64,000 bases of DNA, from positions 157,357 through 221,356 of the IMG/VR virus record IMGVR_UViG_3300027770_001980; one strand, given 5' to 3'. A program made the position numbers and the translations under genes. Numbering within the stretch: position 1 is the stretch's first letter; each line of letters begins with the position of its first letter. Positions 1 through 64,000 of the stretch are shown here, piece after piece. Below the pieces are notes generated by a model, which was not told the DNA's origin, searched no databases, and worked only from the letters and a program-made list of their open reading frames with translations.

Positions 1-783
1 CCCAATCCTTATAATATAACTTCTGTACAAACGATAAACAATCAAATTGCTCATGGCGGAGGTGCTGCGTCATTTATTGATCTAAGATTTGATGAAATTA
101 TTGGTATAGTAGATGCTGATAATTTAGCTGCTGCTGAAGCATTTAGACCACTTTCAACCAGAACAAAAACCGGACCGGCCGTGCAAGGTGCAGGAGATGC
201 TATTGCGTTAATCAAACTTAATCTTGATTTCTTAGCCGACGAGATTGTTGCCTATACATATTATAATCTTGCATCTCCACCATACGATGACAGTAAGTGT
301 CGTCGAGATGTTAAATTAATTTTACAAAGATTGATTTACGATATTGAAACCGGGGGTAGATATAATTCTGTCATGTCAGGATTAAGCTATTGGTCAAGAA
401 GCGGAACTCATCACATTGTTCAATTAGGAGAAAATGTAACCAGAACGGATTTATTTCCAGACGGTGCAGATGTTAATTTCTATCAGAGAAGTTATATTAG
501 TGCCAGTGGATATGTATTTGAATATGTAGGAGCCGGTACCAATTACGGAGCATTGCCGCAACGTGGTGTTGCAGATCCAGTACAAGGTAAAGAAGTTGTA
601 CAATTAGATTCAGGAAAGGTATTTTTTACATCAACCGATCAAAATGGAGATTTCCGTATTGGTCCAGGATTGGTGATTAGTCAAGCAACAGGTGTTCTAA
701 GTGGTAGAACATTTACCAAGTCGCTATTTGCAAATATGACACCATTCATATTAGCAATCGAAGGCGGCACTGGATTAGGATAA
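1..783 (+). CDS. Virion structural (baseplate/tail) protein, C-terminal part; ORF is open from position 1
   Basis: The frame has no stop from base 1 to TAA at 781-783. The C-terminus (YQRSYISASGYVFEYVGAG...TSTDQNGDFRIG...GRTFTKSLFANMTPFILAIE) resembles large structural proteins of T4-like aquatic phages. Confidence 0.6.
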   Translation, partial: PNPYNITSVQTINNQIAHGGGAASFIDLRFDEIIGIVDADNLAAAEAFRPLSTRTKTGPAVQGAGDAIALIKLNLDFLADEIVAYTYYNLASPPYDDSKCRRDVKLILQRLIYDIETGGRYNSVMSGLSYWSRSGTHHIVQLGENVTRTDLFPDGADVNFYQRSYISASGYVFEYVGAGTNYGALPQRGVADPVQGKEVVQLDSGKVFFTSTDQNGDFRIGPGLVISQATGVLSGRTFTKSLFANMTPFILAIEGGTGLG

Positions 784-795
784 AAAGGATAAATC

Positions 796-1215
796 ATGGC
801 GTTAATTCCATTAAATCAATTTAAAACAAAAACACAAAAGTTAGTACCTATCACATCATATGTTGAAAAGTCAACTGGAAACAATACTGCAACTGTATAT
901 ACAGCACCAATTGGTGTAACCTCCATTGTTCTAATGGCCCAGGTAGCAAATCTTACGACACAAACACAGCTATGTAGTTTTGTTCATCATAGACAACGAC
1001 CTATCTTGTCTGATGCCCAGGGTAACGGCGCCCAGGAACCCAACATTGATAGTTATCTTGTCAAAGATTTTGCTATACCTGCGGGTGATTCTGCATCGGT
1101 GCTAACTGGAAAATTAATTATTGAAACATTAGATAGTATACGTGCATATTCTCATAGTGATAGCACCTCTACATTACAACTTGTGTTGAGCATACTTGAA
1201 TCAGCAAATACCTAA
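796..1215 (+). CDS. Putative virion structural protein
   Basis: 139 aa ORF with an AAGGA RBS upstream, inside the structural operon; beta-rich sequence. Confidence 0.5.
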   Translation: MALIPLNQFKTKTQKLVPITSYVEKSTGNNTATVYTAPIGVTSIVLMAQVANLTTQTQLCSFVHHRQRPILSDAQGNGAQEPNIDSYLVKDFAIPAGDSASVLTGKLIIETLDSIRAYSHSDSTSTLQLVLSILESANT

Positions 1216-1226
1216 GAGAATAAAAT

Positions 1227-2621
1227 ATGTCAAGTCTACTAAGCGGATCAAAATTACGATATGGCGGCAGCGGGGAATTTCTTCCTCTTGCAGGCGCCAT
1301 GCCTCAACTTCCGGAAACTACCAGCACTACTGGGTTCACACTGATCACAAATAATTTATTGCAAACCAGATATGCTTCCAGCCTTGGTAACATAGAGTTT
1401 ACTCAGGCTCAGATGTATAGTAATTTAGAGGAAGGTACTATAAGAATATTGGCTACCGGAACTACATCAGTTTCGTTAAGTACAGAAACAGGCACACTGG
1501 TAGTTACCGGCGGGGTTGGTATTGGTAAAAATATGTGGGTTGCCGATGATATCCATGTAAACAATTTAACAATTGGACAGGGTATTCCTGATGGTAATAA
1601 TATAGTTTTTGTTGGTAGTTATACTGAGTACGGTTTCGAAGGCGGTCAAAATAATATTTCTATTGGATATAATGCATTAACTGGAATATTAACAGCTCAA
1701 AAAAGTATAGCAATTGGAAATCGTGCATTAAGTAACGGCCCAGGAATCACTAACTCAATTGCGATCGGTGACGGATCATTAAACAGTTTAGGAATGGCGG
1801 CATTAACTGAAGTGGGATTTATTAATCTCGTAACTCAAAGTAGTCCGGTAAGAGTAGTCACTGATGCATCACACAATTTAAACTCCGGCGATCGCATACT
1901 AATTACTGATGTCATAGAAATGACTGAATTAAATAGTGGAACTTTTTATGTGCAATATGTAGATTCGATAACATTTGATCTTTATGAAGATTTAATATTA
2001 AATATTCCATTAGATGGAACAGGATATACAGAATTTATAACTCCTGGAGGAATTGTTAGCAAATATGTATTGAGCAATAATAATATTGCTATTGGAGTTG
2101 ATGCGGGGAAAAATTTAGTAGACGGAAAGAAGAATTTTTTCTTTGGTGATCGAACAGCCGACGGTCTTGTAAGTGGCTCTTCAAATATTTTCCTTGGGTC
2201 TGATGTTGCAAGAAACTTAACTAACGGTAACGGAAATATTTCTATCGGTGGAGACAATTTAATTGACGGAGTTGATAATCAAATTAATATCGGTAGTGTA
2301 TTTTACTACGACGGAATTAATTATTTAGATATAAATTCCAACACACACTTAGGGCTTGGCGAAGAATCTACTTCAACATCTACCGGCGCACTAACAGTAT
2401 CGGGCGGCATTAGTACAGAATACAGTATCTATAGCAGAGAAGGTAATCCCCAGGAAAATTATCTACTATACACTCCTCGGGTGTTTGTGTCTTCAACAAG
2501 TCCAATTGCACCCAGAATAGCCGATTTTTGGATATTTAATGACGGACTCGGAAGTTCATCATATCTTCAATATGTAAGAGATGGTACTGATACCTTCTGG
2601 TTACAAGTTGGTTTAATTTAA
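1227..2621 (+). CDS. Tail fibre/adhesin-like protein with YadA-head-like (xxAIG) repeats
   Basis: Repeats NNISIG, KSIAIG, NSIAIG, NNIAIG and GNISIG, plus GTLVVTGGVGIG and GALTVSGG fibre motifs. Confidence 0.55.
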   Translation: MSSLLSGSKLRYGGSGEFLPLAGAMPQLPETTSTTGFTLITNNLLQTRYASSLGNIEFTQAQMYSNLEEGTIRILATGTTSVSLSTETGTLVVTGGVGIGKNMWVADDIHVNNLTIGQGIPDGNNIVFVGSYTEYGFEGGQNNISIGYNALTGILTAQKSIAIGNRALSNGPGITNSIAIGDGSLNSLGMAALTEVGFINLVTQSSPVRVVTDASHNLNSGDRILITDVIEMTELNSGTFYVQYVDSITFDLYEDLILNIPLDGTGYTEFITPGGIVSKYVLSNNNIAIGVDAGKNLVDGKKNFFFGDRTADGLVSGSSNIFLGSDVARNLTNGNGNISIGGDNLIDGVDNQINIGSVFYYDGINYLDINSNTHLGLGEESTSTSTGALTVSGGISTEYSIYSREGNPQENYLLYTPRVFVSSTSPIAPRIADFWIFNDGLGSSSYLQYVRDGTDTFWLQVGLI

Positions 2622-2636
2622 TTAAAAGAGAAATAT

Positions 2637-3536
2637 ATGGCAATTTTAAATTTTCCAAAATTTCCAAATGATGGAGATCTATTTACTCCACCCGGAAGTA
2701 CAAAAACATATGTTTGGCGAGCTGCGGCTAATGCATGGCTAATTTCTAACGCACAAAATACTGCTACAACGGTACAGGCATTTACAGTAGAAGTTACTTC
2801 GTCAACTAATTCAATATCAACAGAAACCGGTTCATTGATTGTTCGTGGTGGTGTTGGTATCGGCGGGGATGTACACGTCGGTGGTGTGATATATTCCGGC
2901 GGGGTGCCTGCTCTAACAACAGCAAGTTTTAATAATACAATCGGAGAAGGTAGTGATATTGATATCACCACGGTAACCGATCCTCTTTCTGGGCTTGACA
3001 CTTTATATTTTTCCGATATATCAACATTGGCCAGTGTGACAGGACGTGGTGCTACTACCCCTGAAATTGTACGCTTTACTAATTCAACTAACTCTACAGC
3101 AACTAATAATGGTGCTATTGTAGTCAGCGGTGGAGTTGGTATTGCAGGAAGGGTAAATACAGAAAGTATTAAAATTGCAGATACTGTATTTGACTCTACT
3201 AAGACAACAGTAGATACAGTTACAGAAAATGTGATTGATACTTATTTGTTAAGTCAATATAGATCGTCAAAATATTTTATACAGATTGGTGAATCGTACG
3301 AGTTATATGGTACCGTTAATCCACGATTCCAATCGGTTGAAATAAACTTAACAGCGAAGAATGATGGAACACCATATCTAACACAGTATGGTCAGGTTAC
3401 CACAGATGGAGAGTTAGGAACTTTTAGTGCAAGAGGAGATGTAAGTGGAAGTGATATTACAATATCGTTAACTTTTACGCCAATCGATACTGAACCTAAA
3501 ATAATTAAGGTACTAAGGACGGCAATGGTCTCCTAA
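2637..3536 (+). CDS. Virion structural/fibre protein
   Basis: N-terminal LNFPKFPNDGD...YVWRAAANAW module, two GSLIVRGGVGIG-type repeats and a beta-rich C-terminal domain. Confidence 0.55.
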   Translation: MAILNFPKFPNDGDLFTPPGSTKTYVWRAAANAWLISNAQNTATTVQAFTVEVTSSTNSISTETGSLIVRGGVGIGGDVHVGGVIYSGGVPALTTASFNNTIGEGSDIDITTVTDPLSGLDTLYFSDISTLASVTGRGATTPEIVRFTNSTNSTATNNGAIVVSGGVGIAGRVNTESIKIADTVFDSTKTTVDTVTENVIDTYLLSQYRSSKYFIQIGESYELYGTVNPRFQSVEINLTAKNDGTPYLTQYGQVTTDGELGTFSARGDVSGSDITISLTFTPIDTEPKIIKVLRTAMVS

Positions 3537-3550
3537 TTAAAGGAATAAAA

Positions 3551-6500
3551 ATGGCGACAGCAATAGCAATTACAGAAGATTTTGTAACCAAGAGTGGTTT
3601 GATTGTACAAGGCACCGGTACGGTTACAAGTTCTACAGGGCAAACCACAGCTTTGCAGGTCAATGGTGGTGCTGCCATCGCCAAGAATTTAATTGTAGGA
3701 ACTACCGCTAATATTAATGGAACATTATCAGTTGGAACAACTGCCACTATTGGTGTTGACGCAATCGTTAATAGAAATTTAATAGTATCAGGAAACTCGA
3801 GATTAGTTACAGTTACTGCAACCGGCGTTGTATCTATTACTAACGCAACTGCGGCTACAACAGCCAGTATCGGTGCATTGATAATTACAGGTGGCATTTA
3901 TGCTGGGAAAAATGTTGTAATAGCAAGCACAACATCAAATACCGGAACAACCATTAATAATGCATTATATGTAGCCGGCGGCATTGGTATTGGTAAATCA
4001 TTGGTAGTTGATGGAGAAACATTATTTAAAGGTGATGTTACCTTTGTTGGATCATCGACTTTTCTTTACAGTGTAAATTCTCTATACACAGATAACATTA
4101 TTGAATTACATGTACCACCGGCTCCTCAAACAACTTGGTCAGTCGACGATGGTAGGGATATAGGATTACGATTCCACTATTATAATGGTGCAGATCAAAA
4201 TGCCGGATTGGTGTTAGCGCATGATACAAAATACTTAGAATGGTATGACACCGGAACAGAGGACGGCTCTGGTGATTTTGTAAGTGGTACATACGGAACC
4301 TTTAAAACAGGTGTTATACAATTAGTAAGCGGTACAGCCAGCTCAAATACCTACAGTGGAGATTTGATAGTTGCTGGTGGTGTTGGTGTTGCTGGTGATA
4401 TCTATGTTGGTAATTCTGTTAATTCTCCATTATTTGTTGGTAATCTCACTGGAGTAGTTACTACTGCTACTAATCTCGAAGGTGGGTCAGCAGGAGCATT
4501 ACCTTATCAAACCTCAGACGGTGCTACTACATTCCTTTCAATTAGTTCCGATGGATATGTTCTAACAATCGATAGTGGATTGCCTACATGGGCTCCTATA
4601 CAAACAGTTGTAGTTGATTATGCTAATACCGCTACTAATTTAAAATACGGTGATGATATGGAAATTCCATATCAGTTAAGTCCGGGAGTGACCGAATTTA
4701 ATTTCAATTTAAGATACGATCATGTCAACAGTACGTTACGAACAGTTAATGCGGTATTTACTGGAACCGACGACTCATCAAGTGTTGGTAGTGGAGCATT
4801 ACAAGTTGTAGGTGGTGTTGGAATTGGTGGTAACATCTACGTTGGTAGTAATGCTTCAATAGTTGGAAATTTAGAAATAGATGGTGGTGATATCACTACA
4901 CTAAACACCACTATCAATTTAATAAACACTACCGCAACTACTGTCAATTTTGCCGGAGAAGCTACTGCTATTATTGTTGGATCAACTGATGGTTCTACAA
5001 CTATAAGAAATTTAACAACTATCTCAAATACTGCATCCGCTGTAAGTACTGTGACCGGAGCATTGCAGGTAGTAGGTGGAGTTGGAATACAAGGTGCTAT
5101 TTATATTGGTGGCACATCTACTTTCTTAAGCGATTTACTTCCTGAAAATTCGCGTGTAAATCTTGGGTCGCTGGCATCACCTTTCAAAGATTTATATCTA
5201 AGTGGTAATAGTTTATATGTTGGAAGCATTACAGTTTCTTCTAACGGATCGGCCATGGTGGTTTCAAGTTCTGCAGGACCTGCAAATTTACAAGCACCAT
5301 TTATTGCTGCTACAACTACCACTAATGCAGAAAGCACAAATACTGGTGCATTACAGGCAGTCGGTGGTGCTGGTATAGGTCGAGATTTATGGGTAGGTGG
5401 CAATGAAACATTATTAGGTGATTTAGAAATACGTGGTGGCAATCTTACTACAGATCAAACTACATTTAATTTATTAAACACTAACGCTACCACAGTTAAT
5501 TTTGCTGGCGCAGGAACCGTTATTAATATCGGCTCCACCAGTACTGGCTACACAAACATTAATAATAGAACCACTGTAACTAATACCGCAGTGGCATCAA
5601 GTACTGTTACTGGTGCCCTTGTTGTAGCCGGCGGCGTTGGCATCGGAAAATCTTTATGGGTAGGTGGCAATGAAACTCTATTAGGTGATTTAGAAATACG
5701 TGGCGGCGATCTTACTACAGATCAAACTACATTTAACCTAATTAATGCAGTTTCAACCACGGTTAATTTTGCTGGTGCAGGAACTGCTATTACTATTGGT
5801 TCAACTAATGGAACCACTATAATACGTAATAGAACAACTGTAAGTAATAGATCAGCTGCATCAAGTACTGTTACTGGAGCTCTGGTAGTTGGCGGCGGAG
5901 TCGGTATTGGTGGCGCATTATATGTCGGAGCAGCAAGCTATATAGATAGTTCAATAATAATAACCGAAGCAACTTTAGGACTATACGGAGTAAGCTCACT
6001 AACCGCAGGAACAGATACTCAAGTTAGTACCTCAACTGGTCCGGTAGTTATATGGAATAACAGTACATTACAGACTATAACAGATAGAGATAATTCAACT
6101 ACAAATATTATATCAATTACCAATACTACAGATTCAACCGGAACATCAAACGGAGCACTAACTGTATCTGGTGGAGTTGGTATTTCTAAAACATTATATG
6201 TTAATACGGTTACTGTTGTAAGTCGTACTGCATCAATTTCCACTAACACAGGAGCATTAGTAGTTGCAGGTGGTGTTGGGATTGCTGGAAATATATACCT
6301 TGGCGGAATAATGTATGGAATTGCAAATACCGCCACCAATGTAGCCGGCGGTGCCGCTGGAAAAATTCCTTTCCAAATTAGTACCGGTACTACAGGATTT
6401 TTTGGGCCAGGGACAAATGGTCAAATATTAATTAGTAAAGGAACAACTTCATCTGGTCATTTATTTGTTGATACATCTACATTTTTAATAGGATATTCTG

Positions 6501-8770
6501 TCAATGTAGCAGGTGGAACATCTGGGTCATTACTGTATCAATCATCCGCTAACACTACGAATTTTATTGGTATAGGTGCAGATGATACATTCTTAAGAAG
6601 TGATGGTTCGACTGCTACTTTTGTAACTACAAGCTCAATGTTTGTTGGCCGCGCATCATTAACAAATAATGTAGCAGGCGGTGTTAGTGGATCACTGCTA
6701 TATCAAAGCAATCCAGACACTACAACATCGTTGCCTATAGGAACAAACGGACAAATTTTACAATCCGACGGATCAAATCCTGCTTGGGTTGACTTTCCGG
6801 GCGGTGTGGTTATACCAAATGCTGCTAATGTTGGTATCAATAACGATACAAGCAATGCAGATACAAACTATATTACATTTGTAAATACCTCAACTGGGCA
6901 AACTGGAATTAGAGTATCCAGTCCTTCTGGTATTACATATGTTCCAAGTACAGGAAATATGGGTATAGGTGTAAGCACCGCAACAACTAAATTAGAAGTC
7001 GGTGGCGGCGTAAGAATTTCCGGTGCTACTACAATAACTAATACCACGGTAGCATCGAGTACTACCACTGGTGCTTTACAGGTAGCAGGTGGAGTTGGTA
7101 TTGGTGGTACGGCATATATTGGTGGAAATATCAATGTAGTAGGTACTGGAACATTTTCTGGCGATATTGTGATAAATGGTGGTGATATCACTACAAATCA
7201 ACCCACATTTAACCTAATTAATGCAGTTTCAACCTCGGTTAATTTCGCGGGAGCAGGAACCGCTATCAGTATAGGGTCTTCGTCAGGCATCACAACAATA
7301 AAGAATAATTTAACAGTTGTTGGAAATATAACTGTTCAAGGTAAAACTACTATTGTTGATAGTACAGTTACTAATTTTGCTGATCCTGTAATAACATTAG
7401 GTGGTTTAGCAAACGATGATCCTCTTACTACCAATGATAATTTTGATAAGGGAATCGCATACAAATACTATTCCGGTAGTGCTAAATTAGGATTTTTTGG
7501 ATATACACAGGGTTCTGGATTTTTAACATTTATTCCTGATGCTACAATCGTTAATAATGTAGTAACCTCGGGTGCTAAAGGTGCTATAGATATAAATCTT
7601 GCAGGTGGAACATTACAATCAATTCCATATCAAAGTAATTTCAATGTTACCTCCTTCTTGGCAGCCGGTAATGCTGGAGAATTATTACAAACCAATGGAA
7701 CGGGTTCTGCTCCAAGTTGGGTACCGACAGCTGGATTGACAGCAGGTAATGCATCTACCTCTACACATTTATCAGGCGGTAATGCTGCACAAATACCATT
7801 CCAAACATCTATAGGAAGAACAAGTTTCATTAGTACAGGTACAGCAGGACAAATACTGGTCAGTGCCGGAACTACATCAACTGGTCCAGTGTTTACAAAT
7901 ACATCCAGCATTAGGGTAGGTTTTGCCACCGTTGCTAACAATATAGTATCGGGTAGTTCAGGACAGGTGTTATTCCAATCAACAGGAAGTACCACTGGAT
8001 TTGCAGGACCTGGATCAATTGGCAACTTATTGGTCAGCAATGGTCCTACCTCGGGCGGTCCTACTTTCCAAAGTACTTCAACAATATTAGTAGGATATGC
8101 TGTAAATGTACAAGGTGGAACGTCGGGTCAATTAGTATTTCAATCAACAGGAAGTACTACATCATTTGCTGGTCCAGGTACAGCAGGACAAATATTAATC
8201 AGTGCTGGAACCACATCAACTGGTCCTGTGTTTACCAATACCGCAACATTCTTAGTAGGCTATTCCGTAAATGCATTTAACCTAACAGGTGGTTCAACTG
8301 GATCGGTTGTATATCAAAGTGCAACCGGAACCACTGCAATGTTAGCACCGGGTGCTGCTGGAAATATATTGCAAACTAATGGCCCTGGCTTGGCACCATC
8401 CTGGCTATCTGTAAGTGGACTAACAGCAGGTAATGCTACTACTTCCACTAATTTAGCTGGCGGTACAGCAGGACAAATTCCATATCAACAATCTCCTGGA
8501 ATAACCAGTTTTATTAGTACCAGTACCGCAGGTAATATATTAGTCAGTAATGGAACAGGTGCTCCGACATATAACAATACATTAACATTAGCAGGCACCA
8601 CTGCTGCAACTAATACCACAACGGGTGCATTACAAGTTAAGGGTGGTGTTGGTATTGGTGGTAGTGTTTATGTTGGTAACAGAGTTGGATTTGTTAATGC
8701 CAGTAATGTTAGCACAGTCTATCAATATTACAATGCTACAACTAATAGTTTAGATACGGTGTTTGGATAA
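3551..8770 (+). CDS. Long tail fibre-like protein (1739 aa, Thr/Ser/Gly-rich repeats)
   Basis: Strong AAGGA RBS. Many GALxVxGGVGIG and NxAGGxxGxxxYQ repeats. Confidence 0.75.
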   Translation: MATAIAITEDFVTKSGLIVQGTGTVTSSTGQTTALQVNGGAAIAKNLIVGTTANINGTLSVGTTATIGVDAIVNRNLIVSGNSRLVTVTATGVVSITNATAATTASIGALIITGGIYAGKNVVIASTTSNTGTTINNALYVAGGIGIGKSLVVDGETLFKGDVTFVGSSTFLYSVNSLYTDNIIELHVPPAPQTTWSVDDGRDIGLRFHYYNGADQNAGLVLAHDTKYLEWYDTGTEDGSGDFVSGTYGTFKTGVIQLVSGTASSNTYSGDLIVAGGVGVAGDIYVGNSVNSPLFVGNLTGVVTTATNLEGGSAGALPYQTSDGATTFLSISSDGYVLTIDSGLPTWAPIQTVVVDYANTATNLKYGDDMEIPYQLSPGVTEFNFNLRYDHVNSTLRTVNAVFTGTDDSSSVGSGALQVVGGVGIGGNIYVGSNASIVGNLEIDGGDITTLNTTINLINTTATTVNFAGEATAIIVGSTDGSTTIRNLTTISNTASAVSTVTGALQVVGGVGIQGAIYIGGTSTFLSDLLPENSRVNLGSLASPFKDLYLSGNSLYVGSITVSSNGSAMVVSSSAGPANLQAPFIAATTTTNAESTNTGALQAVGGAGIGRDLWVGGNETLLGDLEIRGGNLTTDQTTFNLLNTNATTVNFAGAGTVINIGSTSTGYTNINNRTTVTNTAVASSTVTGALVVAGGVGIGKSLWVGGNETLLGDLEIRGGDLTTDQTTFNLINAVSTTVNFAGAGTAITIGSTNGTTIIRNRTTVSNRSAASSTVTGALVVGGGVGIGGALYVGAASYIDSSIIITEATLGLYGVSSLTAGTDTQVSTSTGPVVIWNNSTLQTITDRDNSTTNIISITNTTDSTGTSNGALTVSGGVGISKTLYVNTVTVVSRTASISTNTGALVVAGGVGIAGNIYLGGIMYGIANTATNVAGGAAGKIPFQISTGTTGFFGPGTNGQILISKGTTSSGHLFVDTSTFLIGYSVNVAGGTSGSLLYQSSANTTNFIGIGADDTFLRSDGSTATFVTTSSMFVGRASLTNNVAGGVSGSLLYQSNPDTTTSLPIGTNGQILQSDGSNPAWVDFPGGVVIPNAANVGINNDTSNADTNYITFVNTSTGQTGIRVSSPSGITYVPSTGNMGIGVSTATTKLEVGGGVRISGATTITNTTVASSTTTGALQVAGGVGIGGTAYIGGNINVVGTGTFSGDIVINGGDITTNQPTFNLINAVSTSVNFAGAGTAISIGSSSGITTIKNNLTVVGNITVQGKTTIVDSTVTNFADPVITLGGLANDDPLTTNDNFDKGIAYKYYSGSAKLGFFGYTQGSGFLTFIPDATIVNNVVTSGAKGAIDINLAGGTLQSIPYQSNFNVTSFLAAGNAGELLQTNGTGSAPSWVPTAGLTAGNASTSTHLSGGNAAQIPFQTSIGRTSFISTGTAGQILVSAGTTSTGPVFTNTSSIRVGFATVANNIVSGSSGQVLFQSTGSTTGFAGPGSIGNLLVSNGPTSGGPTFQSTSTILVGYAVNVQGGTSGQLVFQSTGSTTSFAGPGTAGQILISAGTTSTGPVFTNTATFLVGYSVNAFNLTGGSTGSVVYQSATGTTAMLAPGAAGNILQTNGPGLAPSWLSVSGLTAGNATTSTNLAGGTAGQIPYQQSPGITSFISTSTAGNILVSNGTGAPTYNNTLTLAGTTAATNTTTGALQVKGGVGIGGSVYVGNRVGFVNASNVSTVYQYYNATTNSLDTVFG
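5386..5736 (+). repeat. Near-identical ~84 bp in-frame duplication in the fibre gene (about 5386-5469 and 5653-5736)
   Basis: tttatgggtaggtggcaatgaaac...cttactacagatcaaactacatttaa occurs twice with few substitutions (LWVGGNETLLGDLEIRGGxLTTDQTTFN). Confidence 0.85.
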
Positions 8771-8991
8771 TGCCTATAGTAGCATCACGTTTGACCTCAA
8801 CAGGTACATTGTTTATCAGTGGAGAATTTAATGAAGTCACTACGTCGACTATACGTTTAACCACCACTACTTATTATGCCGCAGGGTTTGATGAGGTGTC
8901 AATTCGTGGTGGCAGTGTAGCAAAGCGTGAAACAACTACAGGTACATTACTGGTATCTAATGGATTTGATGAAGTTAACAAACCCGTTTAA
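8770..8991 (+). CDS. Small virion/fibre-associated protein
   Basis: 73 aa with three GxF(D/N)EV repeats; ATG overlaps the upstream stop (TAATG). Confidence 0.55.
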   Translation: MPIVASRLTSTGTLFISGEFNEVTTSTIRLTTTTYYAAGFDEVSIRGGSVAKRETTTGTLLVSNGFDEVNKPV

Positions 8992-9012
8992 CATTTAGGT
9001 AAATATTATACT

Positions 9013-12000
9013 ATGGCACAATTACTATCAGGAACAAGAATATACGGAACAGGAACTGTTGATTCTCAATTGTTTATTAACGGAAATACTGCTGCTACCA
9101 GTACAAATACTGGTGCTTTACAAGTTGTTGGTGGTGTTGGAGTTGGTGGTAATCTGTTTGTAGGCGGCACATTATATGCATCCGCAGTAACTGGAAATAT
9201 TACTACCGCTACGAATTTAGCAGGCGGCAACGCCTCACAATTAGCATTCCAAACTGCCCTGGGTGTTACCAGTTTTGTCAGTTCGGGTACCGCAGGACAA
9301 ATACTGGTCAGTGCTGGTAGTACATCAACTGGCCCGGTATTCACCAATACATCAACCATTAGGGTAGGATTTGCTACCAATGCTATAAATGCTTCAACAC
9401 TATTAAGTGGAACTGCACAATCAATTGTATATCAATCAAGTACAGGAACAACCGCTTTCTTATCTGCAAGTACATCCGGTTATCTGTTATCAACACAAGG
9501 TACCGGTGCTGCACCTGCATGGATTTCTCAAGCAAGTCTAACAGCAGGTGGTGTTGATACGGTAAAAACTATAGAAAATGCAACGAATTCTATTTTTTAT
9601 CCAACTTTTGTAAATTCTAATAATGTGTCTGCAACTGGCGAGTCTTTATATACCACCAGCAGTTTTAGTATCAACCCATATACTGGCTATGTAACAATTG
9701 GTACAAGTTCTACTATTAGCGGTTCTGTCTCTGCTCCGTTAACTGTATATAAAGATGGTTCACAAGAATCAAACACTCCTGTTGGAACATATAATGTTGC
9801 TCAATTTGGTAATTCGGCCGGTTCTCGAGGCGTTGGAATAAACTATGACCCAACTAATGTAACCGGTGGATTGTATAGTTTTGGAATTAATTCTAATTTA
9901 ATTTTTTATACCCCAACTGGTTCAACATACAAAGAACGTATGCGCATTTCTACCGGCACCGTTGGAATCGGAACGGTTGGATTAGTTACAACTGCTCCAT
10001 TGCATGTTGCAGCACCACTTTCAACTGGAACTATTGTTACAGTTGGAATGTTTACACAAAACATTGATACAGCACTAACTACTGGTTCAGGAGTAAGGCT
10101 TGTTCTCGCAGCCGGTAACAGCCAGTCAAGGGCTGCAATTATCGAAGCCGCTGTTGAAAGTGGCCTTAACGCACACTACCTTGCATTCTCTACTAATGCC
10201 AGCGGTGCGAGTCCAACTGAGAAGATGCGTATCACCTCCGCCGGTGGGATTGCATTTGGTGGAGCAACTAACTATGGTGCTACTGGAAATGTATTAGTTA
10301 GCCAGGGCGATGCTGCTCCACAATGGACTGCTATAGGAGCAATTGCTGCCGGTCAAGCAACCACTGCAACCAACTTAGCAGGCGGCAGTGCTGCACAGAT
10401 AGCATTCCAAACAGCTATAGGAAAAACCAGTTTTGCAGGTCCTGGCACAGCAGGACAAATACTGGTCAGTGCTGGTAGTACATCAACTGGCCCGGTATTC
10501 ACCAATACATCAACCATTAGGGTAGGATTTGCTACCAATGCTACAACATTAGAAAATGGAACTGCCCAATCAATTGTATATCAATCAAGTACAGGAACAA
10601 CCGCTTTCTTATCTGCAAGTACATCCGGTTATCTGTTATCAACACAAGGTACCGGTGCTGCACCTACGTGGATTTCTCAAGCAAGCATAACAGCAGGTGG
10701 TGTTGATACGATAAAGACAGTGGGTCAAGCAAGCATTGCTGATTATTATCCAACTTTTGTAAATTCTAATAATGTGTCTGCAACTGGCGAGTCTTTATAT
10801 ACCACCAGCAGTTTTATTATCAACCCTGCGACAAAGGAAATATCTGTTAATGGAACAGGTAGATTTACTAGTCCAGCAAACGGAACAACAGGTGCGGTTG
10901 TATTACGAGCAAATACTACAAATACAGCAACAACTTATCTACAGTGGTCCAATAATGCGAGTACTATTCAATATGGTGCCATAGGTGTTACAAGTGCGAC
11001 TGATATAGTATTTTTAAACAGTAGTGTTGAGCGTATGCGTATCACCTCCACTGGTGCTATTGCATTCAGTGGAGCAACTAACTATGGATCAAGTGGAAAT
11101 GTATTAGTTAGCCAGGGCGATGCTGCTCCACAATGGACTGCTATAGGAGCAATTGCTGCCGGTCAAGCAACCACTGCTACTAATTTAGCAGGCGGTACAG
11201 CAGGACAACTACCTTATCAAAATGCCCCAGGTGATACCAGTTTTGCAGGTCCTGGCACAGCAGGACAAATACTGGTCAGTGCTGGTAGTACATCAACTGG
11301 CCCGGTATTCACCAATACATCAACCATTAGGGTAGGATTTGCTACCAATGCTACAACATTATCAAGTGGAACTGCACAATCAATCGTATATCAATCAAGT
11401 GTAGGAACAACTGCTTTCTTAGCAGCCGGTACTTCAGGACAAGTATTACAAACAAATGGAACTGGCTCTGCACCTACATGGGTATCAACTGGATCATTGA
11501 CTGCCGGTCAAGCAACCACTGCTACTAATTTAGCAGGTGGTACAGCAGGACAATTAGCATTCCAAAATGCCCCAGGTGATACCGGTTTTGCAGGCCCTGG
11601 CACAGCAGGACAAATACTGGTCAGTGCTGGTAGTACATCAACTGGCCCGGTATTCACCAATACATCAACCATTAGGGTAGGATTTGCAGATAATGCTTCA
11701 ACATTATTAAGTGGAACTGTACAATCAATCGTATATCAATCAAGTACAGGAACAACCGCTTTCTTATCTGCAAGTACATCCGGTTATCTGTTATCAACAC
11801 AAGGTACCGGTGCTGCACCTGCATGGATTTCTCAAGCAAGTCTAACAGCAGGTGGTGTTGATACGGTAAAGACCGTGGGTCAAGTAACCAGTTCTACTTT
11901 TTATCCAGTATTCGTTAATTCCAATAATTCATCTGCAACTGGTGAGTATTTGTATACCACCAGTAGTTTTAGTATTAATCCTTATTCCGGACATGTTGGT

Positions 12001-13191
12001 ATTAGTAAAACAAACCCATCTGCTCCATTAGAAATAGGTGATGAAAATCAATTCAGTGGTGATCCGTGGATCCGTATTAGATCAACTGCCAGTAACATTC
12101 GTTCCGCTTTCATACAACTCACAGGTAGACAGCTTGGAGTTGACGAAACCTGGAGTATGATAGCAGCAGGGTCTGGCCTTGGAAATGCTGGATTACGTTT
12201 TACACGAGGTGATTGGGTTACTGGAACAGTAGCAATGGTGATTGATTCCAGCGGCAACGTGGGAATTGGAACCGGTCCAACACAGACAATCGCATCAACA
12301 TATGGTTCCGATTTAGTTGTACATAGGGGTGCGACACGCGGAGGCGGCGGTGCTGATACCAGAATAGCAATATCAAACACCAGTACAACTGGTGCAAGCA
12401 ATCTACGGTTTTATACCAGTGCTACTTCGTATCTAACCGCAGAAATTGCGGTAGGTGGTCCAGGATATACATCATGGGCCGGGGCACTTAGTTTGAACTT
12501 TCTTGCTGTTCAAGGCGGTCCAATAGCATTTCATAAAGGTGGCAACACCCCGGGTTCTTCTGGTAGCGCAACTGAACTGATGCGTATCACCCCCAATGGT
12601 GCTATTGCATTCAGTGGAGCAACTAACTATGGATCAAGTGGAAATGTATTAGTTAGCCAGGGCGATGCTGCTCCACAATGGACTGCTATAGGAGCAATTG
12701 CTGCCGGTCAAGCAACCACTGCAACCAATTTAGCAGGTGGTACGGCCAACGCGATCCCTTATCAATCAAGTGCAGGAACAACCGCTTTCTTGGCAGCAAC
12801 TACATCCGGTTATGTGTTAGCAACACAAGGTACTGGATCTGCACCTACATGGGTTTCTCAAGCAAGTATAACATCAAGTGTTGGAGATTCATTAAAAACA
12901 GTTTCAACAGCTACCTCGGCAAAGTTTTATCCAACATTTGTAAATAGTAACAACGCAAGTCCAACTGCCGAGCAGTTATACACTACTTCTTCTATCAGTG
13001 TAAATCCCGGTACAGGTGATGTATCTGCACCACAATTCATAGCAAACAATGCTATGATACTCAATACATCAACCGTGATGAACAGTTATACTATACCCAC
13101 TGGATATAATGCTATGAGTGTTGGACCTATTAGTGTTTCAAACGGTGTTACCGTAACAATCAGTAGCGGACAACGATGGGTTATTCTTTAA
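9013..13191 (+). CDS. Tail fibre-like protein (1392 aa) with a modular repeat architecture
   Basis: TAAATA box at 9000-9005. ExMRI, GALQVVGGVGVG and ATNLAGG repeats; C-terminal motif IPTGYNAMSVGPISVSNGVTVTISSGQRWVIL. Confidence 0.8.
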   Translation: MAQLLSGTRIYGTGTVDSQLFINGNTAATSTNTGALQVVGGVGVGGNLFVGGTLYASAVTGNITTATNLAGGNASQLAFQTALGVTSFVSSGTAGQILVSAGSTSTGPVFTNTSTIRVGFATNAINASTLLSGTAQSIVYQSSTGTTAFLSASTSGYLLSTQGTGAAPAWISQASLTAGGVDTVKTIENATNSIFYPTFVNSNNVSATGESLYTTSSFSINPYTGYVTIGTSSTISGSVSAPLTVYKDGSQESNTPVGTYNVAQFGNSAGSRGVGINYDPTNVTGGLYSFGINSNLIFYTPTGSTYKERMRISTGTVGIGTVGLVTTAPLHVAAPLSTGTIVTVGMFTQNIDTALTTGSGVRLVLAAGNSQSRAAIIEAAVESGLNAHYLAFSTNASGASPTEKMRITSAGGIAFGGATNYGATGNVLVSQGDAAPQWTAIGAIAAGQATTATNLAGGSAAQIAFQTAIGKTSFAGPGTAGQILVSAGSTSTGPVFTNTSTIRVGFATNATTLENGTAQSIVYQSSTGTTAFLSASTSGYLLSTQGTGAAPTWISQASITAGGVDTIKTVGQASIADYYPTFVNSNNVSATGESLYTTSSFIINPATKEISVNGTGRFTSPANGTTGAVVLRANTTNTATTYLQWSNNASTIQYGAIGVTSATDIVFLNSSVERMRITSTGAIAFSGATNYGSSGNVLVSQGDAAPQWTAIGAIAAGQATTATNLAGGTAGQLPYQNAPGDTSFAGPGTAGQILVSAGSTSTGPVFTNTSTIRVGFATNATTLSSGTAQSIVYQSSVGTTAFLAAGTSGQVLQTNGTGSAPTWVSTGSLTAGQATTATNLAGGTAGQLAFQNAPGDTGFAGPGTAGQILVSAGSTSTGPVFTNTSTIRVGFADNASTLLSGTVQSIVYQSSTGTTAFLSASTSGYLLSTQGTGAAPAWISQASLTAGGVDTVKTVGQVTSSTFYPVFVNSNNSSATGEYLYTTSSFSINPYSGHVGISKTNPSAPLEIGDENQFSGDPWIRIRSTASNIRSAFIQLTGRQLGVDETWSMIAAGSGLGNAGLRFTRGDWVTGTVAMVIDSSGNVGIGTGPTQTIASTYGSDLVVHRGATRGGGGADTRIAISNTSTTGASNLRFYTSATSYLTAEIAVGGPGYTSWAGALSLNFLAVQGGPIAFHKGGNTPGSSGSATELMRITPNGAIAFSGATNYGSSGNVLVSQGDAAPQWTAIGAIAAGQATTATNLAGGTANAIPYQSSAGTTAFLAATTSGYVLATQGTGSAPTWVSQASITSSVGDSLKTVSTATSAKFYPTFVNSNNASPTAEQLYTTSSISVNPGTGDVSAPQFIANNAMILNTSTVMNSYTIPTGYNAMSVGPISVSNGVTVTISSGQRWVIL
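9292..11687 (+). repeat. Module A: 83 bp identical direct repeat x4 (9292-9374, 10450-10532, 11260-11342, 11605-11687)
   Basis: gcaggacaaatactggtcagtgctggtagtacatcaactggcccggtattcaccaatacatcaaccattagggtaggatttgc, compared base by base in four places. Confidence 0.92.
9427..11820 (+). repeat. Module B: 90 bp identical direct repeat x3 (9427-9516, 10576-10665, 11731-11820)
   Basis: gtatatcaatcaagtacaggaacaaccgctttcttatctgcaagtacatccggttatctgttatcaacacaaggtaccggtgctgcacct occurs three times. Confidence 0.92.
10284..12722 (+). repeat. Module C: 84 bp identical direct repeat x3 (10284-10367, 11094-11177, 12639-12722)
   Basis: tggaaatgtattagttagccagggcgatgctgctccacaatggactgctataggagcaattgctgccggtcaagcaaccactgc occurs three times, each after an ExMRIT motif. 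Confidence 0.92.
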
Positions 13192-13202
13192 TATAGTCAA
13201 TT

Positions 13203-15158
13203 ATGCCAAGTTTTATTAATGCCTCAACAACAGGATCGGGCGGACTTATCGCATTTGGTGATAATTCTGGAATATTAGATTTCCAAACTGGTAGCAGTAC
13301 AAAGATGCGTATTGACTCCAGCGGGAATGTGAGCATTAATACAAGCACCGCAGTTTCTCAAAGTAAACTAACAGTAAACGGTTCTATCAGTTCAACTGGA
13401 TCTGACGGTAGATTTGGCAGCGGTGGTCAACGAGCAATATTTGATATTGAACAAATTGGAATATGGACTGCACGAATCGGAGCAACATCCGGAGGTGTGA
13501 CTACAGGAACTAATCTTGGATTTTATGTAGGAACCAGCGCTGGCAGTAACTCTCAGGCTATGCTCATTACTTATAATGGCGCTATTGCATTTGGTGGTAC
13601 AACTAATTATGGATCAACCGGAACAATTTTACAGAGCAACGGCAATGCTCCTCCAACCTGGGTCGATACATCGAGTATAGTAGCAGGTTCAACCCCATTG
13701 ACAAATACATATGTTGGATATGGTGCCAGTGGCGTATTATCAGGAAGTAGTAATTTAACATGGAGTGGATCACAGTTATATATTAATGGTGGATCACTAT
13801 CAACTCTTACTAATAGTCAAATAATTGCACAGCGTTTTCAAGTCTCAAGTACCAACGCTGACTATTTAGAAATTAGCAATGTTCGTGGCACAACAGGCGC
13901 AGGATGGAATCAAGCAGGTTGGAGAATTCAACAAAAAATTGATAGTACCTGGATGGCATACATTCAGTTTAACGGTACAAGAACTGGCACTAACGATAGT
14001 GGAATGAGTTTCGGTACTGGTAGTACTACTGCCTTTGCAAATACTGTCAGTGAGCGTATGCGTATTGATCAGGACGGCAACGTGGGTATCGGACCAAACG
14101 GTACTGATGCTAATGTTAGATTGTTGGTACAGAATAGTGGTAATCAGAATGTCGCTTGGTTTAAAAATTTCAGTGGAACAAGAGCAGCACCAATAGAAAA
14201 TGCCGATTGGCCATGGCCTGTTATGACATTGTCTGGATATGGCAATTTTTACCGACAAAATATGCTGTCATTTACATTGCCAAATGATGCCAAGAGTCAA
14301 ACAAACGGTATATATCACACAGACGATAGTGTTTGGAATTTTTCACTCAATGGTGTAACAGGTGTAAATAGTTGGGATAATGCGTCTGGCAGCACCACTC
14401 CTGCTACAACATCAACCACTTCTACCGGTCTACAATTATTAGGTCCTGGTAATTTACGTTTAGGCACCACCGCCTCCAACAGTATATTTTTTAGAACTTC
14501 CAACGTTGATAGGGCTACAATTCATCCTAACGGTTATATGAGTATAGGCGGCAACTTAGCATCATCAAGCCAGTTGAATATCAGTGGTAGTAATCAAAGG
14601 GGTGGCGCTTCCTACCACGATTTCTTATATGTAAACAGTACATATGCCAGCGTCACAACTGGTAGCAAATCTTTTAGATTAGGTGCCGCTGGCACGGTAG
14701 AAATAGTCAATGCTGCATATACTTTGGTGATATTCAATCTTACAGATGCCGGGGCACTAAGTGTAACTAATGAAATTACAGCATATTCTTCAGATAAGAG
14801 ATTAAAGACCGACGTTAGACCTATTGATAATGCTATCGATAAAGTAAAATCATTAAACGGTATTATCTATAAATGGAATGATTTAGCAAATAGTTTGGCA
14901 GGATATAACATCAATGAAGATTTAATTGGATTATTTGCACAAGATGTACAAGCAGTATTACCACAAGCAGTAAGACCTGCACCATTTGACCAAGAAAATG
15001 GTGCAAGCAAATCCGGTGAAGATTATCTAACTGTTCAATATGAAAAACTTGTTCCATTATTAGTAGAAGCGATCAAAGAACAACAGGCTATTATCGAACG
15101 ACAACAAAAACAAATAGATCAGATTCAAGCCATGCTGGCAGAACTGCTCAATAAATAG
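13203..15158 (+). CDS. Tail fibre protein with a C-terminal intramolecular chaperone (peptidase S74) domain
   Basis: C-terminal AYSSDKRLKTDVRPIDNAIDKVKSLNGIIYKWN...IGLFAQDVQAVLP...YEKLVPLLVEAIKEQQ followed by a coiled coil. Confidence 0.88.
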   Translation: MPSFINASTTGSGGLIAFGDNSGILDFQTGSSTKMRIDSSGNVSINTSTAVSQSKLTVNGSISSTGSDGRFGSGGQRAIFDIEQIGIWTARIGATSGGVTTGTNLGFYVGTSAGSNSQAMLITYNGAIAFGGTTNYGSTGTILQSNGNAPPTWVDTSSIVAGSTPLTNTYVGYGASGVLSGSSNLTWSGSQLYINGGSLSTLTNSQIIAQRFQVSSTNADYLEISNVRGTTGAGWNQAGWRIQQKIDSTWMAYIQFNGTRTGTNDSGMSFGTGSTTAFANTVSERMRIDQDGNVGIGPNGTDANVRLLVQNSGNQNVAWFKNFSGTRAAPIENADWPWPVMTLSGYGNFYRQNMLSFTLPNDAKSQTNGIYHTDDSVWNFSLNGVTGVNSWDNASGSTTPATTSTTSTGLQLLGPGNLRLGTTASNSIFFRTSNVDRATIHPNGYMSIGGNLASSSQLNISGSNQRGGASYHDFLYVNSTYASVTTGSKSFRLGAAGTVEIVNAAYTLVIFNLTDAGALSVTNEITAYSSDKRLKTDVRPIDNAIDKVKSLNGIIYKWNDLANSLAGYNINEDLIGLFAQDVQAVLPQAVRPAPFDQENGASKSGEDYLTVQYEKLVPLLVEAIKEQQAIIERQQKQIDQIQAMLAELLNK

Positions 15159-15178
15159 GAAGCCGACAAGGGAAAATT

Positions 15179-15397
15179 ATGTCAGTATTACCAGCAACAG
15201 GCGCAGCAATATCGATGGGACGAACACAACAAGCATACAATAATGTAGCAGCAGGAACCGGTGCGGCGGCCACTGGTGGCAGCACCTCCGTTAGATTGAG
15301 TGCATCGTTAGGTGCAAGTTATGGTGGTAGGGCTGCTGGAACAGCTATTAGTTTTTCTTCAACCTTCGGTGGCAAAACAACCCCTTATACTTACTAA
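15179..15397 (+). CDS. Small Gly/Ala/Thr-rich fibre-associated protein
   Basis: 72 aa; TAAATA at 15152-15157 and an AGGG RBS upstream. Confidence 0.5.
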   Translation: MSVLPATGAAISMGRTQQAYNNVAAGTGAAATGGSTSVRLSASLGASYGGRAAGTAISFSSTFGGKTTPYTY

Positions 15398-15399
15398 AC

Positions 15400-15858
15400 A
15401 TGAAACTTGAACAAATTGATGATGTAATATCCAAAATTAAAATTGGACCCAGTAAATGGGAATTAGATACTATTGTTTGGCATGACAGATTGTCTAATCC
15501 AGTAACTTTGGTAAATTTTTTACTTCGAATACAAATGTTATCTGAAAAAAATTCCGAATCTCAAGAACTAACTCATCTTTTAGAATTATTAGATGAAATG
15601 GAAGAAAGCGATATCAATGAGCTAATTGAGAGATCCGAAGAAGAAGCACACGATGCATTTATTGAAAATTTGGCAAAAAAAAGTGCTCTTGAAGTTTTAA
15701 CTAACGGCAGAGTGGACATTGAAACATTAAATACCTCTTGCAAACTCAGCCCTAATGACTTTATACTATGTGCTAAACGAACCCAAGATTTACTAGTTAC
15801 TATTCATGGACTGGTGATCAAAGGCGAGTCACTTAGTGAAGATGTCGCAGGCGCATGA
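15400..15858 (+). CDS. Hypothetical acidic, helical protein
   Basis: 152 aa ORF tightly coupled to both neighbours. Confidence 0.5.
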   Translation: MKLEQIDDVISKIKIGPSKWELDTIVWHDRLSNPVTLVNFLLRIQMLSEKNSESQELTHLLELLDEMEESDINELIERSEEEAHDAFIENLAKKSALEVLTNGRVDIETLNTSCKLSPNDFILCAKRTQDLLVTIHGLVIKGESLSEDVAGA

Positions 15859-16511
15859 AAACAAAATCAGTATTCTCATCCAGTAGTTGGTCAACAAAAA
15901 AAAGTAAATTAGCAGTTTGCATACCTTGCAGGGATACTCTGCATTCTGCACATGCTATGTGTTTAGTTGAATTAGTCAAATTCAACACCATGAACAATAT
16001 AGACACACATGTGTTTATGGATGCAAGTACTGTATTGCTAACCCAAAGAGAACGATTGGCCATGATGGCATCGGATCTTAATGCAGAATATACACTTTGG
16101 TTAGATAGTGATATGACATTCCCTTCTACTACTGCGGTGAGATTGATGTCACACAATGAAGAAGTTGTGGCAGCAAATTATGTCAAGCGACAACTGCCTG
16201 CTAAGGGTGTGGCCTATGAAAAAATATGGGATTGGCAAAATCCGTTAGGGTTTGATATACAAGATCAACTAGTTCCTGTAGAGGGAATAGGAATGGGGTG
16301 TATGTTAATGAAAACCGATATTTTCCGAGAAATTCCACAACCCTGGTTTGAATTCCAATGGACTCCTGAATCTAATGATCATCTAGGGGAAGATATGATA
16401 CTATGTCAAAAGATTGCCAAGACTGGTAGAACTGTTAAAGTTGATACTGTATTAAGTCAAGAACTAAGACACCTTGGTACCTGGGCGTTTGGACCAGATC
16501 TGTTAAAGTAA
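15855..16511 (+). CDS. GT-A fold (GT2-like) glycosyltransferase
   Basis: LAVCIPCRD N-terminal strand, WLDSDMTFP (DxD motif), GIGMGCMLMK and GEDMILC motifs. Confidence 0.75.
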   Translation: MKTKSVFSSSSWSTKKSKLAVCIPCRDTLHSAHAMCLVELVKFNTMNNIDTHVFMDASTVLLTQRERLAMMASDLNAEYTLWLDSDMTFPSTTAVRLMSHNEEVVAANYVKRQLPAKGVAYEKIWDWQNPLGFDIQDQLVPVEGIGMGCMLMKTDIFREIPQPWFEFQWTPESNDHLGEDMILCQKIAKTGRTVKVDTVLSQELRHLGTWAFGPDLLK

Positions 16512-16943
16512 TTCTAATAATAATTCTATCTTAGCACGAATTATCTTGCTACTAAAAGAATTCTTCACACCTCTGTGCAATGGTTTAGGCCATTGATCAT
16601 AACTAACCCATGCATATCCATCATGCTCATCATTTAGTGATGGGATAAATTCTCTATCAACAACTAATACATAGGTATTATATTGAAACTGTTGATCGTT
16701 ACTTACAAATAATTCTAAAGGTACAACTTTTTTAATAGTAGGTGTTCGACCTACTTCTTCTTGTATCTCTCTTGTAAGTGCATCAAAGGGAGTTACATCT
16801 GACGGTTCTTTTCTACCTCCGACCAATCCCCATGTGCCGGCAGTATTAATCTTGGTCCTTGATAATAGTAAGAATCTTTTGGTATCTTTTGCTAAAAATA
16901 AACCGCCACTACACACCACTTGATTTACAGTATTAATCTCCAT
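16503..16943 (-). CDS. Nudix hydrolase
   Basis: Nudix box GGRKEPSDVTPFDALTREIQEEVG and a downstream EHDGYAW motif. Confidence 0.9.
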   Translation of the reverse strand: MEINTVNQVVCSGGLFLAKDTKRFLLLSRTKINTAGTWGLVGGRKEPSDVTPFDALTREIQEEVGRTPTIKKVVPLELFVSNDQQFQYNTYVLVVDREFIPSLNDEHDGYAWVSYDQWPKPLHRGVKNSFSSKIIRAKIELLLELL

Positions 16944-18346
16944 AGTGCTGCATCATAGACGCCCTCATAACTTTTACTCCATGCTCCATTTTCCCACTTA
17001 TACTGTGTGTTAGTATATGAGTTAGTTATGTATATCACATCTGTATGATCAACAGAACTGAAAATCACTTGCCAAGAATCTCCATTCCATTCAATTATAT
17101 CATTAGCAAATGCTTGAAAATCATCCCCATTATTATTTTTCCAAGCGTTTGGTCCTGTATATCCAGGTGTTCCAAATTGAATTGTATTATTAATGTCGTT
17201 GAGTATTAGATATCTGGTTCCAGCAGCAACTGTTTCGGGATTATAAGTTTCAGGATCTATAACTGCATCTATGGTTCCTCTGCCCACAGGATTATAGTTA
17301 CTGCTTATAGTTGTATTTGTAGGCACACCCGGACTATCGGGGTCGATATTTAATTTCATAATAAAATCATCATTTGGGTCCAAGCTAATGTAAGCAATAA
17401 CTTCGTTACCACCAGAGTGCCCAAATCGTAATTGACTTAAACTTGCTCTAAATCTTCCCGGATGTAAATCTAATATTTTTAACCAAGAAACAGAATTAAG
17501 TGGAGAACTGACATCTATATTTTCCCCAAGGCCGTTGGAATTTATTAGTCTTGCGGTATTATTCAATACCAACAAATCATATTTTCCTGCTGTAACTACT
17601 ACACCAGCATCTGGTGTTATACCACCGAACATATCAGCAGCACCGACTTGGCTGTATTCATTAGCAATAGTACCTTGTGCATTAGAAGAAAATATATTAG
17701 ATATAATCTTAGTAATGATTCCTAATTTCTTAACTTTAGCAGGAGGGGTTATCCAAATAGGAGTTTCAAAAGTCATAGTCATTATATCGATGTCTTCGGT
17801 GGTACCCTGTGGAATTTGTCGACTTGTCCAATTTACATCATCTAACCTTACTGAACTTAAACTGGTCCAGTCGAGATAATTATCAGTGGTTTGTATCTCA
17901 AAACTGGGTGTGAAGAAAACTGCTATCTGTTCAAATATTTGTAATTTTTGTTCATTGCTGGTAGTCCATATATCTGCATTCATTGTTAACTTATATGGAG
18001 TTGGCATGATACGTTCTATGGTATAATTACTACCTTGATTGTTTGTATACAATCCGGATCCATCATCAAATGCACGTTCTCTAACTTGTATCTTGCCGAC
18101 AAATGTGGGATCCTGCATACGCTCTCTATCAAATTCTAATTCCTTGATGTAGCAAGCAATGAACGGAGCACTGGGCATTGTGTTCTCACTATTCTTTTTA
18201 AGTATCTGCCCAACTTGTCGAGTCATATCACCATACCGAACAGGCACCTGGACAAGATTCCCTTTGGCATCTTTGTAAGCATAGTTGCTCATCAGTTGAA
18301 TAAATTGTGCCAAGTATCTACGTACTTGACCGTCATAAAAATAATC
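16925..18346 (-). CDS. gp15: Tail terminator/sheath stabiliser (T4 gp15-like); start codon unresolved
   Basis: DYFYDGQVRRYLAQFIQLMSN...VPVRYGD...RMQDPTF...PTPYKLTMNADIW...QIFEQI is a gp15-like pattern. The frame is open upstream of TTG 18313 only as far as the TAA at 18365-18367. Confidence 0.7.
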   Translation of the reverse strand, partial: DYFYDGQVRRYLAQFIQLMSNYAYKDAKGNLVQVPVRYGDMTRQVGQILKKNSENTMPSAPFIACYIKELEFDRERMQDPTFVGKIQVRERAFDDGSGLYTNNQGSNYTIERIMPTPYKLTMNADIWTTSNEQKLQIFEQIAVFFTPSFEIQTTDNYLDWTSLSSVRLDDVNWTSRQIPQGTTEDIDIMTMTFETPIWITPPAKVKKLGIITKIISNIFSSNAQGTIANEYSQVGAADMFGGITPDAGVVVTAGKYDLLVLNNTARLINSNGLGENIDVSSPLNSVSWLKILDLHPGRFRASLSQLRFGHSGGNEVIAYISLDPNDDFIMKLNIDPDSPGVPTNTTISSNYNPVGRGTIDAVIDPETYNPETVAAGTRYLILNDINNTIQFGTPGYTGPNAWKNNNGDDFQAFANDIIEWNGDSWQVIFSSVDHTDVIYITNSYTNTQYKWENGAWSKSYEGVYDAALWRLIL

Positions 18347-18364
18347 CGATTTAGTACAACGGCG

Positions 18365-18931
18365 TTAAACCGAAGCCTCCTTAAGTTGTTTTCGAGCCAA
18401 TGCTCTCTCAGTTATTGCTGTTTTTCTTGCATTAGCAATTTCTGGTCCGTATATTTCTTCCCAAGTCATACCTAATTTTTTACCTTTGTTAGCAGAATTT
18501 TTGCCTTTATTTGGATGAGACTTACCCTTCATAGGGCCGCCGTCTTTTCTTTTCCAACCTCCATCTTTACCTTCTGCTTTTCGTCTAGCATGTGCTATTT
18601 TTTGAGCACTGCTCATTCGTTGTTTACTTTCTTCTGAATGCAGTTTATTTCCGCCTGCTTGTCGAATATTAAATCCATTATTAATAGAATCAAATTTTTC
18701 TACATATTTTCCTTCAAGCATGTTTAATTCTTCTAAAGAGTTAGCCGTTGTAAGAACTTCAAATGTAAATGCATCTATTCCGTATTTTCTTAAGGCATTA
18801 TGAAAATGATACTCTCTTGTGGTATATCGACTATCTGCAATATGCTCTAATCGTCGTTGATTAGGATTTTGTATAGTTTGACCTATATAGCATCTGTTAG
18901 ACTCTATATGTGTAAATTTATAAATGTGCAT
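18365..18931 (-). mobile_element. Free-standing GIY-YIG homing endonuclease (Seg-like) with a basic C-terminal DNA-binding region
   Basis: HIYKFTHIESNRCYIGQT (GIY-YIG variant), R..EH, FHNALRKYG, E..YV, GFN; NUMOD3-like LHSEESKQRMS and GKSHPNKGK. Confidence 0.88.
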
Positions 18932-18932
18932 G

Positions 18933-20141
18933 TTAGTTATCTGCTCTTGGTTTTAGTACTTGACTCAACGCTTGACGTTCTTGAACAACTTCTCCAGCAA
19001 TGGTTGCAGTATTGATATTATTAACAAAACTTGATTTTAGTTTTCTTCTTACCAATATCGGATTGTCAGTTTGTGTCTCTCCCAACATACTGGTTGTCAT
19101 TCTAACATTATCTTCATATTTAATCCAATGTTTTCCATCATGCCTAAACAGCCTATTAGGCAAATAATCTGTTCTTAGAAAGAAATCACCCAATTGAGGA
19201 TTTGCAGGAAAATTAATTCCAAATCCATATGCTGATCCATTTGGCGGAATTCCATCACCTGTTAGATATCCAATAAAATAATTTTTAGAAGGTGTATTTA
19301 AAACAGCCGATGCATCTAAATATGACATTGACATATCGCCGCTGGCATCTGTATTTGAAATAGACGCATCTGCAATAGATGCTAATTGCGTTCCTGTATT
19401 TTCTATAGGAATTACAAAAAATTGTTCTGTTTTATAACCGCTTGCTTCAACATCTGCTTGTGCCTGTTGAATAATTTGATTGTTAATCTCAATATTTTTC
19501 TTGTAGGTTGACAATAAATCACGTAATGTACTTCCGTCTTCGGCACCCGAATCTGCATCAAGAATCTCTTTAAATTCTTGACTATCGACCAACGGAACAC
19601 ATTTAGCTCTAATTAGGTGAGGGTACCATGTTTGACTATATCCCGATGCTGGCCTATTAACTTCTGATACTACATAAAATCTCTTTAGTGCTACAATACT
19701 ATCATCTAATGCGTATTCATCTTTCTGGTGTGGTAATTCTATAACATCACCGGACATTATTTTTCTACCCAAAGCATCGTAACTACTTCTTAAGTGGAAA
19801 CTAATCATAACATTATCATTGTTTAAGAACAATCCAAATTGACTTAAATTAAAATCTAAATCTTGCAAGGTATAAATTCCACGGATAACATACACATCCG
19901 GGTCATAGTGTCTATCTCTATTTTCCATGAATAGCAAATCCTGTATTCCTAACTCAGGAATAGCAGTTGCTGAATTGTTTGGAATAGTAGGGCTACTGGT
20001 TCCTTCTAATGGATCAACGGTCCCTAAATATTTGTGTATATAGACATCAGTTCCGCCAACTTGAAATTCTTCGTTGATCACTCGATCTATAAATTTAAAA
20101 TCATTGCCCTTTTCGGGACGGTACATAGAAAGTCTTGGCAT
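18933..20141 (-). CDS. gp14: Neck/head-closure protein (T4 gp14-like)
   Basis: MPRLSMY...IDRVINEEFQVGG...DLLFMENRDRHYD...LSQFGLFL...GDVIELP; adjacent to the gp13-like and gp15-like genes. Confidence 0.65.
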   Translation of the reverse strand: MPRLSMYRPEKGNDFKFIDRVINEEFQVGGTDVYIHKYLGTVDPLEGTSSPTIPNNSATAIPELGIQDLLFMENRDRHYDPDVYVIRGIYTLQDLDFNLSQFGLFLNNDNVMISFHLRSSYDALGRKIMSGDVIELPHQKDEYALDDSIVALKRFYVVSEVNRPASGYSQTWYPHLIRAKCVPLVDSQEFKEILDADSGAEDGSTLRDLLSTYKKNIEINNQIIQQAQADVEASGYKTEQFFVIPIENTGTQLASIADASISNTDASGDMSMSYLDASAVLNTPSKNYFIGYLTGDGIPPNGSAYGFGINFPANPQLGDFFLRTDYLPNRLFRHDGKHWIKYEDNVRMTTSMLGETQTDNPILVRRKLKSSFVNNINTATIAGEVVQERQALSQVLKPRADN

Positions 20142-20148
20142 AGTATTC

Positions 20149-20164
20149 TATTTATGGCTAAATA
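20149..20164. promoter_or_regulatory. Back-to-back TAAATA late-promoter boxes (minus 20149-20154, plus 20159-20164)
   Basis: Both lie in the 28 bp gap between the divergent ATGs of the gp14-like and gp13-like genes. They match the core of the T4 late promoter TATAAATA. Confidence 0.65.
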
Positions 20165-20169
20165 TCAGT

Positions 20170-20928
20170 ATGACCGAGAACGAAAACGAACGCCAAAAGA
20201 TAGTAGAATATGTCAAAGCCATGTTAGGCGGTGGTATGATTGACGTTGAACTTGACCCTGTACATTACAATACTGCAATTGACAGGGCATTAGCTAAATT
20301 CCGTCAAAGAAGCAGTAATGCATCTGAAGAAAGTTTTGGATTTTTAACCTTACAGTTAGATCAAAATGAATATATTCTACCACAGGAAGTCACTAATGTG
20401 CGCCAAATATTCCGACGTAGTATTGGTAGCAGATCAGGCGGCGGAAATGGTGGTACATTGTTTGAACCATTCAACTTAGCCTATAGTAACACATATCTAC
20501 TAACCTCTACTAATATGGGTGGATTGGCTACATATTTTGCATTTGCCAGTTATCAGAAGTTAGTCGGTAAGATGTTCGGCAGTGAAATCAATTTCACATT
20601 TAACAAAACTACCAAGAAACTTACAGTTATGCAACGTCCGCGGGCAGAAGAAGAAGTCATGTTATGGTTATATAACTTCCGTCCGGACTTTAACTTAATG
20701 CAGGATCAGTTTGCAGGACAATGGCTCAAAGATTATGCATTAGCGACCTGTAAACTCATGCTTGGCGAAGCACGTGAAAAGTTTGGAAGTATCGCGGCAC
20801 CATCTGGCACCACACAATTAAATGGTGCATCTCTTAAGGGTGAGGGTAAAGCTGAAATTGAAACACTTGAACTCGATTTGGTCAACTACAAAGATGGTGG
20901 AACACCATTAACATTTGTAATTGGCTAA
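20170..20928 (+). CDS. gp13: Neck protein (T4 gp13-like); start refined to ATG 20170
   Basis: VEYVKAMLGGGMIDVELD...AIDRAL...QNEYILPQEV...WLKDYALATCKLMLGEAREKF...LNGASLK...EIETLE. Confidence 0.8.
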   Translation: MTENENERQKIVEYVKAMLGGGMIDVELDPVHYNTAIDRALAKFRQRSSNASEESFGFLTLQLDQNEYILPQEVTNVRQIFRRSIGSRSGGGNGGTLFEPFNLAYSNTYLLTSTNMGGLATYFAFASYQKLVGKMFGSEINFTFNKTTKKLTVMQRPRAEEEVMLWLYNFRPDFNLMQDQFAGQWLKDYALATCKLMLGEAREKFGSIAAPSGTTQLNGASLKGEGKAEIETLELDLVNYKDGGTPLTFVIG

Positions 20929-20985
20929 GGAAATATTGACACTGTAGCAAAAATGTAATAAATTATAGTATCACTTAGGGGTTCT

Positions 20986-21651
20986 ATGATTATTGGTTTT
21001 GTAGGGTTAATTGGTTCGGGCAAAGATACTGCTGCGGATTATTTGGTTAATTTTCACGGCTTTAGAAGAGATAGTTTTGCCAGCACTCTTAAAGATGCTG
21101 TCGCACATGTGTTTGGATGGGATCGAACGTTACTCGAAGGACGCACAGCAGAAGCCCGAGAATGGAGAGAACAACGCGACGAATGGTGGTCTGCTCGTTT
21201 AGGCAAAAATATAACACCACGCTGGATCCTACAATATTGGGGTACTGATTTATGTCGAGTAGGATTCCACGATGACATATGGGTTGCAAGTCTTGAGAAT
21301 AAGATGCGTAAAACTGGTGATAATATTGTTATCAGTGATGTGCGTTTTCCTAATGAAATTCGGGCAATACACAATTCAGAAGGAATAGTAGTGCGTATTC
21401 AACGAGGATTAGATCCCGAATGGATGGATGCAGCGAAATCATATAACCGTGGTCCTAACAGAAACTCTAAATGGTCGTTAAGCAAAGGTAAGTTAGATAA
21501 ACTAAAAATACATGCAAGTGAATATTCCTGGGTAGGTAGTGATATTGATTATACAGTAAACAATGACACCACAATAGATTCACTGTTTGATCAGATACAT
21601 GCTATTGTTAAAGATCGGGTACCAGATCCCCTTGCCTCCAAGGCAGCTTGA
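20986..21651 (+). CDS. Deoxynucleoside monophosphate kinase (T4 gp1-like)
   Basis: P-loop GLIGSGKDTAAD, SFASTLKDAV, PRWILQYWGT, VISDVRFPNE and HASE motifs. Confidence 0.9.
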   Translation: MIIGFVGLIGSGKDTAADYLVNFHGFRRDSFASTLKDAVAHVFGWDRTLLEGRTAEAREWREQRDEWWSARLGKNITPRWILQYWGTDLCRVGFHDDIWVASLENKMRKTGDNIVISDVRFPNEIRAIHNSEGIVVRIQRGLDPEWMDAAKSYNRGPNRNSKWSLSKGKLDKLKIHASEYSWVGSDIDYTVNNDTTIDSLFDQIHAIVKDRVPDPLASKAA

Positions 21652-21943
21652 GTTTGTGTAATATTCGTTGACAGTTAGCACACACTGTCTTAAGATTTGT
21701 ATACCTACAATTAGTTGGATTCCCGTCAATATAGAATACATTAAACTGTTCTATATATTTAGAAGTAAAGCCACATTTATCGCATGTGGCTTTCTTTTTG
21801 TATCCTGATTTCTGCCATAGCGGGGTGCCATCCTTGCGGTGGCTGGCACAATGATCACATTTAGATCTGTAGAAGGCTCTACCTTCTTTATAATAGTTAA
21901 CAGCAACGGGTCTTTGCCCGCATTCTTTACATAGATTTCTCAT
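21608..21943 (-). CDS. Zn-binding HNH-like protein, probably degenerate; start refined to ATG 21943
   Basis: CxxC pairs plus QFNVFYIDGNPTNCRYTNLKTVCANCQ, an HNH scaffold lacking the catalytic His; TAAATA on the minus strand at 21973-21978. Confidence 0.6.
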   Translation of the reverse strand: MRNLCKECGQRPVAVNYYKEGRAFYRSKCDHCASHRKDGTPLWQKSGYKKKATCDKCGFTSKYIEQFNVFYIDGNPTNCRYTNLKTVCANCQRILHKLKLPWRQGDLVPDL

Positions 21944-22040
21944 ATGCGCCCTTTTGTTGCCCTTTTCACTTGTATTTAACCCCTTGTTTTTTTCAAGACC
22001 GGCTAAATAACTCAAGTAATCCAATTAGGAGATATTACAT

Positions 22041-25010
22041 ATGGCAACTTTGAATTCACCAGGCGTAAGCGTATCAGTAATTGACGAGAGTTTTTACACA
22101 ACATCGGCTCCAGGCACCGTGCCTATGATATTTGTAGCGTCAGCACAAGATAAAACAAATCCAAGTGGATCAACAGCACTCGGAACCACCGCAGCTAATG
22201 CTGGTAAAGTTTGGTTGATGACCAGCCAACGTGATCTAACCGACACGTTTGGAACACCGAAATTTTATACAGATGCAAGCGGAAATCCTCAACACGGAAA
22301 CGAGTTGAACGAATATGGACTACAGGCAGCTTATAGTGCATTAGGTGTTAGTAGCCGTGCATATGTAGTTAGAGCAGATATTGACACCGGGATGTTAATT
22401 CCAACCAGTAATATACCAAAAGGTGAACCAGTTGGTGGTACATATTGGGTCGATACTAATGCCAGCCAATATGGTATTAAAGAATGGAATAATACTACAA
22501 AGAAATTTACAGTTAAGACTCCATTGATACTAAACGACGATTCTACATCAGACGAAATAGACATGGGAGAACCTACTTCCAATGTTGGTAAAGACGGCGA
22601 TTACTGCATAGTAGTAACTAAAGATAATGAAAACAGTCTTTATCATAGAGCAAGTGGTACTTGGAATTTAGTATATGACACCTTTGAAGGCGGCAAGTCT
22701 GTACAAATTAGTACACATTATGATTATCCTGATACAACCAGTTGGACAACAGGTAGTATATGGATTACCACAACAACAGCAACCAATGGAGCAAAATGGA
22801 CTGTTAAGAGATATAATAGTGCATCTCAGGGATGGGATACTGTTACTGCTCCTTTATACAGCAGTATTCCAGCAGCTACAAAAGCTATCGACGGAACCGG
22901 TGGACTAAACATCGCAACTGGTAGTGTATTCATCGAAACAGATTATAATCAAAGTGATAGTCAAACAGCAACATTTAAATTATGGAGACGTGCTCATAAA
23001 GGTATTACCAGCATTGTTAGTGCAGCAAGCACTGCTGTTACTGCCAGCCAGGCGTATGACTTTAAAATTAGAGAAACCACAGCGGGTTCCGATACATGGA
23101 GTTCCTGGATCGATGGTACAGTCATGGGTGATGGAGCCAAGACATTTGGATCAGCATTAGCAGACGCTATCAATTCAATGGGAACAGATAACATCTCGGC
23201 CAGTTATAATTCTACCACACACAAAATTACAGTAAGACATAATTTAGGTGGTGATTTTGAGATCCGAGATACTACCGATCCATTTTCGTCAGCAGGATTC
23301 ACTGTATATAATACTGTAACCAAGACAGGTACCGATAATCTATATACGCCTAACACAGGTGATCAAGGTGACAATGCAACTTTCTTAGCCACCAACTGGA
23401 AAGCATTAGTATACGAAGCTAAAAATGATGCTCCTTATACTACACCATCGGATGGCACATTATGGTGCAATGCAACCCACGACGAAGTTGACATCATGAT
23501 ACACGATGGTTCAACATGGGTAGGATATGCCACCGTATATCCAGATGCAGATCCACTTGGCCCTATCGTTGCGGTAATTGAGCCAATTGAACAAAGCGAT
23601 GGTAGCGATCTTGTAGATGGAGATATTTGGGTATCTACTGCAAACATGGATAGATACGGCAATGATCTTTATGTGTATGACTCAACTATCATGACTGGTA
23701 GCAAGTGGGTAGCACAGGATACAACAGATCAGTCAAGCCCAACAGGCTGGTTATTTGCAGATGCACGTTGGTCAAACAGCGGTACAGATGACTTCGAATA
23801 TTTAGAAAGCATTCCTAATCTGTTAGTTAGCGATTACTTAGATCCCGATGCTCCTGATCCTGCATTATATCCAAAAGGTATGCGTTTATGGAATACACGT
23901 CGTAGTGGTAACAATGTTAAGAAATTCGTTTCTGGATACATTGACATCACTGCTAACGATGGATTGAATACTCGCTATCAAGATGAAGATATGGCAGCTT
24001 ACAATATCGATCGTTGGGTAAGTCAAAATAATGTTGCAGAAGACGGGTCCGGTGTATTTGGCAGATTAGCACAAAGAGCACAGGTAGTCGCAGCCTTGAA
24101 AGAAACAATAGACACTAACTCATTGATTAGAGATACAGATACAGTAGTGTTTAATTTGATCGTAGCACCCGGATATTCTGAAGCTATTGCTAATATGGTT
24201 AGTTTCAACACTGATCGTGGAATCACCGCTTTCGTCATCGGTGATACACCATTTAGATTAAAGCCAACTGGTACAGACTTAGCAGCCTACGGTAAAAATA
24301 CTAATTTAGCATTGGATAACAATGACAAAGGTGCAGTCACACATGATGAATACATGGCTATGTATTACCCAAGTGGTTATACCAATGATAATTCTGGTAA
24401 CTATATTGTTGTTCCACCGAGCCACATGATGCTAAGAACATTCATTAATAACGACAATAAGAGTTATGTATGGTTTGCTCCAGCTGGAACTCGTCGTGGT
24501 GGTATTGATAATGCTACAAGCGTTGGATATATTACTGAAGAAAATGAATTCAAAACTGCGGCAATATATCAATCACTACGCGATGTTATGCAAGATCCAA
24601 CAGTTCAACTTAACCCGATCGCTACACTGGTCGGCGCTGGTTTAGTAGCATTTGGTCAACGTACTCGTGCAAGAAATGCCAGCAGTTTAGATAGAGTTAA
24701 TGTTGCTCGTTTAGTTTGCTACTTACGTCGTCAATTAGATATTCTTGCAAGACCATATTTGTTTGAACCTAACGATGCACAGACCCGTCGTGAGATCAAA
24801 GCGGCTGCAGAAAGTCTAATGCAAGAGTTAGTAGGACAACGAGCATTATATGACTACATCGTAGTATGCGATGAAAGTAATAATACTCCTTCAAGAATTG
24901 ACCGTAACGAATTGTACATGGATATTGCTATTGAACCTGTTAAGGCAATCGAGTTTATATACATTCCGTTGAGACTGAAAAATACTGGCGCAATCAAAGC
25001 TGGTTTATAA
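22041..25010 (+). CDS. gp18: Tail sheath protein (T4 gp18-like)
   Basis: LNSPGVSVSVIDES N-terminus; C-terminal WFAPAGTRRG, LNPI, VNVARL, FEPND, CDESNN and DIAIEPVKAIEFIYIP; TAAATA at 22004-22009. Confidence 0.95.
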   Translation: MATLNSPGVSVSVIDESFYTTSAPGTVPMIFVASAQDKTNPSGSTALGTTAANAGKVWLMTSQRDLTDTFGTPKFYTDASGNPQHGNELNEYGLQAAYSALGVSSRAYVVRADIDTGMLIPTSNIPKGEPVGGTYWVDTNASQYGIKEWNNTTKKFTVKTPLILNDDSTSDEIDMGEPTSNVGKDGDYCIVVTKDNENSLYHRASGTWNLVYDTFEGGKSVQISTHYDYPDTTSWTTGSIWITTTTATNGAKWTVKRYNSASQGWDTVTAPLYSSIPAATKAIDGTGGLNIATGSVFIETDYNQSDSQTATFKLWRRAHKGITSIVSAASTAVTASQAYDFKIRETTAGSDTWSSWIDGTVMGDGAKTFGSALADAINSMGTDNISASYNSTTHKITVRHNLGGDFEIRDTTDPFSSAGFTVYNTVTKTGTDNLYTPNTGDQGDNATFLATNWKALVYEAKNDAPYTTPSDGTLWCNATHDEVDIMIHDGSTWVGYATVYPDADPLGPIVAVIEPIEQSDGSDLVDGDIWVSTANMDRYGNDLYVYDSTIMTGSKWVAQDTTDQSSPTGWLFADARWSNSGTDDFEYLESIPNLLVSDYLDPDAPDPALYPKGMRLWNTRRSGNNVKKFVSGYIDITANDGLNTRYQDEDMAAYNIDRWVSQNNVAEDGSGVFGRLAQRAQVVAALKETIDTNSLIRDTDTVVFNLIVAPGYSEAIANMVSFNTDRGITAFVIGDTPFRLKPTGTDLAAYGKNTNLALDNNDKGAVTHDEYMAMYYPSGYTNDNSGNYIVVPPSHMMLRTFINNDNKSYVWFAPAGTRRGGIDNATSVGYITEENEFKTAAIYQSLRDVMQDPTVQLNPIATLVGAGLVAFGQRTRARNASSLDRVNVARLVCYLRRQLDILARPYLFEPNDAQTRREIKAAAESLMQELVGQRALYDYIVVCDESNNTPSRIDRNELYMDIAIEPVKAIEFIYIPLRLKNTGAIKAGL

Positions 25011-25042
25011 TAGGTAAATAACATAGATTAAGGAGCATTTAT

Positions 25043-25693
25043 ATGCCGGTTTCAAGTTTAAATAGATTTACAGTACCATTATCCGGAACACAAGGTGGCG
25101 GAACACAGGGACTGTTGATGCCAAAACTAAAGTATCGCTTTCGCGTTACTTTGGATCAGTTTGGTATTCCTGGACAACCAAGTACAGAATTAACCAAACA
25201 AGTTATTACTGTAAGTCGCCCGGAACTTACTTTTGATGATGCTACATTGGAAGTATACAACAGTAGAATTAAGTATCTTGGTAAGCACAAGTGGGGCGAT
25301 CCAAAATTAAAAATTCGTGATGATGCCAGTGGTGTTGTTAGTAAGAAAGTCGGTGAACAGTTACAGAAACAATTTGACTTCTTTGAGCAATCAGGTGCAG
25401 CATCTGGTATTGATTATAAGTTCAGAATGCGTGTAGAAATTCTCGACGGCGGCAATGGTGCTTACGAGCCTGTTACACTTGAAAGTTTTGAATTCTTAGG
25501 ATGCTTTGTTAAACAAGTAACTTATCAAGGTGGTGACTACGCTTCTAATGACGCAATGGATATTGAAATGACTTTATCAGTTGATAATGTAATCCAGTTA
25601 GAAGCACCTGGTGGTGCTTCCAGCGGTATTGGATTAGATATCGGCAGAGTGGTTCGCCCACCAACCGCACAAGGTCTCGGTACAGGCGGTTAA
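25043..25693 (+). CDS. gp19: Tail tube protein (T4 gp19-like)
   Basis: Follows the sheath gene. PKLKYRFRV...VSRPEL...YLGKHKW...IRDD...FLGCF pattern; TAAATA at 25015-25020 and an AAGGAG RBS. Confidence 0.85.
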   Translation: MPVSSLNRFTVPLSGTQGGGTQGLLMPKLKYRFRVTLDQFGIPGQPSTELTKQVITVSRPELTFDDATLEVYNSRIKYLGKHKWGDPKLKIRDDASGVVSKKVGEQLQKQFDFFEQSGAASGIDYKFRMRVEILDGGNGAYEPVTLESFEFLGCFVKQVTYQGGDYASNDAMDIEMTLSVDNVIQLEAPGGASSGIGLDIGRVVRPPTAQGLGTGG

Positions 25694-25714
25694 TCAATAA
25701 CGTCCTCCAAGCAG

Positions 25715-25743
25715 AACCTGGCTTAAACCCCAGGTTTTTCTTT
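25715..25743 (+). terminator. Intrinsic terminator after the tail tube gene
   Basis: aacctgg-cttaaacc-ccaggtt followed by a T-rich tract. Confidence 0.7.
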
Positions 25744-25757
25744 GGCTAAATAATAAT

Positions 25758-26990
25758 ATGAGTAATAGTCAAGCAAATGGATATTTAATAAACGCCGCCG
25801 GTGCTATAGGCAAACCTATCATGTCAGATTGGCAACATGCGAGTAAATTGTATGTTGATGAACTTTATAAAAGAGCTCCAAAATTTGGATTTCTTTATTT
25901 TGTAAATTTTAATATTGTTAGAAATGATACGATAATGGATCAAGGGTGGAAAGAGGAAGGATCCTATCAAGTTGGATTACTTGCTAAGAAAATTGATCTT
26001 CCTAAATTTTCAATCGAAACTGAAACATTAAATCAATATAACAGAAAAACAGTTATACAAAAAGGAATCAAATACAATAATATAAATGTAGAATTTCACG
26101 ACGACCATGGAAATATTGCAAATAATCTCTGGGTAAATTACTACAAACATTATTATTTTGATAGCCAACAACAACCAGAAGCATATCACGATACAAAATA
26201 TCAAAATACAGATTATCAATACGGAAGATATAATAATGATTTAAAACCAAGTAATTTTTTCGGAACTATTGAAATATTTGTATTGAATCAAAAAAGATTT
26301 ACAAAATATACATTGGTCAATCCAAAAATTACAGAGTGGAAACACGACGAAGTAGCTCAAGATGCTGGTAGTAAAATTTTACAGAATAGCATGACTATAG
26401 CATATGAAAATGTTTTATATGATGAAGGCGTGGTTGATGCAGATTTCGCAGGGCAGTTTTATGATAAAACACAAAGCCCTACGACACTTGGTCCAGACAA
26501 TGAAGTTTTATATAAGAAGAGGCTTGAATCACCATTTGATAAACCCGGCAAAGATACTGTGTTTAGCAACAGACCGCGCCCTCGTGGATTTGATAACGAG
26601 TTTGGAAAAAGAGACTTTAAAAAAGAGAAAGGTGCATTTCTTCCATCTGGTAATTTTGATAAAACATATAATCCAAGAACGTATGGAGCAATACGACCTA
26701 AAGCACCAGGCCAATTTTCACTGATAGCAGGTATATTGATGAACAATTATCTCAATCAAAATGGACTTACAAGACAAACTGCTACGGCATATAATATAGC
26801 AGGTAGTGTAATGAAGGCGACATTGAGTTCGGGTGCAGGAAAATATGCCGACCCACCAAGTACAGAAACAGCACCGGGTGTATTCCAATTGCCAGGCGGG
26901 GTTGGAATCAATATTTTCAAAGGATTTAATACCACAGTAGATGGTGGCATAAGAGCCAATCCTGCTGCTATATTATTCCCAAGCAGGTAA
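25758..26990 (+). CDS. Baseplate/tail-tube initiator-like protein (tube-fold paralogue)
   Basis: LAKKIDLPKFSIETETLNQYNRK...INVEFHDD...LVNPKITEW...MTIAYE is a gp19/gp54-like pattern; TAAATA at 25747-25752. Confidence 0.6.
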   Translation: MSNSQANGYLINAAGAIGKPIMSDWQHASKLYVDELYKRAPKFGFLYFVNFNIVRNDTIMDQGWKEEGSYQVGLLAKKIDLPKFSIETETLNQYNRKTVIQKGIKYNNINVEFHDDHGNIANNLWVNYYKHYYFDSQQQPEAYHDTKYQNTDYQYGRYNNDLKPSNFFGTIEIFVLNQKRFTKYTLVNPKITEWKHDEVAQDAGSKILQNSMTIAYENVLYDEGVVDADFAGQFYDKTQSPTTLGPDNEVLYKKRLESPFDKPGKDTVFSNRPRPRGFDNEFGKRDFKKEKGAFLPSGNFDKTYNPRTYGAIRPKAPGQFSLIAGILMNNYLNQNGLTRQTATAYNIAGSVMKATLSSGAGKYADPPSTETAPGVFQLPGGVGINIFKGFNTTVDGGIRANPAAILFPSR

Positions 26991-26995
26991 TAAAC

Positions 26996-27364
26996 ATGAA
27001 ACAAACCTATTCAAATGTTCCATCGGAACCAAGTAGTAATGATACTGTAAACGAATTTGATAATTTTTTATCAAGTAACACCGAATTGAGTCCAGCAGTA
27101 TATTCATCAATGATAGGATTTTTTGTCAACAGAGGGTTTAGCGAAGTATCATCCGAGACCATAACAACTACTCTAATGACACAGGCTCAACAGGATAATT
27201 TCAATCCTATGGCTATTTTAGATACTTTAAGAGGATTGCAATCTGTTGAATTATCAAGCATAGTTTCTGAGATATTAAATTATAATAGATATAAAAGCAG
27301 TAGTTTAGGATATTCACAAAAATTCAGTCCTAATCAAGAAGTATCAAGAAATATAATCGCATGA
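26996..27364 (+). CDS. Hypothetical protein
   Basis: 122 aa ORF in the structural operon. Confidence 0.5.
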   Translation: MKQTYSNVPSEPSSNDTVNEFDNFLSSNTELSPAVYSSMIGFFVNRGFSEVSSETITTTLMTQAQQDNFNPMAILDTLRGLQSVELSSIVSEILNYNRYKSSSLGYSQKFSPNQEVSRNIIA

Positions 27365-27798
27365 GTCTAAAGTTTAGCCAAATGGTATATCAGGTAAAGA
27401 ATCCTGAAAAATACGTTGGCACCAAACTTCCATATTGTAGAAGCAGCTGGGAAACAACATTCTGTATGTTTTGCGATGGTAATCCCAGTGTACAACAATG
27501 GTCCAGCGAACCCGTTAAGATTCCCTATAGAGATCCATTAACAGGAAAAGCAACAGTCTATGTGCCTGATTTTCTGATCACATATGTTGATAAAAATATG
27601 AAAAAACATGCTGAGCTTATAGAAATTAAACCACGCAATCAAGCGGTATTAGAACATGTTGGAAAGAATGCATATAATCAAGCACAATATGTTAAGAATA
27701 TGGCCAAGTGGGCTGCTGCTAATAAATGGGCACAACAACAAGGATTAAAGTTTAGGGTGATTAACGAAACTGATATTTTTTCCAATACTAAAAAATAA
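27361..27798 (+). CDS. gp4: Head completion nuclease (T4 gp4-like, TnsA-N/PD-(D/E)xK fold)
   Basis: NPEKYVG...RSSWE...WSSEPVKIPY...YVPDF...IEIKP...N.AKW...FRVINE. Confidence 0.88.
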   Translation: MSLKFSQMVYQVKNPEKYVGTKLPYCRSSWETTFCMFCDGNPSVQQWSSEPVKIPYRDPLTGKATVYVPDFLITYVDKNMKKHAELIEIKPRNQAVLEHVGKNAYNQAQYVKNMAKWAAANKWAQQQGLKFRVINETDIFSNTKK

Positions 27799-27811
27799 AA
27801 TAAGTAATATT

Positions 27812-28288
27812 ATGACTAAACGACTTGAAGACCTACTAAACGTAGAACCCTCTGAACCTCTAATTACTCCTACAAGTGTAGATGCAACTCCGGTTACAAC
27901 TATTGACATAGAGGATAAATTAGAAGAATTTGATAAAATCTCAGCCGCATTACCCCGTGTAAAAGGATTGGGCGATATCAGTGATGCAGAATTTGATTCA
28001 TTGGCCGCAAAAGCAGAACAAGCATATGACGATCTAATGGACTTAGGAATGAATGTAGAAGCACGTTATGGTAGCAAGATGTTTGAAGTTGCTGCTACTA
28101 TGATGACTGCTGCTATCACCGCTAAGAGCGCAAAGATTGATAAGAAATTAAAGATGATCGATCTACAGATTAAAAAGTTAGCAATTGATAGAAAAAACGG
28201 AAAAGAAGGAGAAACAGTAGAAGGAGAAGGATATATCCTTACTGATAGAAATAGTATCCTTGCAAAGTTAAAAGATTTGAAATCTTAA
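27812..28288 (+). CDS. Probable terminase small subunit (T4 gp16-like)
   Basis: Helical protein with ARYGSKMFEVAATMM, resembling the gp16 R.(Y/F)EV motif; lies upstream of the large terminase. Confidence 0.55.
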   Translation: MTKRLEDLLNVEPSEPLITPTSVDATPVTTIDIEDKLEEFDKISAALPRVKGLGDISDAEFDSLAAKAEQAYDDLMDLGMNVEARYGSKMFEVAATMMTAAITAKSAKIDKKLKMIDLQIKKLAIDRKNGKEGETVEGEGYILTDRNSILAKLKDLKS

Positions 28289-28299
28289 TAAATAATACT

Positions 28300-28890
28300 A
28301 TGAAAACATTTACTCAATACCTATCCGAGTCAACTAAAAAGTATGACTTCCGCATTAAATTTGCTGGGGAGTTCACTACCGAGCAAGAAGCCTCAATGAA
28401 ATCATTATTGAGCAAATATGCAGTTAGTGGCTTTAAAAAGACTGGCACTACTCCTATCCAAGCATTACCATTAGACTTTCCTCAAGTTAAAAACTGTGAA
28501 GTTAACATCTATGAAGTAGTGTTAGATTACCCTACTACACAGCAAGAACTTACTGAATACTTAACTTCAGAGTTGAAAGTCAGTAAAAGAAATTTAGTTG
28601 TTCGTAGTCCATTTGAACATACTGAAGAATATCAGCATACTGAAGAACCACGTAAAGGTGCATTGTTAGATGACCCAAACTATTCAGAAGCAGGTAGTCC
28701 TAAATTTGAGGATTACTATGGAGACAAGTATAACTCGGGTTTTGTTAAAGAGCTAAATGATATTCTTAAACTCCAACGCAAAGCACGTGGAGAAGAGATA
28801 CCCACAGAAAGTGCCGCTAAATTTAATACCGACACTGAAGAAAAACAAGCAAGCCTTTTAAAGTTTCAGGCCCAAGACCTAAGGAAATAA
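28300..28890 (+). CDS. Prohead core/internal protein with a capsid-targeting-like N-terminus
   Basis: Begins MKTFTQYLSE, comparable to T4 IPIII MKTYQEFIAE; TAAATA at 28289-28294. Confidence 0.5.
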   Translation: MKTFTQYLSESTKKYDFRIKFAGEFTTEQEASMKSLLSKYAVSGFKKTGTTPIQALPLDFPQVKNCEVNIYEVVLDYPTTQQELTEYLTSELKVSKRNLVVRSPFEHTEEYQHTEEPRKGALLDDPNYSEAGSPKFEDYYGDKYNSGFVKELNDILKLQRKARGEEIPTESAAKFNTDTEEKQASLLKFQAQDLRK

Positions 28891-28892
28891 TT

Positions 28893-29525
28893 ATGCAAAT
28901 GATCGATGTAATGAAGCGTTTGGCAGAGTTGGACAGCAAGAATCCTACTATTGTTAAAGAAAATCAAGAAATAGAAGAATGCGGTATGATGCCTATGCCT
29001 GGTATGGGTATGGAACGTCCATCAACACCGGCCAGCATAAACATGACAGCAGGCAGCGGCGAAGAACTAAGCGACATGCTTGCTACTATTATGCAATTGG
29101 CAGGAGTTAAGCAACACGGCGTTGAAGAACCAATGAGTGCGGAACCCATGGGTGCTGAACCAATAGTAGCATTAACCGCTGAACCAGAAATGGGCGGAAA
29201 TGATGATACTATGGATATGCGTTCTATCATCGATAAATTAAATCCAATGGATGGCGAACAGGATGGCGTTAGTGCAGCACATGGTGACATTGACAACGAC
29301 GGCGACCACGATATGGCCGACCATGAAGAAGAAACCGACGAAGGTCAATACGACAACAGTCCTGCTGATCCACGTAAGCCACCTCCATTTAAGGCAAATC
29401 AATTTGCACACCAAGAAAATCAACCCGGACAAGGTGACAGAATGGATGGCAACATGCCCAAGGCCACAATGGAACAACAATTAATGGCTGACTATAAGCG
29501 TTTCATTTCTGAAACAAATGAATAA
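28893..29525 (+). CDS. Acidic, Met/Pro-rich putative prohead core protein
   Basis: Low-complexity acidic sequence with a DIDNDGD motif, ending YKRFISETNE. Confidence 0.45.
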   Translation: MQMIDVMKRLAELDSKNPTIVKENQEIEECGMMPMPGMGMERPSTPASINMTAGSGEELSDMLATIMQLAGVKQHGVEEPMSAEPMGAEPIVALTAEPEMGGNDDTMDMRSIIDKLNPMDGEQDGVSAAHGDIDNDGDHDMADHEEETDEGQYDNSPADPRKPPPFKANQFAHQENQPGQGDRMDGNMPKATMEQQLMADYKRFISETNE

Positions 29526-29545
29526 TAAACATTAGAACGTAGTTC

Positions 29546-29573
29546 AAATAGCCTCTTCGGAGGCTATTTTTTT
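29546..29573 (+). terminator. Intrinsic terminator with a cUUCGg loop
   Basis: aaatagcctc-ttcg-gaggctattt followed by a T tract. Confidence 0.9.
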
Positions 29574-29587
29574 CATTAAATAAGATT

Positions 29588-31168
29588 ATGGGATCAAAAA
29601 ACTTAGACGGACAATTAGTAAAGAAGGCACACATCACTCAGAAATTCACTGAGAAAGATATAGAAGATCTGGCGGCCTGTATGGACCCTATCAACGGTCC
29701 ACACTATTTCCTGGAACACTTCTTCTACATACAACATCCTATCAAGGGTAAACTATTGTATGAACCTTACGAATATCAAAAAAGACTAATTGACAGTTAT
29801 CACAATAATAGATTCAACGTAAATCTACTTCCTCGTCAAACTGGTAAAACAACTACAGCGGCAGGATATCTATTGTGGTTTGCTATGTTTGTTCCAGACA
29901 GTACCATACTTGTAGCAGCACATAAGCATACAGGTGCTCAAGAGATTATGACCCGTATTAGATATGCCTACGAGTTGTGCCCTGATCATATTCGCTGCGG
30001 CTCTAATAGTTATAATAAACAAAGTCTGGAATTTGATAACGGTAGCCGTATCATGGCACAAACCACTACAGAAACAACAGGTCGTGGTTTGTCATTATCA
30101 TTACTATACGCAGACGAGTTTGCATTCGTACCACCAAACATTGCCAGCGAATTCTGGACTTCAATATCACCTACATTAAGCACAGGTGGTAAGGCCATTA
30201 TCACCAGCACTCCTAACAGTGATGAAGATCAGTTTGCACAGATATGGAAAGAAGCAAATTACAGATTTGACGAATACGGTAACGAACAACCGTTGGGTCG
30301 TAATGGGTTCTTTCCATTCAGAGCATTCTGGCATGAACATCCAGATCGTAATGAAGAGTGGGCAGAAACAGAACGTAGTCGTATCGGGGAAGAACGCTTC
30401 CGACGTGAGCATGATTGCGAATTCTTGGTATTTGATGAAACACTAATCAGCAGTCTTAAGTTAGCTACATTGGAAGGAAGTCGCCCTATAATGAACATGG
30501 GCGAAGCACGTTGGTACAAGAAGATCAATCCTATGAGCACATATATCGTATCAATGGATCCAAGTCTTGGTACAGGCGGAGATCCTGCTGCTATACAAAT
30601 TGTAGAGATACCAAGTTTCGAACAGGTAGGAGAATGGACCCACAATCTTACTACTATTCAAGGACAAGCACGTATACTACGTGACATATGTAACTATCTT
30701 AATGACGAATGTGCCAAACGAGGTGCAGCAGCCAGCATCTATTACAGCGTAGAAAACAATAATATTGGTGAAGCAGCATTAGTAGCTATTAATGAACTTG
30801 GTGAAGAAAGTATTCCAGGTATGTTTTTGAGTGAACCAATTAAGAAAGGCCATGTGCGTAGATTCCGAAAAGGATTCAACACTACACATACTGCTAAAAT
30901 CAATGCCTGTGCCAAGATGAAATACTTAATTGAAACAGATAGATTAAAGGTACACTCCAGTCCTTTTATCAGCGAATTAAAAACATTTGTAGCAAAAGGC
31001 TTGAGTTTTGAAGCCAAAGTTGGAACACACGATGACCTCGTTAGCAGTATGTTATTGGCAATCCGCATGATTTTAGTGCTGCAAGATTGGGATCCTGCGA
31101 TTTATGATAGGATGAGAGAAGAGAAAGACGACGAATTTATCATGCCAATGCCCATATACATAAGTTAA
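29588..31168 (+). CDS. gp17: Terminase large subunit (T4 gp17-like)
   Basis: LLPRQTGKTT (Walker A), LLYADEFAFV (Walker B), ITSTPN, nuclease SMDPSLGTGGD, VENNNIG and HDDLVSS. Confidence 0.96.
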   Translation: MGSKNLDGQLVKKAHITQKFTEKDIEDLAACMDPINGPHYFLEHFFYIQHPIKGKLLYEPYEYQKRLIDSYHNNRFNVNLLPRQTGKTTTAAGYLLWFAMFVPDSTILVAAHKHTGAQEIMTRIRYAYELCPDHIRCGSNSYNKQSLEFDNGSRIMAQTTTETTGRGLSLSLLYADEFAFVPPNIASEFWTSISPTLSTGGKAIITSTPNSDEDQFAQIWKEANYRFDEYGNEQPLGRNGFFPFRAFWHEHPDRNEEWAETERSRIGEERFRREHDCEFLVFDETLISSLKLATLEGSRPIMNMGEARWYKKINPMSTYIVSMDPSLGTGGDPAAIQIVEIPSFEQVGEWTHNLTTIQGQARILRDICNYLNDECAKRGAAASIYYSVENNNIGEAALVAINELGEESIPGMFLSEPIKKGHVRRFRKGFNTTHTAKINACAKMKYLIETDRLKVHSSPFISELKTFVAKGLSFEAKVGTHDDLVSSMLLAIRMILVLQDWDPAIYDRMREEKDDEFIMPMPIYIS

Positions 31169-31188
31169 AGATTTAAATAAATAATAGC

Positions 31189-33804
31189 ATGAAACCTATA
31201 CAAATTATCTCCCAGGACCTATTTGACAAAGTACGTAGTCGTTTTACCAATTTAGAAATGGGTGACGAAACGGGTGCTGTCACAATCGATCCTGCTGAAG
31301 CACGTTTCTTTGATTTTGACTTCGTTAATGAAGGGGTCAATCTCGGACGTGTAAGCATCAGTTTAAACGATCTCGGCAGTTTAAAAATCTACTACAGCCA
31401 AGGCATTACCGAGAACCAAGATGATGTTGCTACACAAATGTGGTACAATTTCCTTAAAGAAATGAGATTGTTTTCCATGCGTAGATTGTTAAGATTTGAT
31501 ACAAGAGATATCGCAAAGACCAATTTAGATAAGAACGATTTTCAACATTTGGCCGCAACACAAGGCCCTAAGGAAGAACCAGATATGAATAATACTATGA
31601 ACGAATCACGTTGGAACCATAAAAGTTCCAGAAAAACCAGCCGTGCAGTACAAGGCAAAACAGAAGTTATTGTACGTCACGCACATCCAGTAGAAGAAAC
31701 ATATCCAGGCGCACGTAGCCAAGCCAAAAATATTAAAGCAATCTTTATTCAGAATCACGATGGCGAACGTTTCAAGTATCCATTTATACACACCGCAGGT
31801 GCGTTCGCAATGGCACAACACGTAGACCACGGCGGCGTTCCACATGATCCAGCAGGCAAAGCAATTATTAAAATGAGTGAGAATATTGCAAAGTTAGGCG
31901 AATTCCAACGACAAATACAACGTAGTTCCTTGCACGACGATGCACATGGAATTGCGGAACGAGCCATAGGCCACATGAATGAACTCAAGGCAAGAGTAGC
32001 AGCACTCGGAAAACGTCATCACTACGAAGCATGGAGAGAAGATTTTGAAATGTCAGGCATGGGTGATGACACCGACGAAATGGTTCTTGACGCAGTAACA
32101 TTAGAAGATTATAAAAGTAAATTTACACAAACAAACTTCCAAGAAGAATTAGTTGGATTTTTTCCGCTACTACACAGAATCATGAGCGAGACCAACGCAG
32201 TCGATCTTGAAGAATATGTATCAGAGCAAAGCGTAACAGAAGATCCGGATAGATTAGGAATTGGCCAACAAATGGCTCGTGACGGAATAAAATATAGTCC
32301 AGATAAAGAAAACGAACTTATTGATTTAATGGCTCAATACATGAAGAAAAATGGGATGAGTTCAAAAGAAATTCGATATCATCTAAATTACGATGAGGAT
32401 TATATCCCCGATCAACTAAGTGACTTACCAAAAGAAGGTAGTAGTGAAGGACCGCCATTTGACTCAGACACAAAATCCAACTTCAGCAAACCCAATAATC
32501 CAAATCGTACAGGCATGGATTCTGCTCGAGCACTAGCACAACGTGGAATGTCACCAGCAGAAAGTATTAACACTTTTGAAGAGTGGGCCAATGCAACCGA
32601 ACAAGGCAAATTAACAGACGAACAGATCCGGGAACTTAAGGCAGCAATTGAGGCATTACCACAAGGACCACAAGGCCCTGAATTAGACTTTGATACCGCA
32701 CATAATTTTTTCAGCGAGTTCGGGCTCGACGACAAAGAATTGCAAAAATCATTACAAGACGAACAAAGTAGAAATCCTGAAATACAGGCAACTCCATTAC
32801 AAATATTCCAATCATGGGCTAACGAAAATTATCCAGAATTATTAACATCATTAGGCATGACAGGAGAAGAACCTGCTCCTGAGGCTCCACCAGAAGAGGC
32901 ACCTCCACCGGAAGCCGGAGCAGCACCAGCAGCACCTGCACCAACAGCACCACCTGCACCCGAACAACCAGTTGCAGAAGGTAAGGGTAACAAGGTAGTT
33001 CAGGAAGTGGCAAAGATTGTTAAGAGTTTTTACAATCAATCTAACGAAAGCGTTGGGCCATTCCGTGCTCCAGAGAACATCGCATTGGATTGCAAAAAGA
33101 CAGTTACTGAAAAGTTTGGTGAGAAAGCTGGCGAACAAGCATACGAAATGGCAGAAGTATTTATTAACAAACTAACACAAGAATGGCATCAGAAACATGG
33201 ACACGTAAAACAGAATCCTGTAGATCACGGCGATGGACTAAGTGTTGATAGTTTGAAAGAAATTTTAGGCAGAATCAAAAGCAAAGTAGAAGGCATCAGT
33301 CAACCAGCAGAAGAAACACCTACAGATGAAACTGCTATAGGAAATGCTTTGTATACACAACGAAAACCACAAGAAAAACCAGCACCACAGAATAATAAAC
33401 CAGAAGAAAAATCAGATGACGATAGTATTCTTGGTAAAATTAAGAATATGTTCTCAGCAACCTACGAAGACAACAAAGAAAAAGACAATTGGCATCCGTC
33501 AAAGCACATCACCGATCCACAAAAGAAAAAAGAACTTGCACCACATGATAAAGATGTAGAGCGTGGCAGTTATGCCGATCGTGCTGCTTATTTAGATGCT
33601 GCTGGTGTCAAACGTACACAAGAAGAAGGCTCCAAAGATGATTTTAGAACACATGGTATGGACAGCCAACCAAGTAAGGAAAAACCAAACGGAAATCCAG
33701 CCCCAACAGATTGGAAAAAAGATCCTATCGCGGCTACAACAGATAGAGCATACGATGCCGGTAAAGCAGCACTACAGAGATTAGCAGGCATTAGAAAAAA
33801 ATAA
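31189..33804 (+). CDS. Large acidic, Pro-rich putative head-internal/core protein (871 aa)
   Basis: TAAATA at 31174-31183. Globular N-terminal part followed by modules separated by acidic or PAPA linkers; ends LQRLAGIRKK. Confidence 0.45.
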   Translation: MKPIQIISQDLFDKVRSRFTNLEMGDETGAVTIDPAEARFFDFDFVNEGVNLGRVSISLNDLGSLKIYYSQGITENQDDVATQMWYNFLKEMRLFSMRRLLRFDTRDIAKTNLDKNDFQHLAATQGPKEEPDMNNTMNESRWNHKSSRKTSRAVQGKTEVIVRHAHPVEETYPGARSQAKNIKAIFIQNHDGERFKYPFIHTAGAFAMAQHVDHGGVPHDPAGKAIIKMSENIAKLGEFQRQIQRSSLHDDAHGIAERAIGHMNELKARVAALGKRHHYEAWREDFEMSGMGDDTDEMVLDAVTLEDYKSKFTQTNFQEELVGFFPLLHRIMSETNAVDLEEYVSEQSVTEDPDRLGIGQQMARDGIKYSPDKENELIDLMAQYMKKNGMSSKEIRYHLNYDEDYIPDQLSDLPKEGSSEGPPFDSDTKSNFSKPNNPNRTGMDSARALAQRGMSPAESINTFEEWANATEQGKLTDEQIRELKAAIEALPQGPQGPELDFDTAHNFFSEFGLDDKELQKSLQDEQSRNPEIQATPLQIFQSWANENYPELLTSLGMTGEEPAPEAPPEEAPPPEAGAAPAAPAPTAPPAPEQPVAEGKGNKVVQEVAKIVKSFYNQSNESVGPFRAPENIALDCKKTVTEKFGEKAGEQAYEMAEVFINKLTQEWHQKHGHVKQNPVDHGDGLSVDSLKEILGRIKSKVEGISQPAEETPTDETAIGNALYTQRKPQEKPAPQNNKPEEKSDDDSILGKIKNMFSATYEDNKEKDNWHPSKHITDPQKKKELAPHDKDVERGSYADRAAYLDAAGVKRTQEEGSKDDFRTHGMDSQPSKEKPNGNPAPTDWKKDPIAATTDRAYDAGKAALQRLAGIRKK

Positions 33805-33815
33805 TCAGTACATCA

Positions 33816-33868
33816 TTGTAAAAATAAATAGAACTGTGTATAGTTAATTCTGTACACAGTTTTTTTTT
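33816..33868 (+). promoter_or_regulatory. Composite terminator hairpin and sigma70-like promoter, copy 1
   Basis: TTGTAA(33816)-N17-TATAGT(33839), with TAAATA in the spacer; stem aactgtgtatag/ctgtacacagtt followed by a T tract. Confidence 0.7.
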
Positions 33869-33884
33869 ATGAAATGAGATTTAT

Positions 33885-34532
33885 ATGGATACGAATCAAT
33901 ACATGGTCGATAATGCACTACCTGGGGTATTTTTTGACATCGGAGCCTGTTCCGGACAATATACTGTACCGATGGCTGCAAAGGCTACTCAGGTATATGC
34001 GTTTGAACCAGCAGCTCATAATTACCACAGAGTAGTAGATGCTACTAAAAACTTAACTAACGTAATTGCTGAAAAAATTGCAATTTCAAATTCTAAAGGC
34101 ACAATAAAACTATTTGCGTGTGAAGGGACTATACCCGATCACGATTGGGGAGGATTTAGTATCAATCCCGAACTGGTATCCATTCCACATTTACATCGAA
34201 GTTTTGAAAATTACGAAGAGGTCTCTACAATTTCGGTAGATGAATATTGCAAAATTAATAATATCACTAACATTACCGGAATGAAAATTGATGTTGAGGC
34301 AGCTGAGGAATTTGTAATCGAAGGTGCGCTAAACACACTAAAAAATAATAATATTCTATTATCGTTAGAAACACATCTCGGTATTAACCGAGAGAGAATT
34401 TATGAGTTACTGACACAAGTTGGATATTCTGTATATCTTGATGGAACTCAAAAGGTTAATGTTATCGATTATGATGCTCGATATGTTTGTAGAAAATACT
34501 TTTTTGGTAATATATCTGTTGAGCAAAATTAA
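33885..34532 (+). CDS. FkbM-family SAM-dependent methyltransferase
   Basis: FFDIGACSGQYT, VYAFEP and MKIDVEAAEEFVIEG motifs. Confidence 0.88.
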   Translation: MDTNQYMVDNALPGVFFDIGACSGQYTVPMAAKATQVYAFEPAAHNYHRVVDATKNLTNVIAEKIAISNSKGTIKLFACEGTIPDHDWGGFSINPELVSIPHLHRSFENYEEVSTISVDEYCKINNITNITGMKIDVEAAEEFVIEGALNTLKNNNILLSLETHLGINRERIYELLTQVGYSVYLDGTQKVNVIDYDARYVCRKYFFGNISVEQN

Positions 34533-34563
34533 AATAATTGGCAAAATTAAGCAACCATAGAGG

Positions 34564-34617
34564 TTGCGATGATAAATAAAACTGTGTATAGTTAACGCTA
34601 TGCACAGTTTTTCTTTT
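34564..34617 (+). promoter_or_regulatory. Composite terminator hairpin and sigma70-like promoter, copy 2 (upstream of gp32)
   Basis: TTGCGA(34564)-N17-TATAGT(34587), with TAAATA in the spacer; stem aaaactgtgtatag/ctatgcacagtttt followed by a T-rich tract. Confidence 0.7.
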
Positions 34618-34670
34618 AGTCAGTTGGCTTTAAGAAAGCGGCATAATACATTTTATAAAGGCAAAACATT

Positions 34671-35663
34671 ATGGCAACATTAGCAGAAATTCGCGCAAAA
34701 CTTCAAGCAAGTTCTCAACAAAACACCGGTAGCGCAAGCGGTGGAGACAACGGCATTTATCCACATTGGAATATGCCAGAAGGTTCAACTACAACAGTTC
34801 GTTTCCTTCCTGACCAAGACCCAAACAACACTTTTTTCTGGATCGAACGTGCAATGATCAAATTGCCTTTCGCTGGAGTCAAAGGCGAAACAAATAGCAA
34901 ACCCGTTACTGTGCAAGTTCCTTGTATGGAAATGTGGGGCGAGACATGTCCAGTATTGACCGAAGTGCGTCCATGGTTCAAAGATAAGTCTTTGGAAGAT
35001 ATGGGTCGTAAGTATTGGAAAAAGAAAAGTTATTTGTTCCAAGGCTTTGTGCTTGATAGCAAATTACAGGAAGATGGAAAGACTCCTGAAAATCCAATCC
35101 GTAGATTTATCATCGGATCACAAATCTTTAACATCGTTAAGAATGCATTGATGGATGCAGAGATTGAAGAAATGCCAACTGACTACGTTCGTGGTTTGGA
35201 TTTCAAGATCGCTAAAACCAGCAAAGGCGGTTATGCTGATTATTCTACCAGCACTTGGGCTCGTCGTGAACGTGCTCTAAATGATGCAGAACAAGCAGCA
35301 ATCAAGCAATTTGGTTTGTTTGATTTGAAATCTTACTTGCCAAAGAAACCCGGCGAAGTTGAACTCAAAGTTATCGCAGAGATGTTCGCAGCCAGCGTTG
35401 ACGGCGAAGCATATGATGGCGATCGTTGGGGTCAATACTTCAAGCCAGCAGGATTTGGTGGTAGTGGTTCGGCAACTGGTTCTACAGCAGCACCGAAAGC
35501 AGCACCAGCGGCAGCACCAATCGAGGAAGATGACGTCCCTTTTGAACGTGCGGCAGCAACACCCGCTAAAGTGGTTGCACAAGATGAACCAAAAGCAGAC
35601 AGCGGCGGTTCACGTGCGGCAGACATTCTTGCAATGATCCGTAGTCGTAACGCATCAAACTAA
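34671..35663 (+). CDS. gp32: Single-stranded DNA-binding protein (T4 gp32-like)
   Basis: VRFLPD, VPCMEMWGETCPV, YWKKKSY, DFKIAKTSKGGYADYS and an acidic flexible tail. Confidence 0.92.
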   Translation: MATLAEIRAKLQASSQQNTGSASGGDNGIYPHWNMPEGSTTTVRFLPDQDPNNTFFWIERAMIKLPFAGVKGETNSKPVTVQVPCMEMWGETCPVLTEVRPWFKDKSLEDMGRKYWKKKSYLFQGFVLDSKLQEDGKTPENPIRRFIIGSQIFNIVKNALMDAEIEEMPTDYVRGLDFKIAKTSKGGYADYSTSTWARRERALNDAEQAAIKQFGLFDLKSYLPKKPGEVELKVIAEMFAASVDGEAYDGDRWGQYFKPAGFGGSGSATGSTAAPKAAPAAAPIEEDDVPFERAAATPAKVVAQDEPKADSGGSRAADILAMIRSRNASN

Positions 35664-35673
35664 GGAGTAACAG

Positions 35674-36729
35674 ATGGGAAAAGCATTTGATATTTCTAAG
35701 TTTAGAAAGTCAATTACTAAGGCCATTGACGGTCTTGGTATTGGCTTTAACGATCCTACTGATTGGATCTCAACTGGTAATTTTGCTCTTAACTATCTTA
35801 TCTCAGGGGACTTCTTTAGGGGAGTTCCTCTTGGTAAAGTTACAGTATTTGCCGGTGAAAGTGGTGCAGGAAAGAGTTATATCTGCTCTGGCAACATCAT
35901 TCGTCACGCTCAGGAACAAGGCATCTTTGTTATCTTAGTTGATAGCGAAAACGCTCTTGATGAAAAGTGGTTGATTGATTTGGGTGTTGATACCAGTGAA
36001 GAAAAACTTCTTAAACTCAATATGGCTATGATTGATGATGTGGCTAAAACCATATCTGAATTCATGAAAGAATATAAAGTCATGCCCGAAGAGACTCGTC
36101 CTAAGATTCTTTTTGTCATCGATAGTTTGGGTATGTTGTTGACTCCAACTGATGTAAATCAGTTCGAAGCAGGCGAGATGAAGGGTGATATGGGTCGTAA
36201 ACCTAAAGCACTTACCAGTCTTGTTCGCAACTGTGTTAATATGTTTGGCTCGTGGAATGTAGGTATGGTTTGTACCAATCATACATACGCAAGTCAGGAC
36301 ATGTTTGATCCAGATGATAAAATTTCGGGTGGACAAGGTTTTATCTACGCAAGCTCTATCGTGGTTGCCATGCGTAAATTGAAATTGAAAACCGATGAAG
36401 ATGGTAATAAGACTACCACTGTAAACGGTATTCGTAGTGCTTGTAAGATCATGAAAACACGCTACTCTAAACCCTTTGAATCAGTACAAGTTGAGATTCC
36501 ATACTCAACAGGTATGAGTCCATTTAGTGGTTTAGTTGATTTGTTTGAAGCCAAAGGTAAGTTGAAGAAAGAAGGCAACAGTCTTGTTTATACAACCAAA
36601 GATGGCGAGATCATCAAGCAATTCCGTAAAGCATGGAACAGTAATGAGAAAGATGGATTGACAGTAATCATGGCTGAATGGGAGGAAACCAATACCCTAG
36701 CAGTCGTGGAAGAAACCGAGGAAGCATAA
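35674..36729 (+). CDS. uvsX: RecA-like recombinase (UvsX)
   Basis: Walker A GESGAGKS, DSENAL, VIDSLG, TNHTY and SGGQG. Confidence 0.95.
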   Translation: MGKAFDISKFRKSITKAIDGLGIGFNDPTDWISTGNFALNYLISGDFFRGVPLGKVTVFAGESGAGKSYICSGNIIRHAQEQGIFVILVDSENALDEKWLIDLGVDTSEEKLLKLNMAMIDDVAKTISEFMKEYKVMPEETRPKILFVIDSLGMLLTPTDVNQFEAGEMKGDMGRKPKALTSLVRNCVNMFGSWNVGMVCTNHTYASQDMFDPDDKISGGQGFIYASSIVVAMRKLKLKTDEDGNKTTTVNGIRSACKIMKTRYSKPFESVQVEIPYSTGMSPFSGLVDLFEAKGKLKKEGNSLVYTTKDGEIIKQFRKAWNSNEKDGLTVIMAEWEETNTLAVVEETEEA

Positions 36730-36730
36730 A

Positions 36731-36979
36731 ATGGAAGAAAATCAAATCATTGGTGTATGGGACACTTTCAAGGATTATATCCCTGAGAAGAATCGTGAAA
36801 CCGCAGCAAATCATTTTGTAGACTTTTTAGTTGGACAAGATGTTGAACTTTCGGTTCTCGAATCTGTTATGGGGTATGATACTCACATGGATGCTGCTAT
36901 TGAACTTGTTGTTGAAGAATTCAAAGACGAAGATCAATTAGACGACGAAGACCAGTATTACGACGAAGACGAGGAATAA
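36731..36979 (+). CDS. Small, highly acidic hypothetical protein
   Basis: 82 aa with a D/E-rich C-terminus (DEDQLDDEDQYYDEDEE). Confidence 0.55.
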   Translation: MEENQIIGVWDTFKDYIPEKNRETAANHFVDFLVGQDVELSVLESVMGYDTHMDAAIELVVEEFKDEDQLDDEDQYYDEDEE

Positions 36980-36981
36980 TC

Positions 36982-37437
36982 GTGAATTGGTACAGCAAAG
37001 TAAGCAAGGATATTGCTCACTTGCCAGGCTGTATTGATTACTATTACCTTGAGTTAGATCAAGCAAGAGCAGAGGTTAAAATCCACGGAAATGTGGAAAA
37101 ATCCTCTGCTGCTTTGCCCGGTCTTGTTGCTCAACGATTTAATCAACTTCAAGAAATTGAAGGTATCTTAGAATATCTAAACATCGAACTACGCCGCTTG
37201 CGTAGTAAAACATTTAAGAAATATTTGGAAAATTATCAACGTGCTCTAACCAGCCGAGATGTTGACAAATACGTAGATGGTGAGGCGGATGTGGTTGATA
37301 TGGAAAAGATTATCAATGAATTTGCATTGCTACGCAATCAATGGTTGGGCATTATCAAGGGATTAGATATCAAGCAATGGCAACTAAGTAATATTATCAA
37401 ACTCCGAACAGCGGGCATGGAAGACGTTGTTATTTGA
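36982..37437 (+). CDS. uvsY: Recombination mediator (UvsY-like)
   Basis: YLENYQRALTSRDVDKYVDGEAD...IIKGLDIKQWQLSNIIKLRTAG; follows uvsX. Confidence 0.85.
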   Translation: MNWYSKVSKDIAHLPGCIDYYYLELDQARAEVKIHGNVEKSSAALPGLVAQRFNQLQEIEGILEYLNIELRRLRSKTFKKYLENYQRALTSRDVDKYVDGEADVVDMEKIINEFALLRNQWLGIIKGLDIKQWQLSNIIKLRTAGMEDVVI

Positions 37438-37478
37438 CACAAAAAGGACTTGCGTCCTTTCGTGTTTTGTAGTATAAT
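37437..37478 (+). promoter_or_regulatory. Terminator-like hairpin overlapping a sigma70-like promoter
   Basis: Stem aaaggac-ttgc-gtccttt; TTGCGT(37450)-N17-TATAAT(37473). Confidence 0.7.
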
Positions 37479-37487
37479 AAACACACT

Positions 37488-38669
37488 ATGTATATTGAAG
37501 ATCTTTTACCCATCCTGTTGCATACTATTAATTTGAACTCCTATGATCAGAAATTGATCGATAGTTTCTACAGTCAAATTAATTATAACGGAAATGCTTT
37601 CACAGAAAAGCAGGCTAATATACTGATCAAAATTTCAAGAAAGTATGTTCCACAGATTTTAGCAAAACATGGGAAAGATATAACCACTCTGTTGGATCAT
37701 CCGACTTACAAATATCCAATCCGTACAGTGAATCAATCCAAAAATATTTCTATCGTTACTGTTGAAAGTGGACATAGATTCATTAAGGTGCAGTTTCCAT
37801 ACGATGAGAAATTAGTTGAGGAATTAAAGCAACATCGCAAGGATTTTGTCTATGCCATGTGGAGTGCAGAAGAACGAGCATGGCTAATTTCATTGCAAGG
37901 TCAGGCAATTGAATATTTCAGAAATTGGATCGAGGATCGTAATTTCACCGCGGATGAAGAATTCCAACATCTTGTTGACCAATTGCCAGCCATAATTGAT
38001 AATGTTGAAAATTTCGTACCTATGGTGGTAATTTCTCAAGAAAAACACCAATTTGTCAATGTGCATCCAAGTGTTCCACAACCTACCAGCACTGACATTG
38101 TCAAAACTATGTTTGAAGCACGCCTTGCTGGTATCGAACATTGGGAAAATGATATGAATGAAAAATTCAATCAACTCAATGTGAGTGAACTGGTCATAAA
38201 ATTCATAAAAACTGCCCCAGAGACTGGATTTGGCATAAATTTGGAAGAAAATTCCATAATGGATTTAGTGCCTATGGTGCAAAATATGTCACCATGTCTC
38301 ATTACTGTACCAGGTGGCAATGAATTGAGTAAATTACAATTGGCTCTACCCATGCTAAAAGCAGCAGGTCTTGAAAATAGTGAAATTAGCGTATTATTCC
38401 GTTTACCCAACGACACAAACCAAGATTTTAATAATTTTGTCAAAGAAGAAAAATTGAATTCTCCTATCACAGAAAATACACGGGCAGTTTTTCTCAGTGG
38501 CAAGGTACCCAAGCCACTGTTTGAATCTGATTTGAAATTTAACTGTGTGATAAATTTTAATTTCTACAATGTTCACTATACTCTTGCAAATTTAGTCAAA
38601 AACATGCATAATGTCATTAACGTGATAGCAGATAAAAAACAAAAGGAAATCCGTTTTGGCGACATGTAA
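37488..38669 (+). CDS. Hypothetical protein with a possible HARP-like domain
   Basis: FIKVQFPYDEKLVEELK...WSAEERAWLI segment; overlaps the uvsW start. Confidence 0.45.
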   Translation: MYIEDLLPILLHTINLNSYDQKLIDSFYSQINYNGNAFTEKQANILIKISRKYVPQILAKHGKDITTLLDHPTYKYPIRTVNQSKNISIVTVESGHRFIKVQFPYDEKLVEELKQHRKDFVYAMWSAEERAWLISLQGQAIEYFRNWIEDRNFTADEEFQHLVDQLPAIIDNVENFVPMVVISQEKHQFVNVHPSVPQPTSTDIVKTMFEARLAGIEHWENDMNEKFNQLNVSELVIKFIKTAPETGFGINLEENSIMDLVPMVQNMSPCLITVPGGNELSKLQLALPMLKAAGLENSEISVLFRLPNDTNQDFNNFVKEEKLNSPITENTRAVFLSGKVPKPLFESDLKFNCVINFNFYNVHYTLANLVKNMHNVINVIADKKQKEIRFGDM

Positions 38670-40110
38670 AGTTATTATCAAAGATGAAGTGAATGTTAAG
38701 ATTGAAAATTTAGATCTCGATGTTCGCAAGGCTTTGGTCAAGAAATTTAAGTATGAAGACCCCACTGCTCGCTTCAGACCCAGCTTCAAATTAGGTCGTT
38801 GGGACGGCAGTATCAGTTTTTTTGGTCTTGGGGGATCCACTTACTTGAGTATGCTTGGACCAGTGTTGGAATATCTGGAAGCTAAGAACTACTACATCGA
38901 AGTTGAAGATCAACGTGAGTCTACAAGCCTGGAATTTTCCGAGATTTTTGAGGATTTTTGGGGTGAAAAAACGTGGCCCGTGGGACATCGATTTGCAGGC
39001 GATCCTATACGCTTACGTGATGACCAGGTTGATGTTATTAATAAGTTTTTAGAAAATCCTCAATGCTTACAAGAAATTGCCACTGGTTTTGGTAAGACGA
39101 TTACCACCGCAACTTTGGCGAAAATTTGTGAAAAATACGGTCGAACTATAACCATCGTTCCAAACAAAAGTCTCGTTGAACAGACCGAAGAAGACTTTGT
39201 AAATGTTGGTTTAGATGTTGGTGTATACTACGGTGACAGAAAAGATCTCAATAAAACACACACAATCTGCACTTGGCAAAGTTTGAATATTTGGGATAAA
39301 AAAAGCAAAAATGATGACGATATTTTACAAATTTCTGAGTTTTTGGCAGATGTAAGAACAGTCATGGTCGACGAGGTACATATGGCAAAAGCCGATGTAT
39401 TGAAGAAATTATTGACACAAAACCTATGTCATGTTCCGATTCGTTGGGGACTTACAGGAACCATTCCAAAAGCAGAACATGAGTATCAAGCACTTAGAGC
39501 AAGCCTGGGAGAAGTGGTAAATGTCGTAAAAGCACATGAACTACAAGAAGCAGGTATATTGAGCGATTGCCATGTTAATATCGTTCAAACCGGTGAGTGG
39601 AAAGAATTTAGTGGTTATGCAGAAGAATTAAAATATCTTGTTACTGATGAGAAAAGAATGACATATGTCAGTAACATGATTCGCAATATTGCAACATCAG
39701 GAAATACCTTGGTCTTGGTTAATAGGATTGACTCAGGTAAATTTATTATCGAACAAATACCAGAAGCGGTGTTTGTTTCAGGGGCAGTCAAAACTAAAGA
39801 CAGAAAAGAAGAGTATGACGAAATTAAAACAAGTGACAATAAGATTATTGTGGCGACTTACGGTGTGGCCGCTGTGGGTATTAATATCCCTCGTATTTTT
39901 AATCTGGTTCTTTTGGAACCCGGAAAGAGCTTTGTCCGAGTTATACAGTCGATTGGGCGAGGTATTCGAAAAGCAGACGATAAAGACTTCGTCCAAATCT
40001 GGGACATAACCGCAGCCAGCAAATACGCCAAACGTCACCTGACAGAAAGAAAGAGGTTTTATAAAGAAGCCAAATACCCGTTTAACATTGAGAAAGTAAC
40101 ATATATATAA
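38656..40110 (+). CDS. uvsW: SF2 DNA helicase (UvsW-like)
   Basis: IATGFGKT, MVDEVH, GLTGT, ATYGVAAVGINIP and QSIGRGIR motifs. Confidence 0.93.
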   Translation: MATCKVIIKDEVNVKIENLDLDVRKALVKKFKYEDPTARFRPSFKLGRWDGSISFFGLGGSTYLSMLGPVLEYLEAKNYYIEVEDQRESTSLEFSEIFEDFWGEKTWPVGHRFAGDPIRLRDDQVDVINKFLENPQCLQEIATGFGKTITTATLAKICEKYGRTITIVPNKSLVEQTEEDFVNVGLDVGVYYGDRKDLNKTHTICTWQSLNIWDKKSKNDDDILQISEFLADVRTVMVDEVHMAKADVLKKLLTQNLCHVPIRWGLTGTIPKAEHEYQALRASLGEVVNVVKAHELQEAGILSDCHVNIVQTGEWKEFSGYAEELKYLVTDEKRMTYVSNMIRNIATSGNTLVLVNRIDSGKFIIEQIPEAVFVSGAVKTKDRKEEYDEIKTSDNKIIVATYGVAAVGINIPRIFNLVLLEPGKSFVRVIQSIGRGIRKADDKDFVQIWDITAASKYAKRHLTERKRFYKEAKYPFNIEKVTYI

Positions 40111-40613
40111 TGCAGATCCTAACCTTGAATAATGAGATTTTTTATCTCAACGAACTACCCGAAGAAGTAGATGACGATCTGAGATTTGCAGTTTTAGATA
40201 ACAGTGACAGTTCAAATCCTGACTACTTTTTCATACCACTAATCTTCCTTGAAAGTTTTACTGGCCCGGCAGCAGTATTGAAAATAGGCAAGCATGAACT
40301 AACTATGCCGTTGGATTGGTGTGCTATTGTAGGCGATCCAGAAGGCCCCGATATGGAAGTATTGCCACTAACGAGCCTAAACGACCGTGGATTCAAAACC
40401 TTCTGTTTCAATCCATTAAGCAGTTTCCGTCCTGAATTCCACGAGATTGATATTATCGATGTTTACCAAGATGTCAAGTGGTATTTTCCCAAGATGAAAC
40501 CAGGACAACTATTATGCACACCATTAGAAGCAGGCCCTAAACCCACCTGTGCATATTTTGTCAAAGAAGTTAGTCGTCAAAGTGAATTAGTGGATTATAC
40601 AAGGTGCTGGTAA
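40110..40613 (+). CDS. Hypothetical beta-rich protein, possibly a stand-alone Hint-like fold
   Basis: Pattern ILTLNN...LNEL...DDLRFAVLD...LKIGKHELTMPLDW...LTSL; no catalytic Cys1, His or terminal Asn. Confidence 0.4.
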   Translation: MQILTLNNEIFYLNELPEEVDDDLRFAVLDNSDSSNPDYFFIPLIFLESFTGPAAVLKIGKHELTMPLDWCAIVGDPEGPDMEVLPLTSLNDRGFKTFCFNPLSSFRPEFHEIDIIDVYQDVKWYFPKMKPGQLLCTPLEAGPKPTCAYFVKEVSRQSELVDYTRCW

Positions 40614-40874
40614 ATGTCGAAAATCTTTGAAAGTCCAGATAAAGGCGAAACTGTTTATGTTAGAAAAATAGGTTCAACTGATCGAGTTCTAAATTCAGAA
40701 AGTGAGAAGAGAAAAAGTCTTCACGATGATATAAAAGAAAGTCAATTCTGGGCCCGTGTTCACCGTGAAGCGAAGACCAATCCCACTTTACAAGAAGCAT
40801 TAGATCGTGTTAAAGTAACATACTATCTAACAGCAGACTACGAGAAATATTATGGCAACCGCCGCAAAACTTGA
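40614..40874 (+). CDS. Hypothetical protein
   Basis: 86 aa; IFESPDKGETVYVR N-terminus and NPTLQEAL C-terminal helix. Confidence 0.55.
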   Translation: MSKIFESPDKGETVYVRKIGSTDRVLNSESEKRKSLHDDIKESQFWARVHREAKTNPTLQEALDRVKVTYYLTADYEKYYGNRRKT

Positions 40875-41322
40875 CATTAAACGCGAACTACGTGGTGTAG
40901 ATCAAAAAGACTACAACTTCTACGACAATCTCACCGACGAAGAAAAGAAAGCATTCAGTCCTTACATATTAATGCGATATACTGCAAGTGTACAGATGCC
41001 TGATAGAGATATACAAGAATGGTATCTGGAAATGACCAACGAAATGGTCAATAAGAATCATTGGGATTTGAGTAAAGAACATAAGGCATTATTGTGGAAA
41101 TTATTCGCTGCTACAGGTACAGGTGTTAATTGTTATCATCCGTATTTGGCGGCAGGTAAAAAAGAAAAAGCCAACAAGATTGAAAAACTATTGGCAGAAC
41201 TCAATCCGGCAATGAAGATGGCAGATATCAAACTAATGGCATCTATGATGGATAAGAAAGATCGAGAAGAACTGTTTGACAAGATGGGATTTGATAAGAA
41301 ACAAAGGAAAGAATATGAGTGA
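40852..41322 (+). CDS. Possible clamp-loader small subunit (gp62-like) or hypothetical protein
   Basis: Helical 156 aa with AFSPYILMRY...EMVNK, loosely gp62-like; replication-gene context. Confidence 0.4.
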   Translation: MATAAKLDIKRELRGVDQKDYNFYDNLTDEEKKAFSPYILMRYTASVQMPDRDIQEWYLEMTNEMVNKNHWDLSKEHKALLWKLFAATGTGVNCYHPYLAAGKKEKANKIEKLLAELNPAMKMADIKLMASMMDKKDREELFDKMGFDKKQRKEYE

Positions 41323-42067
41323 TGACTTAAAAGATATTAGAGTAAAATATAAAGAGCTATCACGTTCTGTGTTACTAAGAGGCGATCAATATTGGTATGA
41401 ACCGTCGGTTATAATTGGATGGAAAGAGCACGAAGTAACTAATAGTTATCTCGTGAATTTAGTGTTAGATGCAGCAAAAATTGCTTCTACTGAAAATATT
41501 AAAATACCTAAACCGTTTTTGTCAGATAATAAATTCTATAATAAATTTCCCGGGGAACATTATAGACTACTGAATGCAATAGTCAAGACCGGACAAGCTA
41601 AAAAAATAGTAGAAGTTGGAACATCAACGGGCATGGGATCGGTAGCACTATCACAAAGTATGAATAGTGGTGAGTTACATACCTTTGATTTATTTGCTTG
41701 GAATTCTAATTTTTTTCAATCTCACCTCGACGAAGTAATAATGAAGGATCGAAATATAACTCAACATCTTGCAGATTTAAGCGATGTTGAACAATTCTTA
41801 AAATATTTTGATCTTTTAGATTCCGCTGATATTATATTTGTCGATGGTCCAAAAGACGGAATATTTGAATATAAATTATTCTCTCTGTTACAAGAACTTA
41901 AACCTAAAGAAAATAAATTGTTAATATTTGACGATATTAATTTTATTGATATGGTAGATTTATGGAAAAATATCAAATCTCCAAAATTGGATATCACTAC
42001 ATTTGGTCATTGGAGTGGAACCGGAATTGTAGATATCAGTAATAAATTACTTTCAGAATATAAATGA
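41315..42067 (+). CDS. Class I SAM-dependent methyltransferase; start refined to ATG 41315
   Basis: KIVEVGTSTGMGS, LHTFD, DIIFVDGPK and LIFDDI motifs. Confidence 0.82.
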   Translation: MSDDLKDIRVKYKELSRSVLLRGDQYWYEPSVIIGWKEHEVTNSYLVNLVLDAAKIASTENIKIPKPFLSDNKFYNKFPGEHYRLLNAIVKTGQAKKIVEVGTSTGMGSVALSQSMNSGELHTFDLFAWNSNFFQSHLDEVIMKDRNITQHLADLSDVEQFLKYFDLLDSADIIFVDGPKDGIFEYKLFSLLQELKPKENKLLIFDDINFIDMVDLWKNIKSPKLDITTFGHWSGTGIVDISNKLLSEYK

Positions 42068-42759
42068 TAGCATTGGTAGAACAACCGCATAATTGCGTAC
42101 ATTGCAAGAAGAGTTTCATGCAGGAGAAAACTCTTGTGGCTCATATGTGCGAACGCAAACGTCGTGCTCTACAACGGGATGAGAAACGTGTCCAAGCAGG
42201 TTTCATGGCATTCAATCGTTTTTGGATGTTGACACAAGGTGCTAAAAAAACCAAGACATACGACGACTTTGCCGATAGCAGTTATTATAATGCTTTTGTT
42301 AAGTTTGGAAGTTTCGTTAATAATGTCAATCCATTGTATCCAGACAAGTTCATCGACTATGTGATCAAAAGTGGAGTTAAGTTGGATCACTGGTGCAGAG
42401 ATGAGATGTATGAGAAATATCTTTTTGATATTCTAAAGGTAGAACCAGTTGAAAGTGCTGTGCAGAGAAGCCTGCAAACTATGATGGAATGGGCAGATGC
42501 ACATAATGCAGATTTTGCACATTACTTTTCCTATGTTAGTCTTAACAAAGCGGTACACGATATCCTTAATGGGAAAGTCAGTTTTTGGATTATCATGAAT
42601 AGTGATGCCGGTAAAACAATGATCGGCAATATGAGTGACGAACAGTTGTCGATGATATCTCCGGTGTTTGACGTGCCATTTTGGATGAAGAAGTTTAAAC
42701 AAAGCCCAGCAGATGTTGCCTTGGTAAAAGAAATATGTATAGAGGCAGGAATTAAATGA
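42064..42759 (+). CDS. Hypothetical protein with an N-terminal C2H2/C2HC-like zinc finger
   Basis: HNCVHCKKSFMQEKTLVAHMCE. Confidence 0.55.
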   Translation: MIALVEQPHNCVHCKKSFMQEKTLVAHMCERKRRALQRDEKRVQAGFMAFNRFWMLTQGAKKTKTYDDFADSSYYNAFVKFGSFVNNVNPLYPDKFIDYVIKSGVKLDHWCRDEMYEKYLFDILKVEPVESAVQRSLQTMMEWADAHNADFAHYFSYVSLNKAVHDILNGKVSFWIIMNSDAGKTMIGNMSDEQLSMISPVFDVPFWMKKFKQSPADVALVKEICIEAGIK

Positions 42760-43142
42760 ATGACAATATTAAAAAATTTATAGAGTATCATCGTATTAAT
42801 ATTATCGATGATAATAAACGTGCCCATAAACACACACGTATGAATATGCGATACTTTCAAAATCCTGTTGACTATAACGAATTAACAGCAACGGATGTAA
42901 TTCAATACGAGACTGTGAAATTATATACTGTAGAAATTGCAGAAAATTCATTAGAACGTATAGCAGACTTTGAAGCCGAAGTTTTTAACAATATGGAAAA
43001 AAGTGGTCACTACAGAATGTTTGAAACATTAATGGAGCAAAAAGAACATGAAAAATATCTTAAGAACAAATATCCGGCAGTTAAAAAGGCTTACGAACAT
43101 TATAGTCTTATGTTAAAATTAGCAGAAAGTGGGGAACTATGA
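42756..43142 (+). CDS. Hypothetical protein
   Basis: 128 aa, ends YPAVKKAYEHYSLMLKL. Confidence 0.55.
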   Translation: MNDNIKKFIEYHRINIIDDNKRAHKHTRMNMRYFQNPVDYNELTATDVIQYETVKLYTVEIAENSLERIADFEAEVFNNMEKSGHYRMFETLMEQKEHEKYLKNKYPAVKKAYEHYSLMLKLAESGEL

Positions 43143-43324
43143 AAATACCAAAAATAGGCAGTAAATGGAACGGTCACGGCAGTTCTGAAGTATTTCGTGT
43201 ATTACATACTATTGAAATAGATGGACATATCTGGGTGCATTATCGCAACGACAACGACGGCGATCGAAAATACAGTTGCTATGTTGAAAGTTTCTTAGAA
43301 CGATTTAGAGAGATGGAGAACTAA
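43139..43324 (+). CDS. Small hypothetical protein
   Basis: 61 aa, overlaps the upstream stop (ATGA). Confidence 0.5.
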   Translation: MKIPKIGSKWNGHGSSEVFRVLHTIEIDGHIWVHYRNDNDGDRKYSCYVESFLERFREMEN

Positions 43325-43326
43325 AA

Positions 43327-44229
43327 ATGATAACAATTGAGATGGGTGGTAGAATAGGAAATCATTTATGGCAATACGCTGTAGGTAGAACAATAGCTGA
43401 ATATAAAAGTTTTGATTTTTATGTACCTAAACATTTTCAATTAGGGGAAGATTTATTTGCTAATACATCAACGGGTATTGATCGGTGTGAGACGCATAAT
43501 GAATTCCAAGCATGTAATCGACCTGGATTTATTGCCACATGCGGATATTGGCAAAGATACGATCCTATGGTGTGGGAAATATCAGATCATACAAAATTAT
43601 CCACCAAGACCGGATGGGAAACTGAAAAATATATTATAAACAATAAAAGTAATATACAAAAATGGTTTACAATGAAAAATCCAAATGTTGACTTGTATAA
43701 TCAACTTCAGTTAAATGACGATGTATGTGTGATTAATTTTAGAGGAGAAGATTTTAAAAATTTGCCAGATGTTTATGTACATCCAAGTTTTTATTACAAC
43801 TCTATAAATCATATGAAATCAATAAATCCTAAAATGAAATTTATTGTGATAACAAATGATGTAGAAGAAGGAAAAAGAATATTTCCTGCCTACCCAGTAT
43901 ATCACTTTGGAATTAAAGATGATTTTGATGTAGTGAATAACGCCAAGTATTTGATCATTGCTAATTCGTCATTTAGTTGGTGGGCTGCTTGGCTAAACAA
44001 TAAAAGTAGATTCACTATAGCACCAAAGTATTGGCATAGATTTAATGCAAATAATGGCTGGTGGGCTCCTATTGATATTCCTACACATGGGTGGTTTTAT
44101 GCAGATAAGTTGGGAAAATTATCCTCATCTAATCAATGCTTTTTAGAAATAGTAGATCAGGATCCATCGAAATATCCTCATCAAGATAATAGATTAGTTT
44201 CATGGAACGGTGACTATAATAGTTTATGA
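43327..44229 (+). CDS. GT11 (alpha-1,2-fucosyltransferase-like) glycosyltransferase
   Basis: GGRIGNHLWQYA, INFRGEDF and DDF...IIANSSFSWWAAWL, matching GT11 motifs. Confidence 0.85.
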   Translation: MITIEMGGRIGNHLWQYAVGRTIAEYKSFDFYVPKHFQLGEDLFANTSTGIDRCETHNEFQACNRPGFIATCGYWQRYDPMVWEISDHTKLSTKTGWETEKYIINNKSNIQKWFTMKNPNVDLYNQLQLNDDVCVINFRGEDFKNLPDVYVHPSFYYNSINHMKSINPKMKFIVITNDVEEGKRIFPAYPVYHFGIKDDFDVVNNAKYLIIANSSFSWWAAWLNNKSRFTIAPKYWHRFNANNGWWAPIDIPTHGWFYADKLGKLSSSNQCFLEIVDQDPSKYPHQDNRLVSWNGDYNSL

Positions 44230-44690
44230 TGAAACAGAAATTTATTGACTTATATATGGACTGGGCTGAACGCACAGCCCAACTCAGTCACGCAGAAAGA
44301 CTTAAGGTAGGTGCGGTCATCGTAAAGGATGACAGCGTGATCAGCTACGGCTACAACGGCATGCCCGCAGGTTGGGATAATACCTGCGAGGTTGAGATCG
44401 GCCAGGTGCTAGACGATAATGATAATATTGTTGAAACAAGATTAAAAACTAAACCAGAGGTATTACATGCGGAAATGAATAGTTTAATGAAACTTGCTAA
44501 AAGTACAAATTCAGGAAATCAAGCATCTATGTTCATAACACATTCTCCTTGTTTGGAATGTGCCAAGGGAATTTATCAAGCAGGTATAAAAGAAGTATTT
44601 TACGGCCAGGATTATCGTTCCGAAGACGGAATAGTTTTTTTAAAAAAGTGCGGGATTAAAATAGAAAAAATAATTAAAGATGATAAATAA
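44226..44690 (+). CDS. dCMP deaminase
   Basis: KVGAVIV, GYNGMP, HAEMN and SPCLECAK zinc motifs. Confidence 0.93.
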   Translation: MMKQKFIDLYMDWAERTAQLSHAERLKVGAVIVKDDSVISYGYNGMPAGWDNTCEVEIGQVLDDNDNIVETRLKTKPEVLHAEMNSLMKLAKSTNSGNQASMFITHSPCLECAKGIYQAGIKEVFYGQDYRSEDGIVFLKKCGIKIEKIIKDDK

Positions 44691-44715
44691 AAGTACTACA
44701 TGCCGAAGCACTTTT

Positions 44716-45357
44716 ATGAAACATAAACATCACATTATACCGAGACATATGGGAGGTTCCGACGATTTAAATAATATAATAGAACTTTCTGTAGAGGAGC
44801 ATTCACAAGCACATCTTAAACTTTACGAACAATATGGAAAGAAAGAAGATCTGTGTGCTTACTATATGTTATCAGGAAAATCCCAAGATCCAGAATTTAA
44901 AAAAATGGTATGCTCTTTAGGTGGAAAAGCAACTGCAAAAATTAGAAAAGCATCAGGAGAAAAATGGGGATTTGGTTTGCTAAATCCTGATGAATTATTT
45001 GAAATGCAATCTAAAAACGGAAAAATACAAGGTAAAAGAAATGCAGAATCTGGACATATTCAACGAATACAAAAATTATCAGATACAATTGCTGCTGGGA
45101 AGAAAGGCGGAAAAACAACAATGGCAAGAGGAAAAGGTTCGTTTGCTGATCCTGAAGAAAGATTAAAATCTGCAAGTAAAGGCGGAAAAACACAGGGAAA
45201 ACGAAATGCCGAGTCTGGACACTTAAAAAGAATAGCGCAGATTCCGAGTAAGAAAAACAGAGGTATGTTTTGGATTACAAACGGAATTGAAAATATGATG
45301 ATAAATCTAATCGATATTATTCCAGAAGGTTATAAAAAAGGTAGAGTGATAAAATAA
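44716..45357 (+). mobile_element. Free-standing HNH homing endonuclease; start refined to ATG 44716
   Basis: HKHHIIPRHMGGSDDLNNIIELSVEEHSQAH; repeated GKxQGKRNAESGH(I/L) modules; own TAAATA at 44684-44689. Confidence 0.85.
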
Positions 45358-45932
45358 TGGATATCGATATCGACTTTCCAGATAGAAAACGAGTACTTGA
45401 TATAATCCGGCACATTCCAGCACGTCTCGAAGATGGAAAGAAACATAACACAGGTGTCTATTGTCACAGTATTCCCTACAATCCATTAACTGATACTGCC
45501 AGTATCGATTATAAATCTGCAGAGGAACGTGGATACTTTAAGATCGATTTCTTAAATGTTGGTGCGTATAACGGTGTCAAGGATGAAGGTCATCTTGTAG
45601 AATTACTTAATACTGAACCACTGTGGGATTTGCTGTGTGAGAAGGACGTATGTGATCAATTGTTCCATATCAATGGATATCATAACTTATTGGCAGAGTT
45701 GAAACCTAAGAGTATTGTAGAATTAGCCACGGTCCTGGCTATGATCAGACCCGGTAAAAAACATTTGATCCCAGTATGCAAGGAAAAAGGATTCCAGGCC
45801 ATCTATGATGAAATATGGACTAAGACTGAGGATTCCTATTTCTTCAAGAAGGCCCACGCTATATCTTATGCGTCGGTTATTGTAGTTCAACTTAACCTCC
45901 TATGTGAGCGAATTAGTTACGGGTACTCTTAA
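45357..45932 (+). CDS. dnaE: Miniature DnaE-like (family C DNA polymerase) palm and fingers core, 191 aa
   Basis: DIDIDF (= PDFDVDF), KHNTGVY (= HAGGVVI), GYFKIDFL (= GLVKFDFL), IRPG (= FRPG) and YFFKKAHAISYA (= YGFNKSHSAAYA), in the correct order. Confidence 0.8.
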   Translation: MDIDIDFPDRKRVLDIIRHIPARLEDGKKHNTGVYCHSIPYNPLTDTASIDYKSAEERGYFKIDFLNVGAYNGVKDEGHLVELLNTEPLWDLLCEKDVCDQLFHINGYHNLLAELKPKSIVELATVLAMIRPGKKHLIPVCKEKGFQAIYDEIWTKTEDSYFFKKAHAISYASVIVVQLNLLCERISYGYS

Positions 45933-46290
45933 CAGACCGTACTAATTGTATTGATTTTCTTTTTATACGCTTTTCAGCAATTTCGCTGAGATTCACTGTG
46001 GGCCCAAATAATATCTCAACATCTTTACTGCTGAATGTTTTGATATAAGGTTTAAAATCCTGCATCTCTTTTTTTAGAAATATGTTAATTGGTATTTTCC
46101 TATTGCTTTCCCACCACCAAACTTCACCTAATTCTAAAAACATTTTCTTTTCATTTTCTTCAATGATCATTGATAGATCGTATATGCTGGATACATAATC
46201 ATCACAGTTGATAATTATACCGACATATTCCTTGTCATTGGACTTTAGACAGGAAATAAAGGGGAATTTGTCCTGGAATTGATTACTCAT
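45913..46290 (-). CDS. Hypothetical protein
   Basis: 125 aa with WWWESNRKIPINIFL; convergent with the dnaE-like gene. Confidence 0.55.
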   Translation of the reverse strand: MSNQFQDKFPFISCLKSNDKEYVGIIINCDDYVSSIYDLSMIIEENEKKMFLELGEVWWWESNRKIPINIFLKKEMQDFKPYIKTFSSKDVEILFGPTVNLSEIAEKRIKRKSIQLVRSVKSTRN

Positions 46291-46311
46291 TGAAGTTTAA
46301 ATAAATACATT

Positions 46312-47145
46312 ATGCAAATTTTACCAATCTATTTATACTTAAATAAACTCGATGTGACACTAGATTTGGACGCTGCAATCAGAGGAGTAAATCAGGTTAT
46401 GTATCAACGAGACCTAACAATACAAAAAGGAATTAAGAATCAAGTAAGGATTCAATTCAAAAACAGCGATCAAAAACGTATATCTATCTCCGACACACAA
46501 ACATTCGTGTTTACTATGTTTGATGCTATAAATCAACGTATGCTCTTAGAAAAACAACTTGAGGTATTGGCAGAAACCACCAGTACTAAGGGCATGGCTC
46601 TATTGACTCTTACTGAAAGTGATACTCTCGATCTTGATAAATCCAGCTATACTTACAGTGTAAAGGTATTAGATTCTGATGGAACTTATACTCCTGCATA
46701 CGCCAATGTTTACTACGGAATGAACGGTACTTTACATATCTCCAATGATGTATTTCCGGTGTTGAAAGATAGCACAACTGTTACCAGTTTTAATGCGACA
46801 TTTAATGATCTTACAAGAAAATATGAACATAAGAGTGGAAACATATATGCTAATCCAGAATTCAACGGTAATTCCGCATTGAATACCGTAGCAATTTATA
46901 TGACTGCATATAAAGGTACTGTTTACATACAGGGAACATTAGATAATACTCCAACCGGCGATAGTAGCTATTACACCATTTCTACCCATTCTTATGATAG
47001 TTACACAGGAGTTGATTATAAAAACTTTAATGGTGTATATACCTATATACGTATTGTGCATGTTCCAGCTACAAGACCCGCTGATTCGGATAATAATGAC
47101 CCAACTTACTTCGGATCACTTGACAAAGTCCTATATAGAAGTTAA
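46312..47145 (+). CDS. Putative late structural protein (Ig/BppU-like beta domain)
   Basis: TAAATA boxes at 46298-46307; beta-rich, with a LDKSSYTYSVKV pattern. Confidence 0.4.
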   Translation: MQILPIYLYLNKLDVTLDLDAAIRGVNQVMYQRDLTIQKGIKNQVRIQFKNSDQKRISISDTQTFVFTMFDAINQRMLLEKQLEVLAETTSTKGMALLTLTESDTLDLDKSSYTYSVKVLDSDGTYTPAYANVYYGMNGTLHISNDVFPVLKDSTTVTSFNATFNDLTRKYEHKSGNIYANPEFNGNSALNTVAIYMTAYKGTVYIQGTLDNTPTGDSSYYTISTHSYDSYTGVDYKNFNGVYTYIRIVHVPATRPADSDNNDPTYFGSLDKVLYRS

Positions 47146-47148
47146 AAT
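47120..47148 (+). promoter_or_regulatory. sigma70-like promoter for primase-helicase
   Basis: TTGACA(47120)-N17-TAAAAT(47143), embedded in the 3' end of the upstream gene. Confidence 0.7.
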
Positions 47149-47153
47149 AGTGC

Positions 47154-48155
47154 ATGAACGAAGTTCAGGCATCTTTACACACACTGTTACCTCCAAATAG
47201 AAAACTAACCACAGGCGGTTGGGTTAGTTTCAACGCGGTCTGCTGTCATAACAGAGGTGATCGCCCAGATACTAAAAAGCGTGGTGGTGTCCTCTTTACA
47301 GATGACGGTTTTACCTATCATTGCTTCAACTGTGGATTCAAAGCCGGCTGGAGCCCTGGTAAACTATTGAGCTCTAATACCAAATCATTGTTCAAATGGT
47401 GCGGTATGGGTGACAGTGATATAAGCAGATTGGGATTGATAACTCTTAAATTCAAAGAGGATCAACCGCAAACTAAACGTGCATTAAACTTTGTTTTGCA
47501 AGAAAGAGAATTGCCAGAAGGTGCGATGCTACTCAAAGAGTGGGCACTGGCAGTTTGGAAACCCGGCGAAGATGCAGACATGGTGCGAGTCTTTGAATAT
47601 CTTGTCAGTAGAGGAATGGAACTCGATTGGTATGATTGGATGTGGACACCCGCTCCTGGATACAAGGATCGATTACTCATACCTTTCTATCACGATGGTA
47701 AGGTAGTTGGATATACTGGTCGTAAAATAACAGAAGGTAAACCGAAATACCTTACAGATAGCCAGAACGGTTATGTGTTTAACCTCGATAGGCAGACCTA
47801 TGACAGATCTTGTGTTATAGTTGTTGAAGGACAATTTGATGCTATAGCAGTAGATGGTGCGGCTATAATGACCAATGAACCAAACGAAACCCAATGTGCG
47901 AGATTGAATGCCATGGGTAAACAGATAATAGTGGTTCCGGATAGAGATCGCCCTGGTGCAAAATTAGTCAAGGCAGCATTGGATAACGGCTGGGCTGTGA
48001 GTTTACCACCGTGGGAAGATGATGTCAAGGACGTTGCTGATGCTGTTAAACGATACGGCAGGCTTTATACACTAACCACGATATTACATTACCAAGAAAC
48101 AAATAAGATAAAAATACAGTTGATACAGAAAAAATTAGAGGCTATGAATGAATAA
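47154..48155 (+). CDS. gp61: DNA primase (gp61/DnaG-like)
   Basis: Zinc-binding CCH...HCFNCG, TOPRIM VVEGQFDA and VPDRDRPG. Confidence 0.9.
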   Translation: MNEVQASLHTLLPPNRKLTTGGWVSFNAVCCHNRGDRPDTKKRGGVLFTDDGFTYHCFNCGFKAGWSPGKLLSSNTKSLFKWCGMGDSDISRLGLITLKFKEDQPQTKRALNFVLQERELPEGAMLLKEWALAVWKPGEDADMVRVFEYLVSRGMELDWYDWMWTPAPGYKDRLLIPFYHDGKVVGYTGRKITEGKPKYLTDSQNGYVFNLDRQTYDRSCVIVVEGQFDAIAVDGAAIMTNEPNETQCARLNAMGKQIIVVPDRDRPGAKLVKAALDNGWAVSLPPWEDDVKDVADAVKRYGRLYTLTTILHYQETNKIKIQLIQKKLEAMNE

Positions 48156-49632
48156 AAAAGAGAAGAAACCAAACTATAATGCAGATATGCAGAAACTATA
48201 TCTGGAGATGTTTCTTTCAGATGCGGAGACATTTGTAAGATGTCAGAACATATTTGATCCACTTAACTTTGATCAAAGATATCAAGATACTGCGGAATTT
48301 ATTACCAAATATGTTGATGACTATAAGGTCATGCCCGAAGCCAGTATTGTAAATGCTAACTGCAAAATGGATCTACAACCAGTTCAGTTGGCCAGAGAAA
48401 ACTATGATTGGCTTATGGATGAGTTTGAGAACTTCAGCAGGCACAAAGGACTTGAACGTGCGATCGTGGCCAGTGCTGACTTACTTGAAGTAGGTGATTA
48501 TGGTCCGGTAGAGAAACTGATCAAAGATGCGATCCAAATTAGTTTAAACAAGGACATGGGCACTGATTACTTTGAAGATCCCAGAGCACGTCTAAGCAAA
48601 CTCAAAGATGGTAATGGACAAGTTAGTACAGGATGGCCCAGCATTGATAAGAAACTATACGGTGGATTCAATCGTGGTGAACTGAATATCTTCTGTGCAG
48701 GATCCGGCGGAGGTAAGAGTTTATTCTTAGCAAACTTGGGTGTGAACTGGGCACTTGCAGGTATGAATGTATTGTATCTTACATTCGAGTTGAGCGAGGG
48801 CCTTGTGGCTATGCGTTTGGACAGTATGATGACAGGTATCACAACACGCGAGATCTTTAAGAATCTTGATGAGGTTGAACTCAAGGTCAAAGTATTGGGT
48901 AAGAAGTCCGGAAATCTACAAGTCAAATATATGCCAAGTGGTAAGAACTGTAATGACATTCGTGCTTACTTGAAAGAGTATCAAGTTAAGAAAGGCTGTA
49001 AACCCGATGTTATCCTAATCGATTATTTGGACTTGATGATGCCATTAAGCGTGAAGATTAGTCCAAGTGACTTGTTTGTCAAAGACAAATATGTCAGTGA
49101 AGAAATACGTAATTTAGCAATGGAAACACAATGTGTTACTGTAACTGCAAGTCAGTTAAATCGTAGTGCAGTTGAAGAGATTGAATTTGATCACAGTCAT
49201 ATCTCGGGCGGTCTGAGTAAGATTATGACAGCAGATAATGTGATCGGTATCTTTACAAGTCGTGCTATGAAAGAACGCGGACGTTATCAAATACAGTTCA
49301 TGAAAACTCGTAGCAGTAGCGGAGTTGGACAAAAGGTTGAATTAGAATTTAATATTGATACATTACGAATCACAGACGCAGGGGATGACGATACTGCCAG
49401 TTTTAATCAGGGTGGGGGTCAATCATCTAACAGCAGCGGTGGTAGTTCTATGATGTCTGGATTTAAACGTACCAGCACAGTGAGCACCAGCACAGACGAA
49501 CCTGTTAATACTAAATGGGAAAGAGCAACACCCGTTGAGGGATTTGATTTGAGTAAACCTCAAGTCAAGGGTGTTAAGGCAGTCAGCGATATTAGATCAA
49601 TGCTGGCTAAAATGAACGAAGAAAAAGATTAA
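48148..49632 (+). CDS. gp41: Replicative helicase (gp41/DnaB-like)
   Basis: AGSGGGKS, TFELSE, ILIDYLDLM, TASQLNR and KTRSS. Confidence 0.93.
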   Translation: MNKKEKKPNYNADMQKLYLEMFLSDAETFVRCQNIFDPLNFDQRYQDTAEFITKYVDDYKVMPEASIVNANCKMDLQPVQLARENYDWLMDEFENFSRHKGLERAIVASADLLEVGDYGPVEKLIKDAIQISLNKDMGTDYFEDPRARLSKLKDGNGQVSTGWPSIDKKLYGGFNRGELNIFCAGSGGGKSLFLANLGVNWALAGMNVLYLTFELSEGLVAMRLDSMMTGITTREIFKNLDEVELKVKVLGKKSGNLQVKYMPSGKNCNDIRAYLKEYQVKKGCKPDVILIDYLDLMMPLSVKISPSDLFVKDKYVSEEIRNLAMETQCVTVTASQLNRSAVEEIEFDHSHISGGLSKIMTADNVIGIFTSRAMKERGRYQIQFMKTRSSSGVGQKVELEFNIDTLRITDAGDDDTASFNQGGGQSSNSSGGSSMMSGFKRTSTVSTSTDEPVNTKWERATPVEGFDLSKPQVKGVKAVSDIRSMLAKMNEEKD

Positions 49633-50189
49633 AACCAACTGGCTACTTGTTCTCTGCTGGATTCAGCAATAACTCTGTGCCATTGATCTATGTCTGTGTA
49701 ACCGAATAAAGTTTCAGGTTCTGCACGGGTAAATGACCAACTGTGATTAATGGTCCAGGGATCTTCGCCTAACACTTCACCATCTAAATGTCTTGGTAGC
49801 CAACGCACAAAACCTGCGATGGCTCTGAAATATGACGGCCCTTCATTGTTACTGATAGCACTTAATACAGACAAGTCACTACTGATTCCAATTTGATCAG
49901 TTACTTTATTTGTAGTTGGGCTGAACCAATCTAACGTATGTATAACGTGTATTCTATTTGTAGACTCTGGACCACCATTGTATAGTGGTTGATCGTTAGG
50001 CATTGTCAATCCTACATTTCTCATAACACTATCAAACGTGACATTACTGACATATGGTTTGTTAATTTGCAGACCAATGGCACCGGCACTGTCATGATCT
50101 ATTACCAATACTGTACTTCTACGTAGAACGGAATCCGTTCTTTTAGGATGTGCCGCTAACAGATGTCCTGTATAATTTTGCTCTATCAT
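49629..50189 (-). CDS. YqgE/AlgH (DUF179) family protein
   Basis: GHLLAAHP...DHDSAGAIGLQINKP...GGP...FRAIAGFVRW...LDGE...W. Confidence 0.85.
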   Translation of the reverse strand: MIEQNYTGHLLAAHPKRTDSVLRRSTVLVIDHDSAGAIGLQINKPYVSNVTFDSVMRNVGLTMPNDQPLYNGGPESTNRIHVIHTLDWFSPTTNKVTDQIGISSDLSVLSAISNNEGPSYFRAIAGFVRWLPRHLDGEVLGEDPWTINHSWSFTRAEPETLFGYTDIDQWHRVIAESSREQVASWF

Positions 50190-50194
50190 ACATC

Positions 50195-50211
50195 TATTTA
50201 ACCGATAAATA
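50195..50211. promoter_or_regulatory. Back-to-back TAAATA boxes (minus 50195-50200, plus 50206-50211)
   Basis: Located between the divergent YqgE-like and nucleotidyltransferase genes. Confidence 0.55.
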
Positions 50212-50218
50212 CTTTTAT

Positions 50219-50905
50219 ATGGCTATACTTGACTATAATTTGGGGTTTGAACCTCATGACCAACTTAATCCTAAAATCTGGCAGGGCGATCGTCTGCTGC
50301 CCGATGTTGAATCAGCATTGATTAAAATTGCACGAGATTTTAAGAAGTTTATAGATGTTCCATTTGATGTAGTAGATGTACGTATTACCGGCGGTCAGGT
50401 ATCATATTTCTATACTGATAAAAGCGATTTGGATTTACACTTGATTGCAGATTATAGCAGTGTGGACTGTGATAGAGAAGCAGCAGAACTATTTGATGCC
50501 AAGCGATTGCTTTATAAGAACAAATTTGATATCACCGTTAAAGGTATACCTGTAGAACTGTATGTGGAAGATTTAGATCACCCTGCGGTTAGTGCTGCTT
50601 ATAGCATACAACAAAGACGGTGGCTTTCTCGGCCAAAACAGAATGTAGGGCCATTTGATGTGGATAACATTGAACATATGACTCAAGTATGGGACACTTT
50701 AATTCGACACAGTTTAGCGTCAAAAGATGCCAATACTGCCAAAAAAATAATGAATTTATTGCGGAAATTTCGTCAATTGGGCCTCAAAACCACCGGAGAA
50801 TATTCCACAGCTAATCTGGTATATAAAACACTACGTAACAGTGATATTATTCGACAATTACAAAATTTCATTGATCAAGCACATGATCAAAATTTAAGTA
50901 TCTAA
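50219..50905 (+). CDS. Pol-beta superfamily nucleotidyltransferase; start refined to ATG 50219
   Basis: DVRITGGQVSY...SDLDLHL and VELYVED motifs; C-terminal GEYSTANLVYKTLR. Confidence 0.75.
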   Translation: MAILDYNLGFEPHDQLNPKIWQGDRLLPDVESALIKIARDFKKFIDVPFDVVDVRITGGQVSYFYTDKSDLDLHLIADYSSVDCDREAAELFDAKRLLYKNKFDITVKGIPVELYVEDLDHPAVSAAYSIQQRRWLSRPKQNVGPFDVDNIEHMTQVWDTLIRHSLASKDANTAKKIMNLLRKFRQLGLKTTGEYSTANLVYKTLRNSDIIRQLQNFIDQAHDQNLSI

Positions 50906-51598
50906 TTATTTTCTGTAGAATTCCGGTGGGTGCGGATTCATATAATGGTCAAGATTACCTGTATTATACATATTGTAGAACCTCGCACCATTTCTACCTA
51001 ACCACATTTCCGGACCGTTCACGGGCGTTACATCGGTCCAGGGATTCTCATAATGTAGAGACGAGGGCAGGGGTATCTTATTGCATTTCCTAATGAAACT
51101 GGATTTTAACCAATATACATTACCACTGAAATGATTGTTGTCACGTAGTAAACTACCAACAGCATCATATCCTTCATCTAACTTGGTGATACAATCTCGC
51201 CAATTTTCAATGGTCCAATAATCCATGATCCATCTCCAATGTTTGCAAGGAATGGCCCTATCTGAAAATCCTTCAACATAAGAAACACCTTTTTGATGTG
51301 TATATAGAGCATAGAAATCTTCAGTTGTATTATCAGCGGTTTCTTTCATTAAACGATTGGTTGTGATCTCTGCATCTCGGGGATCTGATGTTTTAAAAAT
51401 CCAATTTATATTTGAATAATGTCGATATTGTTCTTTAAGATCATCAAAACTGTTTTTATTGTAATGGCAATTGATGTTTAATTCTGCAACATCTAACAAA
51501 CCACTAACTTTCATTTTTGTAATTTGTTCTTCAAAAATTAGTTTTGTATGATTCAAATTTAAATCAATCACATGATAAAAAATTTTAAGATGTGCCAT
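50906..51598 (-). CDS. Glycosyltransferase-like/hypothetical protein
   Basis: LYTHQKGVS...YDAVG...HFSGNVYW pattern, inside the GT cluster. Confidence 0.45.
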   Translation of the reverse strand: MAHLKIFYHVIDLNLNHTKLIFEEQITKMKVSGLLDVAELNINCHYNKNSFDDLKEQYRHYSNINWIFKTSDPRDAEITTNRLMKETADNTTEDFYALYTHQKGVSYVEGFSDRAIPCKHWRWIMDYWTIENWRDCITKLDEGYDAVGSLLRDNNHFSGNVYWLKSSFIRKCNKIPLPSSLHYENPWTDVTPVNGPEMWLGRNGARFYNMYNTGNLDHYMNPHPPEFYRK

Positions 51599-51599
51599 A

Positions 51600-52304
51600 T
51601 TATGTAGTCCTGGTTAACACCTCTTGCCAATCCACCATCTTTCCAATCACCCATGTGTCACAGTGAGTTGCATATCCAGGAACGGGCGTGATCAAACCCC
51701 TCGATTCCGATAATGCAGAAAATAATTGTGTATCATGAGTCCAACGATCTTCACCACCGCACCACTGTTGAAATAATGATCGATCTTCTATTAGATATCC
51801 TACACGACTGGCAAATGTCATGGTAGTAGAACCAGTTGTACGCCAATGGCAATCTTCGGAAATAATTAGTTTACACAATCGATCAGCATTACTATCCCAA
51901 TACTTGTCCGGATGATCATATAGGCTTACATACGGACAATTTTGAAGTCCTTGCTCTAATATTATATCAGCACCTTCGTGATGTATGTAATCATCTTCAA
52001 CAAAATATACAATCATATCTTTGGGTAATTGTATTGCTTGGTCAAGTGAATATAGAAATGAACCAGCATTGGATCCAAATGTGGTTCTACGTAAATCCAA
52101 TAGGGGATATAGACTATTGAGTTTATCCCATACTTGGTCATCAACTCCGTCGGCTACAACCGTGATATCATGCTCGTTGAATACCGTGGTAAAGTTTTTT
52201 AAACATTTCCATTTGTCAAACCATTCTGGACGATCTGGCGGAGTACGTGGATTTCCGGCATAGTCCGGCATGATCCTAAAACTAAACCTGTAGTATATCT
52301 TCAT
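51600..52304 (-). CDS. GT-A fold glycosyltransferase
   Basis: ITVVAD, VYFVEDDYIH and STTMTF motifs. Confidence 0.65.
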   Translation of the reverse strand: MKIYYRFSFRIMPDYAGNPRTPPDRPEWFDKWKCLKNFTTVFNEHDITVVADGVDDQVWDKLNSLYPLLDLRRTTFGSNAGSFLYSLDQAIQLPKDMIVYFVEDDYIHHEGADIILEQGLQNCPYVSLYDHPDKYWDSNADRLCKLIISEDCHWRTTGSTTMTFASRVGYLIEDRSLFQQWCGGEDRWTHDTQLFSALSESRGLITPVPGYATHCDTWVIGKMVDWQEVLTRTT

Positions 52305-53169
52305 TTCTTTTATTATGAAAGAATGGTGGTTTTCCGAGATTTACTTCTAAAATACCCCATGGCCAATATTCTTGAACAGTTTTCTTACCGCCTGGCGCAA
52401 TGAAGTCTCTGTACTTACTGATGTTGTTTAAAATAGTTTTGGGAAAATACTCATCGAGAATTACTGGCTCCCAAACTTCATTGGGACGGAAATAATCCCG
52501 ACCTCGAGAGATCATATCAGAAACATTTATCTTATCTACAATTGAGGGAATATTGAGCTCTTGATGGCTAAAACTGTTGATTTTATTTTTAATAAATTCT
52601 TCATTACCTAAGTAACTGAAATGCCACCCTGCATGATGCAATTCAATTTTATTTCGACCAGGAACTTCATCCATTTTGAATCTCATGCTGTTGGGTGCGG
52701 CTTGAAATCCTCTATAGGCTTTACCTCTCCATGGATAATTGTCTGTAACATCCAGATAGTTGTATTTGAAATAGAACATGGGCATCGCTAATCCATAAAA
52801 GGAATAATTGGTATCTCTGATATATTGAAATGCCTCGGCTCTGGTGATTTCATCCATATCACTGATGAGAATCACATCATCATCTGTTAAGTCTTTCCAT
52901 CCTCTTGCTTGTTGATTACGTTGCCATTCTTCATTGACCCAGGCATTGGAATCTGTGGGAGAATTTTCAACTTTGATGTAATCAATTTTATCCATCCATT
53001 GACTATATCTGTCAAGATTCTTTTCCAGATTGAATCCTTTGTATATTCCACTATAGGTCCTGTCACATTCAACTATGACAAACTTGTCTACGTGGTCGTA
53101 GTGCTCTCTTAATCGTAATTCTAAAAGATCATACTCATTTAAGAACATGACCGTATCGTATATTTTCAT
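52282..53169 (-). CDS. GT17-family (beta-1,4-GlcNAc-transferase/MGAT3-like) glycosyltransferase
   Basis: FLNEYDLLELRL...DKFVIVE, EEWQRN, ISDMDEI, GWHFSYLG and SFSHQE. Confidence 0.88.
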   Translation of the reverse strand: MKIYDTVMFLNEYDLLELRLREHYDHVDKFVIVECDRTYSGIYKGFNLEKNLDRYSQWMDKIDYIKVENSPTDSNAWVNEEWQRNQQARGWKDLTDDDVILISDMDEITRAEAFQYIRDTNYSFYGLAMPMFYFKYNYLDVTDNYPWRGKAYRGFQAAPNSMRFKMDEVPGRNKIELHHAGWHFSYLGNEEFIKNKINSFSHQELNIPSIVDKINVSDMISRGRDYFRPNEVWEPVILDEYFPKTILNNISKYRDFIAPGGKKTVQEYWPWGILEVNLGKPPFFHNKRNEDILQV

Positions 53170-53200
53170 TGGTTACCTTTATATTATGCATCGATGACGA

Positions 53201-53243
53201 TATTTATTAATGACTTGTATTGCTGAAAAAATTATAGTATACT
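53201..53243. promoter_or_regulatory. Divergent control region: minus-strand TAAATA (53201-53206) and plus-strand TTGTAT-N17-TATACT (53215-53243)
   Basis: Motifs read directly in the 113 bp gap between the two GT arms. Confidence 0.55.
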
Positions 53244-53282
53244 ATAATTAAAATAAGTAAACAATACAAAAGGAAGTTAATA

Positions 53283-54179
53283 ATGCAGGCACTTTTCACA
53301 GGGGGTTTGGGCGATTTTATTGGAGCCGAATCTTTTATGACCGATCAGGAAAAAGATTCAGTTACTACTATACTTTGGGCAACCAGAAACAGAATTGAAA
53401 TACAAGAGGCTGTGGATCTACAATTGGTATTTCCTAACTTGAAAGATCAAAAGATTATGTTCGACGATTGGGCTACTGAACGTCCTACACGCGATTGGCA
53501 ACCCGGCGATCGTTTTATGAACATAGGCATGAAACACGAACTTAATCTTAAATGCAATTTGGGACTAAGTTCAGAGGAACTTGCGGCAATTAGTGATCAT
53601 AGTTTGGATGCTACACTACAACGTATATTCTCCGGACTTAAATGGCAAAGCAGTAGAACAGCTACACGGGGAAATTGGCCATCTGTAGAATACTTGAATC
53701 TACCCGCTAACTATGTGGTTATACATCCATGGAGCGATGCAGAGATTAACGGTAGAGAATTCAATGACGCCGATTGGGATCAGATTTTCCAATTCTTGGA
53801 TAGAGAGGGTATGTTGGGTGTAGTGGTTAATAAAAGCAATAAACTTCCGCCCTCACACCCGAAATTAATCGATCTTACTAATCAAACTTCTTTAAAAGAA
53901 ACATTTAATGTTATGAGGGGCGCAGCCGCTGCTATACTTTGTGCCAGTAGCTTGGCATGTTTGGCTACTAAAATGTTTTCTAAAGGAGCTATCGTCCTTA
54001 AGGGAGGCTATCCACATATGTTTACAGACTGGGCTACTTATTTTTATCACGGCCCTTTTACTAATCCTAACGATATAATCTATAAAGACCTTGCTATAAT
54101 AAATCCAATTCCAAAAAATACTAACACATACTACAACACTCCTGCTGGGTTGGATCAGGGCTATTTAACTTTATTATAA
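53283..54179 (+). CDS. GT9 (heptosyltransferase-like, GT-B) glycosyltransferase
   Basis: GGLGDFI, YVVIHP and LIDLTNQTSLKE...ASSLACLA. Confidence 0.7.
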   Translation: MQALFTGGLGDFIGAESFMTDQEKDSVTTILWATRNRIEIQEAVDLQLVFPNLKDQKIMFDDWATERPTRDWQPGDRFMNIGMKHELNLKCNLGLSSEELAAISDHSLDATLQRIFSGLKWQSSRTATRGNWPSVEYLNLPANYVVIHPWSDAEINGREFNDADWDQIFQFLDREGMLGVVVNKSNKLPPSHPKLIDLTNQTSLKETFNVMRGAAAAILCASSLACLATKMFSKGAIVLKGGYPHMFTDWATYFYHGPFTNPNDIIYKDLAIINPIPKNTNTYYNTPAGLDQGYLTLL

Positions 54180-54191
54180 GAGAAACAATTT

Positions 54192-54986
54192 ATGACACAA
54201 TTAATATTGGGCGCAGCCTGCGGATATACAACTAAGGAATTGGAACCTTTTGTAAAATCACTACGTAGATACTATCAGGGCGATGCTGTATTAGTGGTAT
54301 TTCCATTGTCTGATAGTGATAGAACCTTTTTTGAACAATATAATATCATTACTTACGAATTGGATCAACCTATTCCTAATCCCAAAGATATACAAACTTA
54401 TAGGTATTACTTCTATAACGAATGTATGGAAAACTTTCCAACCGCAGATCATGTATTGATTATCGATGTTAGAGATGTTATGTTCCAAGACGATCCATTT
54501 AAATATCCATTGACCCATCAATTGGAATTTTATCAGGAACCTTGCCTATATAAAAATTGCCCTGCTAATGCACCTTGGATGCATGGCATGTATTCTCAAT
54601 CGGGATACGACTTGGTTAAAGATGAATATATCCTATGTGGTGGTAGTACTATCGGAACATTCCAAGGCATGTCATTATATATTAATGCTATGATTAAAGA
54701 AATTGAAAGAATACAAGCAACTGGTAGACATATACATTCCGGTGAAGATCAACCTATACATAATTTCTTGGTTTATAATCAAACTTTCCCCGATTGGATT
54801 ACACATCCTAATGCAGAACATGCTATTGCTACTCTTCATCATCAACATCAATTTACCTTTAATCGTGCGGGACAATTGCTAAACAGTCGCAATGAACCAA
54901 TTCCTATTGTACATCAATGGGATCGTACTAATGCAGTTAAAGCGGTTGCCGAACGCACCGCCCTGGAAGGCCCTTTGAAATATTGA
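54192..54986 (+). CDS. GT-A fold glycosyltransferase-like protein
   Basis: VLIIDVRDVMFQDDPF (DxxD), CGGSTIG, EDQ and HQWDR. Confidence 0.6.
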   Translation: MTQLILGAACGYTTKELEPFVKSLRRYYQGDAVLVVFPLSDSDRTFFEQYNIITYELDQPIPNPKDIQTYRYYFYNECMENFPTADHVLIIDVRDVMFQDDPFKYPLTHQLEFYQEPCLYKNCPANAPWMHGMYSQSGYDLVKDEYILCGGSTIGTFQGMSLYINAMIKEIERIQATGRHIHSGEDQPIHNFLVYNQTFPDWITHPNAEHAIATLHHQHQFTFNRAGQLLNSRNEPIPIVHQWDRTNAVKAVAERTALEGPLKY

Positions 54987-54990
54987 ACTT

Positions 54991-55848
54991 ATGAAATCTA
55001 ATGAACTAACTATTGCCATTGTCGATACTGCTTTTTATCCTTTGGCAACCCGCAGTATAGAAACAACTCTGGAGATAACCAACGCGAAACGAGTTTTGGT
55101 CTTGAGCGACCGAGACTTCTTTCCCGGCTCTGATTTTGTTAAAATTGATACCATTAATGATAAAAGAGACTACAGTCGGTTGATGCTTAAAGAATTGGGT
55201 CGACATATTACTACCGATCACTTTATGGTTATCCAATACGATGGATTGCCTATCGATACAAGTCAATGGCAAGACGACTTTATGAAATACGACTATATCG
55301 GTGCTACTTGGCCTTGGGGACCCTATGATCAACGTGTGGGCAATGGTGGCTTTAGTATACGTAGTCGTCGTCTACATGAACTGTGCTTACAGGACGAAAT
55401 GGTGTTTGATCCCCCTGGGTATGGTGATAATAACTATATGGAGGATACTCATATATGTCAACTCTATCGTGTTTGGCTTGAGACACAAGGCATTAGATAT
55501 GCTCCTGCTGATTTGGCCAATCAATTTTCAGCCGAATGTCCCGGCGGTCGGTTTGATACATACGGTTTCCATGGCACCCTGTGTTTACCACACTACTTGT
55601 CAGACGACCATATGAAATTCTATATTGATAATCTACCTAACGACTTCTTCTTAGACGAATCTCAAACTCGTATCGTGTTTGGACTGTTTTTAGCTGAACG
55701 CTGGGAGAATATGGAAATGATGATGGACCGCGGTATGACTTTGGATCCCGACTTCTTATCTCGTGTATTCGATTTGTTTAAGAAGGAATCTGGACTTTGG
55801 CCTGGTATGACACTACACGACCTTGAACAGGTTTTGATCAACTATTAG
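54991..55848 (+). CDS. DUF5672-like (putative glycosyltransferase) protein
   Basis: FMVIQYDG, YDYIGATW, VGNGGFSIRS, EDTHIC and YGFHG. Confidence 0.75.
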   Translation: MKSNELTIAIVDTAFYPLATRSIETTLEITNAKRVLVLSDRDFFPGSDFVKIDTINDKRDYSRLMLKELGRHITTDHFMVIQYDGLPIDTSQWQDDFMKYDYIGATWPWGPYDQRVGNGGFSIRSRRLHELCLQDEMVFDPPGYGDNNYMEDTHICQLYRVWLETQGIRYAPADLANQFSAECPGGRFDTYGFHGTLCLPHYLSDDHMKFYIDNLPNDFFLDESQTRIVFGLFLAERWENMEMMMDRGMTLDPDFLSRVFDLFKKESGLWPGMTLHDLEQVLINY

Positions 55849-55927
55849 ATGAGTAGTTAATAACTAAACCCACATACTTAAATAAAATTGGTAGAATTAT
55901 ATCTACTTTTAAAAAGGAGTCTATTTT

Positions 55928-56158
55928 ATGGACAATGTAATGACAAAGGCTAATGGCCTTTTATCTGGTATAATCGATATTGGCATCAAACTGATTGCCG
56001 CTGGTGTGATCCTGCAAATCCTATTTGGTGCTGCTGTTCCATTCTTGGCTATCGATGTAACCGCAAGCGTGATTAAATTTGTGGCGGCTTTGGGCAGTCA
56101 AGGTTTGGTCGGTCTGACTGCATTGGCAGTTATCTATTGGTCCTTCACTAAGAAGTAA
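55928..56158 (+). CDS. Small membrane protein in its own transcription unit
   Basis: 76 aa with two to three hydrophobic segments; TAAATA at 55879-55884, AAGGAG RBS and a downstream terminator. Confidence 0.7.
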   Translation: MDNVMTKANGLLSGIIDIGIKLIAAGVILQILFGAAVPFLAIDVTASVIKFVAALGSQGLVGLTALAVIYWSFTKK

Positions 56159-56176
56159 ACTCCAATAGTACAAACT

Positions 56177-56205
56177 AAAAAGCCCCAACTTACGGGGCTT
56201 TTTTT
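56177..56205. terminator. Bidirectional intrinsic terminator
   Basis: aaaaagcccc-aacttac-ggggcttttttt between convergent genes. Confidence 0.88.
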
Positions 56206-56290
56206 ATACACACTTTGAGATCCTTACACAACACTTACCTCGCGAAGCGACAGCGCAAAAAACTTTTCAGTAAGTAGTTATATACCTACT

Positions 56291-56848
56291 TTATAATATC
56301 TCAACTAACAATCTACGTGTATCCAAAGCATGTTGCTCACGCTGTTCTAACTTTAACTTATATATGGTTCGCAATAACTCTCGCGCACTATCTACAGTTA
56401 AATCTACCTTGATAGCCTCCCCTCCAGCAGCTGACCACTGCTGACAATTGTCAGACCTGTCATCTACCAGTATATCACCAGCACTACAGTGACGCCACTT
56501 GTCTTCACTATAGGGCCCAAAATGTACTGGAATGTCGGGAAAATATCTTCCTGCCCACTCTATCTTATCATGAAATACCCAGGGCACATCATTGTTGTGC
56601 GGTATGGCCGTTAAGAACAATAACTCCCACCCTAAATCATCTCTGAACCAGCGAGCTACACTTACTAACTCTTCTGCTCCTGGCATTAAGGGCAAATCTC
56701 GAAATATACGACCATTGCTACGTAATCGATCCCAATCCGCTGGCTTATAACGCTGTTTTGGATCTGTTGAATCCGATCCTAATATCATACGTGCATTGGT
56801 ACGCCAATCTGCTACGACTCCATCCATATCTAAGTAAAGTTTATTCAT
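56291..56848 (-). CDS. HAD-family 5'(3')-deoxyribonucleotidase-like protein
   Basis: LYLDMDGVVADW, FLTA, DKIEW and ILVDDRSDN. Confidence 0.85.
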   Translation of the reverse strand: MNKLYLDMDGVVADWRTNARMILGSDSTDPKQRYKPADWDRLRSNGRIFRDLPLMPGAEELVSVARWFRDDLGWELLFLTAIPHNNDVPWVFHDKIEWAGRYFPDIPVHFGPYSEDKWRHCSAGDILVDDRSDNCQQWSAAGGEAIKVDLTVDSARELLRTIYKLKLEQREQHALDTRRLLVEIL

Positions 56849-57281
56849 AACTGTAGTTTACACTGTCCTCGTTTACATTTAACACTTGAGCACCATTGCG
56901 CAAATGAAATACCCTGGCCATCTCGGTGGGTGGACTTAGTGTAACATACTTCTTGATATGAGGTCTACTACTTTCAATATGACGTCTTGCCATTACGATT
57001 AACCGCCTGCCTGCTCCGGGTTGATAACTCCATATGGTGTAGAACACTGCTACTACTGGCTCATACGATGCGAACTCTAATAACTCTTCTCGACTACGTG
57101 GTACTGAATCTCTGTACAGGACACATACTACAGCAGTGGGCTTTCCATATTCATCTTGACTTACTATGATCTCACTCGATTCACTGACTCGAAACTCTAA
57201 TGGGATTTCTGGACGAACTGGATCATCTGCGATTAACGCACATAATGAGTCTTCTGGCTTATTGATAATGTGGAGAGACAT
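56841..57281 (-). CDS. Hypothetical protein
   Basis: 146 aa; DDPVRP...FYTIWSY...GAGR...TLSP, a possible acyltransferase-like pattern (not established). Confidence 0.5.
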   Translation of the reverse strand: MSLHIINKPEDSLCALIADDPVRPEIPLEFRVSESSEIIVSQDEYGKPTAVVCVLYRDSVPRSREELLEFASYEPVVAVFYTIWSYQPGAGRRLIVMARRHIESSRPHIKKYVTLSPPTEMARVFHLRNGAQVLNVNEDSVNYSYE

Positions 57282-57414
57282 GCGACACCTGTTTAATATA
57301 CGTACTTATCTATCAATTGGAAAAACCTTATATATACGACTAAAAAATTGCTGCGTAAAATTTTTACAACCAAAAACTGTTGACCTTACCAGCTTTTTAC
57401 TATACACTTGTTAT

Positions 57415-57624
57415 ATGTACTTAAATTTAACCAACGCAAACCCAGCGCATAGAGGCATGAAACTAAGTGTTAGAAAAGATTTAGTGGTGACCATGCACTC
57501 TAACTTGATTACCAGAGAGGATGATATTTCCGAAATGGTGACATTCATATTCTGCCCTCCTCATGGCAATTGGGAAGTGCAAGAATCATTTGAAGATGTA
57601 CTGGAACAACTGAATCGTGTCTAA
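57415..57624 (+). CDS. Small protein, weakly FlbD-like; start refined to ATG 57415
   Basis: MYLNLTN...WEVQESFEDVLEQL, resembling the FlbD-type V.ES..EV tail. Confidence 0.4.
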   Translation: MYLNLTNANPAHRGMKLSVRKDLVVTMHSNLITREDDISEMVTFIFCPPHGNWEVQESFEDVLEQLNRV

Positions 57625-57886
57625 TTACCTTACCTGCTGGACCTGCGGCAATCAATATCCACAGATTGGATACTGTACTACTTGTGCTTCAATTAGACTC
57701 CAACGCGAACAACTGGCCGCACTACGTGGGGAACAACCTGTCCATCGACGGCCGACACCGGGACAGGCAATTTTTGAACTGATCCTGATATTTGGCTTTT
57801 TTGCTGCAATTTCTTGGTTGTTTAGCACATGGTGGCCTATTGGACTGTTTGCTTTGGGCGCCTTATTGGCCCAACTTGCGAGTTAG
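57617..57886 (+). CDS. Membrane-anchored protein with an N-terminal CxxC...CxxC motif
   Basis: CWTC...CTTC followed by two hydrophobic segments. Confidence 0.5.
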   Translation: MSNYLTCWTCGNQYPQIGYCTTCASIRLQREQLAALRGEQPVHRRPTPGQAIFELILIFGFFAAISWLFSTWWPIGLFALGALLAQLAS

Positions 57887-57975
57887 ATTAGAACGGCCTT
57901 TAGAGTAATACTAAATTTTTGCTGCGTAGTTAAAAGCAGATCTATTATTAATCTCCCCAGGCCGTTCTAATCTAA
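57883..57975. repeat. 17 bp perfect inverted repeat enclosing 59 bp
   Basis: ttagattagaacggcct (57883-57899) / aggccgttctaatctaa (57959-57975). Confidence 0.9.
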
Positions 57976-57993
57976 GTCGACTTTTTACATGCT

Positions 57994-58022
57994 CATACAT
58001 GCTTGCTATGCTTGCATGTATG
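57994..58022. repeat. 9 bp inverted-repeat hairpin
   Basis: catacatgc / gcatgtatg. Confidence 0.75.
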
Positions 58023-58060
58023 TGTGTGACCAGCCGTACCCCACCCCGACCGGCCACACC

Positions 58061-58330
58061 TCACCTGTCATCAGTCTCAACCTCATCCAGGATCTCTATA
58101 GCCAATGCGGTATCACCGTAGACATCGTATCCTTCTGATATCAACTCCTCCACAGCCTCTGACATCAACTGTTCTACCAAGCGTACACGAGCGGCTTGCC
58201 GTGTATCCTTCTTGCGTACCCGGCCGCTGCCTACCCGGTAGACCAGTGCGTAGTGATCACTACAGTAACTCTTGCCTTCTAGTGCAGGGTGTGTACAGCC
58301 AGCACCGTTGCCAATGTATGTACAAGTCAT
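58061..58330 (-). CDS. Small Cys/His zinc-binding hypothetical protein
   Basis: CTY...C...SYCSDHYALVY. Confidence 0.5.
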   Translation of the reverse strand: MTCTYIGNGAGCTHPALEGKSYCSDHYALVYRVGSGRVRKKDTRQAARVRLVEQLMSEAVEELISEGYDVYGDTALAIEILDEVETDDR

Positions 58331-58584
58331 TCGTCGTTCTCCGCTTGTACTGCCTTGACAGTCCGGATTAGGTCTGTACGCTGGGCTTCAGTCATGTCCG
58401 CAATGATCTCCATACCGTGGACCACACCCGTTTCAAAGCCGTCTTTATAGTGTATGTGATTGCTGGCCAACAGCAGGGCCAGCACACACCAGAACTCCCA
58501 CGTGTCGATAGGGTGTCCAATGACTAATAGGACGAGTCCCAGGCTTAGGCTAACGGCAATGCGTTGTAGTGTATCGTGCATCAT
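58327..58584 (-). CDS. Small membrane protein
   Basis: Two N-terminal hydrophobic segments; coupled overlaps with both neighbours. Confidence 0.5.
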   Translation of the reverse strand: MMHDTLQRIAVSLSLGLVLLVIGHPIDTWEFWCVLALLLASNHIHYKDGFETGVVHGMEIIADMTEAQRTDLIRTVKAVQAENDE

Positions 58585-59468
58585 GCTCTCCGCATACAGG
58601 TACCTGCAGCCATCTTAGTCCAGTTAGCGGGAAACTTCTTACGCAGATCAGCCAGCTTCAACACCATACGCAAGCTGAGCTCACGCAGGTTCTTCTGGTT
58701 CTTAACCACGTAGTCAATCAGTTCATCCTCTACACAGGCTTCGAATGCATAGCGTTCCAGCATAGGAGTCTTGCCGGGTTGTGGGTGCTTGATCACCTGC
58801 CGGATACGTAGGATCTTCTCGCGATCGGTATCCATCTGCAGATCGATGTAGTGGCAGCGGCTCTCCAGGGCATCCAAGTGTCCACGCAGTTTCTTACTAC
58901 GGACATGTTCGAACTTGATGTTGGTGATGAAGATAGCGGCACCCTTGAACTCAAAGCGATCTGGAATGCCTTCACTACGCAGGATGCGGCTGTCTGTGTT
59001 CCAGCTGATGAAGCGACGCTCTGAGCTGTCCAGGGCACCTTTCAGGGTGTTCAGTGATTGTTCTTCCATCAAGATGTCGTCACAGTCGTCGAACACCACA
59101 ACGTTGCCTTCGCCTGAGAACTCGTAGAGTTTAGCGTAAAGACCGATTGAGCTCATAGCACCCTTGACCACTTCGAACTTGGGTTTGCGTTCGGCCAGGA
59201 CATTGAACAGATTAGCCTTTTGCAGTACTGCCTCAACGCCAAAGGATTTGCCCACACCAGGAGGGCCCGATACGATCATAGCACGGACATCGCCGGTGCG
59301 GACTGCTTCGGTCATCATGTCCAGGATATCAAAGCGATCTCGCAGGCGGCTATAGATCTCGTCGTCTGTCTCCTTGGCCACTGACTCGTGTGTGCGTTTG
59401 ATGGCCGCCTCGTCGAATTCCAGGATGTTAGTGCCCGCGCTGGGTTTACGTGATGCCTTTGTTGCCAT
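58581..59468 (-). CDS. AAA+-type P-loop ATPase
   Basis: GPPGVGKS (Walker A), VVVFDDCD (Walker B), FITN and ALESRC (Arg finger). Confidence 0.85.
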   Translation of the reverse strand: MATKASRKPSAGTNILEFDEAAIKRTHESVAKETDDEIYSRLRDRFDILDMMTEAVRTGDVRAMIVSGPPGVGKSFGVEAVLQKANLFNVLAERKPKFEVVKGAMSSIGLYAKLYEFSGEGNVVVFDDCDDILMEEQSLNTLKGALDSSERRFISWNTDSRILRSEGIPDRFEFKGAAIFITNIKFEHVRSKKLRGHLDALESRCHYIDLQMDTDREKILRIRQVIKHPQPGKTPMLERYAFEACVEDELIDYVVKNQKNLRELSLRMVLKLADLRKKFPANWTKMAAGTCMRRA

Positions 59469-59494
59469 AGTGTTCCTCGGTTGTTTAAGTGTGT

Positions 59495-59523
59495 ATTATA
59501 ACAGGGGATTGCTCCCCTGTCAA
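59495..59523 (-). promoter_or_regulatory. Early promoter P1: TTGACA-N17-TATAAT; spacer overlapped by the palindrome acagggg/cccctgt
   Basis: Read directly; followed by ACACAC and a GAGG RBS. Confidence 0.9.
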
Positions 59524-59527
59524 GTAT

Positions 59528-59857
59528 TTAATCTGCCCGGCTACCAGCGTAGGCTTGGGTGATGCCCATCTTGCGGAGCACTTCGGCATAGGCCTGGGCA
59601 CCTGCTTCCTTAACGCTCATGCTCTGTGTACCGTGTCCGGATGGGTTCCACAGTTGGAGACCGCCACCGTATGCAGGTTTGAAGCCCACCCGCTTCAATG
59701 CACGGCCCAGTTTGGTGCTGCCTTTTTCGTAGACCGTAACCCAAGCAAAGCCACAATACCAGTCTTCGCCATGCTGGGCGATGTAGTTGTTGGCGGCTTC
59801 TGCGGCGGCTTGGGCGGCAGTGTTATGGATGGATTCGATGTTGTCGATTGCGATCAT
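59528..59857 (-). CDS. Early hypothetical protein
   Basis: 109 aa with YCGFAWV; GGAG RBS after P2. Confidence 0.65.
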   Translation of the reverse strand: MIAIDNIESIHNTAAQAAAEAANNYIAQHGEDWYCGFAWVTVYEKGSTKLGRALKRVGFKPAYGGGLQLWNPSGHGTQSMSVKEAGAQAYAEVLRKMGITQAYAGSRAD

Positions 59858-59887
59858 AGTGTGCTCCAGTGCGTTGTTGATGTGTGT

Positions 59888-59916
59888 ATTATACTGCGGA
59901 TCTGCCGGATCGTCAA
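59888..59916 (-). promoter_or_regulatory. Early promoter P2: TTGACG-N17-TATAAT
   Basis: Read directly; ACACAC leader. Confidence 0.85.
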
Positions 59917-59917
59917 C

Positions 59918-60100
59918 CTATTTCTTCCCAACTTCAGTTGCGACTTGAGGCTTGATCATCTGTACGCAGGTGCCCTTAAATCCCTGCCGTTGTAGATCTT
60001 TGAGGGCCACTTGGCAGGTGGCATCCTCTTGGAACTGCCCCACATAGACCATACTGGGGGAGGTGACGCCCAATCCTACGAGTACAATAGCCCAAAACAT
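59918..60100 (-). CDS. Small early protein with a hydrophobic N-terminus
   Basis: 60 aa ORF. Confidence 0.5.
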   Translation of the reverse strand: MFWAIVLVGLGVTSPSMVYVGQFQEDATCQVALKDLQRQGFKGTCVQMIKPQVATEVGKK

Positions 60101-60102
60101 AG

Positions 60103-60306
60103 TTAGTCCTTCTTAGTGACGGTGGTTTTGAACAGGATGCCAAACAGGAACTGTAGTCCCCAAGCCTGTAGCCAACCGATTTCCTTGACTCCATCTACTG
60201 CGGGCACAAGGCATTGATTCCACAGTTCCATCACAGGCCAAGCCAGTAGGAAGGAGAACAGGACCAGGACTACCAGTAGGCCAATGAATGCGGTGATGTA
60301 TTGCAT
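60103..60306 (-). CDS. Small early membrane protein
   Basis: 67 aa with two hydrophobic segments; AAGGA RBS. Confidence 0.6.
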   Translation of the reverse strand: MQYITAFIGLLVVLVLFSFLLAWPVMELWNQCLVPAVDGVKEIGWLQAWGLQFLFGILFKTTVTKKD

Positions 60307-60315
60307 GATGATTCC

Positions 60316-60534
60316 TTAGAGTGTGAATTGTTTCAGGACGCTTTGGGCTTCGTCCACTTCAGTGACTTCGTCCACAAAGGCCAGGATCATCATCTGGATC
60401 AGTGAGCGGCACTCCGTGCGTTCGGCCTTGGGCAAGGTAGCGATGAATGCTTCCACAGCATCGTATTCCTCCAAAGTCCACATGATGTCGCAAAGGGCCT
60501 TTTGCTTAGGGTTCAGTCCAGCGATAGTGATCAT
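60316..60534 (-). CDS. Small early hypothetical protein
   Basis: 72 aa with a coupled start. Confidence 0.55.
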   Translation of the reverse strand: MITIAGLNPKQKALCDIMWTLEEYDAVEAFIATLPKAERTECRSLIQMMILAFVDEVTEVDEAQSVLKQFTL

Positions 60535-60719
60535 TTTGTAGCCTCGTTAGCATAAGAAGCGCCCAGCGCCATGAGTGCAATGCCTACCAGTGCAAAGGTG
60601 CCCAAGTAGACTCCGTCGTAGGTAGCAAGGTCCAAGCACTGCTCGAAACCGCCCATTGTACCTAACAGCAAGATCAATCCTGTGTACAGACAGAATAGGG
60701 CTTTTTGGTGTAGTGTCAT
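60531..60719 (-). CDS. Small early membrane protein
   Basis: 62 aa with two hydrophobic segments; AAGGA RBS after P3. Confidence 0.55.
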   Translation of the reverse strand: MTLHQKALFCLYTGLILLLGTMGGFEQCLDLATYDGVYLGTFALVGIALMALGASYANEATK

Positions 60720-60746
60720 ATCGTGTTCCTTTGTTGCTATGTGTGT

Positions 60747-60775
60747 ATTATAGCAGGGTTCTTACACCCTGTCAA
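60747..60775 (-). promoter_or_regulatory. Early promoter P3: TTGACA-N17-TATAAT with a cagggt/accctg inverted repeat
   Basis: Read directly. Confidence 0.9.
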
Positions 60776-60777
60776 CC

Positions 60778-61023
60778 TCATAGATTCTCTCCTGTTTCAG
60801 TGTCGATCCGTCCAGTCACAAAGGCAAAGGATGTAGCAGGTGCTGGGTGATTGTAGAAGTGCTCACGGTTGTGAACTGCCGCATATCCATATGCCTCATC
60901 TTCGGCCGCTCCTGGATATGCCTCACCTTCAACCGCAAACTCTCGCTCGCTTAGGACCTTGTAGAAGTCGGGGCGGGCAGTCTCAGGATTGACCCGGTAT
61001 ACTTGAACATTCCAAACAATCAT
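60778..61023 (-). CDS. Early hypothetical protein
   Basis: 81 aa; AAGGAG RBS after P4. Confidence 0.6.
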   Translation of the reverse strand: MIVWNVQVYRVNPETARPDFYKVLSEREFAVEGEAYPGAAEDEAYGYAAVHNREHFYNHPAPATSFAFVTGRIDTETGENL

Positions 61024-61053
61024 TTCGTGCTCCTTATTAGTGTCTATGTGTGT

Positions 61054-61082
61054 ATTATAACAGGGTTTTTAGTCTCTGTCAA
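61054..61082 (-). promoter_or_regulatory. Early promoter P4: TTGACA-N17-TATAAT
   Basis: Read directly. Confidence 0.9.
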
Positions 61083-61461
61083 CCAACTCACGACCCAGGC
61101 TCACGCCTTCAGAATAGTAGCCGTTGCTCTCACCAAACCAACGCACATCCACATAGCCCCGGCGGGTAGCGAACTTGTAGAAGGTCCAAGTCACGCTATC
61201 GTGTTCTTCCTCGTTGAAGTCCACAGGTGTTTCGCCCGACACCTCTTCGGCGATCAACAAAGGCTCACCCACCAAGTCCTGCAGGTCACCGCAGATGTCC
61301 TCGATGCTCACATGCTCGCAACAATCCTGCGAGTGGAAGAACACGAAGCGTTCGGTTGCATTCTCGAACACCATCTCATCGCCATTTTGAGTTACCGAAG
61401 TGAACACCTGGCCCACCATGCTTTCGATCTTTGCTTCTGCGTTGTAATCCATGTATCCCAT
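61069..61461 (-). CDS. Early acidic hypothetical protein
   Basis: HSQDCCEHV...WTFYKF...GESNGYYSE; AAGGAG RBS after P5. Confidence 0.65.
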   Translation of the reverse strand: MGYMDYNAEAKIESMVGQVFTSVTQNGDEMVFENATERFVFFHSQDCCEHVSIEDICGDLQDLVGEPLLIAEEVSGETPVDFNEEEHDSVTWTFYKFATRRGYVDVRWFGESNGYYSEGVSLGRELVDRD

Positions 61462-61496
61462 TTCGTGCTCCTTAGTGTGTTGCTGTCTATGTGTGT

Positions 61497-61525
61497 ATTA
61501 TAGCACCGTTTGGATGATCAGTCAA
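61497..61525 (-). promoter_or_regulatory. Early promoter P5: TTGACT-N17-TATAAT
   Basis: Read directly. Confidence 0.85.
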
Positions 61526-61703
61526 CCGGTTTAAAGGTTCTTCCTTTAAGATCCAGCGTGATAGGCTTGCGGAACTTTACTACACGATCTGACCCTACAG
61601 GGATGTAGGCCAGGGCATTGGCACTGCGAGCACCGGGACGGGTCTTGAAGATGTAGATGTGGTTGGGTGCGTCCCAACGGGTGGTCTCTTCCAGGATGAT
61701 CAT
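61518..61703 (-). CDS. Small early protein
   Basis: 61 aa with a coupled start. Confidence 0.55.
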   Translation of the reverse strand: MIILEETTRWDAPNHIYIFKTRPGARSANALAYIPVGSDRVVKFRKPITLDLKGRTFKPVD

Positions 61704-61912
61704 ATGGCTCGGAACTTGTTCATGAAGGCCGCGTTGATCATGTCCATCTCGTCCTGCATGACATAGAAGTCAGTGGTTGGGTCATAGTAGGCACCTGCCT
61801 TGGGATCATAGTACAGTACACGACCGGAGAAGTTGAACGGACCTTCCAGACCCTTGCGAGGGCCATACCGGTCACGCATTTGATCTACGGTGTCCATTAC
61901 GCGATATCCCAT
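61700..61912 (-). CDS. Small early protein
   Basis: 70 aa with LYYDPKAGAYYDPTTD; AAGGAG RBS after P6. Confidence 0.6.
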   Translation of the reverse strand: MGYRVMDTVDQMRDRYGPRKGLEGPFNFSGRVLYYDPKAGAYYDPTTDFYVMQDEMDMINAAFMNKFRAI

Positions 61913-61938
61913 GTGCTGCTCCTTGTTGCGATGTGTGT

Positions 61939-61967
61939 ATTATAGCACCGTTCTTAAACCTTGTCAA
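61939..61967 (-). promoter_or_regulatory. Early promoter P6: TTGACA-N17-TATAAT
   Basis: Read directly. Confidence 0.9.
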
Positions 61968-62133
61968 CCTCTTGCGAGGCACGCCACGCATCCATATAGG
62001 CCTTACGCTCGGCACGCACCTTGAGGATGCTCAGTTCGAAGCGGCGGTTATAGTAGGCCCATGCACCGTTATCCACCCAACCCTGGCGGCTGCATCGCAC
62101 CTTGTTTACCTTGTGTTTACGCATTTTCATCAT
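61954..62133 (-). CDS. 59-aa basic early protein (not in the ORF track)
   Basis: Hand translation MMKMRKHKVNKVRCSRQGWVDNGAWAYYNRRFELSILKVRAERKAYMDAWRASQEVDKV; directly downstream of P7. Confidence 0.55.
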   Translation of the reverse strand: MMKMRKHKVNKVRCSRQGWVDNGAWAYYNRRFELSILKVRAERKAYMDAWRASQEVDKV

Positions 62134-62157
62134 ATGCTCTTTAGTGTCTATGCGTGT

Positions 62158-62186
62158 ATTATAGCACCGTTTGGATCACTTGTCAA
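62158..62186 (-). promoter_or_regulatory. Early promoter P7: TTGACA-N17-TATAAT
   Basis: Read directly; near-identical to P5. Confidence 0.9.
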
Positions 62187-62406
62187 CCGGCGTTTTCATC
62201 TTCTCCAACAATTCTTGATGCTCCAACTGGCCCAAGGTCATGCTATACACAATGTAGATGAAGAATCCAACGAATCCAGCCATTAGGATCCATGCTCCTT
62301 GTTGGGCTGTGAGTAGGCTTATGATAAAGGTGAGTGTCAGTGACAGTGCGATGGACCCAGAGATGAGTCCCACGGTGTAGAGTATTGCTCGGGTTTTTAA
62401 GTTCAT
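62176..62406 (-). CDS. Small early membrane protein
   Basis: 76 aa with two TM-like segments. Confidence 0.6.
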   Translation of the reverse strand: MNLKTRAILYTVGLISGSIALSLTLTFIISLLTAQQGAWILMAGFVGFFIYIVYSMTLGQLEHQELLEKMKTPVDK

Positions 62407-62780
62407 ACGGTTTCCTTTTTAAAATAACGATAGGGCAAGCCAACCAAGTAGCACAGGAACTCGTCATCACCGTTGCTACCTTCAGCCTCGTGGATCCAAC
62501 GCATGGCCATCTCACGATCTTTAGCACCGCAGGCCAGGATGCTCTGCACTCGCATCTCAAAGGCGTGTGCGGCCTCGTGCTCTTCGAGCTTGCGCTCTTG
62601 CTCGTTCTTGCCAATCAAGTCCTGCAGGTAGTCAAACTCGGCGTTAAAGGTGGCCTCGTCCCAAGCGGAGGTATCGATACCGCGTGGACGAACGCCGTGG
62701 GCATCCTTGTACATGTCCCAGAACTGGCAGGCCATCTGCTCGAGGACTGTCATCTCTTCCCAGCTTTTGAATTCTTCCAT
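62403..62780 (-). CDS. Early hypothetical protein; start refined to ATG 62780
   Basis: WDMYKDAHGVRPR...LGLPY-like tail (LVGLPY); GGAG RBS after P8. Confidence 0.65.
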   Translation of the reverse strand: MEEFKSWEEMTVLEQMACQFWDMYKDAHGVRPRGIDTSAWDEATFNAEFDYLQDLIGKNEQERKLEEHEAAHAFEMRVQSILACGAKDREMAMRWIHEAEGSNGDDEFLCYLVGLPYRYFKKETV

Positions 62781-62813
62781 TGTGTGCTCCGTTGTGTTGC
62801 TGTCTATGTGTGT

Positions 62814-62842
62814 ATTATAGCACCGAAATAAAGACCTGTCAA
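62814..62842 (-). promoter_or_regulatory. Early promoter P8: TTGACA-N17-TATAAT
   Basis: Read directly. Confidence 0.9.
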
Positions 62843-63024
62843 CCGAAATTTTCGGCAACAATGTCTTCCATATCTTCGCCGTGGAAGTCAACATAGATGC
62901 CCTCCACATGCCATTCCAAGAACTTTTGGATTTGAGCATCTGTGGGGGTTACATTGCCGTAGACCTCGGCAGATCGTCGGATAGTGTCTATGACTTTTTT
63001 AGGGATGTCGATGGTAACTTTCAT
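62839..63024 (-). CDS. Small early protein
   Basis: 61 aa with an AAGGAG RBS. Confidence 0.6.
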   Translation of the reverse strand: MKVTIDIPKKVIDTIRRSAEVYGNVTPTDAQIQKFLEWHVEGIYVDFHGEDMEDIVAENFG

Positions 63025-63034
63025 TTGGAACTCC

Positions 63035-63148
63035 TTAGATAGATGCCAATGTCCACATAGCCACCATTACATAGGTGGCGCAGAGTTGAGCGATGCCAAA
63101 GTGGAATGCGGCCCAAACTACGGTGCCCCAACCAATCAAATTAATCAT
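63035..63148 (-). CDS. 37-aa hydrophobic early peptide (not in the ORF track)
   Basis: Hand translation MINLIGWGTVVWAAFHFGIAQLCATYVMVAMWTLASI; GGAG RBS after P9. Confidence 0.5.
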   Translation of the reverse strand: MINLIGWGTVVWAAFHFGIAQLCATYVMVAMWTLASI

Positions 63149-63175
63149 CTCTTGCTCCAGTGTGTGTAAGCGTGT

Positions 63176-63204
63176 ATTATAACGCAAAAAGGGGCTGTTG
63201 TCAA
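63176..63204 (-). promoter_or_regulatory. Early promoter P9: TTGACA-N17-TATAAT; the -35 box sits in the loop of an aaagggg/ccccttt stem
   Basis: Read directly. Confidence 0.9.
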
Positions 63205-63218
63205 CCCCTTTGTTGTTA

Positions 63219-63629
63219 TTACAGTTCCATGCTCGCGTAGCCGTCGTCTTGCATACCTTGCTCTGTAAAGTCTACATCTGTTCCCAGCAACTCGCTCACA
63301 GCATCGCTAAAGCCGTTGTCTGTGTACAGCCGCCAGCTGCCTTCTACTTCAGCACCGTCTTCGCCGTCCACTTCGTAAGTCACTCCAATGTGTGCGTAAA
63401 CGCTCTGTGTGTAAACGTCCCCGTCGTCTTCGTCAAACGTTTCGCTAATGTGTACGCCCGTAATAGTAACCGCTTTCAGTTCGCAGTCCCATATGCTGTC
63501 ACCTGCCAGTTGCACTTCTACGTTGCACTTGTATTCCGTGTGCAGTGTGTCGTCGTCTTCAACACCAGTGTGTACCAGTGTCAGTTTGTCGCTAACTTTA
63601 GCAAATTGTGTTTTCAGTGCTGTTTGCAT
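63219..63629 (-). CDS. Early, strongly acidic hypothetical protein
   Basis: 136 aa, D/E-rich; GGAG RBS after P10. Confidence 0.6.
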   Translation of the reverse strand: MQTALKTQFAKVSDKLTLVHTGVEDDDTLHTEYKCNVEVQLAGDSIWDCELKAVTITGVHISETFDEDDGDVYTQSVYAHIGVTYEVDGEDGAEVEGSWRLYTDNGFSDAVSELLGTDVDFTEQGMQDDGYASMEL

Positions 63630-63658
63630 GTCTTGCTCCGTTTAGTGTTTAAGTGTGT

Positions 63659-63687
63659 ATTATAGCAGTTTAGTCTACTGTTGTCAA
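63659..63687 (-). promoter_or_regulatory. Early promoter P10: TTGACA-N17-TATAAT
   Basis: Read directly. Confidence 0.9.
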
Positions 63688-63837
63688 GTCTTTTTGTGCA
63701 ATGTTAAAAATCGCATTATAAGTTGCAATAAGTTCTTCGTCTGTCATTTTGTAGCAAGCACTGTTGGTATCGCATTCCAACTTAATTTGGTACATCATTG
63801 CCCAACGTGTCATCCCGTTTGCAAGTGTCTTTTTCAT
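63670..63837 (-). CDS. 55-aa early protein (not in the ORF track)
   Basis: Hand translation MKKTLANGMTRWAMMYQIKLECDTNSACYKMTDEELIATYNAIFNIAQKDLTTVD; AAGGA RBS after P11. Confidence 0.55.
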   Translation of the reverse strand: MKKTLANGMTRWAMMYQIKLECDTNSACYKMTDEELIATYNAIFNIAQKDLTTVD

Positions 63838-63862
63838 CGTGTTCCTTTTTGTTTATGTGTGT

Positions 63863-63898
63863 ATTATAACGCAGAAAAGCACACTTGTTAAGTGTGCT
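63863..63898 (-). promoter_or_regulatory. Early promoter P11: TTAACA-N17-TATAAT; the -35 box is centred in a 9 bp inverted repeat
   Basis: agcacactt-gtt-aagtgtgct at 63878-63898. Confidence 0.75.
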
Positions 63899-63906
63899 GT
63901 ATAAAG

Positions 63907-63925
63907 ACCCTACAGTGTGTAGGGT
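63907..63925. terminator. Hairpin at the end of an upstream early gene
   Basis: accctaca-gtg-tgtagggt, followed on the minus strand by cttt. Confidence 0.55.
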
Positions 63926-64000
63926 TATTCGTTAGTGGAACTCGCACCTCCATCAAGGTCGATCTCAATGTTCTCCTCGTCCTCGGCTTCCCACTCAGCA
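63925..64000 (-). CDS. C-terminal end of an acidic early protein (partial)
   Basis: Hand translation ...AEWEAEDEENIEIDLDGGASSTNE-stop. Confidence 0.45.
   Translation of the reverse strand, partial: AEWEAEDEENIEIDLDGGASSTNE

Follow-up and report, generated by a model that had tools for sequence, protein, structure and literature searches.

Organization of the locus

The analyzed window is a 64,000-nt stretch of the IMG/VR virus record IMGVR_UViG_3300027770_001980 (positions 157,357 to 221,356), and all features described here lie on its minus strand. A virion structural protein gene of 402 aa (18933-20141; phrog_11591, E 5e-80), which is syntenic with a structural protein of PA5oct, ends at a TAA. 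One base later, the ATG at 18931-18929 opens a 188-aa GIY-YIG homing endonuclease (HEG) ORF (18365-18931), which ends at the TAA at 18367-18365. The HEG was identified by a profile match to PF01541 (24.6 bits against a cut-off of 22.6) and by four homing-endonuclease PHROGs, the best being phrog_314 (E 4e-25). Full-length homologues of 169-188 aa occur at the same site in relatives. The next in-frame codons are CGC CGT TGT ACT AAA TCG (18364-18347), none of which is ATG, GTG, TTG, CTG or ATH. These are followed 18 nt after the HEG by the conserved N-terminus DYFYDGQVRRY of a T4 gp15-type tail sheath stabiliser/completion protein, which extends from Asp2 to its stop (16925-18346; 473 aa).

The segment upstream of the first canonical in-frame start (TTG 18313) is the true N-terminus of gp15. 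The Pfam profile PF16724 (T4-gp15_tss) matches from its first position at the Y of DYFY (E 1.6e-25, profile positions 1-213), and phrog_227 and phrog_11196 are also matched. Homologues in PA5oct, Atu_ph07 and Phosso start MNYFYDEQ or MALDYFYDGQ, and T4 gp15 (4HUD) aligns from its YFY at residue 4. The HEG and gp15 share a frame, and removal of 18347-18928 (582 nt) joins the HEG ATG to GAT. AAGGAGG lies at 18382-18376 and CTTCGG at 18375-18370. The observation made in the initial annotation, that this gp15-like gene has no in-frame start for its N-terminus, is therefore confirmed.

Distribution of the cassette in related viruses

The same startless junction recurs in 107 related viral contigs from many metagenomes, comprising 57 sequence variants, and a later scan added 5 new variants that follow the same rule. 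A third pattern scan was too loose, as most of its hits were unrelated GC-rich phages and only about 10 were informative. Alignment with endonuclease-free relatives had been proposed as a check on the junction, and about 90 contigs with the empty site read stop-ATG|GAY TAY. In these relatives, the stop of the upstream gene abuts or overlaps the gp15 ATG, giving translational coupling. The inserted cassette (18347-18928, 582 nt) thus lies exactly between the ATG of gp15, which now starts the HEG, and codon 2. Presence and absence also differ among close relatives. The empty locus L016 (L labels denote individual related sequences) is the nearest relative of the cassette-bearing L013 and L015, and its flanks are 93-94% identical to those of L013, which carries a cassette remnant. 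The element is specific to this locus, since 77 of 78 hits of the 17-mer GGAGGCTTCGGTTTAAC lie just upstream of gp15.

The comparative data show that the junction is not an assembly or sequencing error. TCG recurs in 21 variants and in dozens of assemblies from different samples, and TCG-CAA variants contain no homopolymer. L037, a 94-96% identical strain, has the same TCG junction but carries a 441-nt in-frame HEG deletion. About 26 independent HEG deletions, leaving remnants of 5-70 aa, keep the frame from the ATG to the stop, whereas two do not. Some cassettes have no upstream ORF (L204, L209, L082, L164, L101, L240 and L257).

A megablast search of the locus against cultured phages found no match, and protein relatives there are at most 35% identical, so no cultured or proteomically studied close relative exists. 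The gp15 of PA5oct has been verified by mass spectrometry but has a normal ATG. No second copy of gp15 is present in the 221-kb contig, which is only about 62% complete.

The 3' module of the cassette

The 3' end of the cassette has a constant layout. It begins with a Shine-Dalgarno (SD) sequence, AAGGAGG (18376-18382), whose GGAGG core is nearly invariant and is retained where it is no longer coding, as in L204, L209, L082, L164 and L101. SD-like motifs precede 31% of the ORFs of the genome against a background of 9%. A predicted hairpin follows (18357-18375), with a 4-bp core (CGGU/GCCG), a closing C-G pair and the loop UUAAC, which holds the HEG stop. The last HEG codons (K E A S V stop) overlap the SD and the 5' strand of this hairpin. 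The hairpin shows covariation, with 5 of 7 pairs changing on both sides; 0 of 500 shuffles reached the observed values, and slid controls were much lower. It is predicted as the minimum free energy (MFE) structure in most variants. However, the hairpin is weak (-3 to -10 kcal/mol), and for several variants its energy is no better than that of shuffled sequence. An alternative helix (18345-18374), in which UUCGGUUUA (18374-18366) pairs with UAAAUCGGA (18353-18345), is about isoenergetic with the hairpin and would sequester TCG and the first bases of codon 2. This alternative is the MFE structure for the window, L187, L052 and L192.

The hairpin is followed by a 7-nt A/U-rich spacer (TACTAAA, 18350-18356) and one codon (TCG, 18347-18349) just before codon 2. 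The distance from the hairpin base to codon 2 is 10 nt in all 57 variants, and the order GGAGG, C, hairpin holds in every variant. The codon before codon 2 is TCG in 21 variants, ATC in 16, ATA in 12 and ATT in 8, and the 5 additional variants are likewise limited to these four codons. A canonical start is absent at this position in all 62 variants. In several variants an in-frame stop three codons upstream leaves this codon as the only candidate, for example TGA AAA GCT ATA. The only variant without a loop stop (L101/L112) also has no upstream ORF. Of the 21 TCG variants, 20 have an upstream ORF ending in the loop, and the remaining one has the stop of the upstream gene next to the SD.

The gp15 N-terminus is translated in frame in the cassette-bearing phages. 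Among TCG-type cassettes, DYFYDGQ shows 127 synonymous and 0 non-synonymous pairwise differences, and codons 4-8 and 12 are invariant in amino acid but carry many synonymous codons. TCG is the rarest Ser codon, at 5.7% of Ser. The contig has 41 tRNAs, none of which has a CGA anticodon, and a scan for sigma-70 promoters and terminators found no promoter on the minus strand between the HEG and gp15.

A proposed cassette-borne initiation site for gp15

The explanation favored here, with moderate confidence, is that a free-standing GIY-YIG homing endonuclease cassette inserted exactly between the ATG and codon 2 of the essential tail sheath stabiliser gene and restores gp15 expression with its own 3' module. 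In this view, the endonuclease uses the old gp15 ATG and its coupling to the upstream structural gene. The hairpin would fold out about 19 nt, so that the SD, which is 26-27 nt upstream in linear sequence, comes to lie about 7 nt from the codon preceding codon 2. Ribosomes that finish the endonuclease ORF or its remnant at the loop stop would sit with the SD at initiation-like spacing, and they or new subunits would start gp15 weakly at the non-AUG codon, UCG in this window and AUA, AUC or AUU in sister cassettes.

The cassette and its boundaries, the conserved geometry, the restricted codon set, the conserved frame of the upstream ORF and the in-frame translation of the gp15 N-terminus are demonstrated by the comparative analysis. 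In contrast, initiation at the codon before codon 2, its coupling to upstream termination and tolerance of a weak codon because few gp15 copies are needed are inferences from sequence alone, as are enhancement of initiation by the hairpin and homing of the endonuclease into the empty site.

The model has difficulties. UCG shares only its third base with AUG, the window has no near-cognate codon in frame, and how UCG could serve as a start is unresolved. A plain initiation model does not explain why canonical starts are absent in every variant, although ATA to ATG is a single transition; endonuclease self-immunity or dosage control are only guesses. Moreover, E. coli initiation rules may not apply in the host of this phage.

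The interpretation offered in the initial annotation is partly supported. It correctly proposed that gp15 has lost its start and that the endonuclease ATG joins exactly to the gp15 N-terminus, and the AAGGAGG and the structure at the stop, to which it drew attention, are functional signals by the comparative evidence. Of the mechanisms it listed (stop read-through, ribosomal bypass, non-canonical initiation, RNA processing or a one-base error), only non-canonical initiation survives. The cUUCGg motif, which had been likened to the UUCG hairpin of T4 gene 60, is not a tetraloop here but the 5' strand of a hairpin whose loop holds the stop codon.

Gene callers will annotate gp15 in these phages as truncated or as a pseudogene, whereas the comparative data show that the full N-terminus is made. 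The case shows a way for a selfish endonuclease to sit on an essential gene without killing it, by stealing the start codon and bringing a portable initiation module. The more than 60 natural variants provide a ready-made mutational series covering four codons, 18- and 19-nt gaps, upstream ORFs of 0-188 aa and hairpin variants. This series allows direct tests of how SD tethering, hairpin-shortened spacing and upstream termination permit initiation at non-AUG codons, including the non-near-cognate UCG. The complete absence of canonical starts suggests a link between endonuclease target recognition and the translation signal of the host gene.

Relation to known systems

Split SD-hairpin initiation regions are found in T4 genes 38 and 25, in which the SD lies 22-27 nt upstream of the start and an intervening hairpin brings it to 5-11 nt (PMC3014915). 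The present element has a comparable geometry, with a linear distance of 26-27 nt that becomes 7 nt after a 19-20 nt hairpin. The T4 sites use AUG and belong to the gene itself, whereas this site is carried by a mobile element, holds the stop codon of the preceding ORF in its loop and always uses AUA, AUC, AUU or UCG.

The mobile cassette of T4 mobA and gene 60 (Manning and Atkins, bioRxiv 10.1101/2022.08.31.505936) reportedly combines an HNH homing endonuclease with a 50-nt bypass element (Bonocora et al., 2011), and the cassette described here is a counterpart to it. In both, an endonuclease travels with a short structured RNA element that restores expression of the essential gene it interrupts, the element contains a stop codon, a stem-loop, an SD and an A/U-rich 3' part, and insertion occurs repeatedly at one site in many myoviruses. 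Here, however, the insertion is at the start codon rather than inside the gene, the endonuclease is GIY-YIG, there are no matched take-off and landing codons and no nascent-peptide signal, and the element is inferred to work as an initiation site.

Free-standing seg/mob endonucleases of T4-like phages, including mobE, which overlaps the nrdA stop in T4 (PMC2988022), likewise comprise intron-less GIY-YIG endonucleases between or inside essential genes, with a start that abuts the stop of the upstream gene (UAAUG-type coupling) and presence/absence polymorphism among close relatives. Genes can also be split by endonuclease insertion, as in Aeh1 nrdA. Known seg/mob genes leave the start codons of neighboring genes intact or split the gene into two ORFs with normal starts, whereas here the endonuclease captures the ATG of the host gene.

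Natural non-AUG starts in bacteria include the AUU of infC and pcnB. In measurements of initiation from all 64 codons, AUA, AUC and AUU were weak starts, at 1-2% of AUG on a high-expression plasmid and 0.02-3% on a single-copy BAC, and other codons gave 0.01-1% (bioRxiv 10.1101/063800). Such weak starts can suffice for low-copy proteins. The present case differs in that an essential structural gene would use AUH systematically and, in a third of variants, UCG, which is not a near-cognate codon and for which no natural precedent is known.

Alternative explanations

Start-codon-independent initiation is possible but unlikely. The SD-hairpin geometry, or the alternative helix ending at UCG, would set the frame rather than pairing with initiator tRNA, as in an IRES pseudoknot or a post-termination restart, and the first residue could be Ser or Asp rather than Met. 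The constant 10-nt distance whatever the codon, the exact retention of TCG in 21 variants despite its rarity, the pairing of UAAAUCG(GA) with (UU)CGGUUUA in a helix ending just before codon 2, and the upstream ORFs of the TCG variants support this view. However, 36 of 57 variants carry AUH, which pairs at two of three positions with initiator tRNA, as ordinary near-cognate initiation predicts. There is no covariation support for the alternative helix, because its 5' strand is nearly invariant, and no bacterial precedent is known. A broader form of this view, also tentative and unlikely, is that an essential phage structural gene is naturally started at UCG, with the frame set by this geometry or helix together with a terminating upstream ribosome, that initiator tRNA might not be involved at all, and that the exclusion of AUG, GUG and UUG is enforced by the endonuclease as self-immunity of the occupied site.

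Programmed bypass, as in T4 gene 60, is doubtful. Ribosomes would take off at the codon before the loop stop and land just before codon 2, producing a fusion protein. The association with a mobile endonuclease, the stop codon within a structure with an SD and an A/U-rich 3' part, the conserved frame of about 26 remnants and remnant cassettes of 42-71 nt, close to the 50-nt gap of gene 60, are consistent with bypass. However, the take-off codon (GUU, or AGU in L079) never matches the landing codon (AUH or UCG), and GUN is never seen at that position. The 5' strand of the hairpin lies upstream of the stop and would be melted at take-off, unlike in gene 60. The upstream ORF is the HEG, a remnant or absent rather than the N-terminal part of the same protein, and remnants as short as MEASV cannot carry a nascent-peptide signal. 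With the intact HEG, the product would be a 188-aa fusion on a conserved N-terminus.

RNA processing, by a self-splicing intron or by a protein endonuclease plus ligase, is improbable. Excision of the cassette would restore the empty-site sequence, and phage HEGs often live in group I introns. However, an Rfam scan of 17800-19500 found no intron, ribozyme or other family at E up to 10, and the HEG ORF fills the whole insert. The remnants, including functional-looking ones of only 42-45 nt, are too short for a ribozyme and share no 5' sequence beyond the ATG, and the preference for AUH at the junction has no role in splicing.

A downstream start at TTG 18313, the first canonical one, or at ATG about 18290, with loss of the first 12 or more residues, is very unlikely. 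Codons 2-12 are under strong purifying selection in cassette-bearing phages, the YFY motif is conserved as far as T4 gp15, and the TTG is not conserved, other variants having CTC, CTA, GTA or ATC at codon 13.

Stop read-through or frameshifting to an HEG-gp15 fusion is contradicted, despite the shared frame in this window, by a stop-to-codon-2 gap of 18 nt in most cassettes but 19 nt in nine TCG variants, by an in-frame TGA three codons before codon 2 in many variants and by cassettes without an upstream ORF. A one-base error, in which deletion of the C of ATCG would give ATG GAT, is contradicted by the recurrence of TCG.

Three further routes to the gp15 frame were considered and rejected. 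Initiation at the overlapping AUC followed by a +1 slip on the U-run does not fit because L005-type cassettes lack the U-run and codons 2-3 are conserved. A UUG/CUG-UAC-UAA mini-ORF with a +1 shift is absent from ACATCG and ATCTCG variants. Hopping from UCG to UCG was rejected because L005-type upstream ORFs have GCG there and ATH-type cassettes share the same upstream UCG.

Genomic context of gp15

The window is the last 64 kb of a 221-kb IMG/VR viral contig estimated to be about 62% complete. It has 39% G+C, the contig has 41 tRNA genes, and the gp15 is at most 35% identical to those of jumbo myoviruses such as PA5oct, Atu_ph07 and Phosso. On the minus strand, a 402-aa virion structural protein gene (20141-18933; phrog_11591) is followed by a 188-aa GIY-YIG homing endonuclease (HEG, 18931-18365), the gp15-type tail sheath stabiliser and a NUDIX gene. 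The NUDIX hydrolase gene (16503-16943, minus strand) overlaps the end of gp15 by 19 nt, and the same gp15-NUDIX synteny is found in PA5oct-type phages.

The initial annotation reported that gp15 lacks an in-frame start for its probable N-terminus, and this observation is confirmed exactly as described. After the HEG stop (TAA, 18367-18365) there are six in-frame codons with no canonical or near-cognate start, and GAT TAT TTT TAT GAC GGT follows from 18346. This segment is the real N-terminus of the family, as the Pfam profile begins at the Y of DYFY, cultured homologues begin MNYFYDEQ or MALDYFYDGQ, and T4 gp15 aligns from its own YFY.

A conserved mobile cassette

IMG/VR was scanned with the gp15 protein, a back-translated N-terminus, the 17-mer at the HEG stop and a looser hairpin pattern, which together gave about 290 loci. 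About 90 contigs carry an empty site in which the stop of the upstream gene abuts or overlaps ATG, followed at once by GAY TAY. In contrast, 107 contigs representing 57 distinct sequences carry an insert between that ATG and codon 2, and the looser hairpin scan added five more new variants. These variants are related by descent and recombination, and therefore counts of variants overstate their independence. The empty contig L016 is the nearest relative of the cassette-bearing contigs L013 and L015, at 88-94% identity in the flanks. Contig L037, which comes from another assembly and is 94-96% identical to the window in its flanks, has the same TCG junction together with a 441-nt in-frame deletion inside the HEG. 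The 17-mer spanning the SD and hairpin occurs 78 times in the collection, and 77 of those occurrences are directly upstream of a gp15 gene. The startless junction is therefore a heritable, widespread feature linked to an endonuclease that shows the presence/absence pattern of a homing element.

Other arrangements are also found at this position. In contigs L129, L100, L055, L065, L078 and L105, a different Cys-rich small ORF (...CPDCEC.LCQQGKEFN-stop) sits directly upstream of gp15 with a normal TAATG overlap, which is another insertion at the same hotspot that leaves the ATG intact. In contig L091, DYFYDGQ continues an upstream reading frame (...PDGQRTQ-DYFYDGQ) without a stop or start, and this may be an N-terminally extended or fused gp15.

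Architecture of the 3' module

All variants align without ambiguity. The module comprises GGAGG, then C, a hairpin of 19-20 nt with a 4-bp core, a closing C-G pair and loop (U)UUAAC, seven A/U-rich bases, one codon (referred to here as XXX) and then codon 2 of gp15. The distance from the hairpin base to codon 2 is 10 nt in every variant. Five of the seven hairpin pairs show changes on both sides, no shuffle out of 500 reaches the observed values, and slid controls score far lower. The hairpin is nevertheless weak, at -3 to -10 kcal/mol. In the lineage of L194 and L166, codons 2-3 are CUC CAU, which gives CCUCC complementary to the GGAGG of the cassette, and the predicted fold sequesters the SD in this lineage only.

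XXX is TCG in 21 variants, ATC in 16, ATA in 12 and ATT in 8. It is never ATG, GTG, TTG or any other codon, and the five later variants obey the same rule. In many variants an in-frame stop lies only three codons upstream, e.g. TGA AAA GCT ATA or TGA ACT AAA TCG, and translation of gp15 in this frame can therefore begin only within those three codons. The gp15 N-terminus is translated in cassette-bearing phages. Among TCG-type DYFY variants there are 127 synonymous and 0 non-synonymous pairwise differences in DYFYDGQ, and Gly7 uses four codons and Arg10/11 use five or more. A terminator-like stem followed by a T-rich tail (18309-18330, minus strand) lies inside the first 40 nt of the gp15 coding sequence, although it is a consensus match only.

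The upstream ORF

The HEG always starts at the captured ATG and ends with (K)EASV-stop, the stop lying in the hairpin loop. In contigs L074, L043, L072, L085 and L093, however, the loop is CUAAC, so the HEG frame has no stop there and the HEG ORF ends at a TAA inside the 7-nt spacer, 5 nt before codon 2. The HEG has been deleted internally many times, leaving upstream ORFs of 5, 8, 9, 10, 11, 12, 14, 15, 17, 18, 19, 28, 33, 44, 45 and 63 aa that still run in frame from the ATG to the loop stop. About 26 independent in-frame remnants were counted against two out-of-frame ones (L206 and L215), whereas one third in frame is expected by chance.

Several cassettes have lost the upstream ORF altogether (L204, L209, L082, L094, L101/L112, L164, L240 and L257). 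In most of these the stop of the upstream gene lies within about 10 nt of GGAGG, whereas in L094 it lies about 35 nt upstream. GGAGG is kept although it is no longer coding. The only variant with no stop in the loop (L101/L112) is also one with no upstream ORF. In the L238-type cassettes (L238, L255 and L265), an ORF in another frame reads through the hairpin without meeting the loop stop and ends at UAG overlapping the AUA start (AUAG), a different way of coupling. On this evidence, a terminating ribosome is therefore always delivered close to the module, and it is stopped before it can run over the gp15 start in a wrong frame.

Most likely mechanism

The module has the architecture of the split initiation regions of T4 genes 38 and 25, in which a hairpin shortens an SD-start distance of 22-27 nt to 5-11 nt (PMC3014915). 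Here, 26-27 nt becomes 7 nt. AUA, AUC and AUU are measured weak start codons in E. coli, giving 1-2% of AUG on a high-expression plasmid and 0.02-3% on a single-copy BAC, whereas other codons give 0.01-1% (bioRxiv 10.1101/063800). The N-terminal residue was methionine for the non-AUG codons examined by mass spectrometry, AUC among them (bioRxiv 10.1101/063800). In T4, gp15 forms a hexamer, so about six copies per virion are needed. In empty-site phages gp15 has no SD and depends on coupling, and a strong SD with a weak codon may reproduce that low output. When the upstream ribosome has the stop in its A site, GGAGG lies 5 nt from the P-site codon, an initiation-like spacing that could hold the ribosome for a restart 15-16 nt downstream. 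The cassette and its conserved geometry are established by the sequence comparison, whereas initiation at XXX and the restart step are inferred from sequence alone.

Alternative mechanisms

The interpretation in the initial annotation is partly supported. Of the possibilities it raised (stop read-through, ribosomal bypass, non-canonical initiation, RNA processing or a one-base error), non-canonical initiation alone agrees with the variants. Bypass of the gene 60 type is unlikely. The codon before the stop (GUU, or AGU in one lineage) never matches XXX, the 5' strand of the hairpin lies upstream of the stop, five-residue upstream ORFs cannot carry a peptide signal, and the intact HEG would give a 188-aa fusion. 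Splicing is likewise improbable, as there is no Rfam hit, the ORF fills the insert, and remnants of 42-71 nt persist. A downstream start is very doubtful because codons 2-12 are under selection and the TTG at 18313 is not conserved. Read-through and frameshift are contradicted by the distance from the loop stop to codon 2, which is 18 nt in most cassettes but 19 nt in nine TCG variants, by further in-frame stops that follow, and by cassettes without an upstream ORF. The recurrence of the junction across contigs rules out an error.

Relation to known systems

The locus works like a seg/mob free-standing endonuclease combined with a T4-type split initiation region. Conceptually it parallels the mobA/gene 60 cassette, in which an endonuclease travels with an RNA device that rescues the interrupted gene, although it fails the defining tests for bypass, for an intron and for read-through. 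No description of an endonuclease that captures the start codon of a host gene and supplies a non-AUG initiation module was found, albeit in a limited literature search. What distinguishes this locus from the known systems is the systematic non-AUG, and partly non-near-cognate, inferred start of an essential gene, and the natural series of variants makes the question testable.

The codon preceding codon 2

Two features of XXX are not explained by the proposed mechanism. The first is UCG, which is exact in 21 variants, in three spacer contexts (AAATCG, ACATCG and ATCTCG), and before GAT, GAA or CAA, yet is the rarest Ser codon in this genome. This points to a constraint on the nucleotides rather than on the amino acid. 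The ATCTCG group has an in-frame AUC one codon upstream, whereas the other groups, including the window, have no near-cognate codon at all. In the window, UAAAUCGGA can pair with UUCGGUUUA. This predicted helix is as stable as the hairpin, ends just before the rest of codon 2, and would be opened by a ribosome finishing the upstream ORF. It may only gate access or may help to set the frame, and sequence alone does not distinguish these roles. The second feature is the total absence of ATG, GTG and TTG, although the third base of ATH varies freely. Selection by the endonuclease, as self-immunity of the occupied site, or dosage control is suspected, and both remain hypotheses.

The phage tRNA complement was also examined. 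A cluster of 41 tRNA genes (positions 5650-18512 of the genome contig, G000:C1) covers most amino acids, and none of these genes has a CGA anticodon. One of three phage tRNA-Met(CAT) genes (G000:C1:18439-18512, outside the window) has an unpaired 1:72 position (U.U), which is an initiator hallmark, but lacks the three consecutive G-C pairs of the anticodon stem that bacterial initiators use for P-site and IF3 selection. A phage initiator-like tRNA could bear on non-AUG starts.

What the first reader, a model, noticed from the sequence alone, without database searches (positions are those of the whole stretch)
50906..55848. Six-gene divergent glycosyltransferase island with apparently split early/late control
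Seen: the minus arm holds a GT17-like, a GT-A and a GT-like gene. The plus arm holds a GT9-like, a GT-A-like and a DUF5672-like gene. The gap contains a late-type TAAATA for the minus arm and TTGTAT-N17-TATACT for the plus arm. Established: GT17 (MGAT3-like) enzymes are best known from eukaryotic N-glycan processing, and GT9 enzymes build LPS core. Inference: two glycosylation programmes, an early host-surface (LPS) remodelling arm for superinfection exclusion and a late arm that glycosylates virion proteins or DNA. This would be a multi-enzyme phage glycan pathway.
Basis: partly seen in the sequence, partly recalled or inferred. Interest (0 to 1): 0.65.

Follow-up and report, generated by a model that had tools for sequence, protein, structure and literature searches.

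The report
Glycan-building gene island in a lake jumbo phage
A large uncultured freshwater phage carries six adjacent sugar-transferase-type genes, part of a shuffled glycan-building gene set common in big aquatic viruses; it probably decorates the phage's own particle, and nothing shows that one half remodels the host surface.

Summary
The six ORFs and both gap motifs are at the stated coordinates.

**Family calls**
- GT17: Pfam, 1.3e-29.
- DUF5672: Pfam, 1e-16.
- "GT9-like" gene: confident GT-B model whose nearest structures are WaaF, WaaC and TibC. It has no GT9 Pfam hit.
- Plus-arm "GT-A-like" gene: GT6-like fold.
- Minus-arm "GT-A" gene: weakly GT2-like.
- Sixth gene: DUF8361, fused to GT17 in giant viruses.

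**Genome context.** The window ends a 221-kb record of a freshwater jumbo myovirus related to PA5oct and Atu_ph07. The phage encodes a T4 gp55-like sigma.

**Promoter signals**
- ATAAATA is the genome's top upstream 7-mer, and 31 of its 53 copies are intergenic. One copy lies 32 nt before the GT17 start, so a late signal for the minus arm is credible.
- TTGTAT-N17-TATACT is weak alone (8/12), but relatives conserve it in place. It is followed by ATAAGTA, which aligns with ATAAATA in two relatives.

**Against two programmes**
- Relatives move these genes between arms.
- In two relatives both arms carry late motifs.

No transporter or ligase was found, and no hydroxymethyl-base genes.

**Verdict.** This is most likely one mosaic cytoplasmic glycan pathway, probably acting on virion proteins. 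That target is inferred. It is a new member of a known kind.

The parts
50906..51598 (-). P0001, 230 aa. DUF8361 protein, last gene of the minus arm. Soluble.
   Evidence: ORF. No hit in the local Pfam or PHROGs copies. ESM Atlas: feature score 0.98 to DUF8361 (PF27674) clusters. Its Atlas model has TM 0.91 to a DUF8361 cluster, 0.85 to a bacterial cluster named 'Glycosyltransferase', and 0.82 to giant-virus GT17+DUF8361 fusions. No TM segment.
51600..52304 (-). P0002, 234 aa. GT2-like GT-A glycosyltransferase with an invariant E103-D-D105 acidic motif. Its start overlaps the GT17 stop by 23 nt.
   Evidence: More than 2,400 metagenomic homologues, some named glycosyltransferase by JGI. 12 of 27 family members hit PF00535, best E 4.8e-4. 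The family profile hits TarS (E 0.003) and SunS (E 0.013) across the acidic motif. Atlas features score 0.98 to a GT2 cluster.
52282..53169 (-). P0003, 295 aa. GT17-family glycosyltransferase, first gene of the minus arm. Has an SDMDE motif and no membrane anchor.
   Evidence: PF04724, E 1.3e-29, 103.8 bits against a cut-off of 26. Sequence. No TM segment. A paralogue at 33% identity lies at genome 9873-10670.
53170..53282 (.). 113-nt divergent intergenic gap holding the promoter signals of both arms.
53201..53207 (-). ATAAATA, a T4-type late promoter motif (context AATAAATA), 32 nt upstream of the GT17 ATG.
   Evidence: It is the top enriched upstream 7-mer, 20 seen against 0.87 expected. 31 of 53 genomic copies lie in the 5.8% of the genome that is intergenic, and 23 sit 5-60 nt before a same-strand start. 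A gp55-like sigma is encoded at genome 131831-132742.
53215..53243 (+). TTGTAT-N17-TATACT, a sigma-70-like promoter with a weak -35 and an A-tract spacer.
   Evidence: 8 of 12 to consensus, not above chance alone. The same place in relatives holds TTGTAT-17-TATAAT, TTGCGA-17-TACACT, TTGACC-17-TACACT and TTGACA-17-TACACT or TATACT, with a conserved AAAAA(A)TT spacer.
53253..53259 (+). ATAAGTA, a conserved element 9 nt after the -10 hexamer and 24 nt before the ATG. Probably a late-promoter variant.
   Evidence: The composite TAYACT-N(5-12)-ATAAGTA occurs once in the 221-kb genome but recurs at the heads of glyco operons in L006, L011, L012 (twice), L013 and L014. It aligns with ATAAATA of L013 and L016. 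ATAAGTA on its own is only mildly intergenic, 4 of 28 copies.
53283..54179 (+). P0004, 298 aa. GT-B glycosyltransferase with a GT9 (heptosyltransferase)-like fold and invariant G10-D11.
   Evidence: AlphaFold2 pLDDT 90.4. Foldseek: TibC 1.4e-5, Veillonella GT9, WaaC, WaaF. VIA-align Z: 13.1 WaaF, 12.9 GT9, 12.6 WaaC, 11.8 TibC, against 11.4 for UDP-GlcNAc 2-epimerases. The nearest Atlas clusters that carry a Pfam family all carry PF01075. No Pfam hit and no PDB sequence hit. More than 100 homologues at 57-87% identity.
54192..54986 (+). P0005, 264 aa. GT-A glycosyltransferase with a GT6-like fold and invariant D92, R94 and D95.
   Evidence: AlphaFold2 pLDDT 93.7. Foldseek PDB: alpha-1,3-galactosyltransferase, ABO GTA/GTB and BoGT6a, E about 1e-11, TM 0.60-0.63. 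BFVD: uncultured phages, Tupanvirus, mimivirus GT6 and cyanophage glycosyltransferases. No Pfam hit. Alignment.
54991..55848 (+). P0006, 285 aa. DUF5672 protein, almost always adjacent to the GT9-like gene in relatives.
   Evidence: PF18922, E 1.1e-16, 61.4 bits against 24.4. Adjacent to the P0004 homologue in 7 of 9 related loci (L003, L010, L011, L013-L016) and elsewhere in an eighth, L012. The depositors' note on the cyanophage RN05-S homologue reads 'glyco_tranf_GTA_type domain'. No PDB or profile link found here.
55928..56158 (+). 76-aa protein with three hydrophobic segments, downstream of the plus arm and before the terminator. It has its own TTAAATA at about 55879-55885. Not conserved in relatives' islands, so possibly not part of the pathway.
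   Evidence: Absent after the P6 homologue in L010.
56177..56203 (.). GC-rich hairpin with T-runs on both strands. A bidirectional terminator closing the plus arm.

Best explanation
The island is one module of a mosaic, cytoplasmic glycan-assembly pathway of a freshwater jumbo myovirus.

**Enzymes.** The island encodes six soluble proteins: GT17, a GT2-like GT-A, DUF8361, a GT9-like GT-B, a GT6-like GT-A and DUF5672. They would add different sugars stepwise. Donors would come from host pools and from phage genes encoded elsewhere in the record:
- a HAD-phosphatase/nucleotidyltransferase fusion;
- an FkbM methyltransferase;
- a further GT2;
- a B12-radical-SAM enzyme;
- two NDP-sugar dehydratase/epimerases;
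- a second GT17.

**Control.** The minus arm (GT17, GT2-like, DUF8361) is a tight operon read from a gp55-type late promoter. The plus arm is read from a clade-conserved composite promoter, made of a sigma-70-like -35/-10 followed by a late-like ATAAGTA. It probably runs on to the hairpin at 56177-56203.

**Target.** The most likely acceptor is the phage's own virion proteins, glycosylated in the cytoplasm during morphogenesis. This is what mycobacteriophages, chloroviruses and mimiviruses do.

**Shown:** the gene content, the folds, the motifs, their conservation and the mosaicism.
**Inferred:** the timing, the donors and the acceptor.
For: **Enzyme identities:**

**Soluble and cytoplasmic**
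- None of the six has a TM segment.
- No polytopic protein with 8 or more TM segments (Wzx, Wzy, WaaL or GtrC type) is found in the 221 kb.

**Late signal**
- ATAAATA enrichment and positioning.
- A gp55 homologue, E 2.4e-8.
- An ATAAATA copy 21 nt before the first gene of the operon that holds the second GT17.
- In L013 and L016 both arms are headed by ATAAATA.

**One shuffled pathway**
- Relatives hold the same families in different orders and strands.
- Sugar-nucleotide genes are interleaved with them.
- The own-genome HAD/NTP-transferase is 85% identical to the gene that sits next to the GT9-like gene in L006.

**Protein-acceptor precedents**
- TibC is Foldseek's top hit for P0004.
- SunS is among the PDB hits for the P0002 profile.
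- The same families occur in giant viruses, including GT17+DUF8361 fusions and GT6.

Virion glycosylation by phage enzymes is established in mycobacteriophages: Freeman et al. 2023, as cited in PMC12619734.
Against: - No acceptor was identified and there are no expression data. The phage is uncultured and no RNA run holds it.
- Promoter class is inferred from motifs only.
- P0006 and P0001 are not shown to be glycosyltransferases.
- The record is only about 62% complete, so missing genes such as transporters or base-modifying enzymes cannot be excluded.
- The island sits among replication and nucleotide-metabolism genes rather than structural genes.
- Structural margins for GT9 over other GT-B families are small, Z 13.1 against 11.4.
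Confidence: 0.45

Rival explanations
1. Host-envelope remodelling: the enzymes, or at least the plus arm, modify LPS core or another cell-surface glycan of the infected cell. This would block superinfection or alter recognition.
For: - P0004 has a GT9-like fold, and WaaF and WaaC are the top VIA-align hits.
- The P0002 profile hits TarS, a wall-teichoic-acid glycosyltransferase.
- The plus arm has a conserved sigma-70-like promoter.
- Comparable glycosyltransferase and epimerase islands in cyanophages are usually annotated as cell-wall synthesis and modification (PMC12801897).
Against: - No membrane-bound partner (GtrA/B/C, Wzx, Wzy or WaaL type) is found in 221 kb.
- Late-type motifs head the minus arm, and in two relatives both arms. 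Late is a poor time to rebuild an envelope.
- The GT9-like gene fails the GT9 Pfam model.
- Its Foldseek top hit is a protein heptosyltransferase.
- The genes move between arms in relatives.
Confidence: 0.2
2. DNA hypermodification: the transferases build a glycan on a modified base of phage DNA to evade restriction.
For: - The island lies next to primase, DnaB-like helicase and an NT5C-like nucleotidase.
- Phage GT-A and GT-B enzymes, together with HAD-type and nucleotidyltransferase partners, put heptose and other sugars on 5hmC (bioRxiv 10.1101/2023.12.21.572611).
- The genome has a HAD/NTP-transferase fusion.
Against: - No Tet/JBP dioxygenase is found.
- The only thymidylate-synthase-family gene scores 349 bits to the Pfam model, as a canonical ThyA would, and lies about 110 kb from the island.
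- DNA glycosyltransferases must act early, but late-type motifs head the minus arm.
- The GT-B fold resembles GT9. T4 beta-glucosyltransferase is not among the 50 listed Foldseek or VIA-align hits.
- The genome instead carries deazaguanine-type genes, PTPS and a radical-SAM enzyme.
- Caveat: 38% of the genome is missing.
Confidence: 0.1
3. One reading: two independent programmes, an early plus arm acting on LPS and a late minus arm acting on virion or DNA.
For: In this window, and in L006 and the P4-upstream gap of L012, the minus arm has ATAAATA and the plus arm has a sigma-70-like promoter.
Against: - Arm membership is not conserved: GT17 is on the P4 strand in 7 of 7 relatives that hold it.
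- L013 and L016 have ATAAATA on both arms.
- The plus arm's ATAAGTA aligns with a late motif.
- The phage's clear early promoters are near-perfect TTGACA-17-TATAAT, unlike the 8-of-12 site here.
Confidence: 0.1

Closest known systems
Glycosyltransferase and sugar-nucleotide islands of large aquatic myoviruses (cyanophages S-B05, S-B43, S-H68, RN05-S and S-SRM01; P-SSM2 and S-SCSM1 type 'cell wall synthesis and modification' clusters)
   Same: - They hold the same modules. GT17 and a DUF5672 homologue lie within about 3 kb in S-B05, S-B43, S-H68, RN05-S and RB11-B. DUF8361 and the GT2-like gene lie together in S-SRM01.
- They are interleaved with epimerases, dehydratases, FkbM methyltransferases and nucleotidyltransferases, as in this phage's relatives.
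- The function is untested there too.
   Different: - Identity is only 23-36%.
- The host is not known to be a cyanobacterium.
- This phage's backbone is PA5oct/Atu_ph07-like.
- The GT9-like and GT6-like members found no cultured-phage match (for P0004; P0005 matched cyanophage proteins only at fold level).
Mycobacteriophage virion O-glycosylation (Freeman et al. 2023, cited in PMC12619734)
   Same: Phage-encoded soluble glycosyltransferases would act in the cytoplasm on capsid and tail proteins. This is the proposed mode of action here.
   Different: - Those systems have one or two glycosyltransferases next to structural genes, in siphoviruses of actinobacteria.
- Here there are six or more genes, other families and no identified acceptor.
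- The link is by analogy only.
Giant-virus glycosylation machinery (chlorovirus capsid glycans, mimivirus fibrils, prasinovirus GT17)
   Same: - GT17+DUF8361 fusions and GT6-like proteins occur in Nucleocytoviricota.
- Both use virus-encoded cytoplasmic multi-enzyme glycan synthesis, with methyltransferases.
   Different: The virus realm and hosts differ. Homology is at family or fold level only.
GT9 heptosyltransferases (WaaC, WaaF; TibC/BAHT protein heptosyltransferases)
   Same: - GT-B fold, and these are its nearest structures.
- An invariant Gly-Asp pair near the N-terminus (residues 10-11 in P0004, 12-13 in E. coli WaaC), as in E. coli GT9 enzymes.
- In L006 the homologue neighbours a HAD/nucleotidyltransferase fusion and an FkbM methyltransferase, and viral GT9-FkbM fusion proteins exist.
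   Different: - No PF01075 hit, and the profile comparison gave 2.4% probability.
- It is shorter, at 298 aa.
- In that low-confidence alignment the D(T/S)G motif of GT9 faces CASS.
- Donor and acceptor are unknown.
T4-type late transcription (gp55 sigma, TATAAATA)
   Same: - A gp55 homologue is present.
- An ATAAATA core is strongly enriched, typically about 20-30 nt before gene starts.
   Different: - The first base of the octamer is variable.
- gp33 and gp45 coactivators were not sought.
- Timing is untested.

Membership tests
GT17 (PF04724, MGAT3-like) | Match to the family HMM above the curated threshold | tested here: met
   P0003: 103.8 bits against a cut-off of 26, E 1.3e-29, covering profile positions 74-299 of 348.
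GT17 (PF04724, MGAT3-like) | Acidic D-x-D type motif | tested here: met
   SDMDE at residues 103-107 of P0003. Its correspondence to the GnT-III motif is from memory and was not aligned here.
GT17 (PF04724, MGAT3-like) | Type II membrane anchor and lumenal N-glycan acceptor, as in eukaryotic MGAT3 | tested here: not met
   No hydrophobic segment; maximum 19-residue Kyte-Doolittle mean is 0.5. It is a soluble viral or bacterial-type member, so the acceptor need not be an N-glycan.
GT9 (PF01075, heptosyltransferases) | Match to the family HMM | tested here: not met
   No PF01075 hit for P0004 even at E up to 10. hhalign against E. coli WaaC, WaaF, WaaQ and WaaU gave 2.4% probability.
GT9 (PF01075, heptosyltransferases) | GT-B fold with GT9 enzymes as nearest structures | tested here: met
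   Foldseek: TibC 1.4e-5, GT9 3tov, WaaC, WaaF. VIA-align Z 13.1-11.8, with epimerases at 11.4. Atlas TM 0.59-0.63 to PF01075 clusters.
GT9 (PF01075, heptosyltransferases) | Catalytic Gly-Asp after strand 1, and nucleotide-heptose-binding Lys and Asp in the C-domain | tested here: inconclusive
   G10-D11 are invariant in 28 homologues, and G12-D13 are invariant in four E. coli GT9 enzymes. The N-domains were not aligned by hhalign. The C-domain alignment is of low confidence and puts CASS opposite VDTG.
GT6 (alpha-1,3-Gal/GalNAc transferases) | GT-A fold closest to GT6 structures | tested here: met
   P0005 model, pLDDT 93.7. The best hits are GT6: alpha3GalT, GTA/GTB and BoGT6a, E about 1e-11, TM 0.60-0.63.
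GT6 (alpha-1,3-Gal/GalNAc transferases) | Match to the family HMM | tested here: not met
   No Pfam family at E up to 10. Identity to GT6 structures is 12-18%.
GT2 (PF00535) | Match to the family HMM, with a D-x-D region aligned to solved GT2 enzymes | tested here: inconclusive
   P0002 itself has no hit. 12 of 27 family members hit PF00535, best E 4.8e-4. The profile hits TarS at 0.003 and SunS at 0.013 over the VEDDY region.
DUF5672 (PF18922) | Match to the family HMM above threshold | tested here: met
   P0006: 61.4 bits against 24.4. Whether the family is a glycosyltransferase was not shown: no PDB or profile link was found, and there is only a depositor's note of a GT-A-type domain.
DUF8361 (PF27674) | Match to the family model | tested here: inconclusive
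   The model is not in the local Pfam copy. Atlas feature score is 0.98 and structural TM 0.91 to DUF8361 clusters.
T4-type late promoter regulon | gp55-like sigma encoded, and a TATAAATA-like motif enriched just upstream of genes | tested here: met
   gp55 homologue, E 2.4e-8. ATAAATA: 31 of 53 copies intergenic and 23 well placed. One copy lies 32 nt before GT17.
T4-type late promoter regulon | Late timing of the transcripts | not testable with these tools
   No RNA run holds the stretch.
Seroconversion systems (GtrABC or O-antigen-modifying phage glycosyltransferases) | Membrane-embedded flippase and polytopic glycosyltransferase | tested here: not met
   None of the six has a TM segment, and no protein with 8 or more TM segments is found in 221 kb. 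The record is 62% complete.
Phage DNA glycosylation pathways (T4 alpha/beta-GT; 5mYOX- or ThyS-linked glycosyltransferases) | A hydroxymethyl-pyrimidine-forming enzyme, usually clustered with the glycosyltransferase | tested here: not met
   No Tet_JBP. The single ThyA-family gene scores 349 bits, lies about 110 kb away and looks canonical. Only 62% of the genome could be searched.

The most novel reading that the evidence does not exclude
Freshwater jumbo phages of this clade use a shuffled set of ten or more enzymes to build a complex glycan on their own virions. The set includes a GT9-like transferase next to a HAD/nucleotidyltransferase fusion, FkbM methyltransferases and a B12-radical-SAM enzyme. 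The glycan may be methylated and may contain heptose. The operons would share a clade-specific composite promoter (sigma-70-like -35/-10, A-tract spacer, ATAAGTA) that couples them to both pre-late and late transcription. This would be the first multi-enzyme virion-glycan pathway in a phage related to isolates that infect Gram-negative bacteria. It would also give a function to the glycosyltransferase islands of large aquatic phages.
Probability: 0.25. Interest if true: 0.7.

Novelty: new member of a known kind. Interest (0 to 1): 0.4.

Why it matters
Large aquatic phages and giant viruses commonly carry clusters of glycosyltransferase and sugar-nucleotide genes whose target has rarely been tested in phages.

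This island adds three usable facts:
- The genes are soluble and lack export partners.
- At least one arm sits behind a promoter motif that this genome uses with a gp55-type late sigma.
- The same modules exist in cultured cyanophages, where virion glycostaining and mass spectrometry are feasible.

If virion glycosylation is confirmed, it would bear on phage-host recognition, grazing and immune evasion in lakes. It would also supply new soluble GT17-, GT9- and GT6-like enzymes. If not confirmed, the island remains an ordinary example of a known type of accessory region.

Tried and rejected
**Searches that found nothing**
- PHROGs and NCBIfam gave nothing for any of the six proteins.
- Megablast of the island against 50,697 phage records found nothing.
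- P0004 has no sequence-level link to PDB, either alone or as a profile.
- Profile searches and hhalign gave no link between DUF5672 or DUF8361 and the GT-A families here or PDB. The cyanovirin hits for DUF8361 are short and taken as spurious.
- No tRNA and no Rfam family was found in the window region.

**Ideas tested and dropped**
- I suspected the GC-rich end of the window (after 58 kb) was a chimeric join, because an identical 23-kb contig ends at about 58,060. I rejected this because relative L010 keeps the same gene order into the AAA ATPase at 74% identity.
- ATAAGTA as a general promoter class of this genome: only 4 of 28 copies are intergenic.
- A MotA-type middle promoter reading of TTGCTG in the gap: the spacing does not fit well, and no MotA was sought. 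I did not pursue it.

**Attempts that gave no usable test**
- RNA evidence: the first try at the run search failed. The second found only DNA runs. Laying their contigs confirmed presence in several lake metagenomes but says nothing about expression.

**Tools left unused**
- The large representative-protein search and the complex predictor. No claim here rests on absence of relatives or on binding.

Full report
**1. What is there**

The six ORFs are exactly as described. Three lie on the minus strand: 50906-51598, 51600-52304 and 52282-53169. Three lie on the plus strand: 53283-54179, 54192-54986 and 54991-55848.

The two sets are separated by a 113-nt gap.
- The minus arm is a tight operon. 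The GT17 stop overlaps the next start by 23 nt, and the gene after that follows with a 1-nt gap.
- The plus-arm genes are 12 and 4 nt apart.
- A 76-aa hydrophobic protein follows, at 55928-56158.
- A hairpin with T-runs on both strands lies at 56177-56203.

**2. The genome**

The window is the last 64 kb of a 221,356-bp IMG/VR virus record estimated to be 62% complete.

The window also encodes a tail sheath, tube, large terminase, gp32-like SSB, UvsX-like recombinase, primase and a DnaB-like helicase. The helicase is 52% identical to that of Pseudomonas phage PA5oct and 51% to Agrobacterium phage Atu_ph07. This is therefore a jumbo myovirus of the group that keeps a T4-like core.

Near-identical DNA occurs in freshwater and lake metagenomes from several studies. 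No RNA run holds it.

**3. The proteins**

- **P0003** is a GT17 family member: 103.8 bits, E 1.3e-29.
- **P0006** carries DUF5672: 61.4 bits.
- The other four have no Pfam, PHROGs or NCBIfam match.
- **P0004.** I folded it with 28 homologues, giving pLDDT 90.4. It is a GT-B enzyme.
  - Foldseek's best hits are TibC, a protein heptosyltransferase, at 1.4e-5, then Veillonella GT9, WaaC and WaaF.
  - VIA-align gives Z 13.1-11.8 for these, against 11.4 for UDP-GlcNAc 2-epimerases.
  - The nearest ESM Atlas clusters that carry a Pfam family all carry PF01075. Most are viral, and many are fused to FkbM methyltransferase, GT1 or WbsX domains.
  - Family membership at sequence level fails.
  - An invariant Gly-Asp pair lies near the N-terminus (residues 10-11), close to where E. 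coli GT9 enzymes have theirs at residues 12-13.
- **P0005** (pLDDT 93.7) is a GT-A enzyme closest to GT6 structures, E about 1e-11 and TM 0.60-0.63. It has viral look-alikes in uncultured phages, Tupanvirus, mimiviruses and cyanophages.
- **P0002** belongs to a family of more than 2,400 metagenomic proteins. That family is weakly but consistently GT2-like.
  - 12 of 27 members hit PF00535.
  - The family profile hits TarS and SunS across the VEDDY motif.
  - Atlas features point to a GT2 cluster.
- **P0001** is DUF8361. Its Atlas model resembles a bacterial cluster named 'Glycosyltransferase'. The domain is fused to GT17 in giant viruses, and to GT34-type domains in phages.

None of the six has a membrane segment.

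For the sixth they are only a lead.

**4. The island in relatives**

P0004 has more than 100 homologues at 57-87% identity, on contigs of up to 343 kb. I examined nine related loci.

- The GT9-like and DUF5672 genes are adjacent in seven of them, and both are present but apart in an eighth.
- GT17 is often duplicated. The GT2-like gene and one or two DUF8361 genes are usually present. The GT6-like gene is rarer.
- Other genes are interleaved with these:
  - NDP-sugar epimerases, directly upstream of the GT9-like gene in four loci;
  - a HAD/nucleotidyltransferase fusion;
  - FkbM and other methyltransferases;
  - further GT2 genes.
- Order and strand vary. GT17 is on the same strand as the GT9-like gene in all seven relatives that hold it, whereas it is on the opposite strand in the window. 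In L015 the GT2-like gene is on that strand too.

The divergent six-gene layout is thus one arrangement of a shuffled gene pool. It is not a conserved pair of units.

**5. The rest of the pathway in this genome**

Several related genes lie elsewhere in the record.
- The first 5 kb of the record encode a B12-radical-SAM enzyme, a GT2, a HAD/nucleotidyltransferase fusion, an FkbM methyltransferase and a 151-aa protein.
  - The GT2 is 72% identical to an island gene of L003.
  - The HAD/nucleotidyltransferase fusion is 85% identical to the gene next to the GT9-like gene in L006.
  - The 151-aa protein is shared with L013.
- A second GT17, at 33% identity, lies at 9873-10670.
- Two NDP-sugar dehydratase/epimerases lie at about 43 and 89 kb.

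The phage therefore has at least eight transferase-type genes plus sugar-activating and sugar-tailoring enzymes.

**6. Regulatory signals**

I called 272 genes crudely in the 221 kb and asked which 7-mers are enriched in upstream gaps.

*Late-type motif*
- ATAAATA is first, with 20 seen against 0.87 expected.
- 31 of its 53 genomic copies lie in the 5.8% of the genome that is intergenic.
- 23 copies sit 5-60 nt before a same-strand start, typically 18-32 nt.
- The genome encodes a homologue of T4 gp55, the late sigma, at E 2.4e-8.
- The copy at 53201-53207 on the minus strand is 32 nt before the GT17 ATG.
- A late-type promoter for the minus arm is therefore well founded as a motif-level inference.

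*Early-type promoters*
- The phage's clear sigma-70 promoters are near-perfect TTGACA-17-TATAAT.
- About 20 intergenic sites score 11-12 of 12, and most lie in the first 100 kb.

*Conservation of the plus-arm site*
- Relatives with a divergent gap carry the same architecture in the same place.
  - It has a TTG-type -35: TTGTAT, TTGCGA, TTGACC or TTGACA.
  - It has an AAAAA(A)TT spacer, then TAYACT or TATAAT.
  - ATAAGTA follows 7-10 nt later.
  - This is shown.
- This composite occurs once in the whole 221-kb genome. It marks glyco operons in five relatives.
- In L013 and L016 the ATAAGTA column holds ATAAATA, and the opposite arm also has ATAAATA.
- In the window, ATAAGTA ends 24 nt before the ATG, which is the usual late-promoter distance.

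My reading is that the plus arm has a conserved host-sigma-type promoter followed by a late-like element. It is probably transcribed before and during the late phase. No expression data could be obtained to test this.

**7. What the glycan is put on**

This step is inferred. I favour the phage's own virion proteins (about 0.45) for four reasons.
- The signals are late-type.
- All the enzymes are soluble, and no Wzx, Wzy, WaaL or Gtr-type membrane partner is found in the assembled 62%.
- The nearest relatives include protein or peptide glycosyltransferases, TibC and SunS.
- The same families occur in giant viruses. As established outside this work, those viruses make their capsid and fibril glycans with their own cytoplasmic enzymes.

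Host-envelope remodelling (about 0.2) is the usual annotation for such islands in cyanophages. It fits the GT9- and TarS-like folds but not the timing signals or the lack of membrane partners.

DNA glycosylation (about 0.1) is suggested by the replication-gene neighbourhood and by the precedents. Against it:
- there is no Tet/JBP enzyme;
- the single ThyA-family gene looks canonical and is distant from the island;
- late-type signals head the minus arm.

The genome instead has deazaguanine-type genes, as reported for PA5oct.

**8. Comparison with what is known**

Multi-glycosyltransferase islands with sugar-nucleotide genes are annotated in cultured cyanomyoviruses, and these share modules with this island.
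- GT17 and a DUF5672 homologue lie within about 3 kb in S-B05, S-B43, S-H68, RN05-S and RB11-B.
- DUF8361 and the GT2-like gene lie together in S-SRM01.
- Glycosyltransferases are also core genes of another aquatic jumbo-phage lineage (PMC12619734).

The finding is therefore a new member of a known kind. The parts that appear new are the clade-specific composite promoter and the motif-based link to gp55-type late transcription.

**9. Verdict**

- Interest is moderate (0.4).

No other genetic code was used.

Noticed in passing
G000:C1:283-5011 (locus L026), outside the window: A second glyco cluster sits at the other end of the contig: B12-binding radical SAM, GT2, HAD+NTP-transferase fusion, FkbM methyltransferase and a 151-aa protein. 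Three of these are 67-85% identical to genes that lie inside or next to the island in relatives. If the contig ends are close in the real genome, the two clusters would be about 10 kb apart.
   Followed up: partly
window 58000-64000: GC content rises from about 0.38 to about 0.50. The region has short ORFs on both strands and two perfect TTGACA-17-TATAAT promoters on the minus strand, at 60747 and 63176. It is not a chimera: L010 keeps the order into the AAA ATPase (58581-59468) at 74% identity. The cause of the composition shift is unexplained.
   Followed up: partly
window 55836-56200: Summed contig depth in lake metagenomes jumps 10- to 30-fold here, to 184-282 against about 9 in run X2, over the 76-aa three-TM protein gene (55928-56158). 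This suggests a sequence shared by many other phages or organisms. No tRNA or Rfam family is there.
   Followed up: partly
window 33824-33850 and 34572-34598: Two ATAAATA sites, upstream of the gene at 33885 and of the gp32-like SSB gene at 34671, are each followed by the same AACTGTGTATA. They lie unusually far (55 and 93 nt) from the starts. This may be a separate regulatory element.
   Followed up: no
G000:C1:42043-42549 and 89922-90827: A PTPS (QueD-like) gene and a radical-SAM gene suggest 7-deazaguanine DNA modification, as proposed for the related phage PA5oct.
   Followed up: no
L011:12356-15434, L014:10679-16808, L016:10543-12491: Relatives carry arrays of up to 24 tRNA genes within about 1-3 kb downstream of their glyco islands. 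L003 and L011 also have a tRNA-Arg(TCT) inside the island. This window has no tRNA gene at all.
   Followed up: partly
L009 (IMGVR_UViG_3300010885_028554, 23,462 bp): A second contig from the same sample encodes identical proteins across window positions 46312 to about 57840, and the locus ends at about 58,060. It is probably a redundant assembly of the same phage.
   Followed up: partly
G000:C1:131743-132742: The gp55-like sigma gene is itself preceded by both an ATAAATA and a TTGACA-16-TAAAAT promoter.
   Followed up: no
window 49629-50189 and 56291-56848: The minus-strand genes near the island are an AlgH-like (DUF179) protein, 716 nt before it, and an NT5C-like 5'-nucleotidase, 442 nt after it. 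The gene that abuts the island at 50150-50905 has a weak poly(A)-polymerase-like match and belongs to phrog_36119.
   Followed up: no

What the first reader, a model, noticed from the sequence alone, without database searches (positions are those of the whole stretch)
59469..63925. Array of 11 promoter-leader cassettes, each driving one to three tiny genes
Seen: 11 minus-strand promoters in about 4.4 kb, all with exact 17-bp spacing. Eight are perfect TTGACA/TATAAT. All are followed by AC(A)C(A/G)C and an A/C-rich unstructured leader ending in a GGAG-like RBS. Longer identities exist: gtgttgctgtctatgtgtgtattatagcaccg at P5 and P8, and P5 is nearly identical to P7 over about 37 bp. Established: T4-like and SPO1-like phages carry strong early promoters in host-takeover regions, and promoter-associated repeats in RB49-like phages (PeSL) mediate gene shuffling. 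Inference: this is a recombination-shuffled cassette array of host-takeover or anti-defence genes, and possibly an RNA polymerase sink.
Basis: partly seen in the sequence, partly recalled or inferred. Interest (0 to 1): 0.6.

Follow-up and report, generated by a model that had tools for sequence, protein, structure and literature searches.

The report
Early-promoter gene cassette array in jumbo phage
The end of this uncultured 221-kb freshwater phage contig carries a dense, truncated row of near-perfect host-type promoters, each driving a few small genes that relatives carry in different orders; it resembles the 'PeSL' cassettes of T4-like phages but also forms a GC-rich codon island in an AT-rich genome.

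Summary
Eleven minus-strand sigma-70 promoters lie in 4.4 kb. Eight are perfect, all have a 17-bp spacer, and all are followed by ACAC(A/G)C, a short A/C-rich leader and a GGAG-type ribosome site. Chance predicts about one.

The array is not an assembly chimera. Independent contigs bridge its junction, and relatives keep it at the same position. The contig end cuts it short; relatives carry 17-32 such promoters over 10-14 kb.

Homologous genes occur in relatives in different orders, and homology blocks end at the promoters. About 40% of promoters carry a stem-loop, against 6% in shuffles, in positions described for PeSL cassettes of T4-like phages. I read it as a PeSL-like immediate-early cassette array.

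Three things differ from published PeSLs. The lineage is nearest PA5oct. There is no AT-rich upstream element. The array is a codon island (GC3 0.60 vs 0.29), conserved in five relatives and absent from the RB49 PeSL region.

Gene functions stay unknown, so 'host takeover', 'anti-defence' and 'RNA polymerase sink' are untested. Enrichment of synteny breaks at promoters is weak. Verdict: new variant of a known kind, moderate interest.

The parts
63863..63891 (-). P1, TTAACA-17-TATAAT (11/12); drives g1
   Evidence: the -35 lies in the loop of a 9-bp hairpin
63907..63925 (-). Terminator-like hairpin (ACCCTACA / TGTAGGGT, then CTTT) right after the stop of the cut ORF g0
   Evidence: sequence; the same ACCCTA...TAGGGTCTTT motif recurs upstream of -35 in relatives
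63878..63898 (-). 9-bp hairpin spanning the -35 of P1, followed by a T-run
   Evidence: (z -2.5); conserved in G001 and G002 in front of the g1 homologue
63670..63837 (-). g1, 55 aa
   Evidence: homologue relocated in G002
63659..63687 (-). P2, perfect consensus; drives g2
63219..63629 (-). g2, 136 aa, acidic
63176..63204 (-). P3, perfect consensus; drives g3a and g3b
63188..63211 (-). AAAGGGG...CCCCTTT hairpin with the -35 of P3 in its loop, then a T-run
   Evidence: (z -3.9)
63035..63148 (-). g3a, 37 aa, hydrophobic
62839..63024 (-). g3b, 61 aa; its TGA stop lies inside the -35 hexamer of P4
   Evidence: homologues in 15 loci
62814..62842 (-). P4, perfect consensus; drives g4a and g4b
62403..62780 (-). 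g4a, 125 aa, phrog_21968
62176..62406 (-). g4b, 76 aa, about two membrane-spanning segments; ATGA overlap with g4a
62158..62186 (-). P5, perfect consensus; drives g5
61954..62133 (-). g5, 59 aa, basic (pI 10.3), no homologue found
61939..61967 (-). P6, perfect consensus; drives g6a and g6b
   Evidence: homology blocks of relatives end here
61700..61912 (-). g6a, 70 aa, phrog_13298 / OCRE-like
   Evidence: 34 loci
61518..61703 (-). g6b, 61 aa, basic; ATGA overlap with g6a
61497..61525 (-). P7, TTGACT (11/12); drives g7
61069..61461 (-). g7, 130 aa, DUF7448 / phrog_2650
61054..61082 (-). P8, perfect consensus; drives g8
60778..61023 (-). g8, 81 aa, no homologue found; holds a 27-nt internal tandem repeat
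60747..60775 (-). P9, perfect consensus with a 6-bp hairpin in the spacer (60754-60771); drives g9a-g9d
59918..60719 (-). Four-gene operon: g9a (60531-60719, 62 aa), g9b (60316-60534, 72 aa), g9c (60103-60306, 67 aa, phrog_2169 membrane protein), g9d (59918-60100, 60 aa)
59888..59916 (-). P10, TTGACG (11/12); drives g10
59528..59857 (-). g10, 109 aa, phrog_22149; family of 896 clusters; confident model with no known fold relative
59495..59523 (-). P11, perfect consensus with an 8-bp GGGG/CCCC hairpin and GCAA loop in the spacer (59501-59520); drives g11-g13
   Evidence: (z -3.6)
58581..59468 (-). g11, 295-aa AAA ATPase, phrog_1250; 46% identical to PA5oct gp359; homologues in 1306 phage records, annotated nrdC.10 in the T4-like Acinetobacter phage Acj9
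58061..58584 (-). g12 (58327-58584, 85 aa, about one membrane segment) and g13 (58061-58330, 89 aa, Cys-rich N-terminus); last genes of the GC-rich block
58061..64000 (.). GC/codon island: about 51% GC and GC3 0.60, against 38% GC and GC3 0.29 in the backbone; runs to the contig end
57879..57979 (.). 21-nt inverted repeat (95% complementary, 59 nt between arms) in the non-coding gap that ends the island; partly conserved in G005

Best explanation
This is the downstream part of a PeSL-like immediate-early cassette array in an uncultured freshwater jumbo myovirus distantly related to Pseudomonas phage PA5oct. Each unit has five parts. First, the stop codon of the previous gene lies in or just before the -35. 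Second, there is a near-consensus extended -10 sigma-70 promoter. Third, about 40% of units have a stem-loop upstream of, around or inside the promoter. Fourth, there is a conserved A/C-rich leader of 24-35 nt from the -10 box to the ATG with a strong ribosome site. Fifth, one to four small genes follow, often translationally coupled by ATGA overlaps. Inferred mechanism: on injection, host RNA polymerase holoenzyme fires from all units in one direction. The stem-loops attenuate read-through from upstream units, and the unstructured leaders give strong translation. Also inferred: the C-ending, CTG-rich codons let these genes be translated on the host's tRNA pool before the phage's own tRNAs are made. 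The roughly 45-55-bp conserved promoter-leader units act as portable homology. Through them cassettes are inserted, lost, moved and re-paired with other promoters by homologous recombination, as shown experimentally for PeSLs in RB49 and phi1. Shown here: the anatomy, its non-randomness, its contiguity with the genome, the conserved position, the variable gene order, blocks ending at promoters, hairpin enrichment, and the codon island. Inferred: early timing, terminator activity, recombination mechanism, and the reason for the codon island.
For: Anatomy and statistics. Not a chimera: a 9.8-kb contig of the source run covers 55001-58974 without mismatch, and an independent lake sample bridges 56481-58235. 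G002, G004 and G005 share the backbone (60-90% aa over G000 192-214 kb) and carry the array at the same place, next to g11-g13, the 146-aa ORF and NT5C. Scale: the exact 22-mer spanning -10 and leader occurs in at least 119 IMG/VR contigs; relatives have 17-32 promoters per array. Shuffling: different gene orders; blastn blocks end at P4, P6 and the g3b stop; the whole P1-g1-P2 unit is relocated in G002; F11-F12 is relocated between G001 and G002, with homology starting right after the -10 box. The same spacer variant fronts different genes, and the same gene has different spacers. The spacer tends to follow the upstream gene and the leader the downstream gene. Hairpins: 42 of 106 promoters have a stem of 6 bp or more, against 6% of shuffles; spacer hairpins show compensatory changes and GNRA loops; these are the position classes described for PeSLs. 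Codon island: GC3 0.60 vs 0.29 in G000 and 0.51-0.55 vs 0.23-0.33 in relatives. The shift is codon-specific: NNC is preferred over NNT and CTG is favoured, but NCG and GGG stay rare. G000 has 41 tRNA genes (32 anticodons), several preceded by other consensus promoters. PA5oct relies on host RNA polymerase and uses TTGAC/TATAATA promoters (PMC7318152).
Against: No transcript data, so early activity, start sites and termination are inferred from sequence only. Six of the 11 window promoters have no convincing stem-loop, and no canonical terminator lies between P3 and g13, so insulation may be weak and transcription cumulative. Enrichment of synteny breaks at promoter junctions is weak (odds ratio about 2, p about 0.04, non-independent). 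Because nearly all intergenic DNA here is promoter, any gene-preserving breakpoint would fall in one. The spacer/leader test rests on 4 and 6 pairs. Promoter-to-promoter joints in metagenome contigs have only 21-24 nt on one side and are not evidence of deletions or circles. A naive match of codons to phage tRNA anticodons does not separate array (0.57) from backbone (0.50), so the division of labour between tRNA pools is unproven. The host is unknown.
Confidence: 0.7

Rival explanations
1. Assembly chimera: the last ~6 kb of 51% GC comes from a different, GC-richer phage and was wrongly joined to a 38% GC genome.
For: There is an abrupt GC and codon shift at about 58,060, and the promoter type is absent from the other 215 kb. 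The block lies at the contig end. Loci carrying the 22-mer are 42-49% GC.
Against: The junction is bridged without mismatch by a separate assembly of the source run, and at about 97% identity by an independent lake sample. G002, G004 and G005 have the same island flanked by the same backbone genes.
Confidence: 0.03
2. Foreign island: the array is a module acquired from GC-richer phages and kept GC-rich by continuing import of cassettes from a shared pool, not by selection on codons.
For: The same promoter-leader occurs in at least 119 contigs of varied size and somewhat higher GC. Cassettes are clearly mobile within arrays. The naive phage-tRNA match does not explain the codon split.
Against: Cassettes shared between G000-type genomes and the commoner mid-GC contigs are only 50-75% identical in protein, so no recent import is visible. 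Arrays of G000, G002 and G005 are 65-85% identical in DNA yet all keep GC3 at or above 0.51 beside backbones at 0.23-0.33, which needs a maintaining force. The 94% match to G001 reflects kinship, not transfer. The codon shift is codon-specific, with NCG and GGG avoided.
Confidence: 0.12
3. Ordinary early region: simply a run of strong host-type early promoters kept similar by selection for promoter strength. Gene-order differences arise from general or illegitimate recombination anywhere between genes, and the promoters play no special part.
For: Breaks also occur at promoterless junctions (24 of 75). An X2 strain variant has a 228-nt insertion between g9c and g9d, inside an operon. Intergenic DNA here is almost entirely promoter, so breakpoints at promoters are partly unavoidable.
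Against: Conservation extends beyond what promoter function needs: the leader to about +18, shared spacer subfamilies among neighbouring promoters, and a 53-nt identity of 85%. Promoter halves re-pair with different genes. The same architecture was shown experimentally to recombine in RB49 and phi1 (PMC2839356).
Confidence: 0.12
4. GC-biased gene conversion: frequent recombination in the array raises GC3 without any selection on translation.
For: The island coincides with the recombination-active array in all six genomes.
Against: The shift is not a general rise in G and C. NCG codons stay at or below 0.08 and GGG at 0.05, while NNC and CTG rise strongly. The PeSL-rich region of RB49 shows no GC3 rise (0.38 vs 0.38).
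Confidence: 0.05

Closest known systems
PeSL (promoter-early stem-loop) cassettes in hyperplastic regions of T4-like phages RB49/phi1, PST/T4 and nt-1/KVP40 (Arbiol et al. 2010, PMC2839356; Comeau et al. 2014, PMC4122927)
   Same: Near-perfect TTGACA-N17-TATAAT promoters, bounded by the upstream gene's stop codon and the downstream ribosome site and ATG. Stem-loops, often GGGG...CCCC or A3G4...C4T3, lie between -35 and -10, over a hexamer, or upstream. Units are packed between small ORFans in a variable region, and relatives differ by insertion, deletion, replacement and displacement of the flanked genes.
   Different: The lineage's nearest cultured relative is PA5oct (Arenbergviridae), not Straboviridae. 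There is no AT-rich element upstream of -35, because the upstream gene runs into the promoter. More than half of the units lack a stem-loop. The conserved A/C-rich leader is part of the repeat. Density reaches 32 units in 14 kb. The array is a GC3/codon island, which the RB49 PeSL region is not. Mini-circles and promoter or terminator activity are untested here.
Host-takeover module of Bacillus phage SPO1
   Same: A cluster of about two dozen small genes of mostly unknown function, served by about a dozen strong host-type early promoters and strong ribosome sites, all read in one direction.
   Different: No sequence relationship was found or sought. A location in a terminal repeat could not be established because the contig ends inside the array. 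Host-shutoff activity is unknown here.
Early region of Pseudomonas jumbo phage PA5oct (Lood et al. 2020, PMC7318152)
   Same: Closest cultured relative: TerL 55% and g11 ATPase 46% identical. It depends on host RNA polymerase, has TTGAC / TATAATA promoters, and its early genes are many small uncharacterised ORFs.
   Different: The 30 kb around the PA5oct g11 homologue shows one consensus promoter, no array and no GC island (27-38% GC beyond the first 1.5 kb). PA5oct has 12 tRNA genes against 41 here.

Membership tests
PeSL cassettes | Near-consensus sigma-70 early promoter, TTGACA-N17-TATAAT | tested here: met
   8 perfect and 3 at 11/12, all with a 17-bp spacer; 13 vs 1.26 expected in the window
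PeSL cassettes | Stem-loop joined to the promoter (between -35 and -10, over a hexamer, or upstream), often polyG...polyC | tested here: met
   5 of 11 in the window and 42 of 106 in six arrays have a perfect stem of 6 bp or more, against 6% of shuffles. Classes: upstream 15, spanning -35 10, spacer 17. GGGG/CCCC stems show compensatory changes. Position classes as in PMC2839356. More than half of the units lack one.
PeSL cassettes | Bounded by the upstream stop codon and the downstream Shine-Dalgarno and start codon | tested here: met
   Stops lie within or a few nt before the -35 (for example the TGA of g3b inside the -35 of P4). GGAG-type site 5-8 nt before each ATG
PeSL cassettes | [quoted passage not shown] | tested here: not met
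   Upstream 25-40 nt is coding sequence with no conserved or AT-rich signal except GG just before -35
PeSL cassettes | Concentrated in hyperplastic regions and associated with indels, replacements and displacements between relatives | tested here: met
   Gene orders differ among six arrays and many loci. Homology blocks end at promoters. Enrichment of breaks at promoter junctions is only about 2-fold.
PeSL cassettes | Recombination between units yields deletions and mini-circles | not testable with these tools
   Only contigs were available. Promoter-to-promoter joints had 21-24 nt on one side, which shared promoter cores explain
PeSL cassettes | Measured promoter and terminator activity | not testable with these tools
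   No expression data; needs reporter assays or start-site mapping
PeSL cassettes | Carried by T4-like myoviruses (Straboviridae) | tested here: not met
   Best cultured matches of TerL and g11 are PA5oct-like phages, family Arenbergviridae. T4-like phages match more weakly.
SPO1-type host-takeover module | Cluster of small genes with many strong early promoters and strong ribosome sites | tested here: met
SPO1-type host-takeover module | Located in the terminal redundancy | tested here: inconclusive
   The contig ends inside the array, and G000 has no end repeats and is rated 62% complete. Array contigs have about 1.4-2 times the depth of backbone contigs in four runs, which could be GC bias.
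SPO1-type host-takeover module | Products shut off host DNA, RNA or protein synthesis | not testable with these tools
   No informative homology or fold

The most novel reading that the evidence does not exclude
The array is a distinct 'immediate-early expression compartment' shared by a large group of freshwater jumbo phages. It would be a standard promoter-leader linker that both maximises expression and lets cassettes be swapped, combined with a codon dialect tuned to the uninfected host's tRNA pool. The AT-rich remainder of the genome would be translated later with help from the phage's own near-complete set of 41 tRNAs. Codon usage would then partition a single phage genome by time of expression far more sharply (30 points of GC3) than in any described phage, and the GC3 island would become a sequence-only marker of immediate-early genes in uncultured phages.
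Probability: 0.35. Interest if true: 0.65.

Novelty: new variant of a known kind. Interest (0 to 1): 0.5.

Why it matters
If the reading holds, PeSL-type mobile regulatory cassettes are not peculiar to T4-like coliphages and vibriophages. They would be a general way for large virulent phages to build and reshuffle their first-expressed genes, and they are abundant in freshwater viromes (at least 119 contigs with the identical 22-mer). The array also marks about 20 small, conserved, highly expressed proteins per genome as candidates for host takeover or counter-defence screens. One of them, g10, has 896 sequence clusters and a confident fold with no known relative. The GC3 island offers a testable link between timing of expression, host versus phage tRNA supply and codon usage. 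It could also serve as a sequence-only marker for immediate-early regions, and possibly for host codon preference, in uncultured phages.

Tried and rejected
1. Chimeric assembly: rejected.
2. Recent horizontal transfer inferred from the 94% match to G001: rejected, because G001 is collinear with G002 in flank and array and so is simply a close relative.
3. Megablast against phage records found nothing. Sensitive blastn gave only a 90-nt hit in the DUF7448 gene.
4. Pfam, PHROGs and PADLOC gave only unknown-function families, and no defence or anti-defence family.
5. PDB sequence searches for g10, g7 and g11 found nothing meaningful.
6. The Atlas search for g10 returned only viral hypothetical clusters. 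The search for g4a did not complete.
7. The g10 AlphaFold model (pLDDT 92) had a best Foldseek E-value of 0.24 against PDB and a best VIA Z of 5.2 on partial helical overlaps, so no fold assignment was made.
8. A RegB-like nuclease that might target the conserved GGAG sites was not found, but the control genomes were silent too, so this is uninformative.
9. Rfam gave no match in 55-64 kb.
10. Host clue from bacterial genomes: the 22-mer occurs only in two small MAG contigs (Opitutia and an actinobacterium), probably mis-binned phage fragments.
11. Phage-tRNA complementarity as an explanation for the codon split: a naive exact-anticodon match does not discriminate (0.57 vs 0.50).
12. Promoter-to-promoter joints in metagenome contigs as evidence for deletions or circles: rejected, because one side is only 21-24 nt.
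13. PA5oct as a model for the array: no array or island at the homologous locus.

Full report
OBSERVATION. Reading the minus strand of 59000-64000, a consensus scan and a pattern search confirm 11 sigma-70-type promoters. Their -35 starts are at 63891, 63687, 63204, 62842, 62186, 61967, 61525, 61082, 60775, 59916 and 59523. Eight match 12 of 12 positions, three match 11 of 12, all have a 17-bp spacer, and eight have the extended -10 TG. The whole window has 13 sites at up to 1 mismatch against 1.26 expected, and no shuffle reached 13. TATAATACACRC occurs 11 times against 0.03 expected, only here and only on this strand. From the -10 box to the ATG there are 24-35 nt, 75-85% A+C with 1-3 T, ending in GGAG (7), AGGA or GAGGA (3) or GAG (1). 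Three corrections apply. Cassettes hold one to four genes. The last promoter drives a 295-aa ATPase and two more genes. The contig end cuts an ORF, so the array is truncated.

CONTEXT AND THE CHIMERA QUESTION. The window is the last 64 kb of a single 221,356-bp virus contig. That contig is rated 62% complete. It encodes a myovirus sheath, tube, large terminase and helicases. The contig is 36-44% GC in 5-kb windows except for its last ~6 kb, from 58,061 to the end, which is about 51% GC. The other consensus promoters of the genome lie on the plus strand and lack the ACAC signature. This raised the possibility of a mis-join. It is not one. A 9.8-kb contig from a separate assembly of the likely source run covers 55001-58974 without mismatch, and a contig from an independent lake sample bridges 56481-58235 at about 97% identity. 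Relatives G002, G004 and G005 share the backbone (60-90% amino-acid identity over G000 192-214 kb). They carry the same kind of array at the same place, next to the homologues of g11-g13, a 146-aa ORF and an NT5C nucleotidase. On the far side of the array, G002 and G005 match G000 at 24.9-26.9 kb, so the contig break probably lies inside the array of a larger genome.

HOW WIDESPREAD. These contigs are 42-49% GC. Dense arrays occur in G001 (20 promoters), G002 (22), G003 (17) and G005 (32 in about 14 kb). G001 is 94% identical to the last 747 bp of the window and continues upstream. It is collinear with G002 in both flank and array, so it is a close relative rather than a case of transfer. It shows what the missing upstream part of the G000 array probably looks like. 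The closest cultured phages are PA5oct-like Pseudomonas jumbo phages of the family Arenbergviridae, with TerL 55% and the g11 ATPase 46% identical. PA5oct depends on host RNA polymerase, uses TTGAC/TATAATA promoters and has its early genes in a long terminal repeat (PMC7318152). It has no comparable array or GC island around its g11 homologue.

GENES. Nineteen complete minus-strand genes lie between 58061 and 63837. Several belong to phage families of unknown function: phrog_21968, phrog_13298, DUF7448/phrog_2650, phrog_2169, phrog_22149 and phrog_1250. Six look membrane-bound (g3a, g4b, g9a, g9c, g9d, g12), most others are small and acidic, and two are strongly basic. Within cassettes, genes overlap by ATGA. 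There is no hit to defence-system models. The g10 family has 896 clusters at 90% identity. It gives a confident model (pLDDT 92, pTM 0.87) with no convincing structural relative: best Foldseek E-value 0.24 and best VIA Z 5.2 on partial overlaps. What the cassette proteins do therefore remains open.

SHUFFLING. tblastn of the window's proteins against the loci, and clustering of all ORFs of six arrays, give 40 shared families in a loose common order with many cassette-level changes.
- g1 sits between g9d and g10 in G002.
- g10 precedes g9b in G004 and precedes g6a in G005.
- F11-F12 lies after F23 in G002 but after F36 in G001.
- About 25 contigs have g6a, then g11, then g9c.
At the DNA level, homology blocks stop at the promoters. 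The g6a blocks end at 61944-61969 (P6). The g4a blocks run from its stop to 62819-62849 (P4). The g3b blocks begin at 62838-62846. The entire P1-g1-P2 unit (63634-63911) is the moved piece in G002. Promoter variants are themselves reassorted. The GGGG-GCAA-CCCC spacer drives g11 in G000 but F11 in G002, and a GGTAAAACC spacer fronts at least six families. Where only the upstream gene is shared, the spacer stays similar (0.50 against a 0.34 baseline, n=4). Where only the downstream gene is shared, the leader stays similar (0.67 against 0.52, n=6). This fits crossovers in the -10/early-leader core, as reported for PeSL mini-circles, but the numbers are small. A cruder test gives only about 2-fold enrichment of synteny breaks at promoter junctions (34/69 against 24/75, p about 0.04, non-independent), and breaks also occur inside operons. 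Promoter-to-promoter joints seen in metagenome contigs have only 21-24 nt on one side. I take these as shared promoter cores, not deletions.

STEM-LOOPS. In the window, P1 has a 9-bp hairpin with the -35 in its loop, plus a separate hairpin after the preceding stop. P3 has AAAGGGG...CCCCTTT around its -35. P9 and P11 have hairpins inside the spacer, and P7 has one upstream. Six promoters have none. Across six arrays, 42 of 106 promoters have a perfect stem of 6 bp or more, against 6% of shuffles. Of these, 15 are upstream, 10 span the -35 and 17 lie in the spacer. The spacer hairpins show compensatory changes (GGGG/CCCC, CGGG/CCCG, GAGG/CCTC) and GNRA loops, which points to an RNA-level role in read-through transcripts. 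These are the position classes described for PeSLs, where such stem-loops were shown to terminate (PMC2839356).

CODON ISLAND. GC3 is 0.60 in the array genes against 0.29 in 113 backbone ORFs. CTG is 0.45 against 0.06, ATC 0.68 against 0.26, and AAC 0.71 against 0.30. NCG codons and GGG stay rare in both. The same split holds in G001, G002, G004 and G005: 0.51-0.55 against 0.23-0.33. It holds even though the arrays have diverged to 65-85% DNA identity, so something maintains it. The classical PeSL-rich region of RB49 shows no such split, with 0.38 in 27 ORFans and 0.38 in core genes. G000 carries 41 tRNA genes with 32 anticodons, several preceded by other consensus promoters. My preferred reading is selection for host-optimal codons in genes that must be translated before the phage tRNAs appear. 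This agrees with work linking phage tRNAs to late genes (PMC12482277). A naive anticodon match does not separate array from backbone (0.57 against 0.50), so this step is inference. The codon-specific pattern argues against GC-biased gene conversion and against a simple foreign origin.

COMPARISON WITH WHAT IS KNOWN. The array works like PeSL cassettes (PMC2839356, PMC4122927). It meets the testable defining features except two: there is no AT-rich element upstream of -35, and the carrier is not a T4-like phage. Mini-circles and promoter or terminator activity cannot be tested with these tools. It also resembles the SPO1 host-takeover module in layout, a comparison from my own knowledge and not checked here. 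I class it as a new variant of a known kind. The codon island, the conserved A/C-rich leader, the density and the new lineage are the new elements.

VERDICT. Confidence in the PeSL-like reading is about 0.7, and interest is 0.5.

Noticed in passing
G000:C1:5096-18512 (outside the window, start of the same contig): There are 41 tRNA genes with 32 distinct anticodons on the plus strand. Several are preceded by a second class of perfect TTGACA-17-TATAAT promoters whose downstream sequence is T/A-rich instead of ACAC.
   Followed up: partly
window 57879-57979: A 21-nt inverted repeat (95% complementary, 59 nt apart) lies in the non-coding gap that separates the GC island from convergent plus-strand ORFs. 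Part of it is conserved in G005. It may be a bidirectional terminator or boundary element.
   Followed up: partly
window 58950-61000 versus 55001-58974: In all four runs laid, contigs of the array have about 1.4-2 times the word depth of contigs of the adjoining backbone, for example 28-34 against 19.6 in X1. This could be sequencing GC bias, shared words from related strains, or a hint of terminal redundancy.
   Followed up: no
window 60101-60105 and 60515-60778: Strain variants in run X2. One contig has 228 extra letters between g9c and g9d, a promoterless junction. Another joins 60515 to 60778 with 27 other letters, so it lacks P9 and g9a.
   Followed up: no
window 59528-59857: g10 belongs to a very large uncharacterised environmental family (896 clusters at 90% identity, all about 108-109 aa). 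It has 35 invariant positions in a 40-sequence alignment and a confident alpha/beta model with no known structural relative.
   Followed up: yes
window 58581-59468: The g11 AAA ATPase has homologues in 1306 phage records, mostly T4-like, annotated nrdC.10 in Acinetobacter phage Acj9. Its PA5oct homologue is annotated 'thioredoxin', which the AAA-domain hits do not support.
   Followed up: partly
window 60878-60931: There is an imperfect 27-nt tandem duplication inside g8.
   Followed up: no
L140 and L141: The promoter-leader 22-mer occurs in two small contigs binned as an Opitutia MAG and an actinobacterial MAG. These are probably mis-binned phage fragments and not a reliable host clue.
   Followed up: no
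window 57166-57886: Two plus-strand ORFs (152 and 89 aa), convergent with the array, have no family hit.
   Followed up: no
G006 (L033), about 9.6-9.9 kb from the left end: In a complete 364-kb relative with direct terminal repeats, the few promoters of this type lie within 10 kb of the genome end. This recalls PA5oct, whose early genes lie in the terminal repeat.
   Followed up: partly
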